Source: an uncultured Pseudobdellovibrionaceae bacterium | GTDB taxonomy: Bacteria > Bdellovibrionota > Bdellovibrionia > Bdellovibrionales > UBA1609 | Assembly: GCA_964628445.1 (NCBI GenBank) | Contig: CAZVOP010000006.1 | Location: 6,723 to 70,722 of the forward strand | DNA length: 64,000 bases | Direction: 5' to 3' | Shown: positions 1-64,000 of the stretch, piece after piece | Layout: each line of letters opens with the position of its first letter | How positions within the stretch are numbered: position 1 is the stretch's first letter | Made by a program: the position numbers and the translations under genes | Notes under the pieces: model-generated | The model's input: the letters and a program-made list of their open reading frames with translations, nothing else | Database searches by the model: none | Told to the model about the DNA's origin: nothing

Positions 1-1
1 T

Positions 2-244
2 CCGTCATCGATCGTGGTCGCTTACCGCCGGGAAGCCATCTCGCAGCCATGAAATGCCAAAAGGTCGGCCAAGGAAAAAAAGAGATTCTATCAGACCGCC
101 TATGGCTCCCTACAAGAATGCAAAACTATTCTGAGGTTAGCAAAATGCACAGATAAGAAGTTAATCGACACCGCCGACAAACTCGGCGCGTGGATCTACA
201 ACCTACTCAAATCAAACATCCAAACAAAAAATTTCGAAAATTGA
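2..244 (+). pseudogene. four-helix-bundle (23S rRNA intervening-sequence type) protein, degenerate 3' fragment
   Basis: Frame 2 reads ...AYRREAISQP*NAKRSAKEKKRFYQTAYGSLQECKTILRLAKC...LGAWIYNLLKS, with the stop at 242-244. The RFxxxAxGSxxE core is typical of this family. An in-frame TGA at 50-52 and a shortened segment where NIAEG normally sits suggest decay. The 5' end is off-window. Confidence 0.35.
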
Positions 245-493
245 TCTACTGGAATCCAGGTATGCCCGTTAACCAGTATACCGGGATCCCGGTATATATA
301 ACTGGCGGGCACGAGTAGATGAAGATGACTTTATAACCCAATATCTCGAATTTACCGCGTAAACGAATTGATTCGAGTTGGCGTGAGGGAGAGCGGGAAG
401 CTATCGAACCCGAAAATCAATTAGGCCGCCTAGGACACCTAAGATTGACGGATAAAGTCACGCCGTTTTAGTTTCTGCATCAGGGGGACCGAA

Positions 494-1462
494 ATGGCCC
501 AAAGTAAATGTTGCTTTTGTAAGAGCGAAGCCAAATACGAAAGGGATCGGGTTAACTACGGAATCGATTGTCCCATTTGTGGCATATATGCCATTCAATG
601 GCGCCTCTACGATAATTTAATAGCTAAAGAAAAAGATAGCTCCCTTCTTTGGGCGATTTCAGAAAATATAAAACACAATCCGAAACGTGATCAAAATTAT
701 GACCCAAATCAAAGGCTTCATTGGTATTCAGGAGATACTTCTCCAGAAAGTCCGTTGAGAGTGCGGAGATTTGAAAATCTTCTCTCACTTCCGATCGATC
801 ACTCGCGGAAACCTGACCAAATTCTGCGTTTAATCGGAAAGAAAACAGGAAGTGGACACCCGTTCTCAGAGATCGAGCTAGAGGAAAGCGACTTATTCTC
901 TCTCAAAATCGGCGACGAGCAGGAAGCCAGACGTTGGATTCTAACTTTAAAAGAACAGGCACTGATTATCTATAGCGGTGGTGTGGGCAGCAAAGCCATC
1001 GGTACCTCTATGTCTGTGACCCCGGCAGGCTGGCAAAGGATTGGCCAACTCTCTCAGTCACACATTTCAAATCTTGGTTTCATTGCAATGTTCTTTGGTC
1101 ATCAGGAACGTGACAAACTTCAGGGAGCACTTGAATCGGGCTGTCGTGAGGCTGGTTTTGATGCAACCACAATCGATCGTCACGAATATGTTGGCGGTGT
1201 TGTTGATGAAGTTGTCTCAAAGATCCGACAGTCAGCATTTGTAATCGCCGATCTTACCGGCCATCGCAATGGAGTATATTGGGAATCGGGATATGCTGAG
1301 GCCCTTGATATTCCTGTCATATACACCGTCGATGACCGCGAGGGTGATCAAAGTCACTTTGACGTGCAACATCTGAATCAGATTCGCTGGAAGTCTTACG
1401 AAGAACTAACCGAAAGAGTCAGAAATAGAATTCTTGCAGTCACCCAACGGAGGGAATTGTAG
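494..1462 (+). CDS. Zn-ribbon / winged-helix-like / C-terminal nucleoside 2-deoxyribosyltransferase-like (NDT/TIR-fold) protein
   Basis: 322-aa ORF with AGGGGGA 5 nt upstream of the ATG. The N-terminus has CCFC-x16-CPIC (zinc ribbon). The C-terminal ~110 aa (GFIAMFFG...SAFVIADLTGHRNGVYWESGYAEALDIPVIYTV) fits, from memory, the Rossmann-like strand-ADLT-x4-NVxxExGxA-x4-PVI pattern of NDT-like/TIR-like effector domains. Not verified by search. Confidence 0.55.
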   Translation: MAQSKCCFCKSEAKYERDRVNYGIDCPICGIYAIQWRLYDNLIAKEKDSSLLWAISENIKHNPKRDQNYDPNQRLHWYSGDTSPESPLRVRRFENLLSLPIDHSRKPDQILRLIGKKTGSGHPFSEIELEESDLFSLKIGDEQEARRWILTLKEQALIIYSGGVGSKAIGTSMSVTPAGWQRIGQLSQSHISNLGFIAMFFGHQERDKLQGALESGCREAGFDATTIDRHEYVGGVVDEVVSKIRQSAFVIADLTGHRNGVYWESGYAEALDIPVIYTVDDREGDQSHFDVQHLNQIRWKSYEELTERVRNRILAVTQRREL

Positions 1463-1489
1463 TTCTGCTAGATATCTGAATGAAGCCTG

Positions 1490-1810
1490 CTAGCGTTTAC
1501 CTTTTGATTCCGCGAGTGCCGCCAAACAAATTGCATGAGCCGCGCTCTTTGAGCACTTCAGCATCGGATGCATCTCCAACCATTCGGGAATTGCGTCTGA
1601 CACTCCTGCCATATGGCCTTCGGACCCCGCAACCCATCCATTCTTATAAGGCTGATATGTTATGTCGAATTTCACCGCGACTGACTTTGCCGCTTCAATA
1701 TCCGTGGAGAATCGAGGTATCGGCGCGGACATCGCGAAACTATTTGGATTCGGAAGTTGAAGGCCCATGATTGAGGCAATTGCTTGATCTAGTTCTGCGC
1801 CATGCTGCAT
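1490..1810 (-). CDS. phage ABA-sandwich-domain-like protein
   Basis: 106-aa ORF. AELDQAIASIMG ... FSTDIEAAKSVAVK ... AAHAICLAALAES resembles the conserved blocks of phage ABA-sandwich proteins (ELDxLVAxxVMG / STDIAAAWEV / LAICxAAL). GAGGAG lies upstream of the ATG. Preferred over the overlapping P/S/R-rich + strand ORF 1480-1770. Confidence 0.45.
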   Translation of the reverse strand: MQHGAELDQAIASIMGLQLPNPNSFAMSAPIPRFSTDIEAAKSVAVKFDITYQPYKNGWVAGSEGHMAGVSDAIPEWLEMHPMLKCSKSAAHAICLAALAESKGKR

Positions 1811-2061
1811 CTGCTCTTCTCCTCTTCCACGCCGCTTAGATGGAAACTACCAGGATCTATAACCACAACCTCAAACTGACCATCGAAGTCTTCCTCATGC
1901 ATTCTTCTCCAGTGCCTGGCTCAAGGGCGTTTTTTCAGCCACATTACTGGAACCAGTAGTATCGGTAATAAAATGGCTGAAGGGCGAGTCGAGTTTTGAT
2001 TGGGTCGAAGCATTAAAACAAGTTGTAGGCTCGGCAGCACTAATTTCATTATCCGGTCTAG

Positions 2062-2238
2062 CTGTCCTTATCGGACTCTCCGTCGTATAAACGCAAAGGT
2101 GTGCCGTTGGGGCGGCCAGTGGAGATCGATCGCGCTAAGGTTATTGAGTTAAAGCCGAAAGGAGGAAGTTATCGCGAAATCGCGTTCGAGGTCGGTTGCT
2201 CCAAGGCTGGAGTTCATAAGATTCTTCGATCGGTGTAA
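2062..2238 (+). pseudogene. serine recombinase (resolvase/invertase) C-terminal HTH remnant
   Basis: The frame ends ...GRPVEIDRAKVIELKPKGGSYREIAFEVGCSKAGVHKILRSV*, the classic resolvase C-terminal HTH. The catalytic domain is absent and the frame is closed upstream by TAG at 2059-2061. Confidence 0.45.
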
Positions 2239-2312
2239 CTTTGAGCCAGTCCAAAGTCTGTTATCGCCTGCCTATAAAACGTTCAATTTCGATAACTTAG
2301 GCAGAAGTTGCG

Positions 2313-2443
2313 CGTTACTGTCTCAATTTGAAACGTTACTAGTCGTCAATGCTAGTAACGATTTATCATTAAAACGTTACTAGCATCTTGCCTAGGTAAC
2401 ACTTGCCGGGGTAAAGTATTACTCATCAAAAGCACAAGTAACG
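2313..2443. promoter_or_regulatory. array of CGTTACT / AGTAACG heptamers upstream of the Fic gene (candidate operator sites)
   Basis: CGTTACT occurs at 2313, 2334 and 2375, and its complement AGTAACG at 2354 and 2437. The 10-mer ACGTTACTAG is identical at 2333-2342 and 2374-2383 and is inverted (CTAGTAACG) at 2352-2360. The last copy abuts the GGAG Shine-Dalgarno (2443-2446) of the ATG at 2453. Confidence 0.4.
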
Positions 2444-2452
2444 GAGCTTTAA

Positions 2453-3598
2453 ATGAGTCGATCAGGAACGTATGTGGATCAACTAACGGGATACAAAGCT
2501 TTTATCCCATCGAACCTGCCGCCACAACCGCCACTCAAACAAGACGACGAACTTACGTACCTTCTCTCGGCAGCAAACCTGGCGTTGGGCAAACTCTCCG
2601 GATTAGCTTCGATCATTTCAGATCCGGACTTATTCGTATATCTGTACGTTCGCAAGGAAGCGCTTTTAAGCTCGCAAATCGAAGGCACCCAGTGTTCGCT
2701 TGAAGATGTTTTGAGCCCCGATGCGGATGCGGAATCGCCAGTTCAAGACATTGAAGAAGTGTCCAATTATGTCAAAGCAATGAATCAAGGTATCGGAAGA
2801 CTGGCGGATTTGCCTGTATGCACCCGCTTAATTAAGGAAATGCATTCGATCTTGATGGCAGGTGTTAGGGGCTCACACAAAACTCCGGGTGAATTTCGAG
2901 AATCGCAGAACTGGATTGGTCGGCCCGGCGCCACACCCTCAACAGCAGAATTTGTTCCGCCACCTCATCACATTGTCGGCAATCTCATGACCGACCTCGA
3001 AAAATTCATTCATACGGAAGATCAAATTGCTCCTTTAATTAAAGCGGCATTCGTACACGCACAATTTGAAACCATTCACCCATTCTTAGACGGCAATGGC
3101 CGACTTGGACGATTGTTGATTACCTATTTGCTCTGCTATTGGAACGTACTCGACCGACCGCTGCTCTACTTAAGCTACTACTTTAAGGCTCACCGTTCTG
3201 AGTACTATGCTCGGCTGATGGACGTGCGTTTGAAGGGTGACTGGGAAAATTGGATAAAATTTTTTCTACGCGCGGTCGCAAGCTCTGCAGACATGGCAAA
3301 TAATGCAGCCGTTGAAATTCATAAGCTTCACAGCGAAGATCGCCGGCGACTCCAAAATAGCAAGCCGACCGCGTATACACTTCAGGCCTTCAACGAATTT
3401 TGTCATTCGCCAATTCTGACAGTTCCACAATTGATCGAGCGGCATAAGTCGACCAAACCTAAAGTACAACGAGCAATTGACCATCTGATTAAGCTAAATA
3501 TTTTAAAGGAAGTGAGCGGGAAGCAAAGAAACCGCCGTTACGCTTATCTTCAATACCTCACCATACTCGTGCGCGACACCACAGAAAAGGCTGGCTGA
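2453..3598 (+). CDS. Fic family protein (AMPylase-type), N-terminal inhibitory helix, C-terminal winged helix
   Basis: Canonical Fic motif HPFLDGNGRLGRLL. The upstream SSQIEG matches the (S/T)xxxE(G/N) auto-inhibition motif. The length (381 aa) and C-terminal DHLIKLNILKEVSGKQRNRRY (wHTH-like) are typical of this class. Confidence 0.9.
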   Translation: MSRSGTYVDQLTGYKAFIPSNLPPQPPLKQDDELTYLLSAANLALGKLSGLASIISDPDLFVYLYVRKEALLSSQIEGTQCSLEDVLSPDADAESPVQDIEEVSNYVKAMNQGIGRLADLPVCTRLIKEMHSILMAGVRGSHKTPGEFRESQNWIGRPGATPSTAEFVPPPHHIVGNLMTDLEKFIHTEDQIAPLIKAAFVHAQFETIHPFLDGNGRLGRLLITYLLCYWNVLDRPLLYLSYYFKAHRSEYYARLMDVRLKGDWENWIKFFLRAVASSADMANNAAVEIHKLHSEDRRRLQNSKPTAYTLQAFNEFCHSPILTVPQLIERHKSTKPKVQRAIDHLIKLNILKEVSGKQRNRRYAYLQYLTILVRDTTEKAG

Positions 3599-3734
3599 TA
3601 ATTACGGCGTACGCGCTTTGAGTATCCGATCACTAATCTAAAGTTAAGTGAACGCCAGAATCTGCCTCTCACGGATAGCCGATTTCAGGCCCTTAGCGCC
3701 TTCCATTTCCAGAGGGTTTAGTAACCGAATGGCA

Positions 3735-4655
3735 TTAGGCGCCCGACTGGCTTTGGGCTCTCATCGATTCGAGCTCCACTCGGCCCTTGTCACCAAATGC
3801 CTTTGGATGGGTGTGAGCGTTGTCTATAAAATAACTTTTTAACAACGGTTCAAGTCCGGAAGCCGTACAGATCTCTAAATGTGAGAACTTAAAGAACTCT
3901 TGGTCACCGCGGAACCCCGATTTAGTCACGCGATCTATAAAATAAGACGTGTGACTTACTCTACGTGCTGCGCCCAACTGCTGCCCTTGATCATCATAGT
4001 CCACTACCCAAAGGTTATTGTCAGAAACAATAAGTACCGGGAGGATCGCAATGTACGAATTCTGTTCATCTCGCTTTTGATCTGCCGCTTGTTCAACCAT
4101 TTCGAAAGCCGAGGAAATGGCTTGTGACATTTTTCCGAAAACCTCAGCGTCTGACCCCACCGATCTCCCATTTTTATTTTCGACTTGATCCATTGATTTT
4201 CCAACAAAGTCGGCCGTCGTATATAAACCATCACCGTCTAACATTCGGAATACCCAACCATCGGCCCTCAAATGCCGTGCTCGATCCTCCGCGGTCTGTA
4301 GTGCGACCTGCACTGTGGTTGTCTTACGAGGCAAGTGAGGAACATAGACAAGATCTTGATACGCTTCCGAGTGCCACCGCTTAAGTCGATGAATTACTAA
4401 CGGCGACAAGGCGCTAATATTTTTGCACTCTACCGCTAAATATCCGCGTTTATTACCATGGAACCACTTTGCCCTAAGATCATATTCACGAGTCTTTTTT
4501 GTTACCTCGTCAACGTAAGTCCCACCCTGCTCAACGTGAAAACCCAAACCTGTTAGGCGTTTTTTAATTTGCACCTCGAAGGAGAAATCCGAATCTGTGG
4601 CCAGGTATGAGGCTATGTCCGCTTCGGTGACTTCGGTTGGAGGGTTCTTAGTCAT
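3735..4655 (-). CDS. PD-(D/E)xK nuclease-fold protein, otherwise uncharacterised
   Basis: 306-aa ORF. TREYDLRAKW ... GYLAVECKN gives the D-x(n)-E-x-K arrangement of restriction-endonuclease-like folds. The remaining ~200 aa contain no motif I recognise. Confidence 0.5.
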   Translation of the reverse strand: MTKNPPTEVTEADIASYLATDSDFSFEVQIKKRLTGLGFHVEQGGTYVDEVTKKTREYDLRAKWFHGNKRGYLAVECKNISALSPLVIHRLKRWHSEAYQDLVYVPHLPRKTTTVQVALQTAEDRARHLRADGWVFRMLDGDGLYTTADFVGKSMDQVENKNGRSVGSDAEVFGKMSQAISSAFEMVEQAADQKRDEQNSYIAILPVLIVSDNNLWVVDYDDQGQQLGAARRVSHTSYFIDRVTKSGFRGDQEFFKFSHLEICTASGLEPLLKSYFIDNAHTHPKAFGDKGRVELESMRAQSQSGA

Positions 4656-4757
4656 TCATTAAACCATCTTCTGATGACACTCCGCCTACTGCTGGAGATT
4701 CTTTATTGTGGGTTGGGATTCATAATCACAACTTTCCCCAATGATTCCGAACAGTGA

Positions 4758-4775
4758 TGGCGGAGAGGGGGGGAT
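4758..4775. repeat. attL: 18-bp direct repeat of the tRNA-Ser 3' end
   Basis: TGGCGGAGAGGGGGGGAT is identical to 17897-17914. It is intergenic. Confidence 0.75.
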
Positions 4776-4939
4776 GGTCGATCACCCCTTCTAAGCAGTT
4801 GTTAGTATTCACGTTACAGTAATTTCAATAACTTGCCATGTTTCAAGTTCGGCCACTGTCGGTTCCTGACGGTCAATTCGGGTCGACTCGTTCCAAAACT
4901 GGCATAATCATCATTAAGAAGTGCTTTAAAGGATGTACG

Positions 4940-5284
4940 ATGAACAAGTTGATTGAAGAATTGAGCAATCCCCCTTTTCTTGACCTAAATATTCTTCCAA
5001 TAATTATCGTGTTTTTGGGCGCCATACTTGGTCCCTTTTATCCGGGCGTCTACGCATCGACCATTTACGCCTCAGCAATCGTTGGTGCCGTCGTTTTATG
5101 GGAAAAAAAGCAAAAATCTGATGCATACACAAAGCTGTCGAGACTCCACGCAAAAATAGAACTTGGAGAGAAAATTGATATTGAGAAATATCTGAGCAGT
5201 GTCATTGGAGATCGGGATTTTCGATTAATTGGCAAAGAAAACTATGCGGCAATTGTAAGCTATATTTCTTCGAGGCAGAAGTAG
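4940..5284 (+). CDS. small two-TM membrane protein
   Basis: The ORF track gives 4838-5284. The internal ATG at 4940 has AAAGGA 8 nt upstream. Predicted TM segments are ILPIIIVFLGAILGPF and IYASAIVGAVVLW, followed by a charged tail. No family recognised. Confidence 0.5.
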   Translation: MNKLIEELSNPPFLDLNILPIIIVFLGAILGPFYPGVYASTIYASAIVGAVVLWEKKQKSDAYTKLSRLHAKIELGEKIDIEKYLSSVIGDRDFRLIGKENYAAIVSYISSRQK

Positions 5285-5393
5285 AGACGATGTGGACAAA
5301 CCAATTGAGAAGGAAACCATTGATCGTTATCCCCAAGAAAGCTCTTACTAGTGGTCCCAATTCAGTCCCGCCAAGGGATATCGGTGGTGTGCG

Positions 5394-6131
5394 ATGGCGA
5401 CAGGTTACTTTGAGCTAGAAAAATACAGAGCTATGCGAAGGCAAGAGCTGACAGACATGCTCAAGCCGTTTGTTCAAGCAACCGACGCATATGGAGTACT
5501 CATCTGTCGGGTGACCTCAATGCTTGGAGAACATGAGCCATGGTCCACGCAGGATAGAGTCATTCGCGATCTGATGGCTGACGCATTTGATTTCCTCTAC
5601 CAGGCACGAGATCACGTATTGTCTGGATATCTGAACACTGCTTATCCGCTCGCAAGGAGAGCTTACGAAACGATATCTCTAATTGGTGTCAGCATTCAGG
5701 ATGCCTTGGTTGCTGAGAAATGGAATAATTTCGCCAAAGTTGGAAATGCCGAGGTGAGGCGACGCTTAGAAAAGCTGCCATATCGAGAAGACGCTAAGAT
5801 TTTGGCCGAACTTTATGATTTTTATTGTCTGGGCACTCATCCCAATCGGGATTTGATTCCCAATAGACGATTAGGAGAAGGTAATAAATTTGTCCTCGGT
5901 GCTATCGGAATGCCGAATCTAGTACTCACTGTTGATTACTGTATGAAGCTTACCGATTTATGGTTTTGGTTTGGCGCCAATATTTCGATGTTTTACAAAG
6001 CTCAAGCCCAAGAAATGTACCCCGATCATATTGAGAGTTATCGAAAGGTTGCGAAGGATCTCGAAGACTGTAAGGTTTGGTTATCTAAGCAATATAAGAA
6101 CGCCTTAAGAGAGCAAGAGGGGCGCGACTAA
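5394..6131 (+). CDS. hypothetical all-alpha protein
   Basis: 245-aa ORF with a GGTGGTG purine-rich stretch upstream. No catalytic motif recognised. There is only a vague, unverified resemblance to helical Abi-type (DUF5677/AbiV-like) proteins. Confidence 0.5.
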   Translation: MATGYFELEKYRAMRRQELTDMLKPFVQATDAYGVLICRVTSMLGEHEPWSTQDRVIRDLMADAFDFLYQARDHVLSGYLNTAYPLARRAYETISLIGVSIQDALVAEKWNNFAKVGNAEVRRRLEKLPYREDAKILAELYDFYCLGTHPNRDLIPNRRLGEGNKFVLGAIGMPNLVLTVDYCMKLTDLWFWFGANISMFYKAQAQEMYPDHIESYRKVAKDLEDCKVWLSKQYKNALREQEGRD

Positions 6132-6357
6132 AATAATCTACCGTGCCTAGTGTAATATCCAATCCTAGTTCGAATTATTTTATTTAGTGGTACTAAATAA
6201 ATTCTAACGGTAGCAGGGGCCGCCACCCGTAGATCTTCACAAGGGCCGCCGTCAGACATAGCTAGGATTAACACCTAGTTCAAAAACGATAGATGCATTC
6301 CACGATCGACGAGTTGATTTCTGACGGGAGGTCAGCGACTACTCGTAATTTATTATC

Positions 6358-6870
6358 TCAAGCAAAGCCGATCGCCCCGAGGCGAATAGACATTGCCACG
6401 GAGGATACTTCAAACGACATTGCAAGCTGCTGAATTTCGAATTCTTCTAATTGATCCAACACTCCCATTTTGTCTAATTCAAGCTGTATCAATTTTTCCG
6501 GCATAAGAAGTTCTCCTGCAAAAAAATTTGCTTCGATTTCCTTCTTGTATTGAGTCGTTGCGGAATTTTTATCTCGAAAATGAACGATCGGCGTCACATC
6601 AACATTCAATCGTTTTTCTGGATGGAGCATTATATGTCCAAGTTCATGCGCTAACGTAAAGCGCTTGCGACTCTCGGAAAGACGCTTATCTATTAAAATA
6701 GCCTTGGAAGAACCTTTTATGACAGCGGCTCCTGAAATTGCCGCAAGATCTATTTCTACAATCTCAACATTCATTCGCTCTACAATGTCGACAATATTAA
6801 CTGGCACAGTTACTTCATCATCTAACAGTGCGCTTACAATATTTTTTATGTGCTTATACCGTACTGACAT
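6358..6870 (-). CDS. ImmA/IrrE family metallopeptidase
   Basis: RFTLAHELGHIMLH (HExxH) followed by EIEANFFAGELLMP is the signature of ImmA/IrrE (M78-type) peptidases. It overlaps the upstream XRE gene by 17 nt. Confidence 0.85.
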   Translation of the reverse strand: MSVRYKHIKNIVSALLDDEVTVPVNIVDIVERMNVEIVEIDLAAISGAAVIKGSSKAILIDKRLSESRKRFTLAHELGHIMLHPEKRLNVDVTPIVHFRDKNSATTQYKKEIEANFFAGELLMPEKLIQLELDKMGVLDQLEEFEIQQLAMSFEVSSVAMSIRLGAIGFA

Positions 6871-7198
6871 TAAATATTTCCAGCCGCCTTAAATCTTGCT
6901 GAATGTCATGGCCGTGCTCATCTAGTTCGCATTCGAGCATAACCTGATCATATAGATTCTGTATCTTTGCTATTGGAAGCTTAAGACGAAAACAAAACTC
7001 TAGAGCGTGCCTTAGCGTGACACTTTGATGCCCCCCTTCGATATTTGCGATCGAAACTCTGCTTAGGCTGACCATTTGAGCCAACTCTTGCTGACTCAAG
7101 CCATGGGCTTCCCGCAGCTTTCTTATTAAACTTCCAAAGGCTCTATTAAAGTCCTGCATGATTGATCCTGTATAATTGCTTTCCGAGATATCGGTCAA
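6854..7198 (-). CDS. XRE-family HTH repressor (ImmR-like)
   Basis: LIRKLREAHGLSQQELAQMVSLSRVSIANIEGG is a typical HTH_3 motif. It sits directly upstream of, and overlaps, the ImmA-like gene. Confidence 0.85.
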   Translation of the reverse strand: MTDISESNYTGSIMQDFNRAFGSLIRKLREAHGLSQQELAQMVSLSRVSIANIEGGHQSVTLRHALEFCFRLKLPIAKIQNLYDQVMLECELDEHGHDIQQDLRRLEIFNVSTV

Positions 7199-7326
7199 TA
7201 TGCTTGCATACTAGTAAGTAAAGTTTGCTTGCCATATGTCGTGGTCTTGCCTCAGTTCCACTTTAGAATACTTATAATATCCCTATAATTACAAGTATTT
7301 ATATTTAATGCTCATTTTGATATTTA

Positions 7327-7374
7327 CATTTTGCAAAATGCAAACCGCATTTTGCATTTTGCAAAATGCAAAAT
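7327..7374. promoter_or_regulatory. palindromic operator array (ATTTTGC/GCAAAAT heptamers)
   Basis: Perfect 14-bp palindrome CATTTTGCAAAATG (7327-7340) and perfect 26-bp palindrome ATTTTGCATTTTGCAAAATGCAAAAT (7349-7374), giving six full heptamer copies in 48 nt. The array lies between divergent regulator genes. Two TATAAT hexamers sit at 7273-7278 and 7284-7289 just upstream. Confidence 0.6.
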
Positions 7375-7393
7375 TAATGCTACTCTTCCTGAC

Positions 7394-7924
7394 ATGAGAG
7401 AGCAAAAAAGTTTGAAGCCTCAGGATATACTAGTTTTACTCTGGCTACTGCTGCGCCCACAAAAGGAAGAGTCGCTTCGCCATCTAGATATCGCTTATTC
7501 CCTTAAAATTAGCCCTTCGGAGGCGGGTCTTGCTATCAATCGACTTATGAAGTCGCGCTTAATTACGCAAGAAAAGATACCGATCAAAGCGGCAGCCTTG
7601 GAGTTCTTAATTCACGGATTAAAATATGTTTTCCCAGTAGAGCCAGGACCAGTAACTAGGGGGGTACCGACAGCTCACTCTGCTCGCCCCTTATCAAACA
7701 AACTGATTGCGACCAACGACTCCGAAAGCTATGTGTGGCCCGACCCTCAGGGAAAGGCTCGAGGACAAGCCATTATGCCTCTTTATAAGACTGTTCCATA
7801 TGCTGCTAAAAATGATGAAAAACTTCATGAATTTTTAGCATTAATCGATGCCATGAGAGTAGGAAGAGCAAGAGAAGTAAATTTCGCAGTAGAAGAACTG
7901 AAGCGAAGAATAAAAGAGGCTTAA
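7394..7924 (+). CDS. winged-helix DNA-binding protein, AbiEi-like antitoxin candidate
   Basis: N-terminal QDILVLLWLL...LDIAYSLKISPSEAGLAINRLMKSRLI looks like a MarR-type wHTH. The conserved LEFLIHGLKYVFP ... LALIDAMRVG blocks recur in partners of nucleotidyltransferases. The start is uncertain: ATG 7394 has no clear SD, and the alternatives are TTG 7331 or TTG 7412. Confidence 0.5.
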   Translation: MREQKSLKPQDILVLLWLLLRPQKEESLRHLDIAYSLKISPSEAGLAINRLMKSRLITQEKIPIKAAALEFLIHGLKYVFPVEPGPVTRGVPTAHSARPLSNKLIATNDSESYVWPDPQGKARGQAIMPLYKTVPYAAKNDEKLHEFLALIDAMRVGRAREVNFAVEELKRRIKEA

Positions 7925-7925
7925 T

Positions 7926-8615
7926 TTGAAGGACGACAATATTAATATTCTTCGGTTAGCGGTTCATGAATTGGGGCCCCTAGCGAACAACGTGGTCTTT
8001 GTGGGCGGCGCAACCGTTGGACTATATATTACTGACTCTGCTGTACCGAACGTTAGAGCGACAGTTGATGTCGATTGTGTCGTTGAGGTAACAAGCCAAT
8101 CTGGTTACCATGATATCGAAGAGCAACTTCGGGCCCGTGGTTTTTCCCACGATACTCAAGGCCCAATATGTCGTTTTCTCAAGGGCCCACTAATATTAGA
8201 TGTAATGCCAACCTCTGGGTCGATTTTGGGGTTTACAAATCAGTGGTACCCCGAAGGAGTTGCTAACTCAATGAGTGTGGCTCTCTCCCCCGGGCAAGAG
8301 ATCGCTGTTTTCACAAGCCCGTATTTTCTTGCCTCGAAACTCGAAGCTTTTAAAGGGCGGGGCGAAGACGACTTTCGAGCAAGTCATGACCTGGAAGATA
8401 TAATTGCTGTACTAGATGGAAACGAAGGAATTGCCAACCATATTGGTGCCGCCCCTAAAACCGTCCAAGCGTATCTCAAGCAAGAGTTTCAAAAACTCCT
8501 GGGAAACTCCGATTTCTTAGAGGCTATGGAAGGACATATTGCAGACCGACAAAATTCTGGCTCCAGAGTTCGCATAGTGATTTCTAGGATGGCCGAAGTA
8601 TTACGCTTGCCTTGA
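7926..8615 (+). CDS. nucleotidyltransferase, AbiEii/AbiGii-like toxin candidate
   Basis: FVGGATVGLYITDSAVPNVRATVDVDCVV fits the minimal NTase motif GG-x(n)-R-x-T-x-D-x-D. ASKLEAFKGRGEDDFRASHDLEDIIAVL resembles the AbiEii C-terminal block. TTG start with AGAGG 6 nt upstream, 1 nt after the stop of the wHTH gene. Confidence 0.5.
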   Translation: MKDDNINILRLAVHELGPLANNVVFVGGATVGLYITDSAVPNVRATVDVDCVVEVTSQSGYHDIEEQLRARGFSHDTQGPICRFLKGPLILDVMPTSGSILGFTNQWYPEGVANSMSVALSPGQEIAVFTSPYFLASKLEAFKGRGEDDFRASHDLEDIIAVLDGNEGIANHIGAAPKTVQAYLKQEFQKLLGNSDFLEAMEGHIADRQNSGSRVRIVISRMAEVLRLP

Positions 8616-8707
8616 AACGTAAAACTCAAGAGCTGCACACCGAAACCCTCGACCACCATGGGAATAGTTTCTAGTCTAACCTGGATGGAAACAATAATTC
8701 TAGATTT

Positions 8708-8797
8708 ACTCGTTCCAAATTTCGTTTCAATTTAATCATCATGATGAGTCTCTTCCAAAGATCCCGTGCTTTCCCGAAAGTTGGCGGAAATACCGAA
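8708..8797 (+). repeat. bipartite direct repeat, copy A (3' flank of the OLD gene)
   Basis: Block 1 at 8712-8732 and block 2 at 8772-8797 are collinear with 11465-11485 and 11522-11549. See findings. Confidence 0.55.
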
Positions 8798-8939
8798 AAA
8801 ATTCAGCCGATTTCAGAATTGCTATAATGTAATTTAATCGATATCCACAAGCAGACGAATATCTGGAAACCCGCACCTTACCCATTCCGACATCAGGGCC
8901 CTTCTTACCACCTCAATTTCACAGCGATTTACAAGTCCG

Positions 8940-10862
8940 CTAAGCAAAAATCTTATTGATCTCCAAAAACATTTTCTCAAAATTGTCCATAGTCAGACCG
9001 GAAAGATCTCCCTTCCTAAGCCCAACTTGATTCAATTTGTTCGCTGGCCGATAATGATTGAATCTTTCCTTCGATATTACCTTATTAATTTGCTTCACAA
9101 TGGTCGGGAGAGAGGGATCTAGCGTGGAAACATCTACCGGGGGAATCTCCCCTTGAAACGAATCATTGAAGATCTTTAGATAATCATCTTTAGAAAACAA
9201 ATCCTCAATATCTGCAACGGCTTTTCCATTATTAGCGAACTCGTCAAAAAACCTAATATTTTTATCTTTAATGATTTTCATTCGAACAAGATCGTCAACC
9301 CTCTGCTTACCAGACTGGTCTGTATACGTGTCCAGAAGGCACGCCACATTTAACTTGGAGCCTCGCAAAAGCGAGATGAATGTCGATACCTTATCAAGTC
9401 CACCTACTGGTACAATTGTAATGTTGTCTTTCAGAAAGGATCTTCCCTCAATCTCAAGCAGATTGGAAATTGCAGTTAAATAAATAAGGTCGGCCGGACC
9501 TTCAACCAGAAGATTATTTTTCGAAATAAATAAATTCTGCGCAATATCATAACCTAACGCAGCCTGGAGAGGGAAAAGCGTGTTGGGATCTTTCTCTTGG
9601 ATCGTTTCAGAGATAATAGTACCAGCCTCCGTCTCAAGGCAGGTCCTAACACTCGCGAGGCGATCAGACTCAACCATGAATGGCGAATGCGTAGTAAAAA
9701 TGATTTGATATTTTCCCGAGAGGTCTCGGAAGAATTGTAACAGGTCTGCCTGGGCAGAAGCATGAAGATTTAACCCCGGCTCATCAAGTAATAATATATA
9801 TCCCGAATTTTTATCCGCCTGAATTTTACTAAACCATACAATAAACGAAAAGAACCAATTGAACCCCTTGCTGCGGCGATCTAACGGTAGGGTAATTTTA
9901 TGACGACGACTTTTGACCCTAATATCAAGGTATTTTTCTCTAGCCCCCTGATCATTAGTTATGTCCTGAATCTTGAATTCAATATCTAGATTTTTATTTG
10001 TTGACCAATATTTAAATATTTCATTGGTAATCTTGTTTGCCGATGCCTCCAATAGAGCCACATACTTTTCATAATCCTTTTCAACAGCATTCAGAATATC
10101 CGCCGGCCTAATTTTGGCTAACTCAAACAAGGCTCTTGAAGTTTTGTCTCTTTCTGACTTTGGTTCCCCCTGCATTTTGTTTATATTTATTTTTCCGGGA
10201 AGCGGGTAATAGTCGTCAAAATACCAAAATTTTGGAATGTTCGGAACGATCCACTTACTTACAATATATGCCTCAAGTGCATTTTCCCAATTTGGATTGC
10301 CGGCCTGAATTATTTGAGCGATCTCTTTCTTTAATCCCGGGAGGCCCTCGTCGCCCTCCATAGCTTCAACCTGCGATATTTCCTTTATATCTACGATTTT
10401 TGAAATCTTTTTTTTCGTCTCTTTTGAAAGCGTATAGTCTTTTAATTTGAACTCGATAAATTTGCCAACATTAGCCGCAATCCCACTTATGGACTGGGTT
10501 TTATTTTTATAATAATGCGTCCGACTGAACTCCCGGGTAATCAGAACTCCCTCACCTACGTCCTGATCAATCAATTTAGTAAGCTTTGGGGCGATCGCAT
10601 AGTGGCAATTAATTATGTCGCAGTCATCTTCAGCATCTTGAAAATCTATGAGTTCGTTCCTGGGATAGTCCGAAACCATATCGAATTTAAAATCGACGTC
10701 ATTGGAATTAAAATAGTTGGTTTTTGCGATTGCGGTAAGGAACGAGGTTTTTCCAGATTCATTCATTCCAACGATAGTTGTTATCGCTGGGTCAATATTT
10801 ATCTGTTGGGGCTTTTGAATGCTTTTGTACTTGGTTACTTTAACCTTTGTCAGGGTCATCAT
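8940..10862 (-). CDS. OLD-family ATP-dependent endonuclease (ABC-type ATPase + TOPRIM), stand-alone
   Basis: N-terminus MMTLTKVKVTKYKSI...IVGMNESGKTSFL (Walker A), LLLDEPGLNLHASAQ (Walker B/D-loop) and FTTHSPFM (H-loop). The C-terminal part has LLVEGPADLIYL and acidic LLDTYTD (TOPRIM). Start moved from 11054 to ATG 10862, which has AGGA ~10 nt upstream and gives the canonical OLD N-terminus. Confidence 0.8.
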   Translation of the reverse strand: MMTLTKVKVTKYKSIQKPQQINIDPAITTIVGMNESGKTSFLTAIAKTNYFNSNDVDFKFDMVSDYPRNELIDFQDAEDDCDIINCHYAIAPKLTKLIDQDVGEGVLITREFSRTHYYKNKTQSISGIAANVGKFIEFKLKDYTLSKETKKKISKIVDIKEISQVEAMEGDEGLPGLKKEIAQIIQAGNPNWENALEAYIVSKWIVPNIPKFWYFDDYYPLPGKININKMQGEPKSERDKTSRALFELAKIRPADILNAVEKDYEKYVALLEASANKITNEIFKYWSTNKNLDIEFKIQDITNDQGAREKYLDIRVKSRRHKITLPLDRRSKGFNWFFSFIVWFSKIQADKNSGYILLLDEPGLNLHASAQADLLQFFRDLSGKYQIIFTTHSPFMVESDRLASVRTCLETEAGTIISETIQEKDPNTLFPLQAALGYDIAQNLFISKNNLLVEGPADLIYLTAISNLLEIEGRSFLKDNITIVPVGGLDKVSTFISLLRGSKLNVACLLDTYTDQSGKQRVDDLVRMKIIKDKNIRFFDEFANNGKAVADIEDLFSKDDYLKIFNDSFQGEIPPVDVSTLDPSLPTIVKQINKVISKERFNHYRPANKLNQVGLRKGDLSGLTMDNFEKMFLEINKIFA

Positions 10863-11217
10863 AGATAAAATCCTGTTTATAGTCTTATTGTTGTTTGATG
10901 TGTTATTGTTGCCTAGGTGGCGTGAATTTCCAATCCCATATGTGTAAGCGCGGCTGAGGTCGGGCGCGGCGTGGGCCACCTGAAGTTCAGAAAAATCGCG
11001 ATCCACCTGGCGCCAAAGGACCTTTGAACCAAGACGGTGCGGGCTGTCGAGCATACAACAGCAGCTACTGCCAATACGCGTACACTTCCTTGGTCCAGAT
11101 GTAATCTCAGGATGAAACAGAACGACTCTAGACTTTAGGTCTCTTAGCCGTGGAAATAATTTTTATGGATCGATTTGCAGCGTCTAGTCCAAACACAATT
11201 TTTTTCGGAGGGGATAA

Positions 11218-11301
11218 ATGTCCAGCGATGTAGTTTGCATAATTGCCGGCCTGGCACTTTCTTTGGCGGGCTCATTGGTTACGGTTGGGTTGCCCCAATA
11301 A
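11218..11301 (+). CDS. candidate 27-aa hydrophobic peptide (type I toxin-like small ORF)
   Basis: GGAGGGG (11207-11213) lies 4 nt before the ATG. It translates to MSSDVVCIIAGLALSLAGSLVTVGLPQ, a single TM-length hydrophobic core. A perfect 7-bp hairpin GCCTCCA-GATT-TGGAGGC at 11317-11334 follows the stop. The ORF is too short for statistical support. Confidence 0.3.
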   Translation: MSSDVVCIIAGLALSLAGSLVTVGLPQ

Positions 11302-11460
11302 GGGTTCTGTTAGTAGGCGCCTCCAGATTTGGAGGCTGCCCCCCGATAAAATTGAATATTACGATAGAAAAATTCGGAAAGATGCGACTATTGCCCGCAT
11401 CCTCTAAGTGCTGGGAGGTTTTTTGCAAATATACGGAAGCCTGCAGTTTAAAATAGTTCC

Positions 11461-11549
11461 CCTTGTTCCAAATTTTGCTTCAATTATTTAGCCCCCATAA
11501 AATATCCGTGTTTTCGTATACTCCCGTCGATATTGGCGGAAACACCGAA
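11461..11549 (+). repeat. bipartite direct repeat, copy B (far upstream of the OLD gene, upstream of XRE gene 11712)
   Basis: Collinear with 8708-8797. GTTCCAAATTTYGYTTCAATT matches 19/21, and TCCCG-N4-6-TTGGCGGAAAYACCGAA also matches. Confidence 0.55.
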
Positions 11550-11711
11550 TCTTCGCCAAACAATTAAAGTTTGCATTCCATATCTGCACCGATAAAGGTC
11601 TTGCCTGAATCACAAAACGGGTAGCCGTGCCACAGGCACAGTCAATCGTTCGTTACAACGGCTAACGGGAAAGCAGTTCCAAGTTCAATCTTATATGTCG
11701 ATCATGAACCT

Positions 11712-12005
11712 ATGAAACTAAATGTCGGGAATGTTTTAACGGAGATCTTTCGCGAACGGCGTTTGACCATAAAGGAAGTTGCCAAAGCCAGCGGCGTTCC
11801 TGCGTCTACTCTCAGCGAATGGAAACTTAACCGTGCCCCAAAGAACCCTGAACAAGCATTGAAGGTCGCCGAGGCCCTCGACATATCCCTACACTTTCTG
11901 CTATTCGGTGTCGAGGACCGGCAAGAGCCTCTACAAAAGCTGCTCAAAGAAGACGTATTTAGCGGCACTTTCGAAATCAACATTAAACGAATCAAGATAA
12001 AATAG
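11712..12005 (+). CDS. XRE-family HTH regulator (Cro/CI-like)
   Basis: LTEIFRERRLTIKEVAKASGVPASTLSEWKLNR is an HTH_3-type motif. 97 aa. Confidence 0.8.
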   Translation: MKLNVGNVLTEIFRERRLTIKEVAKASGVPASTLSEWKLNRAPKNPEQALKVAEALDISLHFLLFGVEDRQEPLQKLLKEDVFSGTFEINIKRIKIK

Positions 12006-12015
12006 GAGAACAGCA

Positions 12016-12648
12016 ATGCAACTTCGGTTAGAAAATCGATCTCTAAGCTTGGTACGCGCATCAGCTATATTCTGCGCATTGAGCCTCACTGCCTGTGCTT
12101 CCATGGGAGCGTACAATGCACGTACATATGCGCAAATCAGACATAAGCGCACCTACGAGCCCGTAAATGCCAAGGAGTTCAAAGTCGAGGACTCAAATTT
12201 GATCGCTGAGTACACACCGGACATTTTGGACGCCGGCACAAGCTTTCAATTCACCAACAAAACCAACAAGGTCATTAAGATCATTTGGGATGAAACAGCC
12301 TACCTTGCTCCAAGCGGTCAGTCCGAAAGGATCTTTCATGCTGGCGTTAAACTAATAGATCGTGGTCAATCTCAGCCACCCACAGTCATTCCACCTCGGG
12401 GCCATCTCTTGGATGACTTAATTCCTATTGCGAATGTTGAGCCTGGATCCGGCCAGTTTGCAGCTTGGAGATACAACACCATGTGTGGAACGCAAAGCCT
12501 ACCGACAAGAGAGCTTCAAGATGCCGAATGCATTGGAAAAATATTCGGATATTTTCTGACCTACGAGATTGATGGGAAGAAAAAGAATATGACAGCTCAA
12601 TTTAGATTTGTTTCGAAGGAGCCTCTCCCAAAAGAAAGCGCAAAGTAG
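12016..12648 (+). CDS. lipoprotein, unknown function
   Basis: Signal peptide with lipobox LSLTAC. Starts 10 nt after the XRE gene stop. No family recognised. Confidence 0.55.
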   Translation: MQLRLENRSLSLVRASAIFCALSLTACASMGAYNARTYAQIRHKRTYEPVNAKEFKVEDSNLIAEYTPDILDAGTSFQFTNKTNKVIKIIWDETAYLAPSGQSERIFHAGVKLIDRGQSQPPTVIPPRGHLLDDLIPIANVEPGSGQFAAWRYNTMCGTQSLPTRELQDAECIGKIFGYFLTYEIDGKKKNMTAQFRFVSKEPLPKESAK

Positions 12649-12680
12649 CAAGCTCGACAGATCTGCCCGCAGTCTTCAAA

Positions 12681-13142
12681 TTAAGTTGCGGGTGATTCGG
12701 AGTTATCTTTCGATGATTGTTTTTCTAAATAGCGCAGGTGTGATTGATTGATTACTTGTAGCCTTTTTCTTTCTTCCAAAAGCTCTTCAATTGACCATTC
12801 TTCATATCGGAGCGGAGCTGGCTCCTCCATTACGTTGCCGGCTTTACCAATGGCCCGATCCAAGAGCCTCTCGAATGCACAAGCATTACCCGTTTCTAAA
12901 ATATGCAAAATAATCTTTATTAGGCATAGTTCAATCGCCGCCAAATCTTTAAGTTGGGACTTGGCACGTAGCTCTTCTTCAGTAAGAAAAAAATTCTGAC
13001 TGATATACCGTGAGAGCATTTCCTTACTCAACTCACGGACCACTCGCTCCTCACTGGTGTACGAAGCTCCGCCCTTAGGCCTTCCACCTCGCCTGCCGAT
13101 CTGATTGCCAGCTCTAAAACTCGTTCGATTTTTTTTGCCCAT
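12681..13142 (-). CDS. hypothetical protein with N-terminal GNQxGxxGGRPKG motif (DUF5681 / small-terminase-like?)
   Basis: Start set at MGKKNRTSFRAGNQIGRRGGRPKG (ATG 13142). The basic N-terminal motif resembles phage DUF5681/TerS-like DNA-binding N-termini. The assignment is weak. Confidence 0.4.
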   Translation of the reverse strand: MGKKNRTSFRAGNQIGRRGGRPKGGASYTSEERVVRELSKEMLSRYISQNFFLTEEELRAKSQLKDLAAIELCLIKIILHILETGNACAFERLLDRAIGKAGNVMEEPAPLRYEEWSIEELLEERKRLQVINQSHLRYLEKQSSKDNSESPAT

Positions 13143-13242
13143 ATATAGGCATTCTGCCGGTTCGCTGCGCGGCATGTCAATCGCGCGCTCATCTTATATA
13201 TCCCACTGGCTGAATGAAGAAATTCACAGGAGCGAAGTCCAA

Positions 13243-13920
13243 ATGAAACCCTCTCAAAACACAACCACGCAGGCATGGCTGCCCGCTGAAGCCCAAGCGT
13301 TTTATTCATCGAAGACCTTCAAGGAAGCCCCTTCCCAGTTCTCCTGGATACAATCCCAACATATGAAAAGGGTCTGGCAATGCTTCGACCGTTTACCAAA
13401 GAATCGACGGAAGGAAATCACCAAGTTCATCGAATTGCTTCCGATTATTCTCAAACATTCGCAAGAACGAAAGGCTAAGAAACAAATAAATGACTGGCTT
13501 GGTGAAATTACGAGCGCCGCCGCCAAAATAAAGAGAAACATGGACTTGCTTCAAGAATTTGATGGCTTCTCTTTCGAATTGCCTTCGCATGAGGCCGTAC
13601 TCGAAATTGAGCAGGCGACTGAGTTGCGGTCGAGACAGCTAAACGACGATTTAATTGACCTTTATCTAGGTAAAGAGTTCGCACGCGTTGGCTTTTTTAA
13701 AAAAAAGACGTCAAAAGATGCGGTTGAAATCTATCTAATAAAAACTCTTATCAAATTATTTAAAAAATATTTTAATAAACCTAACTATTTGTTGGCCGGA
13801 ATAACCGCGTTGGTGCTTACAAATAACAATAAATATGTAGATGGTGCTGGAAATTTGGAGATTGATCTCATCAGAGATCGTGCGACAAAACTCGCAAAAA
13901 TAGGGAACATTCCTCTCTAA
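13243..13920 (+). CDS. hypothetical protein
   Basis: The ORF track gives 13105-13920, but its first 46 codons overlap the divergent gene. ATG 13243 has AGGAG 11 nt upstream. No motif recognised. Confidence 0.4.
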   Translation: MKPSQNTTTQAWLPAEAQAFYSSKTFKEAPSQFSWIQSQHMKRVWQCFDRLPKNRRKEITKFIELLPIILKHSQERKAKKQINDWLGEITSAAAKIKRNMDLLQEFDGFSFELPSHEAVLEIEQATELRSRQLNDDLIDLYLGKEFARVGFFKKKTSKDAVEIYLIKTLIKLFKKYFNKPNYLLAGITALVLTNNNKYVDGAGNLEIDLIRDRATKLAKIGNIPL

Positions 13921-13996
13921 ATTTAGCAGAATCGTCTCTACTCCCTTTAAGCCCCTTCGAATAAGTTCGCTCCTTTAAAACAAAGGAGTCAGAATC

Positions 13997-16213
13997 ATGA
14001 AATCGGAAAATAATTCGGATCAGTTACAGGAAGCATTGAGACTACACAAATTAGGATTCGGAATTCACTGGCTAAGGCCTCACTCCAAAATACCTGTGAA
14101 AAGTGGTTGGACAAATGGGGGGCGACTATCGCCAAGTTCTCTCAAAAATGAATTTAGAACAGGAATGAATATCGGGGTTCGCCTAGGCAAAGCTTCGAAA
14201 CTGCGATCCGGAGGGTTCCTTGCAATAATCGATTGCGATGTAAAATCCTCGGCGCCCAAGCACCTTCAGGAGATGACCGCTAAGCTGAACGAACTATTTC
14301 CAGACTATAAGAAAGCGCCCTGCGTGAAATCTGGCCGAGGCAACGGATCGGCCCACTACTATTTGCAAACATCTGAGCCAACGGCACCATACAGAGCTTC
14401 TCAAAGTTCTGAGAAAGTCCCAGTTCACATGCCCGGAATTTCTCCATCAGCAAATGACAAGGTTTCGCTCAGCAAAAAGCAAATTGAAAAAGGTCTGCGC
14501 CTAAGAGCTGCGTGGGAAATTTCGGTTATGGGAGAAGGCCAACAGGTCGTATTGCCCCCCTCCATTCATCCTGATACCGGAATTACTTATCAATGGGTTC
14601 GCCCCCTGAAAGATGACGCTGAAATTCCAACACTCGGCCTCAAAGGCTCTTCGAAAAAAATTGAGAAAGCCACGATCGACGACTTCGAATTTGAAACTAT
14701 CGACCTGAAGAAATCAACTCTCCCACTAGAACTGATCGACGGCATCATCGACGGCGATGGCGTTGAAGATCGATCCGCGTTTCTCTTCAAAGTCGCCATT
14801 GCCATGTTTCGGGAGGGATGGGGTGATAAACAAATTTTGTCAGTTTTGACTGACAAAAATCTCTATATTGGAAAAACCGCTTTTGATCACTGCAAAACTC
14901 AATCGCGCAAAAAAGCCGCACAGTGGATAAGCGACTACACTCTATCCAAAGTGAAAATCGAACACTCGGCAGCTAATGCATTTGACGACCTGGCCGTAGT
15001 CGATGGGAAAGATAGCGATTGGAAACGATCTCTTGATCGCAACAGGTATGAGCGTCCTCACCCGAGTTTCAAAAATATCAAACTGATTTTAGGAAAAACT
15101 GTTAATGAACCTCTTCTCGCTAGAAACGAATTTTCTATGGAGGACATCTGGCTTACCGATACTCCCTGGAACACCAAAGCCGGCATGCCTATTACCGATT
15201 GCGACTCCATTCAAATAAAAGATTGGCTTGCTCATAAGTGGAGGATAGAGCCAAACAAGGATAAGATCGAAGAAGTTCTTCAACAATTTGCAATGGAGAA
15301 CTCATTTCACCCAGTACGGAAATACCTAAAAGCTCTAGAGTGGGACAAAACCAAAAGAATAAATTCTTGGCTAAAAACATATCTCAAAGCAAATGGTCCT
15401 GAACGTTACTTGCAAGCTGTCGGTCAAAAACTTCTATGTGCGATGGTGAAAAGAATCTTCGTGCCCGGATGTAAGTTTGATCAGGTTGTAATTTTAGAGG
15501 GGCTCCAAGGAGTCGGCAAAAGCACCACGGTAAGAATTTTGGCTGACCCTTGGTTTTCTGATTCTCATTTAAATATTGGCGACAAAGATGCCGTGATGAA
15601 TATGCAGGGCATTTGGGTTTACGAACTGGGGGAGCTTTCTGCAATGAGACGAGCCGAAACCAACACCTTAAAAGAGTTCATTACTCGCTCAACGGATCGC
15701 ATCCGACCGCCCTATGGCAAAAGGACAATATCGTTCCCAAGACAATCTGTTTTTATTGGAACGACGAACTCTAAAGAGTATTTGAAAGACCCCTCGGGAA
15801 ATCGACGCTTTTGGCCAGTTGAGGTCGGAAGGATTGACCTGAAGGCACTGCAGAAGGATCGCGATCAATTGTTGGCCGAAGCCGTGGTTTATTCAAAAAT
15901 GGAATCTCTTTGGATTGAAGATGAGTCGATTCAAGAGCTTGAACGTCATGAACAATATTTACGAGTAGAGCACGATGAGCTGAAAGATCTCATACAAGAA
16001 TTTTTGGAAGATTCGAACAATCTCTTTCCCAAACAATTTAAAATTTCAGATCTTCTCGAACGCGTGCCATTCACTTCTATGCGACACGATATTGGATTAG
16101 AAAGACGAATCCATGCATCTCTTAGAGCCCTAGGTTATGACAACCGGGAAAAGTGGGATAAGGCCTTGTGCCGTAACGTCCGACGGTGGCGAAAGCTGAA
16201 ACCTTTAAGGTAG
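13997..16213 (+). CDS. bifunctional primase-polymerase (Prim-Pol) / VirE-type P-loop replication protein
   Basis: The N-terminal part has LGFGIHWLRPHSKIPVKSGW and AIIDCDVKS (Prim-Pol domain with DxD). The C-terminal part has VVILEGLQGVGKST (Walker A) ... FITRSTDRIRPPYGKRTISFPRQSVFIGTTN ... GNRRFWPV, typical of the VirE/D5-like family. Confidence 0.85.
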   Translation: MKSENNSDQLQEALRLHKLGFGIHWLRPHSKIPVKSGWTNGGRLSPSSLKNEFRTGMNIGVRLGKASKLRSGGFLAIIDCDVKSSAPKHLQEMTAKLNELFPDYKKAPCVKSGRGNGSAHYYLQTSEPTAPYRASQSSEKVPVHMPGISPSANDKVSLSKKQIEKGLRLRAAWEISVMGEGQQVVLPPSIHPDTGITYQWVRPLKDDAEIPTLGLKGSSKKIEKATIDDFEFETIDLKKSTLPLELIDGIIDGDGVEDRSAFLFKVAIAMFREGWGDKQILSVLTDKNLYIGKTAFDHCKTQSRKKAAQWISDYTLSKVKIEHSAANAFDDLAVVDGKDSDWKRSLDRNRYERPHPSFKNIKLILGKTVNEPLLARNEFSMEDIWLTDTPWNTKAGMPITDCDSIQIKDWLAHKWRIEPNKDKIEEVLQQFAMENSFHPVRKYLKALEWDKTKRINSWLKTYLKANGPERYLQAVGQKLLCAMVKRIFVPGCKFDQVVILEGLQGVGKSTTVRILADPWFSDSHLNIGDKDAVMNMQGIWVYELGELSAMRRAETNTLKEFITRSTDRIRPPYGKRTISFPRQSVFIGTTNSKEYLKDPSGNRRFWPVEVGRIDLKALQKDRDQLLAEAVVYSKMESLWIEDESIQELERHEQYLRVEHDELKDLIQEFLEDSNNLFPKQFKISDLLERVPFTSMRHDIGLERRIHASLRALGYDNREKWDKALCRNVRRWRKLKPLR

Positions 16214-16356
16214 AGCCTCACACCGAACTGCAAATTTCTCTAAAATGATTACAAATAACAGGTTAACAGGGTGGCCACCACGCAGCCAAAGTGTCTGGAA
16301 GACAAGCTGTGCGGTGTGCGCTTTCCTTTATTGAACCGTAAATAGGGATCAAGTAC

Positions 16357-16647
16357 ATGGAAGACAAACTATCGGCGTCCAATACTGAACTTGGATTGAT
16401 TGAACGACATAGACTCCATATCAGTCAGCAGTCAGAAATACGTACCAAGTCCGATGGATCTGATAAAGATTGGTTCTTTGAAAATCGAGTGGCTCTTTCG
16501 GTCTCAGAAGCAGCTTTCGCACTAGGTGTATCTGTTCGCACTGTCGAACGAATGATTCGACGAAATGAACTTAGAATCCGCCGCCTAGGCAAACGCATTC
16601 TGATTCCGAAAGAAGAACTTGGAGCATGGCTCAGCCGAAAGGAATGA
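16357..16647 (+). CDS. excisionase/AlpA-type HTH DNA-binding protein
   Basis: LSVSEAAFALGVSVRTVERMIRRNELRIRRLGKRILIPKEEL matches the excisionase-family HTH pattern. It sits immediately upstream of the integrase. Confidence 0.7.
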   Translation: MEDKLSASNTELGLIERHRLHISQQSEIRTKSDGSDKDWFFENRVALSVSEAAFALGVSVRTVERMIRRNELRIRRLGKRILIPKEELGAWLSRKE

Positions 16648-16650
16648 GCT

Positions 16651-17862
16651 ATGTCCAAAATTGATAGAGCAGTGCCCAAACATCCACAGATTTATCGCGT
16701 TCATGATGTCGATAGTCTGGGAAAGATGAGCCCCACAAGCACGTATCGAGTTCGAAAGCGCGTAAAGGTTAACGGCAAGTGGAGTACAAAGGTGACAACC
16801 TTTAGCAGCTTCGAAGACGCCAAACATTTTGCGCGGCAAAAGTTCGACATCAACGTCATGGGTGCAATCCAAATGCGCTTTAGTGAAGTCCTCAGCAAGT
16901 TTTTGCACCATAAAGAATTTGAAGAGCTGCGCGCTCCGGGTACGATTCACGGTTATCGATCAAGAGCTAAGCATTTTAAATTCTTCGATGACCTTTCCAT
17001 GCGCGATATCACACCTCAAGTGATCGACGGATGGGCGAATCTCATGCTTGATCCGCAGTACAAGGCACTTCAACAAAGCTCCAGAGCGGACTACGACCAT
17101 GAACTGACTTTGCTTTCCGCGATCCTGAGATATCATCGCGAGTATTGGGATGAAACTTACGTCGTCCCAATTATGAGACGACACCGAAAGCGGCTTTGCC
17201 CTCATCGAAAATGTAAGGACGAGATTCGCTACCTCTCCGGTGAGCAAGAACTTCTTTTTCTTGAAGCGCTGAAGCCTTGGCCAGTTGTCCACGATATCGC
17301 CTTATTCCAGCTCCATACCGGGGCTCGCATCGGTGAAGCCGCCGCGATGGATTTTGGCGCGGTCGAATTTGTGAAACATCAGGTTCATATTCGACAACAT
17401 CTTCACTGGGACCGAGTTAAGAAGGGGCAAATATCGATCTTAAAGGGCACCAAGGCCGGACCGGATCGAACCGTGCCTCTAACGTCGGAATGTCTTGATA
17501 TGCTTCGCCATCGCTACCAGACACGCTCTGGATCGGTTGTATTCGCCGACCCCAAACGCGTTACTGGGTGGATGCACTACAGGAGTATTCAAGCCATCTA
17601 TGATCGAGCTTTTGAGAGGCTTGGCTTTTCTCACCGTGGAACCCACACCCTTAGACACACTTTCGCCGTTCGCTTTCTCGAACAAACGAAGGACGTCTAT
17701 GCACTTCAGCGGGCGCTTGGACATACGGATCTGGAAATGACGATGAGATATGCGAAGTACTCCAACGATTCCGTGCGAAAAGCGTTTCAAATTTTTCGCG
17801 GTGGAAGAGAAAACGCCAAAGGTGACGTTCCAAATTTGTTACATGGAACAAGCACCCAATGA
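16651..17862 (+). CDS. int: tyrosine recombinase / phage-type integrase
   Basis: The C-terminal catalytic blocks are TGARIGEA, HTLRHTFAVRFL and LGHTDLEMTMRYAKY (R..HxxR..H..Y). It ends 35 nt from the tRNA-Ser 3' end. Confidence 0.9.
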   Translation: MSKIDRAVPKHPQIYRVHDVDSLGKMSPTSTYRVRKRVKVNGKWSTKVTTFSSFEDAKHFARQKFDINVMGAIQMRFSEVLSKFLHHKEFEELRAPGTIHGYRSRAKHFKFFDDLSMRDITPQVIDGWANLMLDPQYKALQQSSRADYDHELTLLSAILRYHREYWDETYVVPIMRRHRKRLCPHRKCKDEIRYLSGEQELLFLEALKPWPVVHDIALFQLHTGARIGEAAAMDFGAVEFVKHQVHIRQHLHWDRVKKGQISILKGTKAGPDRTVPLTSECLDMLRHRYQTRSGSVVFADPKRVTGWMHYRSIQAIYDRAFERLGFSHRGTHTLRHTFAVRFLEQTKDVYALQRALGHTDLEMTMRYAKYSNDSVRKAFQIFRGGRENAKGDVPNLLHGTSTQ

Positions 17863-17896
17863 GTTTTCTAAGTGATTTCAACAGGTCCCAAAGAAC

Positions 17897-17914
17897 TGGC
17901 GGAGAGGGGGGGAT
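17897..17914. repeat. attR: 18-bp repeat within the tRNA-Ser 3' end
   Basis: Identical to 4758-4775. Confidence 0.75.
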
Positions 17915-17989
17915 TTGAACCCCCGGTACAGGTTTACCCTGTACGACAGTTTAGCAAACTGCTGGTTTAAGCCACTCACCCACCTCTCC
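17897..17989 (-). tRNA. tRNA-Ser(GCU): tRNA-Ser (anticodon GCU)
   Basis: The reverse complement folds as acceptor GGAGAGG/CCTCTCC, anticodon stem-loop GCAGT-TTGCTAA-ACTGT, long variable arm, T-arm GGGGG-TTCAAAT-CCCCC, with encoded CCA. Confidence 0.9.
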
Positions 17990-18124
17990 AGCGGGATAAA
18001 CTTGACCGTGAAAAACTGAAGCTGCCATAGGCCCCCCCTAGAATCAAGTGCCCGGAACCCCTAAAGATCCTTGCCTTATGGGCAACTAATGTCTAAAAAC
18101 GTGTTTCCTAATTCAAGGAAATGC

Positions 18125-18201
18125 GCGCTCGTAGCTCAGCTGGATAGAGTACTTGACTACGAATCAAGTGGTCGGAGGTTCAAATCCTTCCGGGCGCGCC
18201 A
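18125..18201 (+). tRNA. tRNA-Arg(ACG): tRNA-Arg (anticodon ACG)
   Basis: GCGCTCG acceptor, TAGCTCAGCTGGATAGAGT D-arm, anticodon loop CTACGAA, T-arm GGAGGTTCAAATCCTTC, CGGGCGC-G-CCA. Confidence 0.9.
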
Positions 18202-18253
18202 ATTTTTTCTTTCCCTTGACCTAATGCCAACCCTGCGACATTTTTGGCGAATT

Positions 18254-18982
18254 ATGAAAAAGCTTTTCCTGATTCTGTTGCTCCCTGGATCCCTCGCCCT
18301 CGCCGCCGTCATCGGCACCAGCCCCGAAAAAATCGAGCGGGAATATGATGGCGCCCTCGTCGAAAAGCTCCATGTCGAAAACACCTCGGGCCGCATTAAC
18401 ATCACCGCCGGCGACCGCCCGCGCATCGTGATCACCGCTGCAAAGATTAAATTTCCCGAGAAGTGCGCTCTTATCACCGAAAAGTCCGAGTTCAACGAAG
18501 TCCTCGTGCGTGTCGAGCGTCCGGTCGCCAGCGAGTGCCAAATCGACCTTGATATTCAAGTGCCCAAAGAGATCTCGCTGAACTTATGGTCGGGCTCGGG
18601 GCACATCAATGTGGCCGGCATCCGCGGCAATCTGGTTTTCAATGTCGGTAGCGGAACGGTAAATGCCAACGGCGAATTCGCCAAGATTGACGGCAAATCC
18701 GGCAGCGGCGACGTCACCATCAACGGCATCGCGGGCGGCGGGCAGGTCAGCGTCGGCAGCGGTAATGTGAATTTAAAATTCTTAGAGGACCTTCAAGGTG
18801 CGATCGACGTGAAAACCGGCAGCGGTAACGCCAACCTCGCCTTCCCGAAGGGTTCCAAAATCAAAGCCGAACTGGGCGCGGGTAGCGGCGATGTTTCGAA
18901 TGACATCGACACCTCCGACTCCGCCGATTTCGGTGTTTCGGTAAAAACGGGTTCGGGCGATCTTAAGATCAAAGCCTACTGA
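18254..18982 (+). CDS. secreted beta-strand repeat protein (DUF4097-like)
   Basis: Start moved to MKKLFLILLLPGSLALA (signal peptide) because ORF 18071 overlaps tRNA-Arg. The repeated GSGxVN/TI units (SGSGHINV, GSGTVNA, GSGDVTI, GSGNVNL, GSGNANL, GSGDVSN, GSGDLKI) are typical of DUF4097-type repeats. Confidence 0.5.
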   Translation: MKKLFLILLLPGSLALAAVIGTSPEKIEREYDGALVEKLHVENTSGRINITAGDRPRIVITAAKIKFPEKCALITEKSEFNEVLVRVERPVASECQIDLDIQVPKEISLNLWSGSGHINVAGIRGNLVFNVGSGTVNANGEFAKIDGKSGSGDVTINGIAGGGQVSVGSGNVNLKFLEDLQGAIDVKTGSGNANLAFPKGSKIKAELGAGSGDVSNDIDTSDSADFGVSVKTGSGDLKIKAY

Positions 18983-18988
18983 GGACGG

Positions 18989-19459
18989 ATGAAACAAAAA
19001 GTCGGAATTTATTTTTGGGTGAGAGTCATCGTTATGTGCGCGGCTCTCGTCGCGGTCATCACCATCATGTTCCGGCTGAACTCGCCCCCCTCTAGCGAAC
19101 TCAACATTTGCCCGACCCGAGTATCCTCCGTCGCCGTAATCGGAAGCATGGCACTCATGCAAGACGGCATGACTTGGTACCGCGCTAAAGGCGGCCAGCG
19201 TGAAGAGCTTGAGCCGGTCGCCGTCGAAAAGTGGTTCGGTCTTCACTGCAAGGTCGACATCGAGGCCGTCAGTGGACCTGCGCCCAAAGAAACCCATCCT
19301 TGGGTGACGCTGGCCTACGTTTCGGGCGTGCCGAAGACCGTGCAACGCGCGGAAGACATTTATATGTGGGATGGCCGCTATTTTCGCTCAACTGAATTGA
19401 CCCAAGCGATGACCGAACTTGAAAGCTTGCCGTCGGCGAAGAAACCAGGCCAAAATTGA
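18989..19459 (+). CDS. hypothetical membrane-anchored protein
   Basis: 156-aa ORF with an N-terminal TM (VIVMCAALVAVITIMF). No motif recognised. Confidence 0.4.
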   Translation: MKQKVGIYFWVRVIVMCAALVAVITIMFRLNSPPSSELNICPTRVSSVAVIGSMALMQDGMTWYRAKGGQREELEPVAVEKWFGLHCKVDIEAVSGPAPKETHPWVTLAYVSGVPKTVQRAEDIYMWDGRYFRSTELTQAMTELESLPSAKKPGQN

Positions 19460-19482
19460 ATGCAAAGCTTAAAGGAGTGCCC

Positions 19483-19968
19483 ATGTTGCGCTTAATCATC
19501 GTTCTTGTCGCCGCGTTTTCAATTCCTGCCTTTGCGCAACCGCAAGGGAAGGCCCCGAACTCACCCCCGTCCCTCGATAATAATGGTGGCGGACGTAAGG
19601 GCATGGGCAAATCCAAGGGACGAGCGGGCCGTATTGGTAGCTATCCCGCCTGTGTGCCGCTCAAAGAAGCTTGCGAAAGGGCCGGATTCTCTAAATCTCA
19701 GCCGCGCAATTCGCCAAAAAACATCGTCCTCGGTTGCATGGCCCCTTTCTCCCGCGGTGAACGCATAACGGGCATCACGCTTAAAACCACCGATCCGCTG
19801 ATTCAGCCTTGCATTGCATTTATAAAATCAAAATTGGACAACAAGTCCGCTGCGGACGGCGTTGCACCGAACGTTCCACCGCCTGCACAGCCCGCACCGT
19901 CTGCACCGAAGATGCCTATTGCTCCGGCAAAACCGGCACCTCCGGCCGCCAAACCGGCAGGCCGTTAG
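19483..19968 (+). CDS. secreted proline-rich protein
   Basis: AAAGGAG lies 5 nt upstream of ATG 19483. It has a signal peptide (MLRLIIVLVAAFSIPAFA) and a Pro/Ala-rich C-terminus. Confidence 0.45.
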   Translation: MLRLIIVLVAAFSIPAFAQPQGKAPNSPPSLDNNGGGRKGMGKSKGRAGRIGSYPACVPLKEACERAGFSKSQPRNSPKNIVLGCMAPFSRGERITGITLKTTDPLIQPCIAFIKSKLDNKSAADGVAPNVPPPAQPAPSAPKMPIAPAKPAPPAAKPAGR

Positions 19969-20044
19969 CGTCTTCGACCTCCGCGTCATGTCGGCATGAA
20001 TTGACAACGAGTAAGGCGTTCTTTATTCAATAGATTCCCACTGT

Positions 20045-20120
20045 TCAGGCGTAGCTCAGTTGGTAGAGCAAGCGGCTGTTAACCGCTTTGTCGGGGGTTC
20101 GAGTCCCTCCGCCTGAGCCA
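20045..20120 (+). tRNA. tRNA-Asn(GUU): tRNA-Asn (anticodon GUU)
   Basis: TCAGGCG acceptor, TAGCTCAGTTGGTAGAGC D-arm, anticodon loop CTGTTAA, T-arm GGGGGTTCGAGTCCCTC, CGCCTGA-G-CCA. Confidence 0.9.
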
Positions 20121-20360
20121 ATTTTCACTCTTCATTTTATGGTACCCGGCGGGGTTTCGCGTTTTTGGCGGAATCTTGATGGAGGGACTTGAGTCCTTCG
20201 GGCTCAACGCTTTGCCGTGCTCGCCTCCGCTCGCGAGGCGTCGCGTACGACATCGCTTCAAAACAGTCCGCTGGACTGCTTTGCCGCGATCGAAACCTCC
20301 GCCTGAGGCCGAAGTGGCACTCGGCTTGCTTTATTCATTAGCTCAAAGAGAGAGAGCGAT

Positions 20361-21494
20361 ATGAAGGCCATAAAACCGATCATCTGTTGGGCATTGGTGA
20401 CCTTATTTGTAACGGCCGCGAACGCCGAAACTATGGCCCGCTCAAACGGCCAGAAACCTGTTTTCGATCCCTCCGCAGCGATGGAGCAACGGCTTCAGCG
20501 GGACGTTATGGCGGCCGTTCAGCAGGCGCAGATGACCGGCCATGCACCCGAAGGTATGGGCTTCTTAACGCCGGATTCCCGCCTTTTGCCGGACGCCGTG
20601 AAGAGAGCCGCCAACTCCGTATTTGCGATCGCCGTCCCTGCAGGCGACATCGTTAAAGCCAGCGCTCTCTTTGGCCCCCTCCCCCTCGAAGAGGTTATTC
20701 GCAAACTTCAGACTATTCCGAACAGTGCGAACTTCGGGCCGGCAGACCGCGCGATTTACGCCTACCAAGTGAATGAATGCATTCGCCAAAAAGTGCGAGA
20801 CTGCCTCATGTTCGATGGAATTTCCTATGGAACCGCGTTTGTCACGGGTGACGGCCGGGATTTAAGAACGGCCCTGCATGTGGTGAGCGACTTTTCGAAA
20901 AACGCACGCGCTAAACGTGCCTCGGGTCAAATCCCGGTCTACCTCTTGGGTTCAAACGGACAGATCGTCTTTGGACCTCACAACGTCAGTGCCACGGTCG
21001 CCGCCACCTATGACGGCGCATTGGATGCTTCCATTTATGAGGGCAAGAATTTCGGTCAATTTAATTTGGATCAAGTTTTAATTAAGCTCAGCACGCGCAT
21101 CGCCAATCCCATTCCCATCGCGGATCGAGCGCTTCGCGACGGCGAGCCGGCATTTATCGCCGGCGTCGCTAAACGAACTCAGGATCGTGCGATCTTCAGT
21201 GCACGCGACGCTGATGGCACATCCGTGAGAATCAGCCGAGGCACCGCGATGGGTTCAAGAAGCCTTATGGAGCGTCTTGAGAAGGCCGGATTTTACACGA
21301 ACGAAACGGCGACTTCGCAAATGCTCCGCGAGGGAACGGCGGTAACCGCCGACGGCGCCCCCCGCTCATCGGGTGGAGCGATTTTGAATGCTAAAGGTGA
21401 AGTTGTCGGCGTTTATAACTCGGGGCTACCGCAGTCCGGAGCGGCTTTTCCGTTTCGGGTGAGTTACGGCGGGAACTCCTTGATCCAACCCTAA
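20361..21494 (+). CDS. secreted trypsin-like (S1 family) serine peptidase candidate
   Basis: Signal peptide. TAFVTGDGRDLRTALHVV is a His-box-like block, and the C-terminal APRSSGGAILNAKGEVVGVYNSG is a GxSGG-type Ser box. Confidence 0.5.
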   Translation: MKAIKPIICWALVTLFVTAANAETMARSNGQKPVFDPSAAMEQRLQRDVMAAVQQAQMTGHAPEGMGFLTPDSRLLPDAVKRAANSVFAIAVPAGDIVKASALFGPLPLEEVIRKLQTIPNSANFGPADRAIYAYQVNECIRQKVRDCLMFDGISYGTAFVTGDGRDLRTALHVVSDFSKNARAKRASGQIPVYLLGSNGQIVFGPHNVSATVAATYDGALDASIYEGKNFGQFNLDQVLIKLSTRIANPIPIADRALRDGEPAFIAGVAKRTQDRAIFSARDADGTSVRISRGTAMGSRSLMERLEKAGFYTNETATSQMLREGTAVTADGAPRSSGGAILNAKGEVVGVYNSGLPQSGAAFPFRVSYGGNSLIQP

Positions 21495-21583
21495 GAGTTA
21501 GATTCGCCGCCCTGATCTTGTAACTGAGGAATAGCAATTGCAGAAGCAAGCCTTTCGTAAGGGAAAGATGCTGAAGGCTCGCC

Positions 21584-22315
21584 ATGGTAAAAAAATTCAT
21601 CTCTGTCATAATTATTCTATCTATCCACGCACCGATCGCGGTGGCGCAGTCACATTCCGAATCGTCGAGACTGGATGCTCCGATCGCCCCTCTAAAGGCG
21701 CATTCTCTTCTCTGGACAAATCTTCGCGTCGTTGATCCCACCCTCAATGACCAAACTCCCTTTCGGCAAATCGTCACGCAAACGTTTCTCGCTCGTTTTC
21801 TTGCGAACTGCCCACTCGGTGCCCAAAACGAAGGGATGAGCCCCGAACCATTGGAGGTCTTGGAGCTTCGCAAGGCACTCCGAGAAGAAGGCCTGCCGGC
21901 CAATTTGACGGAAGAAGAACTAAAGGTCTTCGAATCCGACCCCGGGGATTTTCGCTTCCGGCTGCTTGATGACATTCAGTTCGTTAAGCGCTTTCATGGA
22001 GGAGGCAATTTCGCAAAACGGGTGAAATACAATGGGCTTCACTTCGTGATCGATTTTATCAAAGCGTACGCGGTCGAACGCATGCGCAAGCCCAGCTTCA
22101 GATTTAAGAACTATCTTGGTGTTTCTCAAGTCAACATGGACCAAGCCGCGGCCGTTATTGGCGAACTGGATGTAAATTGCGAATCACTGATTGCGAATTC
22201 GCACGTCGGCCCCGTTCCGTTCGAGCCGCCATTTTTTGCTAGAATCCGCGAAGCCAACAAACAGCACCGTCGGCAATTCGACATGGCCTTTGATCCGAAG
22301 AAAACACTGCATTAG
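21584..22315 (+). CDS. hypothetical secreted protein
   Basis: 243-aa ORF with a signal peptide (MVKKFISVIIILSIHAPIAVA). No motif recognised. Confidence 0.4.
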   Translation: MVKKFISVIIILSIHAPIAVAQSHSESSRLDAPIAPLKAHSLLWTNLRVVDPTLNDQTPFRQIVTQTFLARFLANCPLGAQNEGMSPEPLEVLELRKALREEGLPANLTEEELKVFESDPGDFRFRLLDDIQFVKRFHGGGNFAKRVKYNGLHFVIDFIKAYAVERMRKPSFRFKNYLGVSQVNMDQAAAVIGELDVNCESLIANSHVGPVPFEPPFFARIREANKQHRRQFDMAFDPKKTLH

Positions 22316-22317
22316 TA

Positions 22318-23013
22318 ATGTCATCTCCTCAACTGGGCTTACGGAAGGAGCGCTACCTGCCAAAAGCAAAACGTAAAAGCTTACCGCCGCCCAGGATCTT
22401 CACGGTCGGGCATTCCAACCGCTCCGCGCGCGAATTCGTCGAATTGCTAAATGCGTACAAACTAAAACTACTGATCGATGTGCGCACTATCCCGAAATCC
22501 CGGCACAATCCGCAGTTCGGCGGAACACGCCTAAAGAAAACCCTGGCGAAGCACGGGATCGAGTACGTGCACATGGCCAGTCTCGGCGGGCTTCGCCACA
22601 CCACCAAAGATTCGCCGAACAAAGCGTGGAGGAACACGTCCTTTCGTGGATACGCGGACTATATGCAGACCGAGGAATTCAAGAAGAGCTTGCGTCGCCT
22701 GATCGCGCGCTCGAAGCGCAAACGTTTGGTTATGATGTGCGCGGAGGCCGTGCCGTGGCGATGCCATCGTTCATTGGTCGGCGATGCGCTCTTGATTCGT
22801 GGACTCCATGTGGAAGACATCTTCACGAAGTCGTCCCATCGTCCTCACCGCCTTACGCCGTTTGCCAAGGTGGCTGGAGAGAAGATCACCTATCCTAGTG
22901 TTCCCGGCCATCCACTCGCGCTTGCCACAAAAATGGAATCAGGCGAAAGCCTAAAAGCGAAAAGCACAAAAACCAAGCGCCTGCCGCGCAGGCAATCCAC
23001 AAAGCGTAATTAG
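22318..23013 (+). CDS. DUF488 family protein
   Basis: IFTVGHSNRSAREFVELL ... LIDVRTIPKSRHNPQF ... MMCAEAVPWRCHRSLV are the conserved DUF488 blocks. The basic C-terminal tail overlaps the convergent nnrS 3' end. Confidence 0.75.
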   Translation: MSSPQLGLRKERYLPKAKRKSLPPPRIFTVGHSNRSAREFVELLNAYKLKLLIDVRTIPKSRHNPQFGGTRLKKTLAKHGIEYVHMASLGGLRHTTKDSPNKAWRNTSFRGYADYMQTEEFKKSLRRLIARSKRKRLVMMCAEAVPWRCHRSLVGDALLIRGLHVEDIFTKSSHRPHRLTPFAKVAGEKITYPSVPGHPLALATKMESGESLKAKSTKTKRLPRRQSTKRN

Positions 23014-24058
23014 CCGGCCACAGTTGTGTGGCCAATAAGCGAAACATCGCCCCCACGCCCATGATCCAAATCGCGGCGCGGTCACTCCGCGTGAACTGCA
23101 GCTTACGCCCCGTATGTCCTTGGCAAATGCGAATCAACATCGCCGGGATGATAATCGCCATCGTCAAAAACACAAACGTGTGGGTTGCAATCGCGCCGAC
23201 CACCGGCAAATTTCCCGCGACACGAAGACATTCCAAAACTAAATGCAGAACTATACCCAAATATCCCACATACATGACCGCGATATTGAATTGCGAAAGG
23301 CCCGCAAGCGGCCGCCACAGAAAAAAGCGAATCAATAACAGAGCAGCCAACAACGCCAGCGCCACCACGCCCAAGGGTAAAGGCAAAAACGGCTGAAACA
23401 CCGAAAGCATCGCCAACCCTTTGATCGACATGTCCAAAGGTTTAATCCGCCGCAGTTGGATCGCCATCGCGCTTTTCATAAACTGCGTGACCGTGCGCTC
23501 AAGCATGACGATAAAGGCCAAGCGAAACAGCCCAAGGCTCATCACCCAGCCCGTAGCAAATGTTTCATCCACCAGAATCAGATTTTTCGCCACCACAAAA
23601 AGCGGAAGCGCGACGATAAAGAAATAGTTGTCGCTAAATGTATCTTGTTTTCTATATCGCACCAGGGACCAAACGACATAAGCCGCGATGAAAATCACCG
23701 AGCCGTTCACCAAAGGCCACCACAGTAACGCCGGAATATCGGCGCGAAATAAGATCACGGCGCGCTCCACGCACCAAGCCAGCACCGCAAAGGCTAAGGG
23801 AAATCCATGAATACCGCGAATCTTCACCCAATTTTTGCTGGCGGTCAGAAGAAAGCCGCCGATCATGGACCAGCCGAAGCCGAAAAACATTTCGTGCGCA
23901 TGCCATTGTAGAGTGCTGAGTCCGCCACCCGGAAGCTGAATTGTGCCGCTAAAAGCCGCGGCCCAAATCAGCGGGTACAGCGCGCCGGAAATTATCGCCA
24001 AAGTGAAAAACGGTCGGAATCCCGCCTGCCATATCGGTTGGTGAAAAAAGTTTTTCAC
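22895..24058 (-). CDS. nnrS: NnrS family membrane protein
   Basis: The N-terminus has PIWQAGFRPFFTLA, and there are ~12 predicted TM helices, typical of NnrS. GTG start overlaps the globin stop (GTGA). Confidence 0.7.
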   Translation of the reverse strand: MKNFFHQPIWQAGFRPFFTLAIISGALYPLIWAAAFSGTIQLPGGGLSTLQWHAHEMFFGFGWSMIGGFLLTASKNWVKIRGIHGFPLAFAVLAWCVERAVILFRADIPALLWWPLVNGSVIFIAAYVVWSLVRYRKQDTFSDNYFFIVALPLFVVAKNLILVDETFATGWVMSLGLFRLAFIVMLERTVTQFMKSAMAIQLRRIKPLDMSIKGLAMLSVFQPFLPLPLGVVALALLAALLLIRFFLWRPLAGLSQFNIAVMYVGYLGIVLHLVLECLRVAGNLPVVGAIATHTFVFLTMAIIIPAMLIRICQGHTGRKLQFTRSDRAAIWIMGVGAMFRLLATQLWPANYALWIACAAGAWFLCFSLLGFRLIPFLWQARVDGREH

Positions 24059-24474
24059 ATGCTTCTTCGCATGTATTCATTTTTGGCCGACAGGGCTTCG
24101 CCCATCCGATTGGCGAGAGTGCCCCAAAGCTCGGCTTGCTCGGGGCGCAGGCTTGAGTTCAGCGCCTCCCAAAATAATCCAAGCCAGCGCGCTAAGAATT
24201 CTTGATTGAATCCAGCCTCGAAATGTTTTGCGACCGGATTGTAAGAAACGGCCAGATAGGGCCGGCCGCCCAGCCGCATCCACCAAAAATGTGTCAGACG
24301 CTCAATATGATGAGGCCAGTCGCCGACGGTGCTGAAGGGCACGCTCAGCATTTCGTCTTTTTCAACGACTCTATAAAATTTGTCGATAACCGTACTCACG
24401 TCCTGAAACGTAAACGTCACCGAATTCGCCGTAATGAAATCCGCCGCTTGCGGGCGCACCAGTTCGAACGACAT
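24055..24474 (-). CDS. truncated hemoglobin (group III-like)
   Basis: IDKFYRVVEKDEMLSVPF ... WPHHIERLTHFWWMRLGGRPY ... QEFLARWLGLFWEAL parallels the Ctb-type trHb pattern (W..H....FW...LG..Y / QEFF..WL.LF.E.L). Start set at MSFELV (ATG 24474). Confidence 0.6.
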   Translation of the reverse strand: MSFELVRPQAADFITANSVTFTFQDVSTVIDKFYRVVEKDEMLSVPFSTVGDWPHHIERLTHFWWMRLGGRPYLAVSYNPVAKHFEAGFNQEFLARWLGLFWEALNSSLRPEQAELWGTLANRMGEALSAKNEYMRRSM

Positions 24475-24475
24475 A

Positions 24476-25090
24476 TCAATCCCACTTCTGCTGGCGAAGT
24501 TCGGCCTCACCGGCCCAAGGACCCGTGTGGTCCTTCGTTTTTTCGCGCACCGATTGAACCGCCTCGAGCGTTATGCCATCAGACTTATTGCTCCAAGCTT
24601 GACGGACATATGTCACCACCGCGGCGATATCTTCATCTTTAAGCTGATCTTTAAGCGGCGGCATGGCCGCCTGAAACTTCTGCCCCTTAACGGTGATCTC
24701 GCCCTGAAGGCCGTGCAGCACGATCGCTGCGACCATCGCGGGAGAGCCGCTCACCCACTCCGAACCGTCAAGCGGCGGAAAGGCTCCGGGAATTCCCGCG
24801 CCGTTCGCCTGATGACAAGCCTGACATGTGGTGGTGAAAACTCTTTTGCCGTTTTCCACTAGTGCTGCGGGATTGCCACCCGCGGGTGGGGGTACCGCAG
24901 TCGTGACCGCGGTCCGGCTGTCGCCCGCATCCACTTTGGTGTTGTCCGTCTTTAGAGTTAAAAACGTCACTCCAAAACCGATAAACATCGACAGCAATAT
25001 CACCGGCACATAAATAAATTTTATCGAGTTTCCTTCGACCGGATCCGGCTTTTCGTTGGCAATCCGATCTGCTTTGAATTTGTCCGTCAT
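24476..25090 (-). CDS. membrane-anchored monoheme c-type cytochrome (in the ccoP position)
   Basis: N-terminal TM and a single CQACHQ heme-binding site with a downstream Met. The ATG overlaps the ccoO stop (ATGA). Confidence 0.7.
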   Translation of the reverse strand: MTDKFKADRIANEKPDPVEGNSIKFIYVPVILLSMFIGFGVTFLTLKTDNTKVDAGDSRTAVTTAVPPPAGGNPAALVENGKRVFTTTCQACHQANGAGIPGAFPPLDGSEWVSGSPAMVAAIVLHGLQGEITVKGQKFQAAMPPLKDQLKDEDIAAVVTYVRQAWSNKSDGITLEAVQSVREKTKDHTGPWAGEAELRQQKWD

Positions 25091-25677
25091 TTCTTCTCTC
25101 TCAGGTCTTGCGGTTCGCGGTCTCGTTGTAAACTTTTAAGATAAGCCACCAAGGCCTCGGCCTGGTGGCTGGGCTTGATCCAGCGCTTGGATTCACCGGG
25201 AATCTGCAAAGTATTTTCGCCGGGCGATTGATCCGCTTCGATCACCTCATATAAAAAGGGAAAGCCGGGCATGATGCTCCACTTGACCAACAGCCTTGGA
25301 TTGTAGAGGTGCAGATGATTCCATGTGGCGCTGGGCTGGCGTGAGCCGATATTGGAAAGATCCGGCCCGGTTCTCATGGTGCCCAATAGGTGCGGGCTAT
25401 CATAAATGTAATCCGACGGACGGCTTGGACGGCCCCAGCCGAATTGTTGATCCGCCCCCGCCGAGGGGTCGCGCACTTGTTGGGAGTGGCAGTACACGCA
25501 GCCATTCTCGATATAAACTTTGCGACCTTCGCTTTCCAGTTCGGTATACGGCGCCTGCGCGCTAAGGTGGCGGTCATTCACGGCTTGAATCTGAATCCGT
25601 GGCACGATCACAAAAAGAAACAACGAGAGAAGAATCGTGCTGGTTCCGCCGAAAACAAAAATGTAGGCCTTTTTCAT
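25087..25677 (-). CDS. ccoO: cbb3-type cytochrome c oxidase subunit II (monoheme)
   Basis: N-terminal TM with CVYCHSQQVRD, and FixO/CcoO-like length. Start set at MKKAYIF (ATG 25677), overlapping the ccoN stop (ATGA). Confidence 0.8.
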   Translation of the reverse strand: MKKAYIFVFGGTSTILLSLFLFVIVPRIQIQAVNDRHLSAQAPYTELESEGRKVYIENGCVYCHSQQVRDPSAGADQQFGWGRPSRPSDYIYDSPHLLGTMRTGPDLSNIGSRQPSATWNHLHLYNPRLLVKWSIMPGFPFLYEVIEADQSPGENTLQIPGESKRWIKPSHQAEALVAYLKSLQRDREPQDLREKK

Positions 25678-27209
25678 CGCGCGCCTTCCTTTCTGTCCAG
25701 CCACATCAAATCAACGACATTGAAAAGCAAAATAAGATGTGACAGCAGCATCAATGTTCCGCCGACACTTCGGGTAATAAGATAAGGCATCGTGATCGCC
25801 ACCGAAGCTTCAAAACTACCTTGCGGGTTTTGCAGTTCGAAGCCTTGTAAAAATCCTCCGATACCCAGCGCCACGGCATAAATCAGCACGCCGATCGCCG
25901 CGATCCAAAAATGCCAATTGATCAACCATGGATAGCGCCAGTCGCGGGCCAGCAAGCGCGGCATCGCAAAATAGATCCCGCCGAAAAAAACCATCGAAGT
26001 AAATCCATAAAGCCCCAGGTGGGCGTGAGAAACCGTCCAATGCGTAAAGTGCGTAATATAATTGAAATACCTAAGCGAATGCAGCGAGCCCTGAAGAGAA
26101 CTGACGGTGTACATCATCGCTCCGAACACGATGAAGCGCAAAACCGCCGACTCTTTTAGTACGTGAAAATGCCGATACGCCGTAACGTGGTGATTGATGG
26201 CCACCGTGATGACCGGAATCGCCATCCCCACGCTCATGACAATCGAGAGATTCCCCACCCAAGTCGGAATTGGGCCGCCCAACAAGTGGTGGGCGCCGAC
26301 TTGCGAATAAAAAAGGGCAAGCCCCCAAAAACCAAAAAGAGAAAGCTGGTAAGAGGCGATCGGCCGCCCGATAATTTTGGGTAGCAGATAATAGATGATA
26401 CCCAGGCCAAGCGGCGTGACCCATAGACCCAGAACGTTGTGCGCGAACCACCAATTGGAAATTCCCTGCTCGACGCCGCTATGAAGAAAGTGCGAATTGC
26501 CGATGATGAAAAGGATCGGGAACCAAATCAAAGCGCAAATCGAATACCACATCGTCACGTACAAATGCTTTTCTTTACTCAACAAAATCGTTTTAAATAA
26601 CGGAATCGCGATAAGCCCGCCGGCCACGGCCAAAAGAATATCCACGGGCCACCAGAACTCAAGCCACTCCAAGCCGTCGGTATATCCATAAAGAATTCCC
26701 AAACAGCCGAGTATCACGCCGATGTTCCACAATATCCCGGCCACATAAAGAACGTTCTTGCTTTGTAGCGGCACCTTCGCCAGACGCGGGACCAACCATA
26801 ACGAAATCCCAAGACCTGCAAAACTCAACCAGCCATAAGCGATAATATTTAAATGAAGAGGCCGAAGCTTTCCAAACGTCAGCAAGCCTTCGCTACCGAG
26901 AAATTCCGGGCTATGAAATTTGAAAGAAACTAAAAGCCCGAGAAGGGAGCCCAGCACCAACCATATGACTGAGGACACAATAAAAAAGACGATGGGCCCG
27001 CGCGCGGATTGATCGAGTTCTTTCCATTTTTCACTCAGGCCGCTGCGGCTATCAAGTTCGGAATGGCCTTCTTCGCCGGCGGAGAAAATTGAGCTTGCGG
27101 CCTCCGGAGGAACCAAAACTTGTTTTTGAATGAGTGCCACGACAAATGCGAACATTCCCAAAACGGATATGGCAAATGTCAGGACAAGAAAAACAACTTT
27201 GGCATCCAT
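25674..27209 (-). CDS. ccoN: cbb3-type cytochrome c oxidase subunit I
   Basis: Polytopic heme-copper oxidase with WFAHNVLGLWVTP, GAHHLLGGP and HWTVSHAHLGLYGF His ligand blocks. Start set at ATG 27209 (GAAGG upstream) rather than TTG 27221. Confidence 0.85.
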   Translation of the reverse strand: MDAKVVFLVLTFAISVLGMFAFVVALIQKQVLVPPEAASSIFSAGEEGHSELDSRSGLSEKWKELDQSARGPIVFFIVSSVIWLVLGSLLGLLVSFKFHSPEFLGSEGLLTFGKLRPLHLNIIAYGWLSFAGLGISLWLVPRLAKVPLQSKNVLYVAGILWNIGVILGCLGILYGYTDGLEWLEFWWPVDILLAVAGGLIAIPLFKTILLSKEKHLYVTMWYSICALIWFPILFIIGNSHFLHSGVEQGISNWWFAHNVLGLWVTPLGLGIIYYLLPKIIGRPIASYQLSLFGFWGLALFYSQVGAHHLLGGPIPTWVGNLSIVMSVGMAIPVITVAINHHVTAYRHFHVLKESAVLRFIVFGAMMYTVSSLQGSLHSLRYFNYITHFTHWTVSHAHLGLYGFTSMVFFGGIYFAMPRLLARDWRYPWLINWHFWIAAIGVLIYAVALGIGGFLQGFELQNPQGSFEASVAITMPYLITRSVGGTLMLLSHLILLFNVVDLMWLDRKEGAR

Positions 27210-27281
27210 AGAAACCTTCAATCTGAACTAAACACGCTTAATTGTTGTATTTGTTATGCAACTATTATAGACAACCTGTCA

Positions 27282-29462
27282 ATGACCGAGTCTCAGGACG
27301 CCCCACTCATCTATTTTATTTCGGGAATGTGGTGCTCCACTTGCGCCAAAACCATTCAAGATGGTGCGTCAAAAATCACGGGCATCGCTTCGGCGGAAGT
27401 CAGCTATCCCAGCAAACTTCTGTTGGTTGGGCTGCGCGACCAGGCGGATCCAGTCGCCGCCGACGAAGAAATACGGAAAAAAGTCGAAGCGATCGGCTTC
27501 GGAATAAAAAAACAGTCCGCGGGCTGGCTTCAATCATTCAATGAAGATCTTGATCGGGAGCAAAAGCGCGGTTTGTCCACCGTTAGAATGAGCTTGGTGT
27601 GGTTTCTTGCCATGTGGTCGTCGATGATCGCATTTGCGGGCTACCTTGGCGGCGGCATCAGCACCGACGAGCGCTATTATTTTTCTTTGGCCTCGAGTGT
27701 TTTCGGCATTCCCGCCATTATTATCGGCATTATCCCGTATGCCCAATCGGGATGGCGAGCCCTAAGTTCAAGCCGGCTGTGGACACTTGACCTATTTATT
27801 TCTGTCGGCGGAGTCGCCGCCGTTTCGCTCACGGCGTTGAACCTGCTTTCCGGCCAAGCACACAGCTATGCGGACTCGGGCGCGATGATTGTCGCCATTT
27901 TATTGCTGACTAAGTTTATCGAAAGCTCAGTGGCACAAAAGCTTTCGTCCTCAATCCTCTTTCAAATTAATCAGTTTCATGACTTCACCGAAGTCTTCAA
28001 GGCCGGCGACTGGAAAAAGGCCCAAGCCTCGCAAATCAGAAAAGAAGATCGTGTCCGTGTCGCGCGCGGCACCACCGTCGCTTTTGACGGACGGCTTTTA
28101 AGTTCGTCCGCATTGTTGAATAGCCATCTTTTAAGCGGGGAAGATGCTTTATTGCCGTTATCCGAAGGTGACCATGTGCTGGCCGGTACGATCGCCCATT
28201 CGGATTTCGAAATGATCGTCGCCCAGCCTCTCGGATACCGCCGCATCGACACGTGGGCCGAGTCGGCGCTGGCCTCGGGAGGCGGCTCGCTCTCGGGATC
28301 AAAGAGATTTTTGAGATTAGAGAGTTCGCTCACCGCGGTGGCTTTCAGCGGAGCTATTGTCGTCTCTGCCGCGCAATGGTGGCGCGGCGGCACGCCGATC
28401 GAAACCGCCGAAGCTTTTTTTACCGGCATTTTGATCTTTTGCCCGTGCCTCTTTGCAAGCATTATTCCGATTTCAAAACAAATGGTTCACCTCACCCTGC
28501 TTAAAATGGGCGTTATCATTAACCGTACCGAGGCGTTGCTCGATTTAAAGAAAATTAAAAATGTTTATCTCGATAAAACCGGAACGCTTGAGGCCGCCGA
28601 GTCCGAACTGATTTGCCTGGATCGCCAAAACACCGACCGTATTCAAATTATTCTGCATCAACTCTCGCTGAAATCGCACCATCCAATTTTGCGAGGGTTG
28701 CCACAGCTCACCGGCCAAACCGCAGCGGCCGCGCCGCCCGTCCTCAGTGAGATTCAAGAATTTCCCGGACAGGGAGTCACCGCCACGGTCGATGGTCTTT
28801 CGCCTCTTGTCGTCGGCCGATTCGAATTCGTCAATGAACGAACCGGCGTTGCGCAGGTGCCTTCGCCTTATCCCGTTATCGCGCTTAACGGCCAAACCGC
28901 CGGTCATATTGTGGTGAAGACGATATTCAACCATCAGGCTAAAAATTTTTTAGGCGAACTGTTGAACGAATTGCCGCGTGCCGAAATTGAGATTCTCTCC
29001 GGCGATCCCCGCCTTGAGGCCGGCGCACCATTGCTGATGATCGCCCCTAAGCGCCTCATTTACCGCGGCGGCCTTAGCCCCGAAGAGAAGGCGCAGGCGA
29101 TTCTTCCTCACAGCCTTTATATCGGCGACGGGCTTAACGATACCCTTGCACTTGCCAAAGCCAGCGTCAGTTGCCGCGTGGGGAATCGTGTCCTGGGTTT
29201 CGCGCCCGTCGATATTCAGTTGCAAGTTCCCGATTTGGAAATCATTTTGTCGGTTATGAAATATGCCAAAAGATACCGCCGGATTTTGTTACAAACGGCG
29301 CTGAGCGCGCTTTTATATAACGTGATCGCTTTTTCACTGGCGATTGCGGGAAAATTTTCTCCCCTGGGGGCCGTGGTGGCCATGCTCTTAAGCTTCGTCC
29401 TGCTTTTTCTTAGCTCGTCCCGACTTCTTTTACCCATACGGAGATCCCATGCGGCTGTCTGA
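27282..29462 (+). CDS. heavy-metal (copper)-translocating P-type ATPase, CcoI/FixI-like
   Basis: GMWCSTCA (HMA motif), FCPCLF (CPC), DKTGTLE and GDGLNDT. Start set at MTESQD (27282) to avoid overlap with divergent ccoN. Confidence 0.85.
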   Translation: MTESQDAPLIYFISGMWCSTCAKTIQDGASKITGIASAEVSYPSKLLLVGLRDQADPVAADEEIRKKVEAIGFGIKKQSAGWLQSFNEDLDREQKRGLSTVRMSLVWFLAMWSSMIAFAGYLGGGISTDERYYFSLASSVFGIPAIIIGIIPYAQSGWRALSSSRLWTLDLFISVGGVAAVSLTALNLLSGQAHSYADSGAMIVAILLLTKFIESSVAQKLSSSILFQINQFHDFTEVFKAGDWKKAQASQIRKEDRVRVARGTTVAFDGRLLSSSALLNSHLLSGEDALLPLSEGDHVLAGTIAHSDFEMIVAQPLGYRRIDTWAESALASGGGSLSGSKRFLRLESSLTAVAFSGAIVVSAAQWWRGGTPIETAEAFFTGILIFCPCLFASIIPISKQMVHLTLLKMGVIINRTEALLDLKKIKNVYLDKTGTLEAAESELICLDRQNTDRIQIILHQLSLKSHHPILRGLPQLTGQTAAAAPPVLSEIQEFPGQGVTATVDGLSPLVVGRFEFVNERTGVAQVPSPYPVIALNGQTAGHIVVKTIFNHQAKNFLGELLNELPRAEIEILSGDPRLEAGAPLLMIAPKRLIYRGGLSPEEKAQAILPHSLYIGDGLNDTLALAKASVSCRVGNRVLGFAPVDIQLQVPDLEIILSVMKYAKRYRRILLQTALSALLYNVIAFSLAIAGKFSPLGAVVAMLLSFVLLFLSSSRLLLPIRRSHAAV

Positions 29463-29874
29463 TTACACGGACTATTCGCTCCGCGTTCTTATTTATCTCA
29501 ACCGGACAAAAGAGACGTCCACTTTGGACCGTCTGGCCAAAAGCTTAGCCATCTCGAGGAATAATTTGATTCAGATTTCCAGCCAACTTTCCAAACTCGG
29601 CTACATCGAAGCTTCAAGGGGCCCAGGCGGAGGCCTAAAAATACGTGAAAGCGCGGGCAAAGCCCGCATCGGCGAGATCGTCCAAAAGACGGAACAGACA
29701 TTTCACATGGCTCAGTGTTTTACGGGCGGAAATGTCAGCTGTCCGATTTATCCACAGTGCGTTTTAAAAGAATGCCTGCAAGAAGCACTCGGGGCCTTTG
29801 TGTCTACCCTCGATAAATACAATCTCAATGATATTTCGCTTCCGCACAAAACCCGAGTAAGGAAGCGCCAATGA
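29449..29874 (+). CDS. Rrf2 family transcriptional regulator (NsrR-like)
   Basis: MRLSDYTDYSLRVLIYL is an Rrf2 N-terminus, and C-x7-C-x5-C (CFTGGNVSCPIYPQC) is the cluster-ligand spacing. It overlaps the ATPase stop. Confidence 0.8.
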   Translation: MRLSDYTDYSLRVLIYLNRTKETSTLDRLAKSLAISRNNLIQISSQLSKLGYIEASRGPGGGLKIRESAGKARIGEIVQKTEQTFHMAQCFTGGNVSCPIYPQCVLKECLQEALGAFVSTLDKYNLNDISLPHKTRVRKRQ

Positions 29875-31001
29875 CCGTCAGCCCCAATATGCCGGATTTC
29901 ATGGGCGCACTCTTTAAAAGCGTCGACGACGGAATCATTGTCGGCGATATCAACGGACAAATCATTTTCGCGAACGATTCCGCAAGACGCATCAACGACA
30001 ATGCGGATTTCCCGTCAAATCCGGACGAGCGCATTCTGCATTACTTTTCCGGCGACGGCGACGATCAGCCCATTAAGCCAAGCGACCTTCCACTTCGCGT
30101 AGCGCTTGCAAAAGGAGAGGTCCGCGGCTTTGAAACTTCGTACGTCACGCCGGCGGGGCATAAGAAAAATCTGATTTGCAATGGCCGCGCCCTTTTTGGT
30201 GCTCGCGGCGAACGAATTGGCGCGATTTTGGTTATGCACGACCGCACCGAAGAGCGCGCCGCAGCCGAGCAAAAGCGCGGGCTTGAGAATGAGCGCACCG
30301 ATCTACTTAGGATCAACGCCGAGCTTGAACGATTCTCCGCCATTGCCGCCCATGATTTGAAATCGCCGCTGAATTCCATAACCCAGTTCGTGGAACTGCT
30401 GCATGAAAGCCTTGGCGACAAAGTCGGCCCGAATGAAGCCATACTTCTACAACGAATCGTCAACGCGGGCACAAGGCTTCGTGCACTTATCGACGACCTT
30501 CTGGGCTATGCAAGAGCCGGCAAGAGCTTGGGCGAAAAAGCTTCCGTCGATTTGGACGGTGTTATCAATGACGTACTGGCCGCATTGCGTGGAGAGCTGG
30601 GGCAATCAAAGGCCCTTGTCGATGTCGGTGCAATGCCGGTGGTTTACGGCGACCGAATTGGCATCTCCCAAGTTTTTCAAAATTTAATTTCAAACGCCGT
30701 GAAATACAGAAGTGAGAGCGCGCTGATTATAACGATCCGCGCGCAGGAAACCGAATCCCACTGGCACCTGTCCGTCAAAGATAACGGCATTGGCATCGCC
30801 GCAAAAGATCACTCCGCCGCTCTTGAACTTTTCAAACGAGTTGAGAGCACGACAAAATGCGAGGGGACCGGGCTCGGCCTCCCCATCTGTAAGAGAATTA
30901 TAGAAGCCCACGGCGGGACCTTGATGCTGGATTCAGAGCGGGGGAAGGGAACGAATGTCCTCTTCACTCTCCCAAAATTGAATCTAAGCACGGGTAATTG
31001 A
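29871..31001 (+). CDS. PAS-domain sensor histidine kinase
   Basis: H-box FSAIAAHDLKSPLNSI, N-box NLISNAVKY and G-boxes DNGIGI / GTGLGLPICKRIIEAHGG. ATGA overlap with the Rrf2 gene. Confidence 0.85.
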   Translation: MTVSPNMPDFMGALFKSVDDGIIVGDINGQIIFANDSARRINDNADFPSNPDERILHYFSGDGDDQPIKPSDLPLRVALAKGEVRGFETSYVTPAGHKKNLICNGRALFGARGERIGAILVMHDRTEERAAAEQKRGLENERTDLLRINAELERFSAIAAHDLKSPLNSITQFVELLHESLGDKVGPNEAILLQRIVNAGTRLRALIDDLLGYARAGKSLGEKASVDLDGVINDVLAALRGELGQSKALVDVGAMPVVYGDRIGISQVFQNLISNAVKYRSESALIITIRAQETESHWHLSVKDNGIGIAAKDHSAALELFKRVESTTKCEGTGLGLPICKRIIEAHGGTLMLDSERGKGTNVLFTLPKLNLSTGN

Positions 31002-31364
31002 AACCACCTGCAGGCGCCGCGTTTGGCCGCCGGGAACGGGCCACTCGATAATTTCGTCCAACTTGAGCCCGATCAACGCGATTCCAATCGGCGCCAAAAT
31101 CGATATCCTTCCTTCGCCCGCATCCGCCTTCTCAGGGTAAACCAAGGTGATCGTCGATTCACTTTTCGACTCGAGATCACGGAATTTGAGGGTGGAATTC
31201 ATCGCCACGATCGTCGGTGACAGCTCGGAATCGGGAACCACGACGGCTCGTCCCAACTCCTCCTCCAGCTCCTCGGCGGCCGAGTTTTTGACGTTATTCG
31301 CCAAGCGCGAAAGCTTTTCGAAGTCGGTCGATGAAATATAAATATTCGGCAGTGTCTCTTCCAT
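30984..31364 (-). CDS. rnk: GreA/GreB-family regulator of nucleoside diphosphate kinase
   Basis: Collinear with E. coli Rnk as remembered: VAMNSTLKFRDL ... TLVYPEKAD ... ISILAPIGIALIGLKLDEIIEWPVPGG. Confidence 0.7.
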   Translation of the reverse strand: MEETLPNIYISSTDFEKLSRLANNVKNSAAEELEEELGRAVVVPDSELSPTIVAMNSTLKFRDLESKSESTITLVYPEKADAGEGRISILAPIGIALIGLKLDEIIEWPVPGGQTRRLQVVSITRA

Positions 31365-31611
31365 GTAGATCTCCTAAATCTGTATGTTTGAAATGAGAAT
31401 TAAATCCTGGAGGCGAAACGATTAGATTTTCGTTCGCCCAAATAAAATGAAGACCTTGCTCCCGTGGAAGCAAAGGATACGCGTGGAATGTGATGTCTTC
31501 AGACTTTGTATCACGTTTAGTAGGTCCTCTATTTAGAAGTATAACAGCTTTGCTCGCCCGACACAACTGGACCGATTTTAGACATCTCAAGGCCGGTTTA
31601 GCTCATAGTTT

Positions 31612-32352
31612 TTAGGCCGGCGGCTGGCGGCGTCCCATTTTTTGGCGGATCTCTTTCAACTCCGAGTCCATAAACGAAGAAACCGTTTGGTCCCGGCTGC
31701 GCATCTTTTGAATTACCTTCTGTGCCTGCTCCAGGCGATTGGCCGCAACCAGATATTTCACATAGTTTTGCACGACCGTAACTTGCATGACCCGCGGTCG
31801 CGCTGCGAGCACATACTCGAAGTGCTTTGCCGCTTCGTCGATTCGGCCGGTCTCACCCAAGGCCTTCGCATAGAAGTAGTTCACTTCGATATCCCCGTGG
31901 CCGTTGGCAAAGTAACGGCGAAAAGAGTCGGCGGCCTCTTTGTACTTGTGCTGTGCCACCTGAAAGCGGCCAAGCCTCGCAAATTGGCGCGAATCCGCCC
32001 GCGCGACTTCGAAATACATTTTTTCGACGCAATCGTATTTTTTAAGGCTGAGGCAGACCTCGCCCATGTGTTCATAATCTTGCGGAGCATGCGATCCTAA
32101 AATCTCGCCGACCTGAAAGAAGACGGCCTCAACGCTATGATTTCCCCAATTCGCGACCAACATAAACCCGAGCACCAGCGAGGCGGAAAAGCCGATAATG
32201 GAATAAAGAAAACTTCTCTCCATTTTCTCTTCGACAACAATTTGATTGGCCGATAAGACGTGCCCGCAGCAGTCGCATATGATGGGAAAGGACCTTAGCC
32301 GGTCGTTGTTAATCTTCAACTGGCAGCGAGGACAATTTTGAACAGCGAACAT
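31612..32352 (-). CDS. Zn-ribbon / TM / TPR-like repeat protein
   Basis: Start set at MFAVQNCPRC (GGGGGGAAG upstream). It has CPRC ... CDCCGH, one TM and C-terminal TPR-like helices. Confidence 0.45.
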   Translation of the reverse strand: MFAVQNCPRCQLKINNDRLRSFPIICDCCGHVLSANQIVVEEKMERSFLYSIIGFSASLVLGFMLVANWGNHSVEAVFFQVGEILGSHAPQDYEHMGEVCLSLKKYDCVEKMYFEVARADSRQFARLGRFQVAQHKYKEAADSFRRYFANGHGDIEVNYFYAKALGETGRIDEAAKHFEYVLAARPRVMQVTVVQNYVKYLVAANRLEQAQKVIQKMRSRDQTVSSFMDSELKEIRQKMGRRQPPA

Positions 32353-32639
32353 GCTTCCCCCCCGGATCTCTCTAAAGGAAGTAGAAGCAAGACCTCCGCC
32401 AACCCGCGACCGCCTAAATGCGCGCTGGCCTGTATAGCGCGAAAACTTTGCCTTCATAATTGACGGATCGATTTGAGACGTACCAACCGGCCCCTGGCCT
32501 TTAACATACGAGCGAAAACTAGCATCTCCCATACCATCTTGCTCGCTAATGAAAATGAACCGCCAAAACAACCTGAAGATTTTTCTGCTTTTCCCCTTTC
32601 GCATTGAAGAAGGGGCGCTTCGCCGCTAGTCATTGCTCC

Positions 32640-34130
32640 ATGATTTACATCTCAATGCTTCTCGTGCCGCTCTTGGCCGCGGCCAACGCCCTTGCCCAGA
32701 CACCCATTCGTCAAGGCCTTGGCTTTGACTCCGCAATCTTGCCGGCCTTCAGCGATCAGCACTTACTTTCCGCGATCAAAACTTCCGTTGAAAACTCGGG
32801 CGTAAATCCGATTTTTACAATCACTATGACGCCCAAAACACTCGATCAGGTGCAGGTTTCGGTGCGCGGAGCTGAGAAGAGCGCGAACTTCGTTTGCACG
32901 GTCGACGGAGCGGGAGCGGTCTGTGCAAAAAACCGCGATAGCGCAACCTCAACCTCCTCCACTTTGCTGACACAACACGTGGAAATTCCCTTCGGGAATA
33001 TAAAGGCCTATGGCTTCAAGTCTCACGACGAAGCCTTCTCACCTGGCGTCGCCGAGTGGGTCGCCATCGCCGTAGTTTCAGTTTACGCCGCAAAAAAAAT
33101 CCTGAACAAGTTCACAACCGGAAAATTTCTTGCCTCACAAAACGACCATTCGCATTTCTTTTTGCAGCCCGCGGAAATGCGCTCTGAAATGGCAAGCAAT
33201 AAGACGGCAATGGAAAATGCCCTCGCGAAAGCCGCAAATAATTTAGAAAGCGACTTGCTGCATGTGGCGGCACCGTTGGTTGCGGCCGCCGGATGCGGAC
33301 ATGATCACCACCGCGATCACGATCGTCATCATGAACTCGCTTGCGAAGGTGTCGACGCACCCTCCAGCGCGGAAGCGCAGCGAAGCCTATTGACGGCCTT
33401 CCCTCGTATGGCCGGAACGATTGCCAAAGATTTCTATAGTGAAATCCTCAGCCCAGTGATCGCCGTGGCTAAGTCCGCAGGCGACACGAACACGCGCAAT
33501 CAGCTCCTAAGCTTCGCCGAGCTTGTTTCCCTGCGTATGGTGAAAGAGCGCGGCGTATGGCCGGCGGTCGCGACCGGTGCATTTACCGTGGTCAGCCAAG
33601 TGGTGTGGGAAGGCCTCGAAAGCATCGTTCTTCCCGCCGGAGCACATATGTTTTGCCAGGTCGGCAACATCGCCATCCTCGGCGTTGCGGCTTCCGCTTA
33701 CACGGCCTATTACTGCTTGCGCCAGACGGCCGAACTGAAAGGCCTGACGCTTGCCCAGCGTGGGAGCGTGATCGCCCATGTTTCACGCCTCAATTGGCGC
33801 GCCAATCAAGGCGAAGATGCGAACCTCAAAGATCTCAAACCAAGTGAGAAGTTAGCGCTGTCCTTCCATTTACTTTTCAAGATGGTGGAAAAAGATGTGC
33901 GCAATGCGCGCAATCTCGGCGAAATCTCCAAGGCCGAGTCGCGCCAACTGGCCGCACGGCTCGGCGAACTCAAACGCGAACTGAATTTGATTTCGCTGAA
34001 GGCCGTGCTTGTGCCTGCGGACGATGCCGAGCTACAGGGCTGGCTGAAGAATTTGGCGGACCTTCATTCCTCGCTATTTCCGAAAGTGGAAACATGCGAA
34101 GAAATCCTCGTGCAAACCGCGGCTTCTTAG
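32640..34130 (+). CDS. hypothetical secreted/membrane protein with His-rich segment
   Basis: Signal-like MIYISMLLVPLLAAANALA and a GCGHDHHRDHDRHHELAC cluster. No family recognised. Confidence 0.4.
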   Translation: MIYISMLLVPLLAAANALAQTPIRQGLGFDSAILPAFSDQHLLSAIKTSVENSGVNPIFTITMTPKTLDQVQVSVRGAEKSANFVCTVDGAGAVCAKNRDSATSTSSTLLTQHVEIPFGNIKAYGFKSHDEAFSPGVAEWVAIAVVSVYAAKKILNKFTTGKFLASQNDHSHFFLQPAEMRSEMASNKTAMENALAKAANNLESDLLHVAAPLVAAAGCGHDHHRDHDRHHELACEGVDAPSSAEAQRSLLTAFPRMAGTIAKDFYSEILSPVIAVAKSAGDTNTRNQLLSFAELVSLRMVKERGVWPAVATGAFTVVSQVVWEGLESIVLPAGAHMFCQVGNIAILGVAASAYTAYYCLRQTAELKGLTLAQRGSVIAHVSRLNWRANQGEDANLKDLKPSEKLALSFHLLFKMVEKDVRNARNLGEISKAESRQLAARLGELKRELNLISLKAVLVPADDAELQGWLKNLADLHSSLFPKVETCEEILVQTAAS

Positions 34131-34378
34131 TTGCCGGAATTAAAAGCCCAGTCGCTTCCACAGTCGCGCTCGTAATAGCCTTTGCGTGAACTCCACGCGC
34201 AGAAATTATTCACTTCGTCGCTTTTAAGGGCCGCGCAATAGTCGTTGTGACTGTTAAACTCGTGCTTACCGGTCGCGCAGCCGTTTTCATTGATGTTGTA
34301 ACTGTATCTTTCCGTCTTATTTTCCTGGCCGCAGGCGCAAACCAATAAAACCAGCGCCAACCAAATGAGCTTGTTCAT
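34127..34378 (-). CDS. small Cys-containing lipoprotein
   Basis: AAGGAG upstream of ATG 34378. MNKLIWLALVLLVCACG contains a lipobox. Confidence 0.5.
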   Translation of the reverse strand: MNKLIWLALVLLVCACGQENKTERYSYNINENGCATGKHEFNSHNDYCAALKSDEVNNFCAWSSRKGYYERDCGSDWAFNSGN

Positions 34379-34444
34379 AACTCTCCTTAAGCCCCGGCAA
34401 ATTAACATTGCCAGCGGCGCGAACAAAAGATTAATTTTCAGGCC

Positions 34445-35404
34445 ATGAAAAATCCTCTACCCTTTTTATTGAGCGCGACAGGCCATTACCGAGGCCGCGG
34501 CATTAACCATGAAACTCAAAAGTTTAGAGGCGAATTCACCCTAACTCCGGTGCTTGGCGGAAAAGCGGTGCAAATTCATTTCAAGGCCAGCGGCGCCGAC
34601 CGAATGGTTTTTCATGAGGAGCTTTCGACCATTTCTTTGGATGCGAATGAAAATCCCCTTCTCGCCAATCTCAACACCAACATGCCCGGTTTAGTCATTC
34701 ATGAATTCAAAGGATCGAAGCCTGAACTCGGGGCCAAGGAAGGGTTTATCTTCCAGTTTAACGATCCAGAAAACCGGCAAGTCTTTCGCGAAGAAATCTG
34801 CCTCGGATTTTACGCAAACGGGGATCTAAGTTACCGCTATTCGTGGGGCCTGCCGGACGGCGATTTTGGATTTCGCTCAAGCGTTCGCCTCGCACCGTTT
34901 ACAAAGAAAGAACGGCCGGCATGCATTCAACACTGGTCGCAAAATCTTGATAAGGACAACTCCACATACGAAGGCAGCGACGAGCTGCTCAGCTACGGCG
35001 CGCGTTTGGGCAAAATCACCGGCCTCACGAAGATCGGCGTCCATCACGAAATCATGCCTCCTGCGCGGCGCACGTCGTGGCCTCACGCGGAAAGCCTGGA
35101 AGACGAGTTTGTTTATGTTCTTAAAGGTTATCCGCAGGTGTGGATTGACGGTGAACTCTATCCGCTCGAACCGGGCGATGCCGTCGGCTTTCCTTCAGGT
35201 ACGGGAATTGCCCACACCTTTATCAACAACTCGAATTCCGAAGTTCATTTGTTGGTGCTTGGCGAAACGGCCAAAAGGGAAAACAAAATCTTTTACCCAC
35301 TTCATCCGAAGCGCAATGAAGAGCTTAAAAGTTCCCTGTGGACGGATCGGCCTCAGCGGCCCTTGGGCTCTCATGATGGCCTACCGGATAAGTTCGAAGC
35401 ATAA
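34445..35404 (+). CDS. cupin-domain protein
   Basis: The C-terminal GDAVGFPSGTGIAHTFINNSNSEVHLLVLGE is a cupin motif 1/2-like block. Confidence 0.5.
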   Translation: MKNPLPFLLSATGHYRGRGINHETQKFRGEFTLTPVLGGKAVQIHFKASGADRMVFHEELSTISLDANENPLLANLNTNMPGLVIHEFKGSKPELGAKEGFIFQFNDPENRQVFREEICLGFYANGDLSYRYSWGLPDGDFGFRSSVRLAPFTKKERPACIQHWSQNLDKDNSTYEGSDELLSYGARLGKITGLTKIGVHHEIMPPARRTSWPHAESLEDEFVYVLKGYPQVWIDGELYPLEPGDAVGFPSGTGIAHTFINNSNSEVHLLVLGETAKRENKIFYPLHPKRNEELKSSLWTDRPQRPLGSHDGLPDKFEA

Positions 35405-35759
35405 ACGAGCAGGCCCCGCAGCGCTGAACTTTGGGCCACTCCTCCGCCTCGCGCGGAAGAATCATTTTATGCTTGCAGTTCGGGCAAGTGAACTCACCCT
35501 CAAGCACTTCGCCGGTTTCAAGCCATGTCGTCCAAAAGAAGACGATACCCACGATTAAAAATAACGGCGGTAAAATGAAGTGTAAAATCGGAACGAAAAT
35601 CGTGAAGAGCGCGACAGCAAAGAAGATTCCGAATATTTTTGCGGAGCGGGAGAGTCTCTCATTTTTACTGAGGTCGCGGCGGATGACAAAACCTTCGGTC
35701 TTAATCCCGTCGACTTCGGTTTCAAGCACCAATCTTTGCGAATCGGAAGACAGTTCCAT
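35325..35759 (-). CDS. membrane protein with C-terminal Zn-ribbon
   Basis: Two TM helices followed by CPNC-x17-CGAC. It overlaps the 3' end of the convergent cupin gene. Confidence 0.4.
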   Translation of the reverse strand: MELSSDSQRLVLETEVDGIKTEGFVIRRDLSKNERLSRSAKIFGIFFAVALFTIFVPILHFILPPLFLIVGIVFFWTTWLETGEVLEGEFTCPNCKHKMILPREAEEWPKVQRCGACSFMLRTYPVGHHESPRAAEADPSTGNF

Positions 35760-35807
35760 GAATTCCGATTCAATGCCTGGTCCGCTTATTGGTCAAGTTT
35801 GTTTTTA

Positions 35808-36278
35808 TTAACCCTGGGACGCTTGCGACCAGTGCGGTGCGGGATAGTTTTTCTTGCCCTTAGGATCGTAATTCTCGCCGAATTTGCTTTCGAAGATCCG
35901 CAAAGACTTCTGCATCACCAGGATGTGTTCAACTTTCGCCTCTAAGACTTCCTTGTTCGTCACGTAAATGCCGGCCTTCGCATCCAGCTCAAGGACACGT
36001 ACCGAATGAGTCAAAAGTTCCGCCAAATTTTCCTTTATCGCTTGGCGCTCAGCCTTTGACCGGCGCGACCAGCCGAAATCCGCGATGCCCACAACCTTCT
36101 GCTCCAGATTCATCCCGTAGCGCGTGCTTAACCCCGCTTCAATGGCCGAGGCCCGAGTGAGATGATCATTGCCCTCGCTGACAAACTCGCCACGTTGGTT
36201 CCGCCCAGAAGTGCAGCCCACGCCAACGGCAGTGACCAAAGCCAATACAGAAGTGACAAAAAAGCGCGGCAAAGCCAT
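35808..36278 (-). CDS. lipoprotein, unknown function
   Basis: Signal peptide with lipobox AVGVGC. Confidence 0.45.
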   Translation of the reverse strand: MALPRFFVTSVLALVTAVGVGCTSGRNQRGEFVSEGNDHLTRASAIEAGLSTRYGMNLEQKVVGIADFGWSRRSKAERQAIKENLAELLTHSVRVLELDAKAGIYVTNKEVLEAKVEHILVMQKSLRIFESKFGENYDPKGKKNYPAPHWSQASQG

Positions 36279-36354
36279 ATCTCCACCCTTGTGAATAGAA
36301 TCTACCCTAAGAGGAGCAAACGCGGTGCCCGAGGAACGGCTTTACCGGCGATTT

Positions 36355-36447
36355 TTATGAGAATAGGACGGCGACATAAGAGCCCACCGTGAAGGCGGCA
36401 AAAGCGCAAACAAACATGAGAAATGAAATTGTCATGGCATGAGCCAT
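36355..36447 (-). CDS. 30-aa hydrophobic small protein candidate
   Basis: GGAGG lies 5 nt upstream of ATG 36447. It translates to MAHAMTISFLMFVCAFAAFTVGSYVAVLFS. Confidence 0.3.
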   Translation of the reverse strand: MAHAMTISFLMFVCAFAAFTVGSYVAVLFS

Positions 36448-36623
36448 CTTTGCCTCCATTTTGGATCTTTCCCTTACGCAATTCATAGGCCGCTGTGCCC
36501 CCGTCCTAGTTCGTTTCTGGAACCAAATCCGCGCTTTGACCGGTACAAATTTCAAGACCGTCTAACAGTTCCATACGGCGGAATTATTTGGAGTTCCGCT
36601 TTTTCACGCGTTGAGCTAGAACG

Positions 36624-37370
36624 ATGGTGAAAATGTCACAGCGACACTTATTTTTTAGCCTACTCTTCGTCATCTTCTCCAGCGCTTCGTGCTTCGGCGC
36701 TATATGCGAAGGCGAGCTGATTGCGACCTTTGATCGTGCCCCGAACGATGACAAAAACGGTTTAGTCACCGATCGGGTTCCCATTAATGTAAGCAATTTA
36801 ATTCAAGGCTACAGGCGCGGGCTCTTCGCTTGGAAGGCGGAAGAAAACGGCATCGGGGAATGGTACAGTCCGCCTCGCCGTGGGATTCTTCGTCTTTCAG
36901 CTGTCCACTATTCCAGCCGCGATGAGCGCTATTTTCGGCAGCAAGAAAAGCTGGGCGAGTTGCGTGTGACCTTCGATCAAGATTTCGCCCGCGTCATCGC
37001 GGCATGCGCGGCGCAAGCGCGCGGGACCGGCCGTTGGATTTCCGAAACCCATGTTCGTGAATACACCAATCTTCACCGGGCCGGGCATGCTCACAGTGTG
37101 GAAGTGTGGCGCGGCGATAATTTGGTCGCGGGGCTTTACGGCGTTTTCGTTAACGGCGTCTTCAGCGGCGAAAGCATGTTCCATCAAGAGCGCGATGCCA
37201 CCAAACTCGCCTACCGCGCTCTGATCGAGCACTTACGCAAGAGCGGCCATGTCTTCATCGACACGCAAATGAATCTTGGCCTGACGCAAAAATGGGGGGG
37301 CGAAGAGGTTCTCCGTTACGAGTTCTTGCGCTTAATCCGCGAAGCCCAAATAGCCAATCGCCGCTTCTAG
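36624..37370 (+). CDS. aat: leucyl/phenylalanyl-tRNA--protein transferase
   Basis: YRRGLFAW, WYSPPRRGIL, GHAHSVEVW and LYGV..G.FSGESMFH are collinear with E. coli Aat. The N-terminus is unusually hydrophobic. Confidence 0.8.
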   Translation: MVKMSQRHLFFSLLFVIFSSASCFGAICEGELIATFDRAPNDDKNGLVTDRVPINVSNLIQGYRRGLFAWKAEENGIGEWYSPPRRGILRLSAVHYSSRDERYFRQQEKLGELRVTFDQDFARVIAACAAQARGTGRWISETHVREYTNLHRAGHAHSVEVWRGDNLVAGLYGVFVNGVFSGESMFHQERDATKLAYRALIEHLRKSGHVFIDTQMNLGLTQKWGGEEVLRYEFLRLIREAQIANRRF

Positions 37371-37703
37371 AGTTTCCGCCCACGGCGCCACACCATGAAC
37401 ATTTGCCCTATTGACCTTCTTGTACTCGCCCCGCTAGACAAGGTTCATGCAAAAATTCTTACTCGCCGGTTTAATCTCGCTGTTATTTCCTATTGATTTT
37501 GTCTTTGCGGCGAAAAAAATGCCGCCCTTGCGCGACCGCAGATGCCGGCACCTATTGGAAAACTCTCGTCATCGCGACCCGCCGACGCTCGACTACGAAA
37601 CATTCTATTCGAATTCATTTGAAGAAGACGTGCAAGCCGGCGGCGAGGATTGGTCTTGGGATGTAACCTATCCCTCCGATGATGCGCGCGATCCCGGCGA
37701 CTT

Positions 37704-38960
37704 TTAAAGCAGAGTTCCTTGCTCCGTGTCCGGATCTTCGGCCGGCGCGTCCAATAAGGTTTTATTGGATTTTGCACCCAAAGCTTCGAAGCGGCGGGCT
37801 TGCACCAATAGGCGCGACTCGAGCCGCGTTCTGCCCTTGTCATACTCATCTTTCGCTTTGCCCAGATGTTTTCCGACCGCATCATAGGTGTCGGCGAAAT
37901 CGCATATGCGTTTATGCAACTCTTGTCCCATTTCCGAAATACGGTGCGCATTTTCAGTCAGCTTTTGTTCGCTCCATCCGAAGCGAATCACTTTTAGTAA
38001 GCCAATCAATGTCGGTGGCGTCGCGATCAAAACCTTTTTCTGAAGAGCGAACTCAACGATATCCGGCTCCATCTCGAGCGCGGCATACAAAAACGATTCA
38101 TTCGGCAAAAACAAGACCGTGAAATCCGCGCTGTCTTTGACCACTTCGGTATAGGCGCGCGCCGAAAGCTTCTTCACATGCTCTTTGACGTGGCGGCCAT
38201 GGCGGGCCATCTCGGTGCGGCGCAATTCTTCGGTCGGCGCCTCCAGTGAATTGAGAAAAGCATCGATCGGCGTTTTCGCATCGACGATCACATTGCGGCC
38301 GCCGGGCATGCGCACGACCATGTCGGGAATATGGCGAGAGCCGTCCTCATCCGTGCTGAAACTTTGAAAGCTGACATCGGCATATTCGGACATCCCGGCA
38401 AGCTCGATGCAATTGCGCAATTGCACCTCACCCCAGCGACCGCGCACATGCGGTTTCTTTAAAGCATCTTTGAGCGCGGAGGTTTCCTTCGTTAAATACA
38501 AATGGGCTTCGGAAACTTTTTTAAGCTCGCTGTCGATCGTTTGAAACGCGCGGGCGCGGTCCTTTTCGAGCTGCTGGATCTGCTCTTGATATTTGATCAG
38601 CGAGTCCGAAACCGGCTTGATGAGCGAGTCCATCGCTTTATGGCGTTGCTCGGAATCCATTTTGTGCATTTCATTGGCGCGCTCAAAGGTCGACTGCGCC
38701 AGATTCAAGAATTGACCCATCGAGCTTTCCAAAGCACTGGCGGCAAGACCCTTAAAAGATTCGTTGAGCTCGGCCTTCACCTGGCCTTGCTCGACAATGC
38801 TCGCCTCAAGCAAGCGCGCTTTTTCACGCAAGGTCACCACTTCGGTATGCAGCAAAAAGTTTTGGGCTACGGCCCGCTCACGCTGGCGCCATAAGTAAAC
38901 AAGACCGCAAACCGAAATAATAAGGAGCACGAGCAGACTAACGATCGTCAAAGTGAACAT
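37704..38960 (-). CDS. rmuC: DNA recombination protein RmuC
   Basis: N-terminal TM and a long coiled coil. The C-terminal RGRWGEVQLRN ... PDMVVRMPGGRNVIVDAKTP ... FLPNESFLYAALE matches the RmuC nuclease-like domain. Confidence 0.85.
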   Translation of the reverse strand: MFTLTIVSLLVLLIISVCGLVYLWRQRERAVAQNFLLHTEVVTLREKARLLEASIVEQGQVKAELNESFKGLAASALESSMGQFLNLAQSTFERANEMHKMDSEQRHKAMDSLIKPVSDSLIKYQEQIQQLEKDRARAFQTIDSELKKVSEAHLYLTKETSALKDALKKPHVRGRWGEVQLRNCIELAGMSEYADVSFQSFSTDEDGSRHIPDMVVRMPGGRNVIVDAKTPIDAFLNSLEAPTEELRRTEMARHGRHVKEHVKKLSARAYTEVVKDSADFTVLFLPNESFLYAALEMEPDIVEFALQKKVLIATPPTLIGLLKVIRFGWSEQKLTENAHRISEMGQELHKRICDFADTYDAVGKHLGKAKDEYDKGRTRLESRLLVQARRFEALGAKSNKTLLDAPAEDPDTEQGTLL

Positions 38961-39124
38961 CCGACCACCCTAGGTTTTTCTAGAAAAAATTGCAATGCTC
39001 CGGTGACGTTTCCGCGCTCTTTTGCGTCGGGTTTGAGTCTGGAAGCCCGGTAAAAACGAGGGCTTCCGTGGCACGTCTCTTGGATTAAAGACTTTCGGCT
39101 GCGTTCACGGAAGAGGTCCAAGCC

Positions 39125-39643
39125 ATGCTCCGCTCCCACATTCTTTATTTCCTGATCTCCATTTTCTGCGCGGCCGCCGTGGCGCAAGAACCTGTGGTCC
39201 CTGTTTACACGTTTCAGACTTGGAAGGAGCAACAGGTTCTCGAGGCGCAAAATCAGGTTTTACGCATCTCCGCGCGCATCTCACAACTCAAGCCGGTTAA
39301 AGCGGCCGGTGCTGCCGAAAAGGAATCCCTGCATTTGCGCAACAGCCGGGTGAAAAAGGTGGAGTCGGATCCGCTCACCTCGGCAGAACGCGACTTGCGC
39401 CGGGCTCAAGAAAGTTTACAGGCGGCTTCGAATTACGGAATGGATGAGTACATCGCGATTTATCTGCCTTCTCTTGCCGACCAGCCCGATGCGATTCAGT
39501 CGCTCACGCAGCGTTTAAGCAAAGAGGAACTTGCCGAAATCTTTAAGGGTTTGCTTAACAAAGCCGCCTCCATTGACGCGAGGCGCAACACAGCCCTCGT
39601 GGTAGATGCGTTGAGCCTTACTTCGCGCGGCAAAAATCCCTGA
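39125..39643 (+). CDS. hypothetical secreted protein
   Basis: 172-aa ORF with a signal peptide (ILYFLISIFCAAAVA). The rest is helical and charged. Confidence 0.4.
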   Translation: MLRSHILYFLISIFCAAAVAQEPVVPVYTFQTWKEQQVLEAQNQVLRISARISQLKPVKAAGAAEKESLHLRNSRVKKVESDPLTSAERDLRRAQESLQAASNYGMDEYIAIYLPSLADQPDAIQSLTQRLSKEELAEIFKGLLNKAASIDARRNTALVVDALSLTSRGKNP

Positions 39644-39677
39644 CCCCCTTCGCACGCACAAATATTTAGCCGCTAAA

Positions 39678-39705
39678 CTTGACTAAAAATCCCCACCCTC
39701 CATAT
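39678..39705 (+). promoter_or_regulatory. sigma-32-type heat-shock promoter candidate for groESL
   Basis: CTTGACT (39678-39684), then 13 nt, then CTCCATAT (39698-39705), compared with the consensus CTTGAAA-N13-15-CCCCATNT. It lies ~95 nt upstream of the groES ATG. Confidence 0.35.
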
Positions 39706-39802
39706 TGGCAGTGGCAAAAAGCACATTTAAATTTGCTTTAGTTTTATTTAAGAGAAGTCGCGCTGCCGCGGCTTCGCAATATTAGACCCAGGAGGTATTT
39801 TT

Positions 39803-40105
39803 ATGGCAAAGACTGACATCGGTGTTCGTCCGCTACATGACCGCGTTCTTGTGCGCCGCATGCCCGAAGAGATGAAAACCGCCGGCGGATTATTCATCCC
39901 CGAAACGGCTAAAGAAAAACCCCAGCGTGGTGAGATCGTCGCCGCCGGCAAAGGCCGCGTTCAGGAAGACGGAAAAGTCACCCCCCTCGACGTGAAAATC
40001 GGCGACAAAATCTTGTTCGGAAAATATTCCGGAACCGAACTCAAGCTTAACGGCGAAGAGTATCTGATGATGCGCGAAGAAGATATTCTCGGGATCATGA
40101 ACTAA
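39803..40105 (+). CDS. groES: co-chaperonin GroES
   Basis: [12 protein letters not shown] ... [22 protein letters not shown] is a canonical Cpn10 sequence. AGGAGG lies upstream. Confidence 0.95.
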
Positions 40106-40112
40106 ATTTTAT

Positions 40113-40165
40113 GGGTCGCGGGTTACGCGTCCCTTTTGATATTGCGGGTCGCGGCTACGCGCCCC
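40113..40165. repeat. tandem imperfect hairpin repeats in the groES-groEL spacer
   Basis: GGGTCGCGGGTTACGCGTCCC (40113-40133) and GGGTCGCGGCTACGCGCCCC (40146-40165). Each can fold GGGTCGCG/CGCG(T/C)CCC with one mismatch. Confidence 0.5.
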
Positions 40166-40184
40166 ACTTTTAAAATTTTATTAA

Positions 40185-41861
<1,677 letters not shown>

Positions 41862-41953
41862 TTTCTCAGAAACGGACATTTGGAGATCCCGGTTGCGGGA
41901 TCTCCGGATATAGGGAGATCTCAATTAATGAGAACTCCGGATATCAGAAAAGA

Positions 41954-41976
41954 CCCGGGCATGACCCGGGTTTTTT
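41954..41976 (+). terminator. rho-independent terminator after groEL
   Basis: CCCGGG-CATGA-CCCGGG followed by TTTTTT. An additional perfect hairpin GGAGATCCCG-GTTG-CGGGATCTCC at 41882-41905 lies 20 nt after the stop. Confidence 0.6.
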
Positions 41977-42700
41977 ATTTGGAGCTTGCGATGCTACGGC
42001 TAGATTGCGTGGTCTTGTCGATGCGAGCGTAGAACGCGGTGTAATTTCCGATCACACGGCTGGAATAAATCTTAGGTTCTTTATTCGATTTCAATAAACG
42101 GCGTACATTTTTTGAACCCATGTTGTAAGCCGAAACGTAGCGGGTGCCATGGCCCATAAAGCTTTTGCGGAGTTGGGCAAAATAAGTGGCGCCGATACGG
42201 ATGTTCACTGCGGGATCCTCAAGATCGATCTGTTCACTCTTCACGCCGGCCTGAGCCGCCAACCACTGCGCGGTCTTCGGCAAGATCTGCATCAAGCCGA
42301 TCTCGCCATGGCTGCCGCGTGCTTTGGGATTAAATGTGCTTTCGGTGGTGATGACAGCCATCAAAAAAAGAGGGTCCATGCCATGATGATTGGCTTCGCT
42401 AATGATGGAACGGGCCACTTCAAAAGCGCGATGACGGTAAGCCTCCGGCAAGGATTTGCGGACGGTGTTCAAGATGAACGGGCGCAGGTCGCCTTTTGCA
42501 TCCATCGAAAGAAGCTGCGTTTGTAGACGGCGCGGGAAAAGCTCAAGTGCATGCTCAAGTTGGCCCTGGCCCTGAACGCGGGGCAAATCCTTGGGGCTGT
42601 CCGTAACCTTCGGCATTCTTGTTTTCACGCCGGCAGCCAGAAGCGCGATCAGAAGGAGTGCCGCCAGCCAGTGATATTTGTATCGTTTTAGTAAGTTCAT
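41975..42700 (-). CDS. lytic transglycosylase (SLT domain)
   Basis: AVITTESTFNPKARGSHGEIGLMQILPKTAQW contains the catalytic ES motif and the GLMQ block of family 1 transglycosylases. N-terminal anchor present. Confidence 0.8.
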   Translation of the reverse strand: MNLLKRYKYHWLAALLLIALLAAGVKTRMPKVTDSPKDLPRVQGQGQLEHALELFPRRLQTQLLSMDAKGDLRPFILNTVRKSLPEAYRHRAFEVARSIISEANHHGMDPLFLMAVITTESTFNPKARGSHGEIGLMQILPKTAQWLAAQAGVKSEQIDLEDPAVNIRIGATYFAQLRKSFMGHGTRYVSAYNMGSKNVRRLLKSNKEPKIYSSRVIGNYTAFYARIDKTTQSSRSIASSK

Positions 42701-42906
42701 ACCCTTACATAGAGCAACCCCCCTACCAACTTATAACCCATTGATTTTATTGAATTATTGAAATAAGACGCCCTTAAAATCGAGCCGGATTGTCGATGTT
42801 CAGTGCACCCGTCTAGTGATCACTAGTCGTCTCAATAAGGTACGCCGTTCCCGATAGGCTCAAAGGCCCAGTGGGCCTTTGAGGCGTACCTTATCTCGTT
42901 TAATTT

Positions 42907-44538
42907 CTAGAACATGTAGTACAAGCCGCCAGATAGGGTCGTGTATTTGTGACTTGAGCTCGAAGCAGGTTCAGCCCGGCTACCGGTTCCGCTGAAGTTT
43001 GAGGAGTACATTTCGAAGTCTAAGTTGCCTTGCAATCTGAGGCGCTCACCGAGCTTTTTAAATCCAAGCACGCCGAATTGTACCACCTGACTTTTTGAGC
43101 TGGCGCCCGAGGTGACCGGCGACTCTTTAACGTGGGGATTCCAAACCATGGAGAATTCGCCGCCGATTCCATACTCGCCGCCGGGGCCGAGCGGTGCCGA
43201 ACCGTTTACGCCCATTTTAAAGCCCGAGTATTGCTGAGTCAGGAAAGCTTCGGGGGCCGCATTATCGGTGTAGAGCTTGTAGTTCATGTAGCCAAGATAA
43301 GGCTCCGCGAAGGGCGACCAATTGTAGGGACCGAACCGTAGCCGGTAACCGATGCCGGCTTCGTAATAGCTCATCGATTGATTGAGATCTTTCGGGGATG
43401 AGCCGCCGCGCGGATTCGATACGCCGACAATCCCTTGTTTTAAGCGTGCGTGAAAAGTCCATTCGGGCGTGACCCAAATTTCACCTTCTAACAAAACACT
43501 TGGGGCAAAATCGTTGCTGCTTTCAAGACCGCCCGCCGGCGCAAGGGCTTGGGTGTTTTCTTTGAAGCGGCTCAAGCCTAAGCGCGCGCCCACTTGGCCG
43601 AATGAAGCCGGGCTTTCAGGTTGCCAGGCCTTCGCATTTTTACCGAACGCGATGTCGCCGTCTTCACGAGTGGTTAGGGCTTCTTCCGCCGTCGGCGTTA
43701 ACGATAAGCTGTCGCCGGAATAAGTGACAAAATCGATCGGGCCGATCTTAGCGTTTTTTTGGATCGCGCCACGCTCTTTTTCACTGACCACCACGCCGAA
43801 ACTTAAGGTGTCTTCGACTTTCAAAACTTTGATCCGCCCAAAAATCTCTTTTTCGGTACGCACTAAAAAATTAAATTTCGGATGGCGATGCGCCTGGATA
43901 ATTTGGATCACGCTGAGCAGTTGGTTTTTTTGAATTCCGTCTTTCAGGCCTAAGTTTACGGTCACGCGATTGGTTTCGCGGCTAAGTACGCGGCCGGAAT
44001 AGGGAAGGCGCAAAACGATCTCGTTGAGCAGGCGCTGAATCTGTTCTTTAAGATCGGCGATATTGAACTGCTTGTAATCTTTAAGAATGGCTTGCGATAA
44101 AAGTTTGCCGTCTTTATTCAAGAACAAACTCAAGTGAATCGTTACGCCGTTCGGCCCTTTTGTAATGCGCGAAACGAAGAAAGCATCGGCGCCGACGCCT
44201 TGGCTGACTTGCAAAGCTTTTTCCGGCGAAGCCTCAAGCTCTTCAGGCGAAAAAATCGGACCGGAGTTATTGACCGCCACAAAATCCCAGCGATGCATTT
44301 TATCCAGGAGCGATGTGAAATGCGCTTCCAATGGACGCGCGTAAATGCCCTGCAAGTTATCGGTGAACGGAAGCAGCGAAACCTTTTCGACGGTCAACAA
44401 ATCATCGACGTCGCTGTGATATATGCCTTTTGCGGAGGAGGTGGCGACGTCCTGGGCGAAAGTCCTGTAGCTCATCGATACACCAACAAGCATTACGGCC
44501 GCGATAATTTGAAATCGTCGAAGGAGTAGACAAAGCAC
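42907..44538 (-). CDS. outer-membrane beta-barrel-like protein
   Basis: Signal peptide. The C-terminal half has alternating-pattern strands and ends in an aromatic residue (...GGLYYMF). Confidence 0.45.
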   Translation of the reverse strand: MLCLLLRRFQIIAAVMLVGVSMSYRTFAQDVATSSAKGIYHSDVDDLLTVEKVSLLPFTDNLQGIYARPLEAHFTSLLDKMHRWDFVAVNNSGPIFSPEELEASPEKALQVSQGVGADAFFVSRITKGPNGVTIHLSLFLNKDGKLLSQAILKDYKQFNIADLKEQIQRLLNEIVLRLPYSGRVLSRETNRVTVNLGLKDGIQKNQLLSVIQIIQAHRHPKFNFLVRTEKEIFGRIKVLKVEDTLSFGVVVSEKERGAIQKNAKIGPIDFVTYSGDSLSLTPTAEEALTTREDGDIAFGKNAKAWQPESPASFGQVGARLGLSRFKENTQALAPAGGLESSNDFAPSVLLEGEIWVTPEWTFHARLKQGIVGVSNPRGGSSPKDLNQSMSYYEAGIGYRLRFGPYNWSPFAEPYLGYMNYKLYTDNAAPEAFLTQQYSGFKMGVNGSAPLGPGGEYGIGGEFSMVWNPHVKESPVTSGASSKSQVVQFGVLGFKKLGERLRLQGNLDFEMYSSNFSGTGSRAEPASSSSHKYTTLSGGLYYMF

Positions 44539-44631
44539 AGATATTTCTCCCTTTTTTAGTCTGCATGTGGCCCCACATTCAGGTCAATTGGCATAAAGTC
44601 CACCAAGACAAAAGCCGATCAGGACTTGAGT

Positions 44632-45822
44632 ATGAGTCGAGCTATTCAATACCTTAGTCTAATACTGCTGATCTTGAGCGCGGGTCCCGCTTTCGCGCAA
44701 CTGGACTCCACGTCGGCTATTCTCCTGCGCCCCAGCGGCAAGTCACCGAGCAAAAAAAATCTCGATTCCACCCGGTATAAAATTCGCGCACCCGAATCGC
44801 GTAAAGATGACGACGAAGAAAAACCGGGGACAATGATTCCAACGCCTGTGAAGCGTCCCACCAAGGCAACGGCTTCCGCCGAAGTCACCATTCCCGCGGC
44901 AAGTGAACCGGTGCCTTCGCCCGTTCCGCCCGAAGAAAAACCCGCAACACCTAATATCGAACCCGTGATCGCCGCGCCAACCTCTGCCACTGCCTCACCG
45001 CCGCCGGTAACTCCTCCGGCGCAGTATCCGGTGACGGATCAAGTGCGCGACCTTATTTTGGGCGGCACTCAGGGCGATATTGAGGAATATAAAAATAAGA
45101 TCCATCCGCAAGATCCACGCGCGAATGTCGTGCAGATCTCTCTGGCGCCCGCCTATTATTATAATTCTTCGCAAAGCGGTTACTCTTACCGGCGCTACAC
45201 TTCAAACGGCCCCGCCATGGGACTGGGAATGAACTTGTGGCTGACGCCTTTCTTCGGCGTGCAATCGCGCTTTTTCAGTAATATGTCGTCAAGCATTCGC
45301 AGCGGCGGCACCAATATGGTCCCGACGGATATTCAAACTTTGGAAGCCGGCATCCGCTTTCGCAAGCATTTTGGGATGTCGCGCAAGTCCTCATATCTGA
45401 CTTGGGGACTCGATTATTATGACTCTGCAAACAAAATCAGTAAGGCTGCAACGACCGCGGTAGGGCGCAAATCAAGCGGCCTCGGCGTTTCTCTTGAAGC
45501 CGTGATCCCGGTCACCAACGGCTATGCCAACACTTTGCAGGTCGATATTCATCCGCGTTTGAAGCACACCGAAACCAGCACCGGCGCCGACGCGCACTCG
45601 GGCGAAAAACCTGAAACCAACGGCATCGGCTTCGGCCTCGGCGGCCAGTGGACTTTGGATCGGCGCAATCAAGTTTTCTGGAAAGCGCAATACAGCGTGG
45701 AACGCAATCTCTTCAAAGGCCCGGCTTCGCAAGTCGATCCACACACAGGAGAGACTCCTGACGGCGTGAGCGTGACAAATAGTACGGCGGTTATTTATTT
45801 CGGGTTCAGCTGGGGATCTTGA
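44632..45822 (+). CDS. secreted Pro-rich / beta-barrel-like protein
   Basis: Signal peptide (LSLILLILSAGPAFA), a Pro-rich linker, and a C-terminal beta-rich region ending FGFSWGS. Confidence 0.4.
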   Translation: MSRAIQYLSLILLILSAGPAFAQLDSTSAILLRPSGKSPSKKNLDSTRYKIRAPESRKDDDEEKPGTMIPTPVKRPTKATASAEVTIPAASEPVPSPVPPEEKPATPNIEPVIAAPTSATASPPPVTPPAQYPVTDQVRDLILGGTQGDIEEYKNKIHPQDPRANVVQISLAPAYYYNSSQSGYSYRRYTSNGPAMGLGMNLWLTPFFGVQSRFFSNMSSSIRSGGTNMVPTDIQTLEAGIRFRKHFGMSRKSSYLTWGLDYYDSANKISKAATTAVGRKSSGLGVSLEAVIPVTNGYANTLQVDIHPRLKHTETSTGADAHSGEKPETNGIGFGLGGQWTLDRRNQVFWKAQYSVERNLFKGPASQVDPHTGETPDGVSVTNSTAVIYFGFSWGS

Positions 45823-46472
45823 TATTTTGAATTCATGTAAAACATGAGTCGCTGCGCGCGCCGGCCTTTGCGGATGCGGCGAAAGACAACGTAAATTGCA
45901 ATAGCCAAAAGAATGACCGCCCCAAGTGACAATTGAATGCGCTCCGCGACTTTCATCGCCATGTCTAAATTCTCACCCAGCCAAAAACCAACGTACACCC
46001 AAAGCGGCACGCTGATCAGCGCCGCCAATCCATCGAGCGCGTAAAAAACAAGCGGACGCACGCCCATAATTCCCGCCATCAAAAAAACCGGCGAACGCAG
46101 ACCGGGTAAAAAGCGCGCCGTAAAACAAATGAAATGGGAATTGCGAATGATCTTACGCTCCGCCAACGCAATTCTTCTCGGAGTCATGACGGCGCGGATC
46201 AGCGGCAGGCTAAACGCCTTGCGCCCATAAATGCGGCCCACTGTATAAAGAAACGCATCACCCAAAATAACGCCGGCAAAACCGGCGGCGATGGCTCCGG
46301 GAAAAGAGATCGAGCCCAAAGAGGCAAGAATTCCCGCCGCGATCAATGTAATGTCCTCCGGCAGAGGCACACCTAGACCACAGATCAGTAACAACCCGAC
46401 GATAGCAGAGTAAGCGGTGTAGCCGTCGAGTTGCGAAAGATTGGTTATTAACGCTTCTTTGAATGAAGTCAT
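45795..46472 (-). CDS. DedA family membrane protein
   Basis: GVPLPEDITLIAAG and FTARFLPGLRSPVFLMAG are DedA/SNARE-associated blocks. The start is ambiguous (ATG 46472 or GTG 46517). Confidence 0.75.
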   Translation of the reverse strand: MTSFKEALITNLSQLDGYTAYSAIVGLLLICGLGVPLPEDITLIAAGILASLGSISFPGAIAAGFAGVILGDAFLYTVGRIYGRKAFSLPLIRAVMTPRRIALAERKIIRNSHFICFTARFLPGLRSPVFLMAGIMGVRPLVFYALDGLAALISVPLWVYVGFWLGENLDMAMKVAERIQLSLGAVILLAIAIYVVFRRIRKGRRAQRLMFYMNSKYQDPQLNPK

Positions 46473-46531
46473 ACCCGACCGCTTAGAAACCCTTTGGGGA
46501 CTGAGGTTGGAAGACACTATAATAACAGACT

Positions 46532-46918
46532 ATGGGAATAAGACTAGTCATAGTGGATGACGCCCCGTTCATCCGCGAAGTTCTTCGGCATACTTTTATG
46601 AGCACCGAAATAGAGATCGTTGGCGAAGCCGCAGACGGCGAAGAGGCGATCGAGGTGGTCACTCGCCTGCGCCCACACGTTGTCCTCATGGACATCGTGA
46701 TGCCTCGTAAAAGCGGCATCGAGGCGGCCTCCGAGCTGACGAAAGCGCTACCGGACATAAAGATCGTGGCATGCTCGACGGTGGATCAAAACAGCATGAT
46801 CATGCGCGCCCTCGAAGCCGGATGCTGCAATTACGTGACGAAACCCTTTCGCGCAGAAGATGTAATTAATGCCGTGCGGAGCGCGGCACTCGGAAAACCC
46901 AAGGAGGCAGGAACATGA
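46532..46918 (+). CDS. single-domain response regulator (CheY-like)
   Basis: LVIVDDAPFIREVL, VLMDIVMPRKSGIEA and the conserved K in TKPF. Confidence 0.85.
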   Translation: MGIRLVIVDDAPFIREVLRHTFMSTEIEIVGEAADGEEAIEVVTRLRPHVVLMDIVMPRKSGIEAASELTKALPDIKIVACSTVDQNSMIMRALEAGCCNYVTKPFRAEDVINAVRSAALGKPKEAGT

Positions 46919-47184
46919 TGGATTTTTTATTTTTCATTAAAACATTTTTCTTAACAATTGCGATCGTGCTGGTGATGCAAATTCAGGTCGGCGATCACAG
47001 TTTGGAATCGCATGCGATGGGATGGGTGCAAAGCTCGGCCGTGGTGGCCCCGCTGAATATGGTCGCCAAAGGCGCCGCGAAACTCGTCCGCGATTTCACT
47101 CAGACTGTTTCGATCAGCGTAAAACGCAATAGCAAAAAGACGAAGAAGGAAGTGACACACGTCTCTTCCCCGTCTCAAGACTAA
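46915..47184 (+). CDS. small membrane protein
   Basis: ATGA overlap with the response-regulator stop. N-terminal TM (FFIKTFFLTIAIVLVM). Confidence 0.4.
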   Translation: MMDFLFFIKTFFLTIAIVLVMQIQVGDHSLESHAMGWVQSSAVVAPLNMVAKGAAKLVRDFTQTVSISVKRNSKKTKKEVTHVSSPSQD

Positions 47185-47188
47185 AGAG

Positions 47189-47410
47189 TTATTTAATACC
47201 TTTTATATCTTCCAAAGACGGTTGCGCGGCAGCCGTTTTGGCAAAAATGGTATCGACCCTCTTTTGACTGTTCGCTTGCGAGCTATCAGAAATACTTTCT
47301 TTATTGCGATTAGCCGCACAGTTAAAAGGCTTCGATGCGTCCGAAGAAGCATGCGAGAATTGCGCGCCCATTAATAGTGCCGCCGCAGCGATAAACATTT
47401 GGAACTTCAT
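47189..47410 (-). CDS. small secreted protein
   Basis: 73-aa ORF with a signal peptide (MKFQMFIAAAALLMGAQFSHA). GAGGAG upstream. Confidence 0.35.
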   Translation of the reverse strand: MKFQMFIAAAALLMGAQFSHASSDASKPFNCAANRNKESISDSSQANSQKRVDTIFAKTAAAQPSLEDIKGIK

Positions 47411-47565
47411 AGGATACTCCTCATTTGAAACCTAGTGACATAAGCTTGTATTGCTAAGGCCGTGCCGAGGCTGATTTCTTTCTGGGGAGACTTGAGGCCA
47501 AAGGGCTGTCTAAAAAATATTCGGGTGTTGGCGGTAAGGGGCCTGTCTCATTTTGAGACACGTCC

Positions 47566-47823
47566 CTATCGCTCGGTGGTGCTCTCAGGAGGCGGTCCTT
47601 TACGATTTGGATCCATGATCCAGTCGACAATCTTTTTAGATTCGGCGGCTGAGCGAATGCCCGCGGATTTTGAATTAACGGCGCTCCAGCAATGTCCGTC
47701 GGGGCAGGTCTCACTGATCACGGCTTCGGTCGACCCCTCGCCCGGGGACGTCTCTGCGTAAGTATTAAAGCCCGCCAAAATCATCCCCGCCAAAGCCAAC
47801 TGAAGAACTATAAGTCTATTCAT
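47566..47823 (-). CDS. small secreted protein
   Basis: 85-aa ORF with a signal peptide (LIVLQLALAGMILAGFNTYA). AGGAGG upstream. Confidence 0.35.
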   Translation of the reverse strand: MNRLIVLQLALAGMILAGFNTYAETSPGEGSTEAVISETCPDGHCWSAVNSKSAGIRSAAESKKIVDWIMDPNRKGPPPESTTER

Positions 47824-47832
47824 AATTCCTCC

Positions 47833-49536
47833 TTAAAGCGGCGTTTCGCTGGTGGCCGGCGCGATGATATCGAGCAGGTTGTTAAATATGCTCGCGACCT
47901 GTACCGCCACGTTCGGACCTTCTTTACTGTCCACTTTCGCGATTTCACCGTCAGACTTGTAAGTCACTTGGATCGTGCCGAGGCCCGGGCGTGAAACAAC
48001 CCATGGTTTGCCGAACTTCGCTTCATATTTAATTTTCACCAATTTTTTGGACTGATCTTCGATCTGCGAGATACGGCCTTGCGGATCATATTGCAACTTT
48101 ACACTTTGCCCTTCGGAAGTGTCGGCGGTGATCAGATTGCATTTTTGCGGCTCATACGCAAATTTCGTGCGCACGGTTTTTATAAGCTTTTCGCTCTTCG
48201 CCTGGGCGGTCTTACGCGTCTGCTTATTGTCGGAAATCGTGTTGTCATCAAAAACCTGGGTCGTTAGCTGCGAAACCTTATTGCAGCTATTCTTGTATTC
48301 AAAAGCCAGGGTACGACCCGGCTCCCTTTTCGTTTTCACGAAGCCATTATCAAAATACGTATAGTCGGTCTTTTGATTGTCGCGCAAAACCGAAATCGGT
48401 TTGCCGAAAGTTTCATGGTACACGATATCTGTCACGCTTGAGTTGATCTCCGTGCGAACCCGGTAAAGATACACGCCCGTGCCATCGGGCCGTGCGCGGT
48501 GGAAGAATTCGTATTTGCTTTGGTTGGTGATTTTTTCGCCGCACTTCTTAACGACGTTCGACCAAAAATGATTTTTAGGGTCGTCTTTGCTTAATTGATA
48601 CTCGTAAGTCTCAATGCAACCCTTGGGATTGCGGAACGACGTGACCCAGTCTTTATCCTTATTGTAGGTCAAAGCTTTGTAGGTATTGTCAAAATCCACG
48701 CGTGTCAGATTGTGGACGTCGTCGTACTGATACTTGAACTTCTTCCCTTTGGAATCGGTGACTTCGGCCAAGTCTTCGCCCTTGATCACGTACTTCGCGT
48801 TCAAATTATTCGGTCCGATGATCTCGGAAACTTTTTTATTTGCCGGATTGTACTTAAAGCTCAACTTACGGCCCAAATTATCGGCCACGCTCTGAAGCGT
48901 GTCGCGCTCCCATGTCAGCTTTAAGTAATTTTGGTTTTTGTCATACATGTGGGTCATGTGGCCCGTAGCCGCATCAAACAATTGGTATGTGCCGTCGCTA
49001 AGCGTGCGCTTGTAAACACCGGCCTTTAGCGTGACATTCTCGGCCTCTTTGCCGTTCGCCAAATACGTCACGCCGTCTTCGACTTTTCCCTTGATGTTCA
49101 TGCGGCGACTGAATTCTTCGCGCATAAAATCATTGGTTTTCAGTTCTTTCTCAAGGTTCGCGGTGTAATCGTCTTTTAAATCGGGACGACGGCGCTTCAC
49201 CTCGGTCATGATCATTTTAATCGTATGATCGACCTTCGCCGGATTGAAATTCTTCGCGGAGAAGATGACTTCCATCCCGCCGCCGCACTCGGTGAGTTTC
49301 ACATTGCTTTCCGGCGTGACCTCGACACGGGTCTCGTAATCCGAACACCAGCCGAATCCGAAGAGCCCATTGAACAACGAGCGGCTGTTGTACGAGCGGT
49401 TTACGCGCAAATCGTATCCAACCCCGGGAACGGTCAGATCCGTCCAGCTTTCCGAATAATTGGCGCTTTTCATGTCGACGATGGCAAAAGCGGACGATGT
49501 AAATAGAAAGGCGAGAGCAAGAAAGATGTTTTTCAT
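47833..49536 (-). CDS. secreted YD/RHS-type repeat protein (short form)
   Basis: Start set at MKNIFLALAFLFTSSAFA (GAGGA upstream). VNRSYNSRSLFNGLFGFGWCSDYE resembles the RxYxS-x(n)-GxFGxGW opening of Rhs/YD proteins. It is followed by YD-like repeats (KFKYQYDDVHNLTRVDF, ALTYNKDKDWVTSF, IETYEY). No Rhs core PxxxxDPxGL or toxin tip was seen. Confidence 0.5.
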   Translation of the reverse strand: MKNIFLALAFLFTSSAFAIVDMKSANYSESWTDLTVPGVGYDLRVNRSYNSRSLFNGLFGFGWCSDYETRVEVTPESNVKLTECGGGMEVIFSAKNFNPAKVDHTIKMIMTEVKRRRPDLKDDYTANLEKELKTNDFMREEFSRRMNIKGKVEDGVTYLANGKEAENVTLKAGVYKRTLSDGTYQLFDAATGHMTHMYDKNQNYLKLTWERDTLQSVADNLGRKLSFKYNPANKKVSEIIGPNNLNAKYVIKGEDLAEVTDSKGKKFKYQYDDVHNLTRVDFDNTYKALTYNKDKDWVTSFRNPKGCIETYEYQLSKDDPKNHFWSNVVKKCGEKITNQSKYEFFHRARPDGTGVYLYRVRTEINSSVTDIVYHETFGKPISVLRDNQKTDYTYFDNGFVKTKREPGRTLAFEYKNSCNKVSQLTTQVFDDNTISDNKQTRKTAQAKSEKLIKTVRTKFAYEPQKCNLITADTSEGQSVKLQYDPQGRISQIEDQSKKLVKIKYEAKFGKPWVVSRPGLGTIQVTYKSDGEIAKVDSKEGPNVAVQVASIFNNLLDIIAPATSETPL

Positions 49537-49546
49537 TGATTGTCCT

Positions 49547-50425
49547 CTACACCTTAATGGTAACAATCTTTTTCATCACGAATAAACCTATTACCTGCAG
49601 GGTTAGCATTAGGGCCAGGCAGACCCAACCCAAAGGCTTGGTGAATAGGGGCATCACATAGTTGGGATCCAAGATCAGAAAAATACCGAGCAGCAGCAGC
49701 GGGACCAAGGTAATGATCACGGCCTGCATCGTTCCTTGCGCCGTTAAGGCTTCGATTTTCTTTTCGACTTTCTGGCGTTCACGAACGGTGGTCACGATTG
49801 TCTGAAAAGTTTCGGCCAGATTACCGCCCGTTTCCTTCAAAATATTCACCGCGGTCACGAACATCTGCACGTCTTGGCGGGGAATGCGCTCGCCGAATTC
49901 ATTCAAAGCTTCTTCCACCGACATACCCAGTCGCACTTTATTCAACACCAACCCGAATTCCTGCGAAATCGGGCCGTTGATGTTCTCCACCACACGCTCC
50001 ATACTTTGCGTTAAGCTTTGCCCGGCTTTGATGCCGTTCGACATGATTGTCATCCCGTCGACCATTTGGTTGATCAGCCGGCTGCAGCGCTTTTCCCACA
50101 AATAGGTCATGATGATTTTGGGGGCGGTCCAGCCAGCCAGCGTAAATGCGCCGCCCAAAATAATGCCCAAAATAAAATGCGGCCAAACCACCAGAAACAT
50201 CAGCGCGCCGACACCAAAGCTTCCGGCGAGCATCGTATAGGTCACTTTCTGGCGATCCGTGGTGATGAACATACGATCCATCAGCTCAAGAACTTCCTCG
50301 CGACTACCCAGGCTTTTGCGGTGCAAGTAATCCAAAATCCGGTCCGAGGTGAAATAGGAAAAGATAAAAACCGTGATTCCGAAGAGCGGAATAAAAATCG
50401 CCTCGTTGCCGATGAAAAAGCTCAT
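49547..50425 (-). CDS. tadB: TadB/TadC-type pilus platform protein (T2SS F family)
   Basis: RLGMSVEEALNEFGERIP ... VNILKETGGNLAETF ... KIEALTAQG with flanking TM helices. ATGA-type overlap with the upstream ATPase gene. Confidence 0.75.
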   Translation of the reverse strand: MSFFIGNEAIFIPLFGITVFIFSYFTSDRILDYLHRKSLGSREEVLELMDRMFITTDRQKVTYTMLAGSFGVGALMFLVVWPHFILGIILGGAFTLAGWTAPKIIMTYLWEKRCSRLINQMVDGMTIMSNGIKAGQSLTQSMERVVENINGPISQEFGLVLNKVRLGMSVEEALNEFGERIPRQDVQMFVTAVNILKETGGNLAETFQTIVTTVRERQKVEKKIEALTAQGTMQAVIITLVPLLLLGIFLILDPNYVMPLFTKPLGWVCLALMLTLQVIGLFVMKKIVTIKV

Positions 50426-52719
50426 GTATGCCCTCCGGTGCCCGTTTTCTTAGGAGGTGCGGCCGGCGCCCCGCCGATGCGCGGAATGGACGGCGGCTTA
50501 GGACCGCCGGCACTCGACGAGTGCTTGGGTTTCGTGGCGGCGGCTTCACTGGAAATAAATAGATTGCGCGGGATACTGACGCCCTTTTGCTCAAATTCTT
50601 CGATGAACGTGGGAATCAATCCCATCGCTTGGAATTGCCCGACGACTTTGCGGTTCTTATCGAAACCTTCTTCTTTAAAGCGAAAAATTTCTTGCAACGT
50701 CACCGTATCGCCCTGCATGCCGCAAACTTCTGTGATGTACATAAGCTTACGTGAACCGTCGGAAAGGCGTGAAATCTGAATGATCAGTTGCACCGCTCCC
50801 GCGATCTGCTCGCGGATGGCTTTTGCCGGAAGCTCCATACCGGCCATCAAGCATAAAGTTTCCAAACGGCTGATCGCTTCGCGCGGCGTGTTCGCGTGGA
50901 CCGTGGTCATCGAGCCGTCGTGACCCGTGTTCATCGCCGCCAACATATCGAGGGCGGCGCCGTCACGGCACTCCCCCACCACGATGCGGTCGGGGCGCAT
51001 ACGCAAAGAGTTTCGAATCAGATCGCGAATGCTGACCTCACCGGTTCCTTCTAAATTCGCGGGCCGGGTCTCCAGTCGCACCACATGCTCTTGTTTCATC
51101 TGCAATTCGGCCGCGTCTTCCACGGTCACAATGCGCTCGTTGGCGGGAATGAAACTCGACATCACATTCAGTAAAGTCGTTTTACCGGAGCCGGTACCGC
51201 CCGAGATAATGATATTCAAACCTTGCTCGACGCAAATTTTTAGAAAGTCCATCATCGGGCGGGTCATCGATCCAAAGCGCTCGACGTAATCTTTGTCGGT
51301 GATGCGCTCTTGCGGGAACTTACGGATCGTCAGTGCGGGTCCGTCAATCGACAGCGGCTCGATGATCGCGTTCACGCGAGATCCATCGGGCAAGCGCGCA
51401 TCGACGTAAGGCGTTCTTTCATCGATACGGCGACCAAGGGGCGCCACAATCCGCTCGATCACGTTACGCAATTGTAAGTTCGAGGTGAACGTCGTTTGCG
51501 AAAGCGTCAACTTGCCGCTTTTCTCCACGTAGATCATATCGCAACCGTTGACCATGATCTCCGTCACGGTCGGATCCGCCAGCAATTCCTCCAGCGGCCC
51601 AAGGCCCAAGGCTTCATCCAAAGTTTCTTTGATCACGCGTGAGCGGTCTTCGCGCGACATGCCCGGCGACAAACGGTCGGTCAAATCCGAGATCGTGCGC
51701 TGAGTTTTGTTTTTCAACTCTCGCGCCTTCACTGGATCGCCGTCGGTCTTCATCACATCGGCCTTCAAGTCCATCTCTTTGATTAGGCCGCTATGAACCT
51801 GCATTTTTAAAAGCGTAAGCGGGCTCAACTGCTTACGTGAACCGCGCTTCGCGTTCTTCGGATCCATCATGCTGGGCAGGCCGGAGCCGCCTGCTTTTTC
51901 CGATGTCCCGCCGCCGACACTTTCCTTGGCGAGGTTGGTGATCTTAGGGCGTGACGCCGTTTTTAATTTTTGTAAGACACCGCCGGTCAGCTTACGCACC
52001 AAATCGTGATAGGCCGATGACATGGGGCTGGTGGGTGCACCGATAACGAAAGGAATCGAGCGCTGAAGCGCGTTCGTCGCCGCGGCGTCATCCTGCGGGA
52101 TCGAGGCCAGCACCGGCCGACGCAAGCTTTGCGCGATGGCGTTGGCATCAAGGCCGCTGCGATTCACTTTATTCAAGCAGATCTGAATGAATTCGCCAGG
52201 CACCGACATCGACAACAAATCGTTCATCAAGCGCCGTGTTTGATTGACCACCAAAACTTCCGGGGTCGTTACGACAAGGATCGCCGTCGCGTCCTCAATC
52301 AATCCGGTTTGCACCGCTTCGAGTTCACTGCCGACATCGACGATAATGTATTTGTAATGCTGGCTCATGGCGCCGATCTGTTTGCGCAATAAATCGACCT
52401 GTACATTGAAGACCTGATCGGGGCCTTGGACCGCGCCGATAAAATTCAATCCCGAGGGATGGGCTGTGACCAGCGCGCTCACCGACTGCGGCGTGATCGC
52501 ACCGGCATAGCTCGCTAGATCCATGACGGTCTTGTGAGGACGAATTCCGGTGATGAAGTTTTGATCCCCGCAGCTTTTCGGATCGCAATCGATCAACAGC
52601 GTTTTGGCTTTCATTTCCTTGATAAAGGCATGCGCAAGATTCGCGGCAAATACGGATTTACCCACGCCGCCTTTGCCGCCGATCACCACGATTAAATGTG
52701 AACTTTCATGAATGGACAA
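50422..52719 (-). CDS. cpaF: fused CpaE/TadZ-like (MinD/ParA-type) ATPase + CpaF/TadA secretion ATPase
   Basis: The N-terminal ~250 aa has IVVIGGKGGVGKSVFAANLA (deviant Walker A) ... IIVDVG. The C-terminal ~400 aa has VTEIMVNG ... IIISGGTGSGKTTLLN ... RPDRIVVGECRDGAALDML ... TGHDGSMTTVHAN. It is a single uninterrupted 765-codon frame with a TTG start. Confidence 0.8.
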   Translation of the reverse strand: MSIHESSHLIVVIGGKGGVGKSVFAANLAHAFIKEMKAKTLLIDCDPKSCGDQNFITGIRPHKTVMDLASYAGAITPQSVSALVTAHPSGLNFIGAVQGPDQVFNVQVDLLRKQIGAMSQHYKYIIVDVGSELEAVQTGLIEDATAILVVTTPEVLVVNQTRRLMNDLLSMSVPGEFIQICLNKVNRSGLDANAIAQSLRRPVLASIPQDDAAATNALQRSIPFVIGAPTSPMSSAYHDLVRKLTGGVLQKLKTASRPKITNLAKESVGGGTSEKAGGSGLPSMMDPKNAKRGSRKQLSPLTLLKMQVHSGLIKEMDLKADVMKTDGDPVKARELKNKTQRTISDLTDRLSPGMSREDRSRVIKETLDEALGLGPLEELLADPTVTEIMVNGCDMIYVEKSGKLTLSQTTFTSNLQLRNVIERIVAPLGRRIDERTPYVDARLPDGSRVNAIIEPLSIDGPALTIRKFPQERITDKDYVERFGSMTRPMMDFLKICVEQGLNIIISGGTGSGKTTLLNVMSSFIPANERIVTVEDAAELQMKQEHVVRLETRPANLEGTGEVSIRDLIRNSLRMRPDRIVVGECRDGAALDMLAAMNTGHDGSMTTVHANTPREAISRLETLCLMAGMELPAKAIREQIAGAVQLIIQISRLSDGSRKLMYITEVCGMQGDTVTLQEIFRFKEEGFDKNRKVVGQFQAMGLIPTFIEEFEQKGVSIPRNLFISSEAAATKPKHSSSAGGPKPPSIPRIGGAPAAPPKKTGTGGHT

Positions 52720-52793
52720 TGGAGCTAACCCCCCGAAATCTTATCGGAAGAAGCACGGCACTCCTGGAGGTACGGCGCCCCTTCCCCCCAGGT

Positions 52794-54296
52794 CTAGTTC
52801 TGGTCTAGACGAAACTTGCGTTTGATTTTGTCGCTTCCCGCGCTGGCCGAGCTTTTAATGATCGGCGTGACAAAGACCACGAACTGGCTTTGATTGCGGC
52901 GGAAATCTTTAGAGGCATAAAGTGAAATCAACGGGTTTTTGCTGGCGCCCGCGGGCAGCTTATTGAAGTTCGTACCGCTATCGTTGGTGATCAAACCGCC
53001 GACTGCGGCACTTTGCCCGCTGCGTATGTGCAATACCGTCTGGATTTCGCGTGAAGCCGTCAATGGACCTTGGTCCGAGTAGCTGAGCAAAGATTTTACC
53101 GCGAAATTCAGCGCCAACTTAACGGAGTCGGAACGAGCGCCCATAATTTGCGGCGTAACGTTGGTGCGGATACCCGTTTCCTCGAAGTTCGTCGAAGGCT
53201 GTCCCTGTCCGTTAACAACTTGGTATGGCAGACGGGTCAATGAGTTGATCACGCCCTGTTTGCCGTCTTCCACGGTCACGCTTGAACTTTGCAAAACGCG
53301 CGCGAAGCCATGCTGCTTCGCCCAGTTCAATTTCGGCAACAGGTTTGAGATCGTACCGGTAATCGTCGTCGCAATGCCTCCCGGATTGCGACCGCCGCTT
53401 GAGAATTCAATCCCCGAGCTGTCGCCGATGTCCGGCATCCACTGAAAACGGAAGGACTTACTGTAATCTTTCTGCAATTCAACGTAGTGGACCACCATCT
53501 GCACGATCTTGCTGGGCTCGCCTTCGGGCGGCGGGCGCACGGCGATCAAGTTGATGACCACGTCAACTTTTCTCTCCAAAACCTTTTTGTCGGCCACAGC
53601 TTCGTCAACGACCACATCGGGCACGTACATCTTGGCGACGATCTCGGCTTTGTCTTTTTCTTCACGCGTGTTGGCGAAACCCTCGAGAATGAACTTGCCG
53701 TTGACGGCATTCACCCGGATTTCGGGGTTACCGACTTTGCGCTCGATGAACTGCGCGATCTTGTTTTGCGCGATCGGGCTCAAGACGACCAAAGAAGTCG
53801 CTTGTCCGCCGTACTGCTTAACGACCGAGTGGATACGCTTCATATCCGACGGCAAAAGAATCTGGCCGTCGACCACGATCTTGTTGTTCAGCATTTTGAT
53901 CGAGATGCCTTCGATCCCCTGAAGCAAAGCTTGGATCTCGCGCGCGACCTTTTGCAAGTCGGTCTTCTTCACGTCGATCGTGTATTCCGCCAAAACTTTC
54001 CCGGTCGACGGGTTTTTGATGATCAAGGTTCCCACGCCCACCGCACGCGGATTAAAACGTAAGGTCTTGGATTCCGGATTCCATTGAATACGGGTGAGCT
54101 TGCGGAAGGTTCCGTCCAAGTCGATCTTGGCCGGAAGTTCTTCCAGCGGTTCATCATGATAGATACCGATCGAGAGATTCAGGTAGCTCTTCGTTCTGTC
54201 CCCTTCGACTTCCTGCCCATGCGCGATGGGCAGCGCGAACCATGAAGCCAGCACAAGAGTGAGGACCGAGATTTTACATACCGTTTTCATACTCAC
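52794..54296 (-). CDS. cpaC: CpaC/RcpA secretin
   Basis: Signal peptide. The C-terminal secretin block is LQSSSVTVEDGKQGVINS ... GGLITNDSG ... QSQFVVFVTPIIK. Confidence 0.8.
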   Translation of the reverse strand: MSMKTVCKISVLTLVLASWFALPIAHGQEVEGDRTKSYLNLSIGIYHDEPLEELPAKIDLDGTFRKLTRIQWNPESKTLRFNPRAVGVGTLIIKNPSTGKVLAEYTIDVKKTDLQKVAREIQALLQGIEGISIKMLNNKIVVDGQILLPSDMKRIHSVVKQYGGQATSLVVLSPIAQNKIAQFIERKVGNPEIRVNAVNGKFILEGFANTREEKDKAEIVAKMYVPDVVVDEAVADKKVLERKVDVVINLIAVRPPPEGEPSKIVQMVVHYVELQKDYSKSFRFQWMPDIGDSSGIEFSSGGRNPGGIATTITGTISNLLPKLNWAKQHGFARVLQSSSVTVEDGKQGVINSLTRLPYQVVNGQGQPSTNFEETGIRTNVTPQIMGARSDSVKLALNFAVKSLLSYSDQGPLTASREIQTVLHIRSGQSAAVGGLITNDSGTNFNKLPAGASKNPLISLYASKDFRRNQSQFVVFVTPIIKSSASAGSDKIKRKFRLDQN

Positions 54297-54301
54297 CTAT
54301 C

Positions 54302-55177
54302 CTATAAATCGATGAACGGACCTTTTTTCTTCGGCTTCGGCGGCGGCGCCGGAGGCGGAGGCGGACTCGCGGGAGCCCGCTGCTGCAAATTCAGCATTTC
54401 CTGGGATACTTTTCCTAATAAGGATTCGATCGTCGATTCGGGGAAGCGCTTCTTGGTGTGATCCGAAGGATGGCGCAGAGTTAGGAAGATCGAGCCCGGC
54501 GAGGTCGAAAGCAGATAAATCAAATCTTGCGATTCTTCGGGCGAAGCTTCGATCGTGATGGTCGCGAAGTTCATATCCCCGCGCAACGGGATCACCTGCC
54601 AGGCGTCTTTGCCTTGCTTTTCAAGAGTCGCGGGCAATTCGTTGGAAATACGGACCCCCGTGGAAAGCACCACTACGTCTTGCATAAGCGTTTTGACTTC
54701 GCGGTGTTGGGCCACGCCCTTTCCGACATCCAGCGCGGCGATAATATCGATGCGATCGCCTGGATTTAAAAGCTTTGCGACCGCATTGGTTTCGTTAACC
54801 GGCACGGCCAAGGCACGTTTACTGGGTGAAACCTGAAGCGACAATCCGGTTACGGGACCGGGCCGAATCACTTTACTTTGCAAGACCTGTTCACCCATTT
54901 TGATGGGTGCAAGCGCGATCATTCCGACCGCGGGCTCGGGATCGCTGAATGCGCCGGGCTCGACGAAGTCCATCGGCTTTTCTTCGACTTTCAACATCGT
55001 TTCGTCGACTGTTTCCATCTCATTAATGTCGCGAATCGCTACGACAACGTTTTGTTTCGCGCCGAATTTCTTCTGTAGCTCCGCACTCTTGTCTTGCGTG
55101 TAACTATAAAGAAGGAAGACCGCGAACAGCGCGCTTCCCACCGATATCCACAACGTCCTGGTTTCATTCTGGTTCAC
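54302..55177 (-). CDS. cpaB: CpaB/RcpC pilus assembly protein
   Basis: N-terminal TM, SAF-like VVVAIRDINEMETVDETML, and a C-terminal Pro-rich tail. Confidence 0.7.
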   Translation of the reverse strand: MNQNETRTLWISVGSALFAVFLLYSYTQDKSAELQKKFGAKQNVVVAIRDINEMETVDETMLKVEEKPMDFVEPGAFSDPEPAVGMIALAPIKMGEQVLQSKVIRPGPVTGLSLQVSPSKRALAVPVNETNAVAKLLNPGDRIDIIAALDVGKGVAQHREVKTLMQDVVVLSTGVRISNELPATLEKQGKDAWQVIPLRGDMNFATITIEASPEESQDLIYLLSTSPGSIFLTLRHPSDHTKKRFPESTIESLLGKVSQEMLNLQQRAPASPPPPPAPPPKPKKKGPFIDL

Positions 55178-55189
55178 GATGCCACCTCT

Positions 55190-55687
55190 TTAGTTCCCAC
55201 AATTCGCATTCAGGCAAATCCCGTAACCAACCATCACCCATGCGGGGTTCACGTTGATTCGTTCGTTGCGCGGTAATATTTCAAAAATCTGTTGGTTATG
55301 CGTCTCACCACTGGTGTCGCTTGAGGCGACCGACCGTCCAAGGGCGATGGGCCTGGTCGTGGCAATGAACTTCTCACGCAAGTCGCTCTCATGGTTAATG
55401 GCATGGAAACGCCAGCCCTTTTTCGAATAGCTAATCGGGCGCGTAAGACCGGAGCCGTTTTCGCGGAAGTAGTAAAGGTTCGCGCGCTGGCGGAAAGTTT
55501 CGAACGCATAAGTTCGCGCGCCGATCGAGTGCAATACGGCAGTATGTACGATTCCAAAAAAGCCCATGCCGAAACTGGTGAGCACGACAAAAATCACGAG
55601 CAACGGAACGGTTTCCAGCATCGCCAGACCCTTTTCGTTACGCAAAATTTGCGATGCTCTCAATTTCTTCATCTCAACATCCGTCAT
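55190..55687 (-). CDS. TadE-like minor pilin/pseudopilin
   Basis: EKGLAMLETVPLLVIFVVL fits the TadE N-terminal motif (G-x4-E + hydrophobic helix). Confidence 0.55.
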   Translation of the reverse strand: MTDVEMKKLRASQILRNEKGLAMLETVPLLVIFVVLTSFGMGFFGIVHTAVLHSIGARTYAFETFRQRANLYYFRENGSGLTRPISYSKKGWRFHAINHESDLREKFIATTRPIALGRSVASSDTSGETHNQQIFEILPRNERINVNPAWVMVGYGICLNANCGN

Positions 55688-56288
55688 CTGACATAGGAAA
55701 ATATCCGTTCGTGCTGGTTCCCGTGCTGTACGAAGAACCGCCCGTCACTGAAAGATTGCGAATCGCCGTCCAGCGGGCGGCCGTGAACGCCAAACATTCT
55801 TCCGTTGTGGGTTCGCGCCCCAAATAGGACCCCATATACGTCTTGAAACCGCTGCCATCTTCGTCGCCGTCGGGAACGGTCGTACCGAAGAAAGGGATCT
55901 TGAAAGCAAGAACCGCCGCGGTGAACGACGTACCGACGCCCCAAAAATTATTTGTGTCTTGGGCGGCCGTCGCGTATCCGTCGATAATTTTCGTGTGATC
56001 GCCGATAGTGGGCTCGGCATCGACTTTAAACCAGCCGTTGCTATAGAGAGGCTTAAACACCGGATGACCGATCAACTCTTTATACTTAGCGGCGCCGCGC
56101 TTTTCTTGTTCTTCCTTCGTGATATGCGCGACTCCATAATTCCGGGCCGCCGCAAAGGTGATGTATTGAGTGACCGAGGCCAGTGAGAGTGTGAAAGTCA
56201 AAACGAACATCAACGACGCCAATCCCAAAATCAACACCATCGAGAAAACAAAATCCACCGTGAGAATACCGCGCTCGTTTCTGATCAC
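55674..56288 (-). CDS. TadE/TadG-like minor pilin
   Basis: Start reassigned to GTG 56288, with GGAGGAGG 4 nt upstream and a GTGA overlap with the preceding gene. The N-terminus is VIRNERGILTVDFVFSMVLILGL. The first 93 codons of ORF 55674-56567 are out-of-frame overlap with the neighbouring gene. Confidence 0.5.
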   Translation of the reverse strand: MIRNERGILTVDFVFSMVLILGLASLMFVLTFTLSLASVTQYITFAAARNYGVAHITKEEQEKRGAAKYKELIGHPVFKPLYSNGWFKVDAEPTIGDHTKIIDGYATAAQDTNNFWGVGTSFTAAVLAFKIPFFGTTVPDGDEDGSGFKTYMGSYLGREPTTEECLAFTAARWTAIRNLSVTGGSSYSTGTSTNGYFPMSDDGC

Positions 56289-56560
56289 TGCGCCTCCTCC
56301 CCGGTAATAACGATATGCCGGCCGTGACCGTTGGGATGCATGATCGCCCCCGCCTGCGGCGTCGCCCAAACTCCGTTTTGCAACATGCCCGAAAGGGTTT
56401 GCCATGGGCCCGTAATAATTTGTTTTAAAACGTCTTGGTCTTTGAAGTAATTGGCCACGGCGAAAGTGAATCCCACCAGCATAACTATAATCAAAATCGC
56501 TTCGGTGATCCCTTGACCGGCCTGTGAACGAAGACTCGGAAGTTTGCGCGCCGGCTTCAT
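56285..56560 (-). CDS. Flp/TadE-type prepilin-like protein
   Basis: Start at MKPARKL (ATGA overlap with the cpaA stop). SQAGQGITEAILIIVMLVGF has a G/xxxE processing-type motif. Confidence 0.45.
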   Translation of the reverse strand: MKPARKLPSLRSQAGQGITEAILIIVMLVGFTFAVANYFKDQDVLKQIITGPWQTLSGMLQNGVWATPQAGAIMHPNGHGRHIVITGEEAQ

Positions 56561-57051
56561 AATCCACCCGTCACCCGCATGTAAGTGAGTTGTGTCAGCC
56601 AACCCAGAAGCAAGGCGAAGGTATAGGGGATCTTGTGCAGGTGTTGCGCTTCGATCTTCTGCCTTTGTCCAACCTTGGTCGTATTTTTTACGACCGCAAG
56701 CAGTTGATTGGACAATGCCGCGCGCGTAACACCGAACAATGCGCCCCAGATGAAAGAGTAAATTAAGGTCCAGAACATGGTGAGCGGATTCACCGCAAGC
56801 GCGAACACCGCAAACAGCTTCACGTCGCCGCCGCCTAAAACTCTAAAGGCAAATAAAGGAATCGTTAAAATCAAAGCCAACAGCAACGTGCCGATGCCGG
56901 TCATGAATCCTTCGATTCCCAAAAAATAGAAATTTGCGAGCACCACGGCCGGAAGCAAGGACAATACGAGGACGTTGTGAACTTTGCGCGAACGCAAGTC
57001 ATCCACCATACCGGCAACCAACGTAAATGTGGCAACGCCCAACATAACCAT
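56557..57051 (-). CDS. cpaA: prepilin peptidase CpaA/TadV (A24 family)
   Basis: GMVDDLRSRKVHN and GGGDVKLF are the two Asp boxes, and the protein is polytopic. Start at ATG 57051 (TGATG overlap with the upstream ORF). Confidence 0.75.
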   Translation of the reverse strand: MVMLGVATFTLVAGMVDDLRSRKVHNVLVLSLLPAVVLANFYFLGIEGFMTGIGTLLLALILTIPLFAFRVLGGGDVKLFAVFALAVNPLTMFWTLIYSFIWGALFGVTRAALSNQLLAVVKNTTKVGQRQKIEAQHLHKIPYTFALLLGWLTQLTYMRVTGGL

Positions 57052-57269
57052 CAGTTTCCCCCCGATGGACCGTCCGGCTTCGTCCACGTCACACCGAGGC
57101 CGTCTTTCGAGGTGCGAAATCCATCTCCAGTGGAAATGTTTCTCTCAACTCGAGCAGCTAAGCGGGGAGCTGATTTCTTGAAGGTCTCGATAGGACCAAG
57201 ATCCCCAAGAAAAGCTCCTAAGACTAAAAAAGCGTAAATGCCCAATAAGAGCACTAGCTCGACTGTCAT
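57051..57269 (-). CDS. small hydrophobic-N-terminus protein (leaderless pilin-like?)
   Basis: 72 aa. MTVELVLLLGIYAFLVLGAF resembles a mature Flp N-terminus (TEYxLLL) without a leader. Confidence 0.4.
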   Translation of the reverse strand: MTVELVLLLGIYAFLVLGAFLGDLGPIETFKKSAPRLAARVERNISTGDGFRTSKDGLGVTWTKPDGPSGGN

Positions 57270-57295
57270 TTAGCCCCCACTTCCCCGCGCGCGGG

Positions 57296-57484
57296 TTACT
57301 GAACCGTAAAGCCGCCGATAGCTCCACCGAGTTCCTCAAGTTTTGCCGTCAATGTTTCCGTGATTTTACCGCGGAACAATAGCGCCAGAGCCACAACCAC
57401 AACGAGCAACAAGATGTACTCGGTCGCGCCTTGGCCGGATTCGTCTTTCCACAAATTCTTAAGCATGGATGTCATGTTCTTCAT
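57296..57484 (-). CDS. flp: Flp family type IVb pilin
   Basis: DESGQGATEYILLLVVVVALALLF is the textbook Flp motif (G/ATEYxLL). 62 aa. Confidence 0.85.
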   Translation of the reverse strand: MKNMTSMLKNLWKDESGQGATEYILLLVVVVALALLFRGKITETLTAKLEELGGAIGGFTVQ

Positions 57485-57699
57485 GATAATTCCCCCTGAT
57501 ATCTAATATCGGCGTGTTGCACGACCGACATAAGGTCTGTTGTTTGGAAATTGGAGAGGTTACGGGCAGATACTCAAAGAGTAACAAAATTCGGCACCGA
57601 GATAAACAATCGCACTTGAGAACGTCTCAAACTGAAACACGACGAAGAGCCGGGCTTGCCTATCTTCAAAAAAATCTTTGGAATTGCCGATAAGTAGAT

Positions 57700-58536
57700 G
57701 TGGAATTCTCAATTCGAGACGAGCAAACGGCAGCCGGGCTTCTGTGCAACCAGCGCGGCCAGGGTATCGTCGAATACATTCTGACATTGATCATCGGCGT
57801 CTCGCTGATCCTTGGCGGCATGTATCAACTCAACTCCGCTTTTAAAGGTTGGGCGACAAATTATTTTGGGACATACTTAGCTTGTTTACTTGAGGCCGGC
57901 GAATTGCCGAGCATCTCGGGCACCGGCGGCGACAGCGGTGTTTGCAATCAATTGTTCAAGCCTTTCACCTTGGCTGAAGGCCGCCCGTTAAAACCCGGCA
58001 CAAATTCCGGCGCGGAAAAAGGCAGCACCGGAACCGGAGGCGCGGCGAGCGAGAAAGTCGCGGGCTCATCCACCGTTGGCGGTGGCGGCGGTTCATACGG
58101 AGGAGGCCGCGCATTCGGCCGCGGCTCGACTTCGCGTGGAATCGCCGCAAAAGGCTCGCGCGGCAAGGGTGCCGGCGCAACTTTTACCGGCAGTACGGAG
58201 GCCGGCGATTATGGCGGCGGTTACTCAAACACCAGAAAAAAACTCGATGTGCGGGTGAAGAAAAATTTGGATAACCGTTTTGCCTTCGACGACGAACGCG
58301 ACAAGCCGGAAAAGCGCAAGGCAATGAGTTCGTTCCGCAAACCGAGCGAAGAAGGCGGTAAAGCACCACGCATCCGCGTTAAGAAAACGGACAAGAAACG
58401 TGACATCGCCGCACAAGAAGACACAGGTCTGAACATTCCAAACTTTCTGCGCTATTTGATTATTGCGGGAATCATCGTCGCGCTTGTGGTGTTCCTCGGG
58501 GGACAAACTCTGCAAATCGGAAAGTCGATGGACTAA
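57700..58536 (+). CDS. Gly/Lys-rich protein with N-terminal Flp-like processing motif and C-terminal TM
   Basis: GTG start. NQRGQGIVEYILTLIIGVSLILGG is Flp-like. The centre is G-rich low complexity, followed by a basic segment and a C-terminal TM (LIIAGIIVALVVFLGG). It is divergent from the flp operon. Confidence 0.5.
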   Translation: MEFSIRDEQTAAGLLCNQRGQGIVEYILTLIIGVSLILGGMYQLNSAFKGWATNYFGTYLACLLEAGELPSISGTGGDSGVCNQLFKPFTLAEGRPLKPGTNSGAEKGSTGTGGAASEKVAGSSTVGGGGGSYGGGRAFGRGSTSRGIAAKGSRGKGAGATFTGSTEAGDYGGGYSNTRKKLDVRVKKNLDNRFAFDDERDKPEKRKAMSSFRKPSEEGGKAPRIRVKKTDKKRDIAAQEDTGLNIPNFLRYLIIAGIIVALVVFLGGQTLQIGKSMD

Positions 58537-58698
58537 TTTCGGTGCGCTTTCCGATGCTGCGCATCGCCATTTGTATTCACACACGACACAAGAAAATTTT
58601 TTAACGACTCCACATATCTAGACAGTCCTGTTTGGCCGGGGGATACCTTTATATGTGTCAAGGGAGGAAGCGGTTACTGGGGTAGTTTAGGGGGAGCA

Positions 58699-59076
58699 AT
58701 GGAAGATCGTGGTTTAATCACGATTAACCGCCGCGGGGTATTTAGCTTGGACGAGGCGCGCAGTATTCTGCCTGTTGTACGCAGAATTACGCATGAGTTT
58801 AGCGCCAAAGTTGAGCTGTTGATCGCAAGGTTAGAGACATTACAACTGAATCAAACGGAAACCATCTGCGCACTCGAAAAGCAGGTGAACGATCTTATTC
58901 AAACTTGGAATGATAAAATTCGTAAGCTTGGGGCCGATCCACGTGGCCTATGGGTCGTGGATTTCAATAGTGGTGAAGGATATTACTGCTGGAAGCATCC
59001 GGAGATCGACATTCTTTACTGGCACAGTTATGAAGATGGTTATTCGGGCAGGAAACCGCTCGCGAATAACCACTAA
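58699..59076 (+). CDS. DUF2203-like protein
   Basis: VFSLDEARSILPVV ... GLWVVDFNSGEGYYCWKHPEIDILYWH..EDGYSGRKP matches the remembered DUF2203 pattern. Confidence 0.55.
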   Translation: MEDRGLITINRRGVFSLDEARSILPVVRRITHEFSAKVELLIARLETLQLNQTETICALEKQVNDLIQTWNDKIRKLGADPRGLWVVDFNSGEGYYCWKHPEIDILYWHSYEDGYSGRKPLANNH

Positions 59077-59090
59077 CGAATGGATTTGGG

Positions 59091-60722
59091 ATGCGCATCG
59101 CGCTCGCTCAAATTAACGCCGTCATCGGCGATTTTGAAGGCAACAAGGCGAAAATTTTAGATTACGTCCGGCGCTCATTTGAACGCCGATGTGACCTCGT
59201 CGTTTTTCCCGAAGCGGCTTTGTTCGGTTATCATCCTGTCGACCTCTTAGAGCGCCCCTCTTTGGTCGCGGAGCAAGAAAGACATCTTAAGGAAATCCAC
59301 AAGCTCACGCCGAAAGGCATGGCGGTTTTGGTCGGCGCATTTATGCGCAACACTTCCGGCAAAGGAAAAGGCTTCTGGAACGCGGCCGTGTTTTTAGAAA
59401 AAGGCAAGAAGCCGAAAATTTTCGCTAAACAACTTTTACCGACTTATGATGTGTTTGATGAAAGCCGTCATATCGAACCCGGCCGAGTGGCCGATAATAT
59501 TTTAAAATTCAAAGGCAAAAAAATCCTCGTCACCATCTGCGAAGACATTTGGGGCTGGAAGCGCAAAGACAATCCGTTCTTCTCGACCTATGGACGGAAT
59601 CCTCTCGAAGACGTGAAATCATCAGGTCTGGATCTGATTCTGAATCTCAGCGCTTCGCCGTTTACGCACAGCAAATGGAAAAACCGCGGCGTCGTTACAC
59701 GCAATTGCGTGAAGCATTTCAAATGTCCGCTGGTTTACGTGAATATGGTGGGCGCGCAGGATGAATTGATTTTTGACGGCGGCTCATTCGCTTTGGATCA
59801 AAAGGGCAAAGTGATCGCGCAGTGCTTGCGTTTCACGGAGGACCTGAACGTCGTCGACGTGTTGACCAAATCCTCTGGCGGCGGGATTCGCGATTTACCA
59901 ACCGATCTGCAAGAAATCATTCGCTGCGCGCTTGTTTTGGGCGTCCGCGACTTCGTCAAGAAAACCGGATTCAAGAAAGTCCACTTTGGCTTAAGCGGAG
60001 GCATTGACTCCGCTCTTGTCGCGGCATTGGCCGCGGATGCCGTCGGCCCGATGAACGTGACTGGAATTATGCTGCCCGGCCCGTTCACGTCGCCCGAGTC
60101 GACGAAATGGTCCAAAGAGCTCGCAAAAAATTTGGGAATCGGATTGCATGAAGTGCCAATCACCGCAATGTACCAGCAGGCGCTCAAGGATTTTGAGAGA
60201 GAATTCGGACATAAGGATTTTGGCCTGGTGAATGAGAATCTACAAGCCCGGATGCGTGGGATTGTCCTTATGGCTTTTTCCAACCGCGAAGGCAGCATGT
60301 TGCTTGGGACTTCGAACAAAAGCGAATTAGCGGTCGGCTACTCCACTTTGTACGGCGATATGATCGGCGGGCTTATGCCGATCGGCGATTTGCTAAAAAC
60401 GGAAGTGTTCGCTCTGTCGAAATACTACAGTCTTGAAAGCGAGGTTATCCCTCGCGGTATTATTGAACGGTTGCCCTCTGCGGAACTGCGCGAAAATCAG
60501 ACCGATCAGGATAGCCTGCCCCCGTATGAGGAACTTGATCGCATTATTTCTAAATTGGTCGTCGGCTTTCACCCGCCAAGCGGAGATCTCGAAAAAAAGA
60601 TTTTGAATATGATGATGAACAGCGAATTCAAACGCTGGCAATCGCCGCCGGTGTTAAAAGTGAGTGATCACGCTTTCGGACGCGGCCGCCGGTTTCCCGT
60701 CGCGCATAAGGCGCGTGGATAA
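59091..60722 (+). CDS. nadE: glutamine-dependent NAD+ synthetase
   Basis: An N-terminal CN-hydrolase domain (MRIALAQIN ... FPEAALFGY ... VTICEDIW) plus a C-terminal synthetase domain (GLSGGIDSALVAAL ... NLQARMRG ... GTSNKSELAVGY). Confidence 0.9.
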   Translation: MRIALAQINAVIGDFEGNKAKILDYVRRSFERRCDLVVFPEAALFGYHPVDLLERPSLVAEQERHLKEIHKLTPKGMAVLVGAFMRNTSGKGKGFWNAAVFLEKGKKPKIFAKQLLPTYDVFDESRHIEPGRVADNILKFKGKKILVTICEDIWGWKRKDNPFFSTYGRNPLEDVKSSGLDLILNLSASPFTHSKWKNRGVVTRNCVKHFKCPLVYVNMVGAQDELIFDGGSFALDQKGKVIAQCLRFTEDLNVVDVLTKSSGGGIRDLPTDLQEIIRCALVLGVRDFVKKTGFKKVHFGLSGGIDSALVAALAADAVGPMNVTGIMLPGPFTSPESTKWSKELAKNLGIGLHEVPITAMYQQALKDFEREFGHKDFGLVNENLQARMRGIVLMAFSNREGSMLLGTSNKSELAVGYSTLYGDMIGGLMPIGDLLKTEVFALSKYYSLESEVIPRGIIERLPSAELRENQTDQDSLPPYEELDRIISKLVVGFHPPSGDLEKKILNMMMNSEFKRWQSPPVLKVSDHAFGRGRRFPVAHKARG

Positions 60723-60741
60723 ATTATAAGTATTTACCGAT

Positions 60742-61155
60742 TTATTCGTCCTTCAACGGCAGCATCAACGTAAAATCTTCGTCACCGCCGGCGCGGCCGT
60801 CTTTCCCTAGGGAACGGATGATCAAACGCTCACTATCACGAAAGTAATCAAACGGGCGGCCCCATGCATCCTTAAGATCCTCAGGTTTTAAGCAATCCAC
60901 CTGAGGACAAGCCTTCGAGCACAGACCCTCTCCGACCAATTCTTCCAGAGAATCTGGATAGGCCCCACATTCCTTTTTCAAGGTCGTCAAACTCTCGCCG
61001 ATCATTTCAATCAACGAAGTCGTCGCCGCGACTTGTGCTTTGTCATCGACTCGCGGAGCCCTTTTGCTGTTTTCGACAAGAAAAAAGCGTATAGAAAACG
61101 CCATAAAAAACATGGTGATGAAGGCTAAAATCAGAAGAACGGTTTTTCTTTTCAC
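60742..61155 (-). CDS. GspG C-terminal-domain-like protein
   Basis: N-terminal TM. KDAWGRPFDYFRDSERLIIRSLGKDGRAGGDED resembles the DPWGxPYxY...SxGxDGxxG block of T2SS major pseudopilins, but no prepilin cleavage motif is present. Confidence 0.4.
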   Translation of the reverse strand: MKRKTVLLILAFITMFFMAFSIRFFLVENSKRAPRVDDKAQVAATTSLIEMIGESLTTLKKECGAYPDSLEELVGEGLCSKACPQVDCLKPEDLKDAWGRPFDYFRDSERLIIRSLGKDGRAGGDEDFTLMLPLKDE

Positions 61156-61219
61156 ACCTTCAGGCTAACGCGAGGCTTCTTGCCCAGACAAGAAGCTTCG
61201 CGTCGCTTACGCTATCCGT

Positions 61220-61594
61220 ATGCGAAATTTGATTCTATTTTCCACGCTTGCCCTCATCTCCACATCAACGTTCGCGGACTCGCTTATCACCTGCACCTAT
61301 CAATTCGCCGGCGTCGACTTCGCGACTCTCGAGGTCGCTATATATGACGATGGGACACCCGCCTCCTCAGTCAGCGTCACCCATCAAGGCAAAACTCATA
61401 AAGAAACCGCAACCGGCGACGCTATCGCGCCCGGCGAATTCGCGCATTACTGGGTCTCGAAGCAAAGCGCCGAAAACGACCTCGAAGTGATCATCTACAG
61501 CCCCAAGCAGCCGCAAGGCGATTCCAAGATGATCAACCATCACGTGCCTTTCGGCGATACCATGTGGGCGCAAAATTGTACGGGAATTCCCTGA
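61220..61594 (+). CDS. hypothetical secreted protein
   Basis: 124-aa ORF with a signal peptide (LILFSTLALISTSTFA). Confidence 0.4.
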   Translation: MRNLILFSTLALISTSTFADSLITCTYQFAGVDFATLEVAIYDDGTPASSVSVTHQGKTHKETATGDAIAPGEFAHYWVSKQSAENDLEVIIYSPKQPQGDSKMINHHVPFGDTMWAQNCTGIP

Positions 61595-61599
61595 GGCGA

Positions 61600-62220
61600 C
61601 TACAAAAGATCGAGAAGGTTAAGCTGCTTCGGCTGCGGATCGATCACGGGAAAACGAACTTCCGCCTTACCGGTCAATGCCACCAAATTCTGTACCGGCG
61701 GTGGGTTCAGATGCGAGCCGGTCATGCGCTCGATCATCTTTAAAAATAACTTACCACAATAAGTCGCATCGGCTTCGGCACGGTGAAAACCGGCCGCATC
61801 GATATTCAAATGCTGCACCAATGTACCAAGTTTGTAGTTCGCCAGGCCCGGATAGACTTTCTTCGCCATCAAATAGGAGCAAAGGACCAAACCCTTGGGC
61901 GTACGCATCTCATGTTTTTTAAAATCGGAAACGAGAAACTGAAAATCAAAAGCCGCGTTATGCGCGACCATGATGTCGTCGCCGCAAAATTCGACCAAAC
62001 TCTCGAGCAGCTCTTCGATTTTTGGTTTACCACGAACCATCTCATCGGAAATTCCGTTCACCGCGGATGCGCCGGCGGGAATGGACATCTGAGGGTCCAC
62101 TAACGTCGAAAATACAGCGTCGACTTCACCGTTAACCATGCGCACAGCGCCCAGCTCCACAACCCTATCAACACCGGGCAAAAAACCGGTGGTCTCTAAA
62201 TCGAATGCGACAAATCTCAT
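61600..62220 (-). CDS. DEDDh 3'-5' exonuclease (DnaQ/epsilon-like)
   Basis: FVAFDLETTG (ExoI), MVAHNAAFDFQFL (ExoII) and FHRAEADA (ExoIII, His type). Confidence 0.8.
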   Translation of the reverse strand: MRFVAFDLETTGFLPGVDRVVELGAVRMVNGEVDAVFSTLVDPQMSIPAGASAVNGISDEMVRGKPKIEELLESLVEFCGDDIMVAHNAAFDFQFLVSDFKKHEMRTPKGLVLCSYLMAKKVYPGLANYKLGTLVQHLNIDAAGFHRAEADATYCGKLFLKMIERMTGSHLNPPPVQNLVALTGKAEVRFPVIDPQPKQLNLLDLL

Positions 62221-62259
62221 GACATCATCATAGTCATCCCTCTAAGCTCCCATCAAGAG

Positions 62260-62574
62260 ATGACGAGCAAATTTATCTATTTTCAACCCTTAAAAAAACC
62301 CTGTGAAATCAAGGGTCAGGGGTCGGTTCTTGAGGTCGCCCTCGGTAACGGCATCGAAATTCCACATTCCTGCGGGGCAATGGGCAGCTGCACCACCTGC
62401 CGGGTGATCGTTGAAAGCGACCTCAAAGCACTTCCCGAAAGAAACGAGCTCGAACAAGACATCGCGGATATGCGAAACTTTAAGCCTGAAGAGCGGCTTT
62501 CATGTCAGCTGCCGCCTTTAGATGGATTGATTTTACGCATTCCTGATATTTTAGAGGACGACGCCCTCACGTAA
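62260..62574 (+). CDS. 2Fe-2S ferredoxin
   Basis: C-x5-C-x2-C (SCGAMGSCTTCRV) plus the distal Cys in LSCQL. Confidence 0.75.
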   Translation: MTSKFIYFQPLKKPCEIKGQGSVLEVALGNGIEIPHSCGAMGSCTTCRVIVESDLKALPERNELEQDIADMRNFKPEERLSCQLPPLDGLILRIPDILEDDALT

Positions 62575-63773
62575 AATGGGTTCGTGTAAATCCACGGAAT
62601 CCACTTTTTTCCGTCGGGAATAGGCATAGTGGGGATCACACGAACCATCACTCGGTACACGCCGGGCCCATTCAAAAAGTAATTCGTTACTTGCGAGTTC
62701 GAAGTCATCATACGCTCGCCGTTTTTATAAATCACGGTATCAAAAGGCACGTCCGGCTTTTGCGGCAAGGCCACCTCCAACGTCATCCCTTCTTCGAATT
62801 CAGTCTTGCCGCCCATCATGGTCACCTGGCCGCGCTTATTTTTTAAAATCGCATTGAAGCCTTTCGGATTCCCCAATATGTCGAGCGACATATAGAGCTG
62901 CCCCTGGCGTAACGCGCCTGACAGCTTTTCGAAATCAGTCGCCGCATTTCCCGTCAGTTCCGAGCGCAGCAGTACGTGATTTCGCACCAAAGAGAAAAGC
63001 GTTTCGTACGTTGGAAATTTCAAAAATGAGTTTGCGCCGCCGATAATCAGCTTGGCATCGGCATCGGCTCCGGCGATCCCGATCGCCGGGCGGGTTTGAT
63101 TCAATTCATCCCAAAGCTTAAGTTCGTCGTCCGGCGCTTCGAATAACCGCAATAAAGCCAACTGCTCATGAAAGGGATAAACAATTAAGCTCAGCAAAAA
63201 AGAAAATTTGTTTTTTGTCCACGACTCTTGCCAAACGCTTTTTAAATTGATGACTTCAATGCCGTCGAGACCGGGAGGATATGCGCCGCTCCAACCATAT
63301 TTGGGCTTTAAAGGATGGGCCAAAATCAAAAGTCCGACGTCGTTGTCCTTTTTTGTTTGCGACAAAAGATCGGCGAACAAGACTTGCGAACGCCCCACGC
63401 CTTGTAAGTGCCGACTTGTGCTCGCGCCGATGTTCAGTAGCCGCGTGTTCAAGTAGCTGTATTCGCCGTCCATCATCACCAGCAAGTTGCTGTGATAGCC
63501 GGCGAATGAACTTGGCTTATCAAATACATTCAGATCGGTAATCGATAGGAAGTCGAGGCCCGTCGTTTGCGCGGCTTCGATCACTCGAGTAATATCGCCG
63601 GACCCGGAACTCATATTGGTGTGCACATTGGTGACGCCGCGATAATCAAAATAGCCGCGCGGCGGCTCCGCCACTAGATCCTCGCGAAAGACACGCACAT
63701 CGTAATTCGCAATGTACAACCCGTAGATCAAATAAAAGAAAATCGCGCCGGTAAGAATAAAAAAACTTTTCAT
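62505..63773 (-). CDS. membrane-anchored PHP/CehA-like metallohydrolase candidate
   Basis: N-terminal TM. GVTNVHTNMSSGSGD ... GLDFLSITD loosely resembles the PHP H-x-H ... S-x-D-G opening. This is weak. Confidence 0.35.
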   Translation of the reverse strand: MKSFFILTGAIFFYLIYGLYIANYDVRVFREDLVAEPPRGYFDYRGVTNVHTNMSSGSGDITRVIEAAQTTGLDFLSITDLNVFDKPSSFAGYHSNLLVMMDGEYSYLNTRLLNIGASTSRHLQGVGRSQVLFADLLSQTKKDNDVGLLILAHPLKPKYGWSGAYPPGLDGIEVINLKSVWQESWTKNKFSFLLSLIVYPFHEQLALLRLFEAPDDELKLWDELNQTRPAIGIAGADADAKLIIGGANSFLKFPTYETLFSLVRNHVLLRSELTGNAATDFEKLSGALRQGQLYMSLDILGNPKGFNAILKNKRGQVTMMGGKTEFEEGMTLEVALPQKPDVPFDTVIYKNGERMMTSNSQVTNYFLNGPGVYRVMVRVIPTMPIPDGKKWIPWIYTNPFYVRASSSKISGMRKINPSKGGS

Positions 63774-64000
63774 GGCGCCTCAATCTTCCATAGCTCAAAG
63801 TGGTCGTCCACAGGAATCACTTCCACGATCTTATGTCCACTCGAAGAATATTGAATCGGCAATACGTCGCCCTTTTCCACCGCCAAATAGTAGATGCCGG
63901 GCTGCGGTTCGCTCTCGCGCAGATAATCGTAAAAATCTTTGCGGTTCATCCCACGCAACTTAAAGACCGGGCGCCCCTGCTCGAAATGAAGTTTTGCGGC

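Follow-up and report, generated by a model that had tools for sequence, protein, structure and literature searches.

The tad locus and its genes

The gene under study, tadZA, lies in the window (the whole stretch of DNA that was analysed, 64 kb in length) within a tad/flp locus that also encodes a platform protein, a secretin, RcpC, a Flp-like pilin and an A24 peptidase. A contig search with a single-sequence query gave four close relatives, all from Pseudobdellovibrionaceae/Bdellovibrionaceae MAGs (L001-L004), with which the locus is compared below. The genes are:

47833..49566, minus strand: RHS/YD-repeat protein, at the position of Bd0109 in the hit locus of Bdellovibrio bacteriovorus HD100 (Pfam RHS_repeat and DUF6531; syntenic in L001-L004)
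49547..50425, minus strand: tadB, T2SSF platform protein (Pfam T2SSF, E 1.7e-20)
50422..52719, minus strand: tadZA, 765-aa TadZ/MinD-like ATPase joined to a CpaF/TadA motor (coordinates include the stop codon)
52794..54296, minus strand: rcpA/cpaC secretin (Pfam Secretin and BON; syntenic in L001-L004)
54302..55177, minus strand: rcpC/cpaB (Pfam RcpC and SAF; syntenic in L001-L004)
55190..56602, minus strand: TadE/F-like candidate pseudopilins, two or three in number (ORFs 55190-55687, 55674-56567 and 56285-56602; starts uncertain)
56557..57087, minus strand: 176-aa prepilin peptidase of the A24 type, TadV/CpaA-like (Pfam Peptidase_A24 with 49.4 bits, cut-off 26.5)
57296..57484, minus strand: Flp-type pilin, 62 aa, with a G/ATEY-type motif and then a hydrophobic segment (translation GQGATEYILLLVVVVALALL)

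The gene order flp, TadV-like peptidase, pseudopilins, rcpC, rcpA, tadZA, tadB and RHS is kept in the four MAGs. The Flp-type pilin is 84-90% identical in L001, L002 and L004, and the TadV-like peptidase, which carries the motifs DDLRSRKVHN and GGGDVK, is 63-77% identical in all four relatives. Each of the pseudopilin candidates has a hydrophobic N-terminal segment after G/..E-type motifs and is conserved in L001-L004; searches for a family assignment, Pfam among them, gave no match. The ATG of tadB overlaps the stop codon of tadZA (ATGA), matching the tadZA-tadB operon described in HD100, and the 64-kb window contains no tadC or second T2SSF paralogue, in line with the location of tadC elsewhere in HD100 (10.64898/2026.07.08.737194). 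Neither a standalone TadZ-like gene nor a second CpaF is found within the window, and no Min or flagellar genes (MinC/MinE partners) lie near tadZA, the context of which is tad.

Domain organization of TadZA

The tadZA ORF is unbroken over 765 codons, as the original prediction had it, and starts with TTG. Homologues in the alignment share the N-terminal pattern 'MAIHE..HLIAV', which supports the TTG start. The identical NCBI protein (P0001) is called with 755 aa, 10 residues fewer, and covers 99% of the query, as would be expected if its start lay about 10 codons downstream of the TTG. With domains assigned by Pfam and NCBIfam, the protein is organized from the N- to the C-terminus as follows:

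51952..52698, minus strand: ParA/MinD-fold (TadZ-like) domain, residues 8-256 (AF2 pLDDT ~90, Foldseek, profile against PDB)
52654..52680, minus strand: deviant Walker A of the sequence GGKGGVGKS (residues 14-22), in which Lys16 is the signature lysine and Lys21 that of the P-loop
51823..51945, minus strand: flexible inter-domain linker, residues ~259-299, Gly/Ser/Lys-rich and variable (pLDDT, alignment, composition)
51607..51822, minus strand: conserved helical N-region of the CpaF part, residues ~300-371 (AF2 helices, alignment, Foldseek)
50554..51594, minus strand: CpaF/TadA NTD and CTD, ATPase core, residues 376-722 (phmmer, Foldseek, invariant motifs)
50425..50547, minus strand: disordered Pro/Gly/Lys-rich C-terminal tail, residues 725-765 (pLDDT <50, composition)

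The N-terminal domain matches Pfam CbiA/ParA-MinD (PF01656) at residues 10-217 (E 7e-16) and is predicted by AF2 with a pLDDT of ~90-92. By Foldseek its top match is 3ea0 (TMq 0.82 / TMt 0.88), followed by FlhG and MinD, and the three together span TMq 0.73-0.82 and TMt 0.77-0.89. The prediction of an N-terminal, CpaE/TadZ-like ATPase of the MinD type is borne out at the level of structure, and its deviant Walker A KGGVGKS is intact within residues 14-22. A receiver-like domain had been said to be absent and, indeed, Pfam finds neither Response_reg nor TadZ_N in TadZA and the fold begins at residue 8. Hydrophobic moments revealed no clear C-terminal membrane-targeting helix in the domain; residues 246-256 (GGVLQKLKTAS) have a moment of 0.31, compared to 0.33-0.45 in MinD helices, and are unremarkable within the domain.

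The original prediction placed a linker of ~90 aa between the two ATPases. A flexible linker exists, residues 259-295 having a pLDDT <50 in the AF2 model and occupying variable alignment columns, but the remainder of the proposed stretch is part of the motor: residues ~300-371 form helices (300-315, 318-324, 329-350 and 356-371 in the AF2 model) that are conserved among homologues, and we assign them to the CpaF part because they align with the N-terminal part of the solved Caulobacter CpaF. A Pfam scan of residues 246-385 alone gave no family, and PF27713, which is precomputed on many homologues, was unmatched there.

The remainder of the motor is equally clear. Pfam T2SSE (PF00437) is found at residues 371-656 (E 9e-62; 209 bits, cut-off 24.9), and the CpaF Walker A GGTGSGKT (residues 507-514), together with many core residues, is invariant across 40-56 homologues. 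The closest solved relative of this part is Caulobacter CpaF: using phmmer, residues 343-708 match 8rjf with 402 bits and E 4e-119, and 8rkd and 9e24 likewise with E ~4e-119; in Foldseek, the C-terminal part aligns with 8rjf over 417 columns of the 424-residue chain (E 1e-41, 45% identity), and FlaI and GspE score far below CpaF. Residues ~300-722 thus comprise the helical N-region, the NTD and the CTD, i.e. the complete CpaF domain that had been proposed. The Pro-rich tail was also correctly recognized: its 41 residues include 8 Pro and 7 Gly, they are predicted to be disordered, and the pattern 'GPKPPSIPRI...PPKKTGTGG' is common to close relatives in the alignment. The pTM of 0.55 for the AF2 model of full-length TadZA makes this model no reliable guide to the packing between the two domains.

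Distribution of the fusion and earlier descriptions

Of the 395 homologues retrieved, 288 have both domains in N-to-C order, and so do at least 68 of the 150 top representatives of clusters at 50% identity. By the source names of the retrieved proteins, the fusion extends over entries labelled Bdellovibrionota, Bacteriovoracia, Elusimicrobiota and Omnitrophota. Annotations of both domains can already be found in databases ('COG4962,COG0455'; 'CpaF family ATPase/MinD-like ATPase'). A variant with a receiver domain also exists, one relative (P0382) consisting of receiver, ParA and CpaF domains. In a quick NJ tree of 150 CpaF domains based on BLOSUM distances, fusions are scattered among non-fusions, no pure clade is larger than 18 members and the smallest clade with all fusions is the whole tree; this tree decides neither for one nor for several origins of the fusion, because the method is too crude and the CpaF domain too conserved.

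The original prediction knew of no characterised example, and on this point it does not stand. A 'TadZA fusion ATPase' has been characterised in B. bacteriovorus HD100 (Tesseur, Denise, Santin & Laloux, July 2026 bioRxiv 10.64898/2026.07.08.737194). The HD100 protein lacks a receiver domain, is essential for prey invasion and has a polar bias, its TadZ part plus linker binds the polar hub RomR in the POLAR assay, and the tagged protein is of full length and redistributes from pole to pole in less than a second (10.64898/2026.07.08.737194). Also in 2026, a paper on Peredibacter noted a CpaE domain in CpaF and described the cpaBCF cluster as one that all predatory Bdellovibrionota conserve (PMC13147790). 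Given that TadZA has been described in Bdellovibrio and that the fusion is common in several phyla, the tadZA of the window is an ordinary member of a known, multi-phylum fusion type. A wide spread together with an earlier description is also what the original prediction had named as its refutation.

Proposed role of TadZA and alternative explanations

Combining domain organization, locus context and conservation with the published work, we are highly confident that tadZA encodes the TadZA-type ATPase of a Bdellovibrio-like bacterium and lies in its main tad (Flp pilus) locus beside the RHS gene of the hit locus. We suggest a model with three elements: (i) the C-terminal ~425 residues, as a complete CpaF/TadA, would form a hexamer that drives extension and retraction of the Flp pilus via the TadB/TadC platform, (ii) the N-terminal ~250 residues would be a TadZ/CpaE-type ParA/MinD ATPase that has lost its receiver-like domain, and (iii) by homology with B. 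bacteriovorus TadZA, the N-terminal module together with the ~40-residue linker would anchor the motor through a polar hub (RomR in HD100), which would place assembly of the pilus machine at the invasive pole. Covalent joining fixes the two parts at a 1:1 ratio, i.e. six TadZ modules per hexamer; the tethered modules could form three ATP-dependent sandwich dimers or, alternatively, an outer cytoplasmic ring. [quoted passage not shown] Essentiality, polar bias and RomR binding have been demonstrated in HD100, and we infer by analogy that they would extend to the organism of the window.

The N-terminal module could instead be a passive adaptor, nucleotide-bound and non-cycling, in which case the fusion would merely tether the motor to a landmark without ATP-driven switching. 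Such a state has already been proposed for classical TadZ, and RomR binding was mapped to TadZ plus linker without any appeal to ATPase activity (10.64898/2026.07.08.737194). Moreover, the P-loop lysine has been lost from 74 of the 165 distant fusions, all of which retain the architecture, and this shows that the fusion in itself can do without hydrolysis by the N-terminal domain. The picture differs in the clade of tadZA itself: the complete Walker A of this domain, KGGxGK[ST], is present in 122 of 123 close-clade fusions compared to 60 of the 165 distant ones, GGKGGVGKS is invariant in an alignment of 28 homologues, and in the same alignment of close homologues D44, D46, D128 and N183 are invariant and K184 is nearly so. 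This conservation points to selection on nucleotide chemistry. The sub-second movement of HD100 TadZA between the poles is, likewise, typical of cycling ParA/MinD proteins and speaks against a passive module. We consider passive tethering possible but rather unlikely. Since TadZA keeps the P-loop lysine that is absent from 3ea0 and from many distant fusions, its N-terminal domain may function in a manner closer to MinD than to classical TadZ.

A second alternative is that the N-terminal module has its origin outside TadZ/CpaE, namely as a MinD/FlhG-type paralogue that was independently recruited and merely occupies the position of TadZ. A deviant Walker A of canonical form, in which both lysines are present, and the missing ARD would fit such an origin, as would the best named NCBIfam matches (78 bits for archaeal MinD and 73 bits for the actinobacterial Ssd/CpaE homologue, neither reaching its cut-off) and the non-monophyly of fusions in the crude NJ tree. 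In the profile search of the domain against PDB, E. rectale TadZ (3fkq, E 2e-10) also scores below archaeal MinD (1ion and 1hyq, ~6e-29 to 1e-28). In the same search, however, the top match is 3ea0 (E 2.9e-42), which leads by fold as well; its entry is labelled only 'ParA family ATPase', and we take it to be the TadZ ATPase domain of Chlorobium tepidum. The Walker A of 3ea0, KGGDGGS, is of the TadZ type K/RGGxGxS/T, distant collinear fusions have a TadZ-type Walker A without the P-loop lysine, and the relative with receiver, ParA and CpaF domains amounts to a full TadZ fused to TadA. The module also occupies the exact position of tadZ relative to tadA in a locus with no other tadZ. Independent recruitment from MinD/FlhG is improbable, and we favor descent of the N-terminal module from TadZ/CpaE.

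A sequencing or assembly artefact, i.e. a frameshift or lost stop codon that joins separate tadZ and tadA genes into one ORF, is ruled out for practical purposes: its sole support is the prior expectation from classical tad loci, in which the two genes are separate and adjacent, whereas tblastn gives a single in-frame alignment (residues 1-748, 84-85% identity) in each of the four independently assembled MAG contigs, the reading frame is conserved on either side of the domain junction, the two domains are together in hundreds of homologues and in the 68 or more cluster representatives counted above, the 120 best homologues (67-100% identity) all have ~740-775 aa bar two, and the HD100 fusion was expressed, tagged and seen at full length (10.64898/2026.07.08.737194). 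The two short homologues (657 and 680 aa; one is named 'partial') show the T2SSE domain alone.

More tentatively, the TadZ-TadA fusion may be one of the main forms of the Tad motor rather than a peculiarity of Bdellovibrio, a form that spans several phyla and arose repeatedly or spread horizontally, and of which the Bdellovibrionota clade alone kept a fully competent MinD-type nucleotide switch, the tethered N-terminal domains acting as an ATP-driven clutch or oscillator that links the choice of pole to the motor. We regard this scenario as possible but rather unlikely; if true, it would go beyond the single 'atypical' protein of the preprint.

By itself, the tadZA of the window matters little. 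It is an ordinary copy, of orthologue type, and in B. bacteriovorus the fusion has already been given a name, localised in the cell, studied by depletion and mapped for its interactions. Small additions to that picture are the complete Walker A in the Bdellovibrionota-like clade and the TadV-like peptidase inside the locus. Of possible use to researchers on Tad systems are the commonness of the fusion and its reach into proteins labelled Elusimicrobiota and Omnitrophota, the receiver variants and the lysine contrast. The predator clade with both Walker A lysines and the many fusions without the P-loop lysine constitute a natural comparative series, with which one can ask whether nucleotide cycling of the positioning module matters to the motor.

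Comparison with known systems

The closest parallel is TadZA of HD100 (Bd0111, tad locus 1), in which a TadZ without ARD, a flexible linker and TadA are likewise combined in one polypeptide. In HD100 the operon is bd0108-bd0109(RHS)-bd0110-bd0111(tadA) (PMC3818213). The locus of the window is syntenic with this hit/tad locus 1: in both, tadB is next to tadZA, tadC is absent from the locus, the RHS gene of the hit locus adjoins and rcpA/rcpC lie upstream. On the basis of architecture, synteny and taxonomy, TadZA is probably an orthologue-type counterpart of Bd0111. The organisms differ, the closest relatives of TadZA being from Pseudobdellovibrionaceae/Bdellovibrionaceae MAGs, and the window has a TadV-like A24 peptidase, whereas no canonical TadV is reported for the tad loci of HD100 (10.64898/2026.07.08.737194).

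Compared to Caulobacter crescentus CpaF (8rjf, 8rkd and 9e24), all of residues ~300-722 align, including the helical N-region, the NTD, the CTD and the intact Walker A. In contrast, the N-terminus of the Caulobacter protein is disordered and CpaE is encoded by a separate gene, whereas the N-terminus of TadZA is a folded ParA/MinD domain; the Pro/Gly-rich tail of TadZA also extends past the stretch that aligns with the solved chains.

With TadZ/CpaE (3fkq and 3ea0), TadZA shares the ParA/MinD fold, the location directly 5' of tadA and the Walker A, KGGVGKS matching the TadZ consensus K/RGGxGxS/T as quoted for HD100 (10.64898/2026.07.08.737194). It differs in that the N-terminal atypical receiver domain is missing, the P-loop lysine is kept and a covalent link connects the module to TadA. 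MinD and FlhG (FleN) resemble it in fold (TMq 0.73-0.77) and in the complete deviant Walker A, and TadZA is set apart from them by its tad context; a C-terminal membrane-targeting helix, if there is one, does not stand out.

TadZA is a genuine fusion protein

The TadZA fusion is real, has already been named and characterised, and is widespread. In the window it is encoded by a single uninterrupted frame of 765 codons (50422..52719, minus strand), for which Pfam and NCBIfam agree on a two-part layout: in Pfam, residues 10-217 match CobQ/CobB/MinD/ParA and residues 371-656 match T2SSE, and in NCBIfam, MinD and Ssd/CpaE-homologue models lie over the N-terminal 250 residues and TadA, VirB11 and TrbB-type models over the C-terminal half. 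A TTG start at 52719 is supported because the resulting N-terminus, MSIHESSHLIVV, agrees with the conserved MAIHE..HLIAV of aligned homologues and because a GGGGGG run lies 9 nt upstream of the TTG. The identical NCBI protein (P0001, 755 aa, 99% query coverage) is consistent with a start ~10 codons downstream of the TTG (region 52690-52719, minus strand), which would truncate the first beta-strand. At the other end, the stop of tadZA and the start of the following gene share bases in an ATGA.

A frameshift near 51900-52000, raised as a possible artefact in the original prediction, is ruled out because residues 1-748 align as one in-frame segment with 84-85% identity (tblastn) in each of L001-L004, contigs from independently assembled MAGs labelled Pseudobdellovibrionaceae, Bdellovibrionaceae or Bdellovibrionales, because the best 120 homologues (67-100% identity) have ~740-775 residues and both Pfam domain sets, bar two (657 and 680 aa, T2SSE only, one named 'partial'), and because the N-domain precedes the CpaF domain in 288 of the 395 retrieved proteins.

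Domain anatomy

An AlphaFold2 model of the protein (56 homologues as input, mean pLDDT 82) gives the following segments.

Segments of the TadZA protein in the AlphaFold2 model
Residues 8-256: compact alpha/beta domain
Residues 259-295: disordered stretch
Residues 300-371: four helices
Residues 376-470: CpaF N-terminal domain
Residues 475-722: ATPase domain
Residues 725-765 (window 50425-50547, minus strand): disordered tail

The predicted linker of ~90 residues therefore divides in two: ~40 residues between the domains are variable, flexible and Gly/Ser/Lys-rich by alignment and composition and stand as a linker, and the ~70 that follow do not, being conserved helices of the CpaF part; the phmmer match to Caulobacter CpaF starts at query residue 343. 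Three Caulobacter CpaF entries match the C-terminal half at 402 bits, with FlaI, GspE and VirB11 far lower, and its Foldseek alignment covers 417 columns of the 424-residue 8rjf chain. Its Walker A motif GGTGSGKT does not vary in the homologue alignments, nor do dozens of residues of the core. By sequence comparison this half is unambiguously a complete CpaF/TadA, as had been proposed. The Pro-rich tail likewise exists: its 41 residues include 8 Pro and 7 Gly, fall outside the stretch alignable with solved Caulobacter CpaF, and display a GPKPPSIPRI...PPKKTGTGG pattern common to close relatives, possibly a short linear motif that a partner protein recognises.

At the N-terminus, the deviant Walker A motif GGKGGVGKS occupies residues 14-22, and no stretch able to be a receiver domain lies upstream of it, so that on this point too the feature had been accurately described. 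The N-domain modelled by itself (pLDDT 92) has as its top structural match 3ea0, labelled as a 'ParA family ATPase' of Chlorobium tepidum (TMq 0.82, TMt 0.88, rmsd 2.2-2.4 Å), followed by FlhG, MinD and FleN. In a search with the N-domain profile, 3ea0 has E 2.9e-42, against 6e-29 to 1e-28 for 1ion and 1hyq (archaeal MinD) and 2e-10 for 3fkq (TadZ of E. rectale). 3ea0 is reported to be the ATPase domain of C. tepidum TadZ. Its Walker A, KGGDGGS, is of the TadZ-type K/RGGxGxS/T form quoted in a preprint on TadZA of B. bacteriovorus HD100 (bioRxiv 10.64898/2026.07.08.737194).

In the clade of the window, delimited by N-domain identity to the query of 50% or more, KGGxGK[ST] is present in 122 of 123 sequences; D44, D46, D128 and N183 are invariant, and K184 nearly so, in a 28-sequence alignment of close homologues. 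The Walker A motif is complete in 60 of the 165 fusions that are more distant; another 74 keep the signature Lys and no longer have the P-loop Lys (for instance AKGGVGQT or AKGGLGRS). Since motif and residues are so well kept in the predator clade, selection there probably maintains genuine nucleotide chemistry in the N-domain, which would fit the fast pole-to-pole dynamics described for HD100 TadZA.

Distribution of the fusion

Phmmer, run exhaustively over 1.84 billion representatives of 50%-identity clusters, recovered the complete N-then-C architecture in 68 of the best 150; the 39 of these that were aligned share 36-68% identity with the query. The source names are Bacteriovoracia, Bdellovibrionota, Bdellovibrionales, Bdellovibrionaceae and Pseudobdellovibrionaceae, to which a profile of distant members adds Elusimicrobiota/Endomicrobiales, Omnitrophota and unclassified bacteria. 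In a diverse alignment, T2SSE is found in 40/40 members and a CbiA match at E <= 1e-5 in 30/40. The reservation that such fusions might already be annotated proved right: a Tara member carries 'COG4962,COG0455 K03609,K02283' and a JGI member 'Flp pilus assembly CpaF family ATPase/MinD-like ATPase...'. In the JGI metagenome protein P0382 (853 aa), receiver, ParA/MinD and T2SSE/CpaF parts follow one another, so that TadZ is joined to TadA at its full length; such an intermediate is of use in working out the origin of the fusion lacking the receiver-like domain (ARD).

Four proteins of the representative library (P0121, P0124, P0126 and P0161; 1156-1605 aa) have two to four tandem CpaF-like stretches and could be real tandem motors or artefacts of gene calling or assembly.

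The tad locus

The locus reads 5' to 3' on the minus strand.

Genes of the tad locus (all minus strand)
57296-57484: Flp-type pilin
57051-57269: small ORF
56557-57087: A24 prepilin-peptidase-like gene (TadV/CpaA-like, Peptidase_A24), 176 aa
55190-56602: two or three pseudopilin-like ORFs
54302-55177: rcpC/cpaB
52794-54296: rcpA/cpaC secretin
50422-52719: tadZA
49547-50425: tadB
47833-49566: RHS/DUF6531 protein

The entire order is kept in all four relatives, and nowhere in the 64-kb window is there a separate TadZ-like gene, another CpaF or another T2SSF (tadC). The A24 peptidase contains the two Asp motifs expected of it (DDLRSRKVHN, GGGDVK) and is 63-77% identical in L001-L004.

The divergently oriented ORF at 57700-58536 (plus strand, 278 aa) encodes an unusually long pilin-like protein, in which a Flp-like N-terminus, GQGIVEYILTLIIGVSLI, precedes an extended stretch rich in Gly, Ser and Lys, with a hydrophobic segment at the C-terminus. 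Neither Pfam nor NCBIfam gives a match for it, and L001, L002 and L004 all keep it. After the RHS gene, an 85-aa ORF (47566-47823, minus strand) has a hydrophobic, signal-peptide-like N-terminus and no match in L001-L004 (tblastn, E<1e-5). A CheY-like single-domain response regulator (46532-46918, plus strand, 128 aa) lies ~650 bp beyond it, with two other small ORFs between. G+C is 0.41-0.48 in window 1-18000 and 0.50-0.55 in the remainder, and this first segment could be horizontally acquired.

A model for TadZA and comparison with HD100

The original prediction knew of no characterised example, and here it has been overtaken. In the preprint, HD100 TadZA has a flexible linker and, at its N-terminus, a TadZ region bearing a Walker A-like motif, lacks the ARD and is termed atypical; tadZA could not be deleted, CRISPRi against tadZA-tadB blocked prey invasion, TadZ plus linker was necessary and sufficient for binding the polar hub RomR, and TadZA-msfGFP shuttled rapidly between the poles and favoured the invasive one (10.64898/2026.07.08.737194). 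The accessible part of the preprint holds no survey of the fusion across taxa, and the word 'Bdellovibrionota' is absent from its text; the breadth described here is a modest addition rather than a discovery about the window.

The domains, motifs, boundaries, context and conservation of tadZA are observed directly, and by analogy we infer that essentiality, polarity and RomR binding, demonstrated by others in HD100, carry over to the window organism. As to stoichiometry and geometry, the CpaF part would form the hexameric motor beneath the TadB/TadC platform, with six TadZ modules tethered around it on ~40-residue leashes; these modules may associate in twos, as ATP sandwich dimers, or make up an outer cytoplasmic ring, and the TadZ plus linker surface would dock the assembly to a polar hub. 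In Caulobacter an outer cytoplasmic ring has been seen by cryo-ET, for which a PleC-PodJ complex with possible CpaE participation is the authors' speculation (PMC12637624).

The window locus has the same arrangement as reported for HD100, in which bd0108, bd0109 (RHS), bd0110 and bd0111 (called TadA) are co-transcribed (PMC3818213) and tadC (bd0470) sits elsewhere (PMC3818213; 10.64898/2026.07.08.737194). The RHS/DUF6531 gene 3' of tadB agrees in position with bd0109, and the 85-aa ORF is by position a candidate equivalent of bd0108. In contrast, the window locus holds a TadV/CpaA-like peptidase, whereas HD100 is described as lacking a canonical TadV in its tad loci and using PilD instead (10.64898/2026.07.08.737194); either the lineages differ or a small HD100 homologue has been overlooked.
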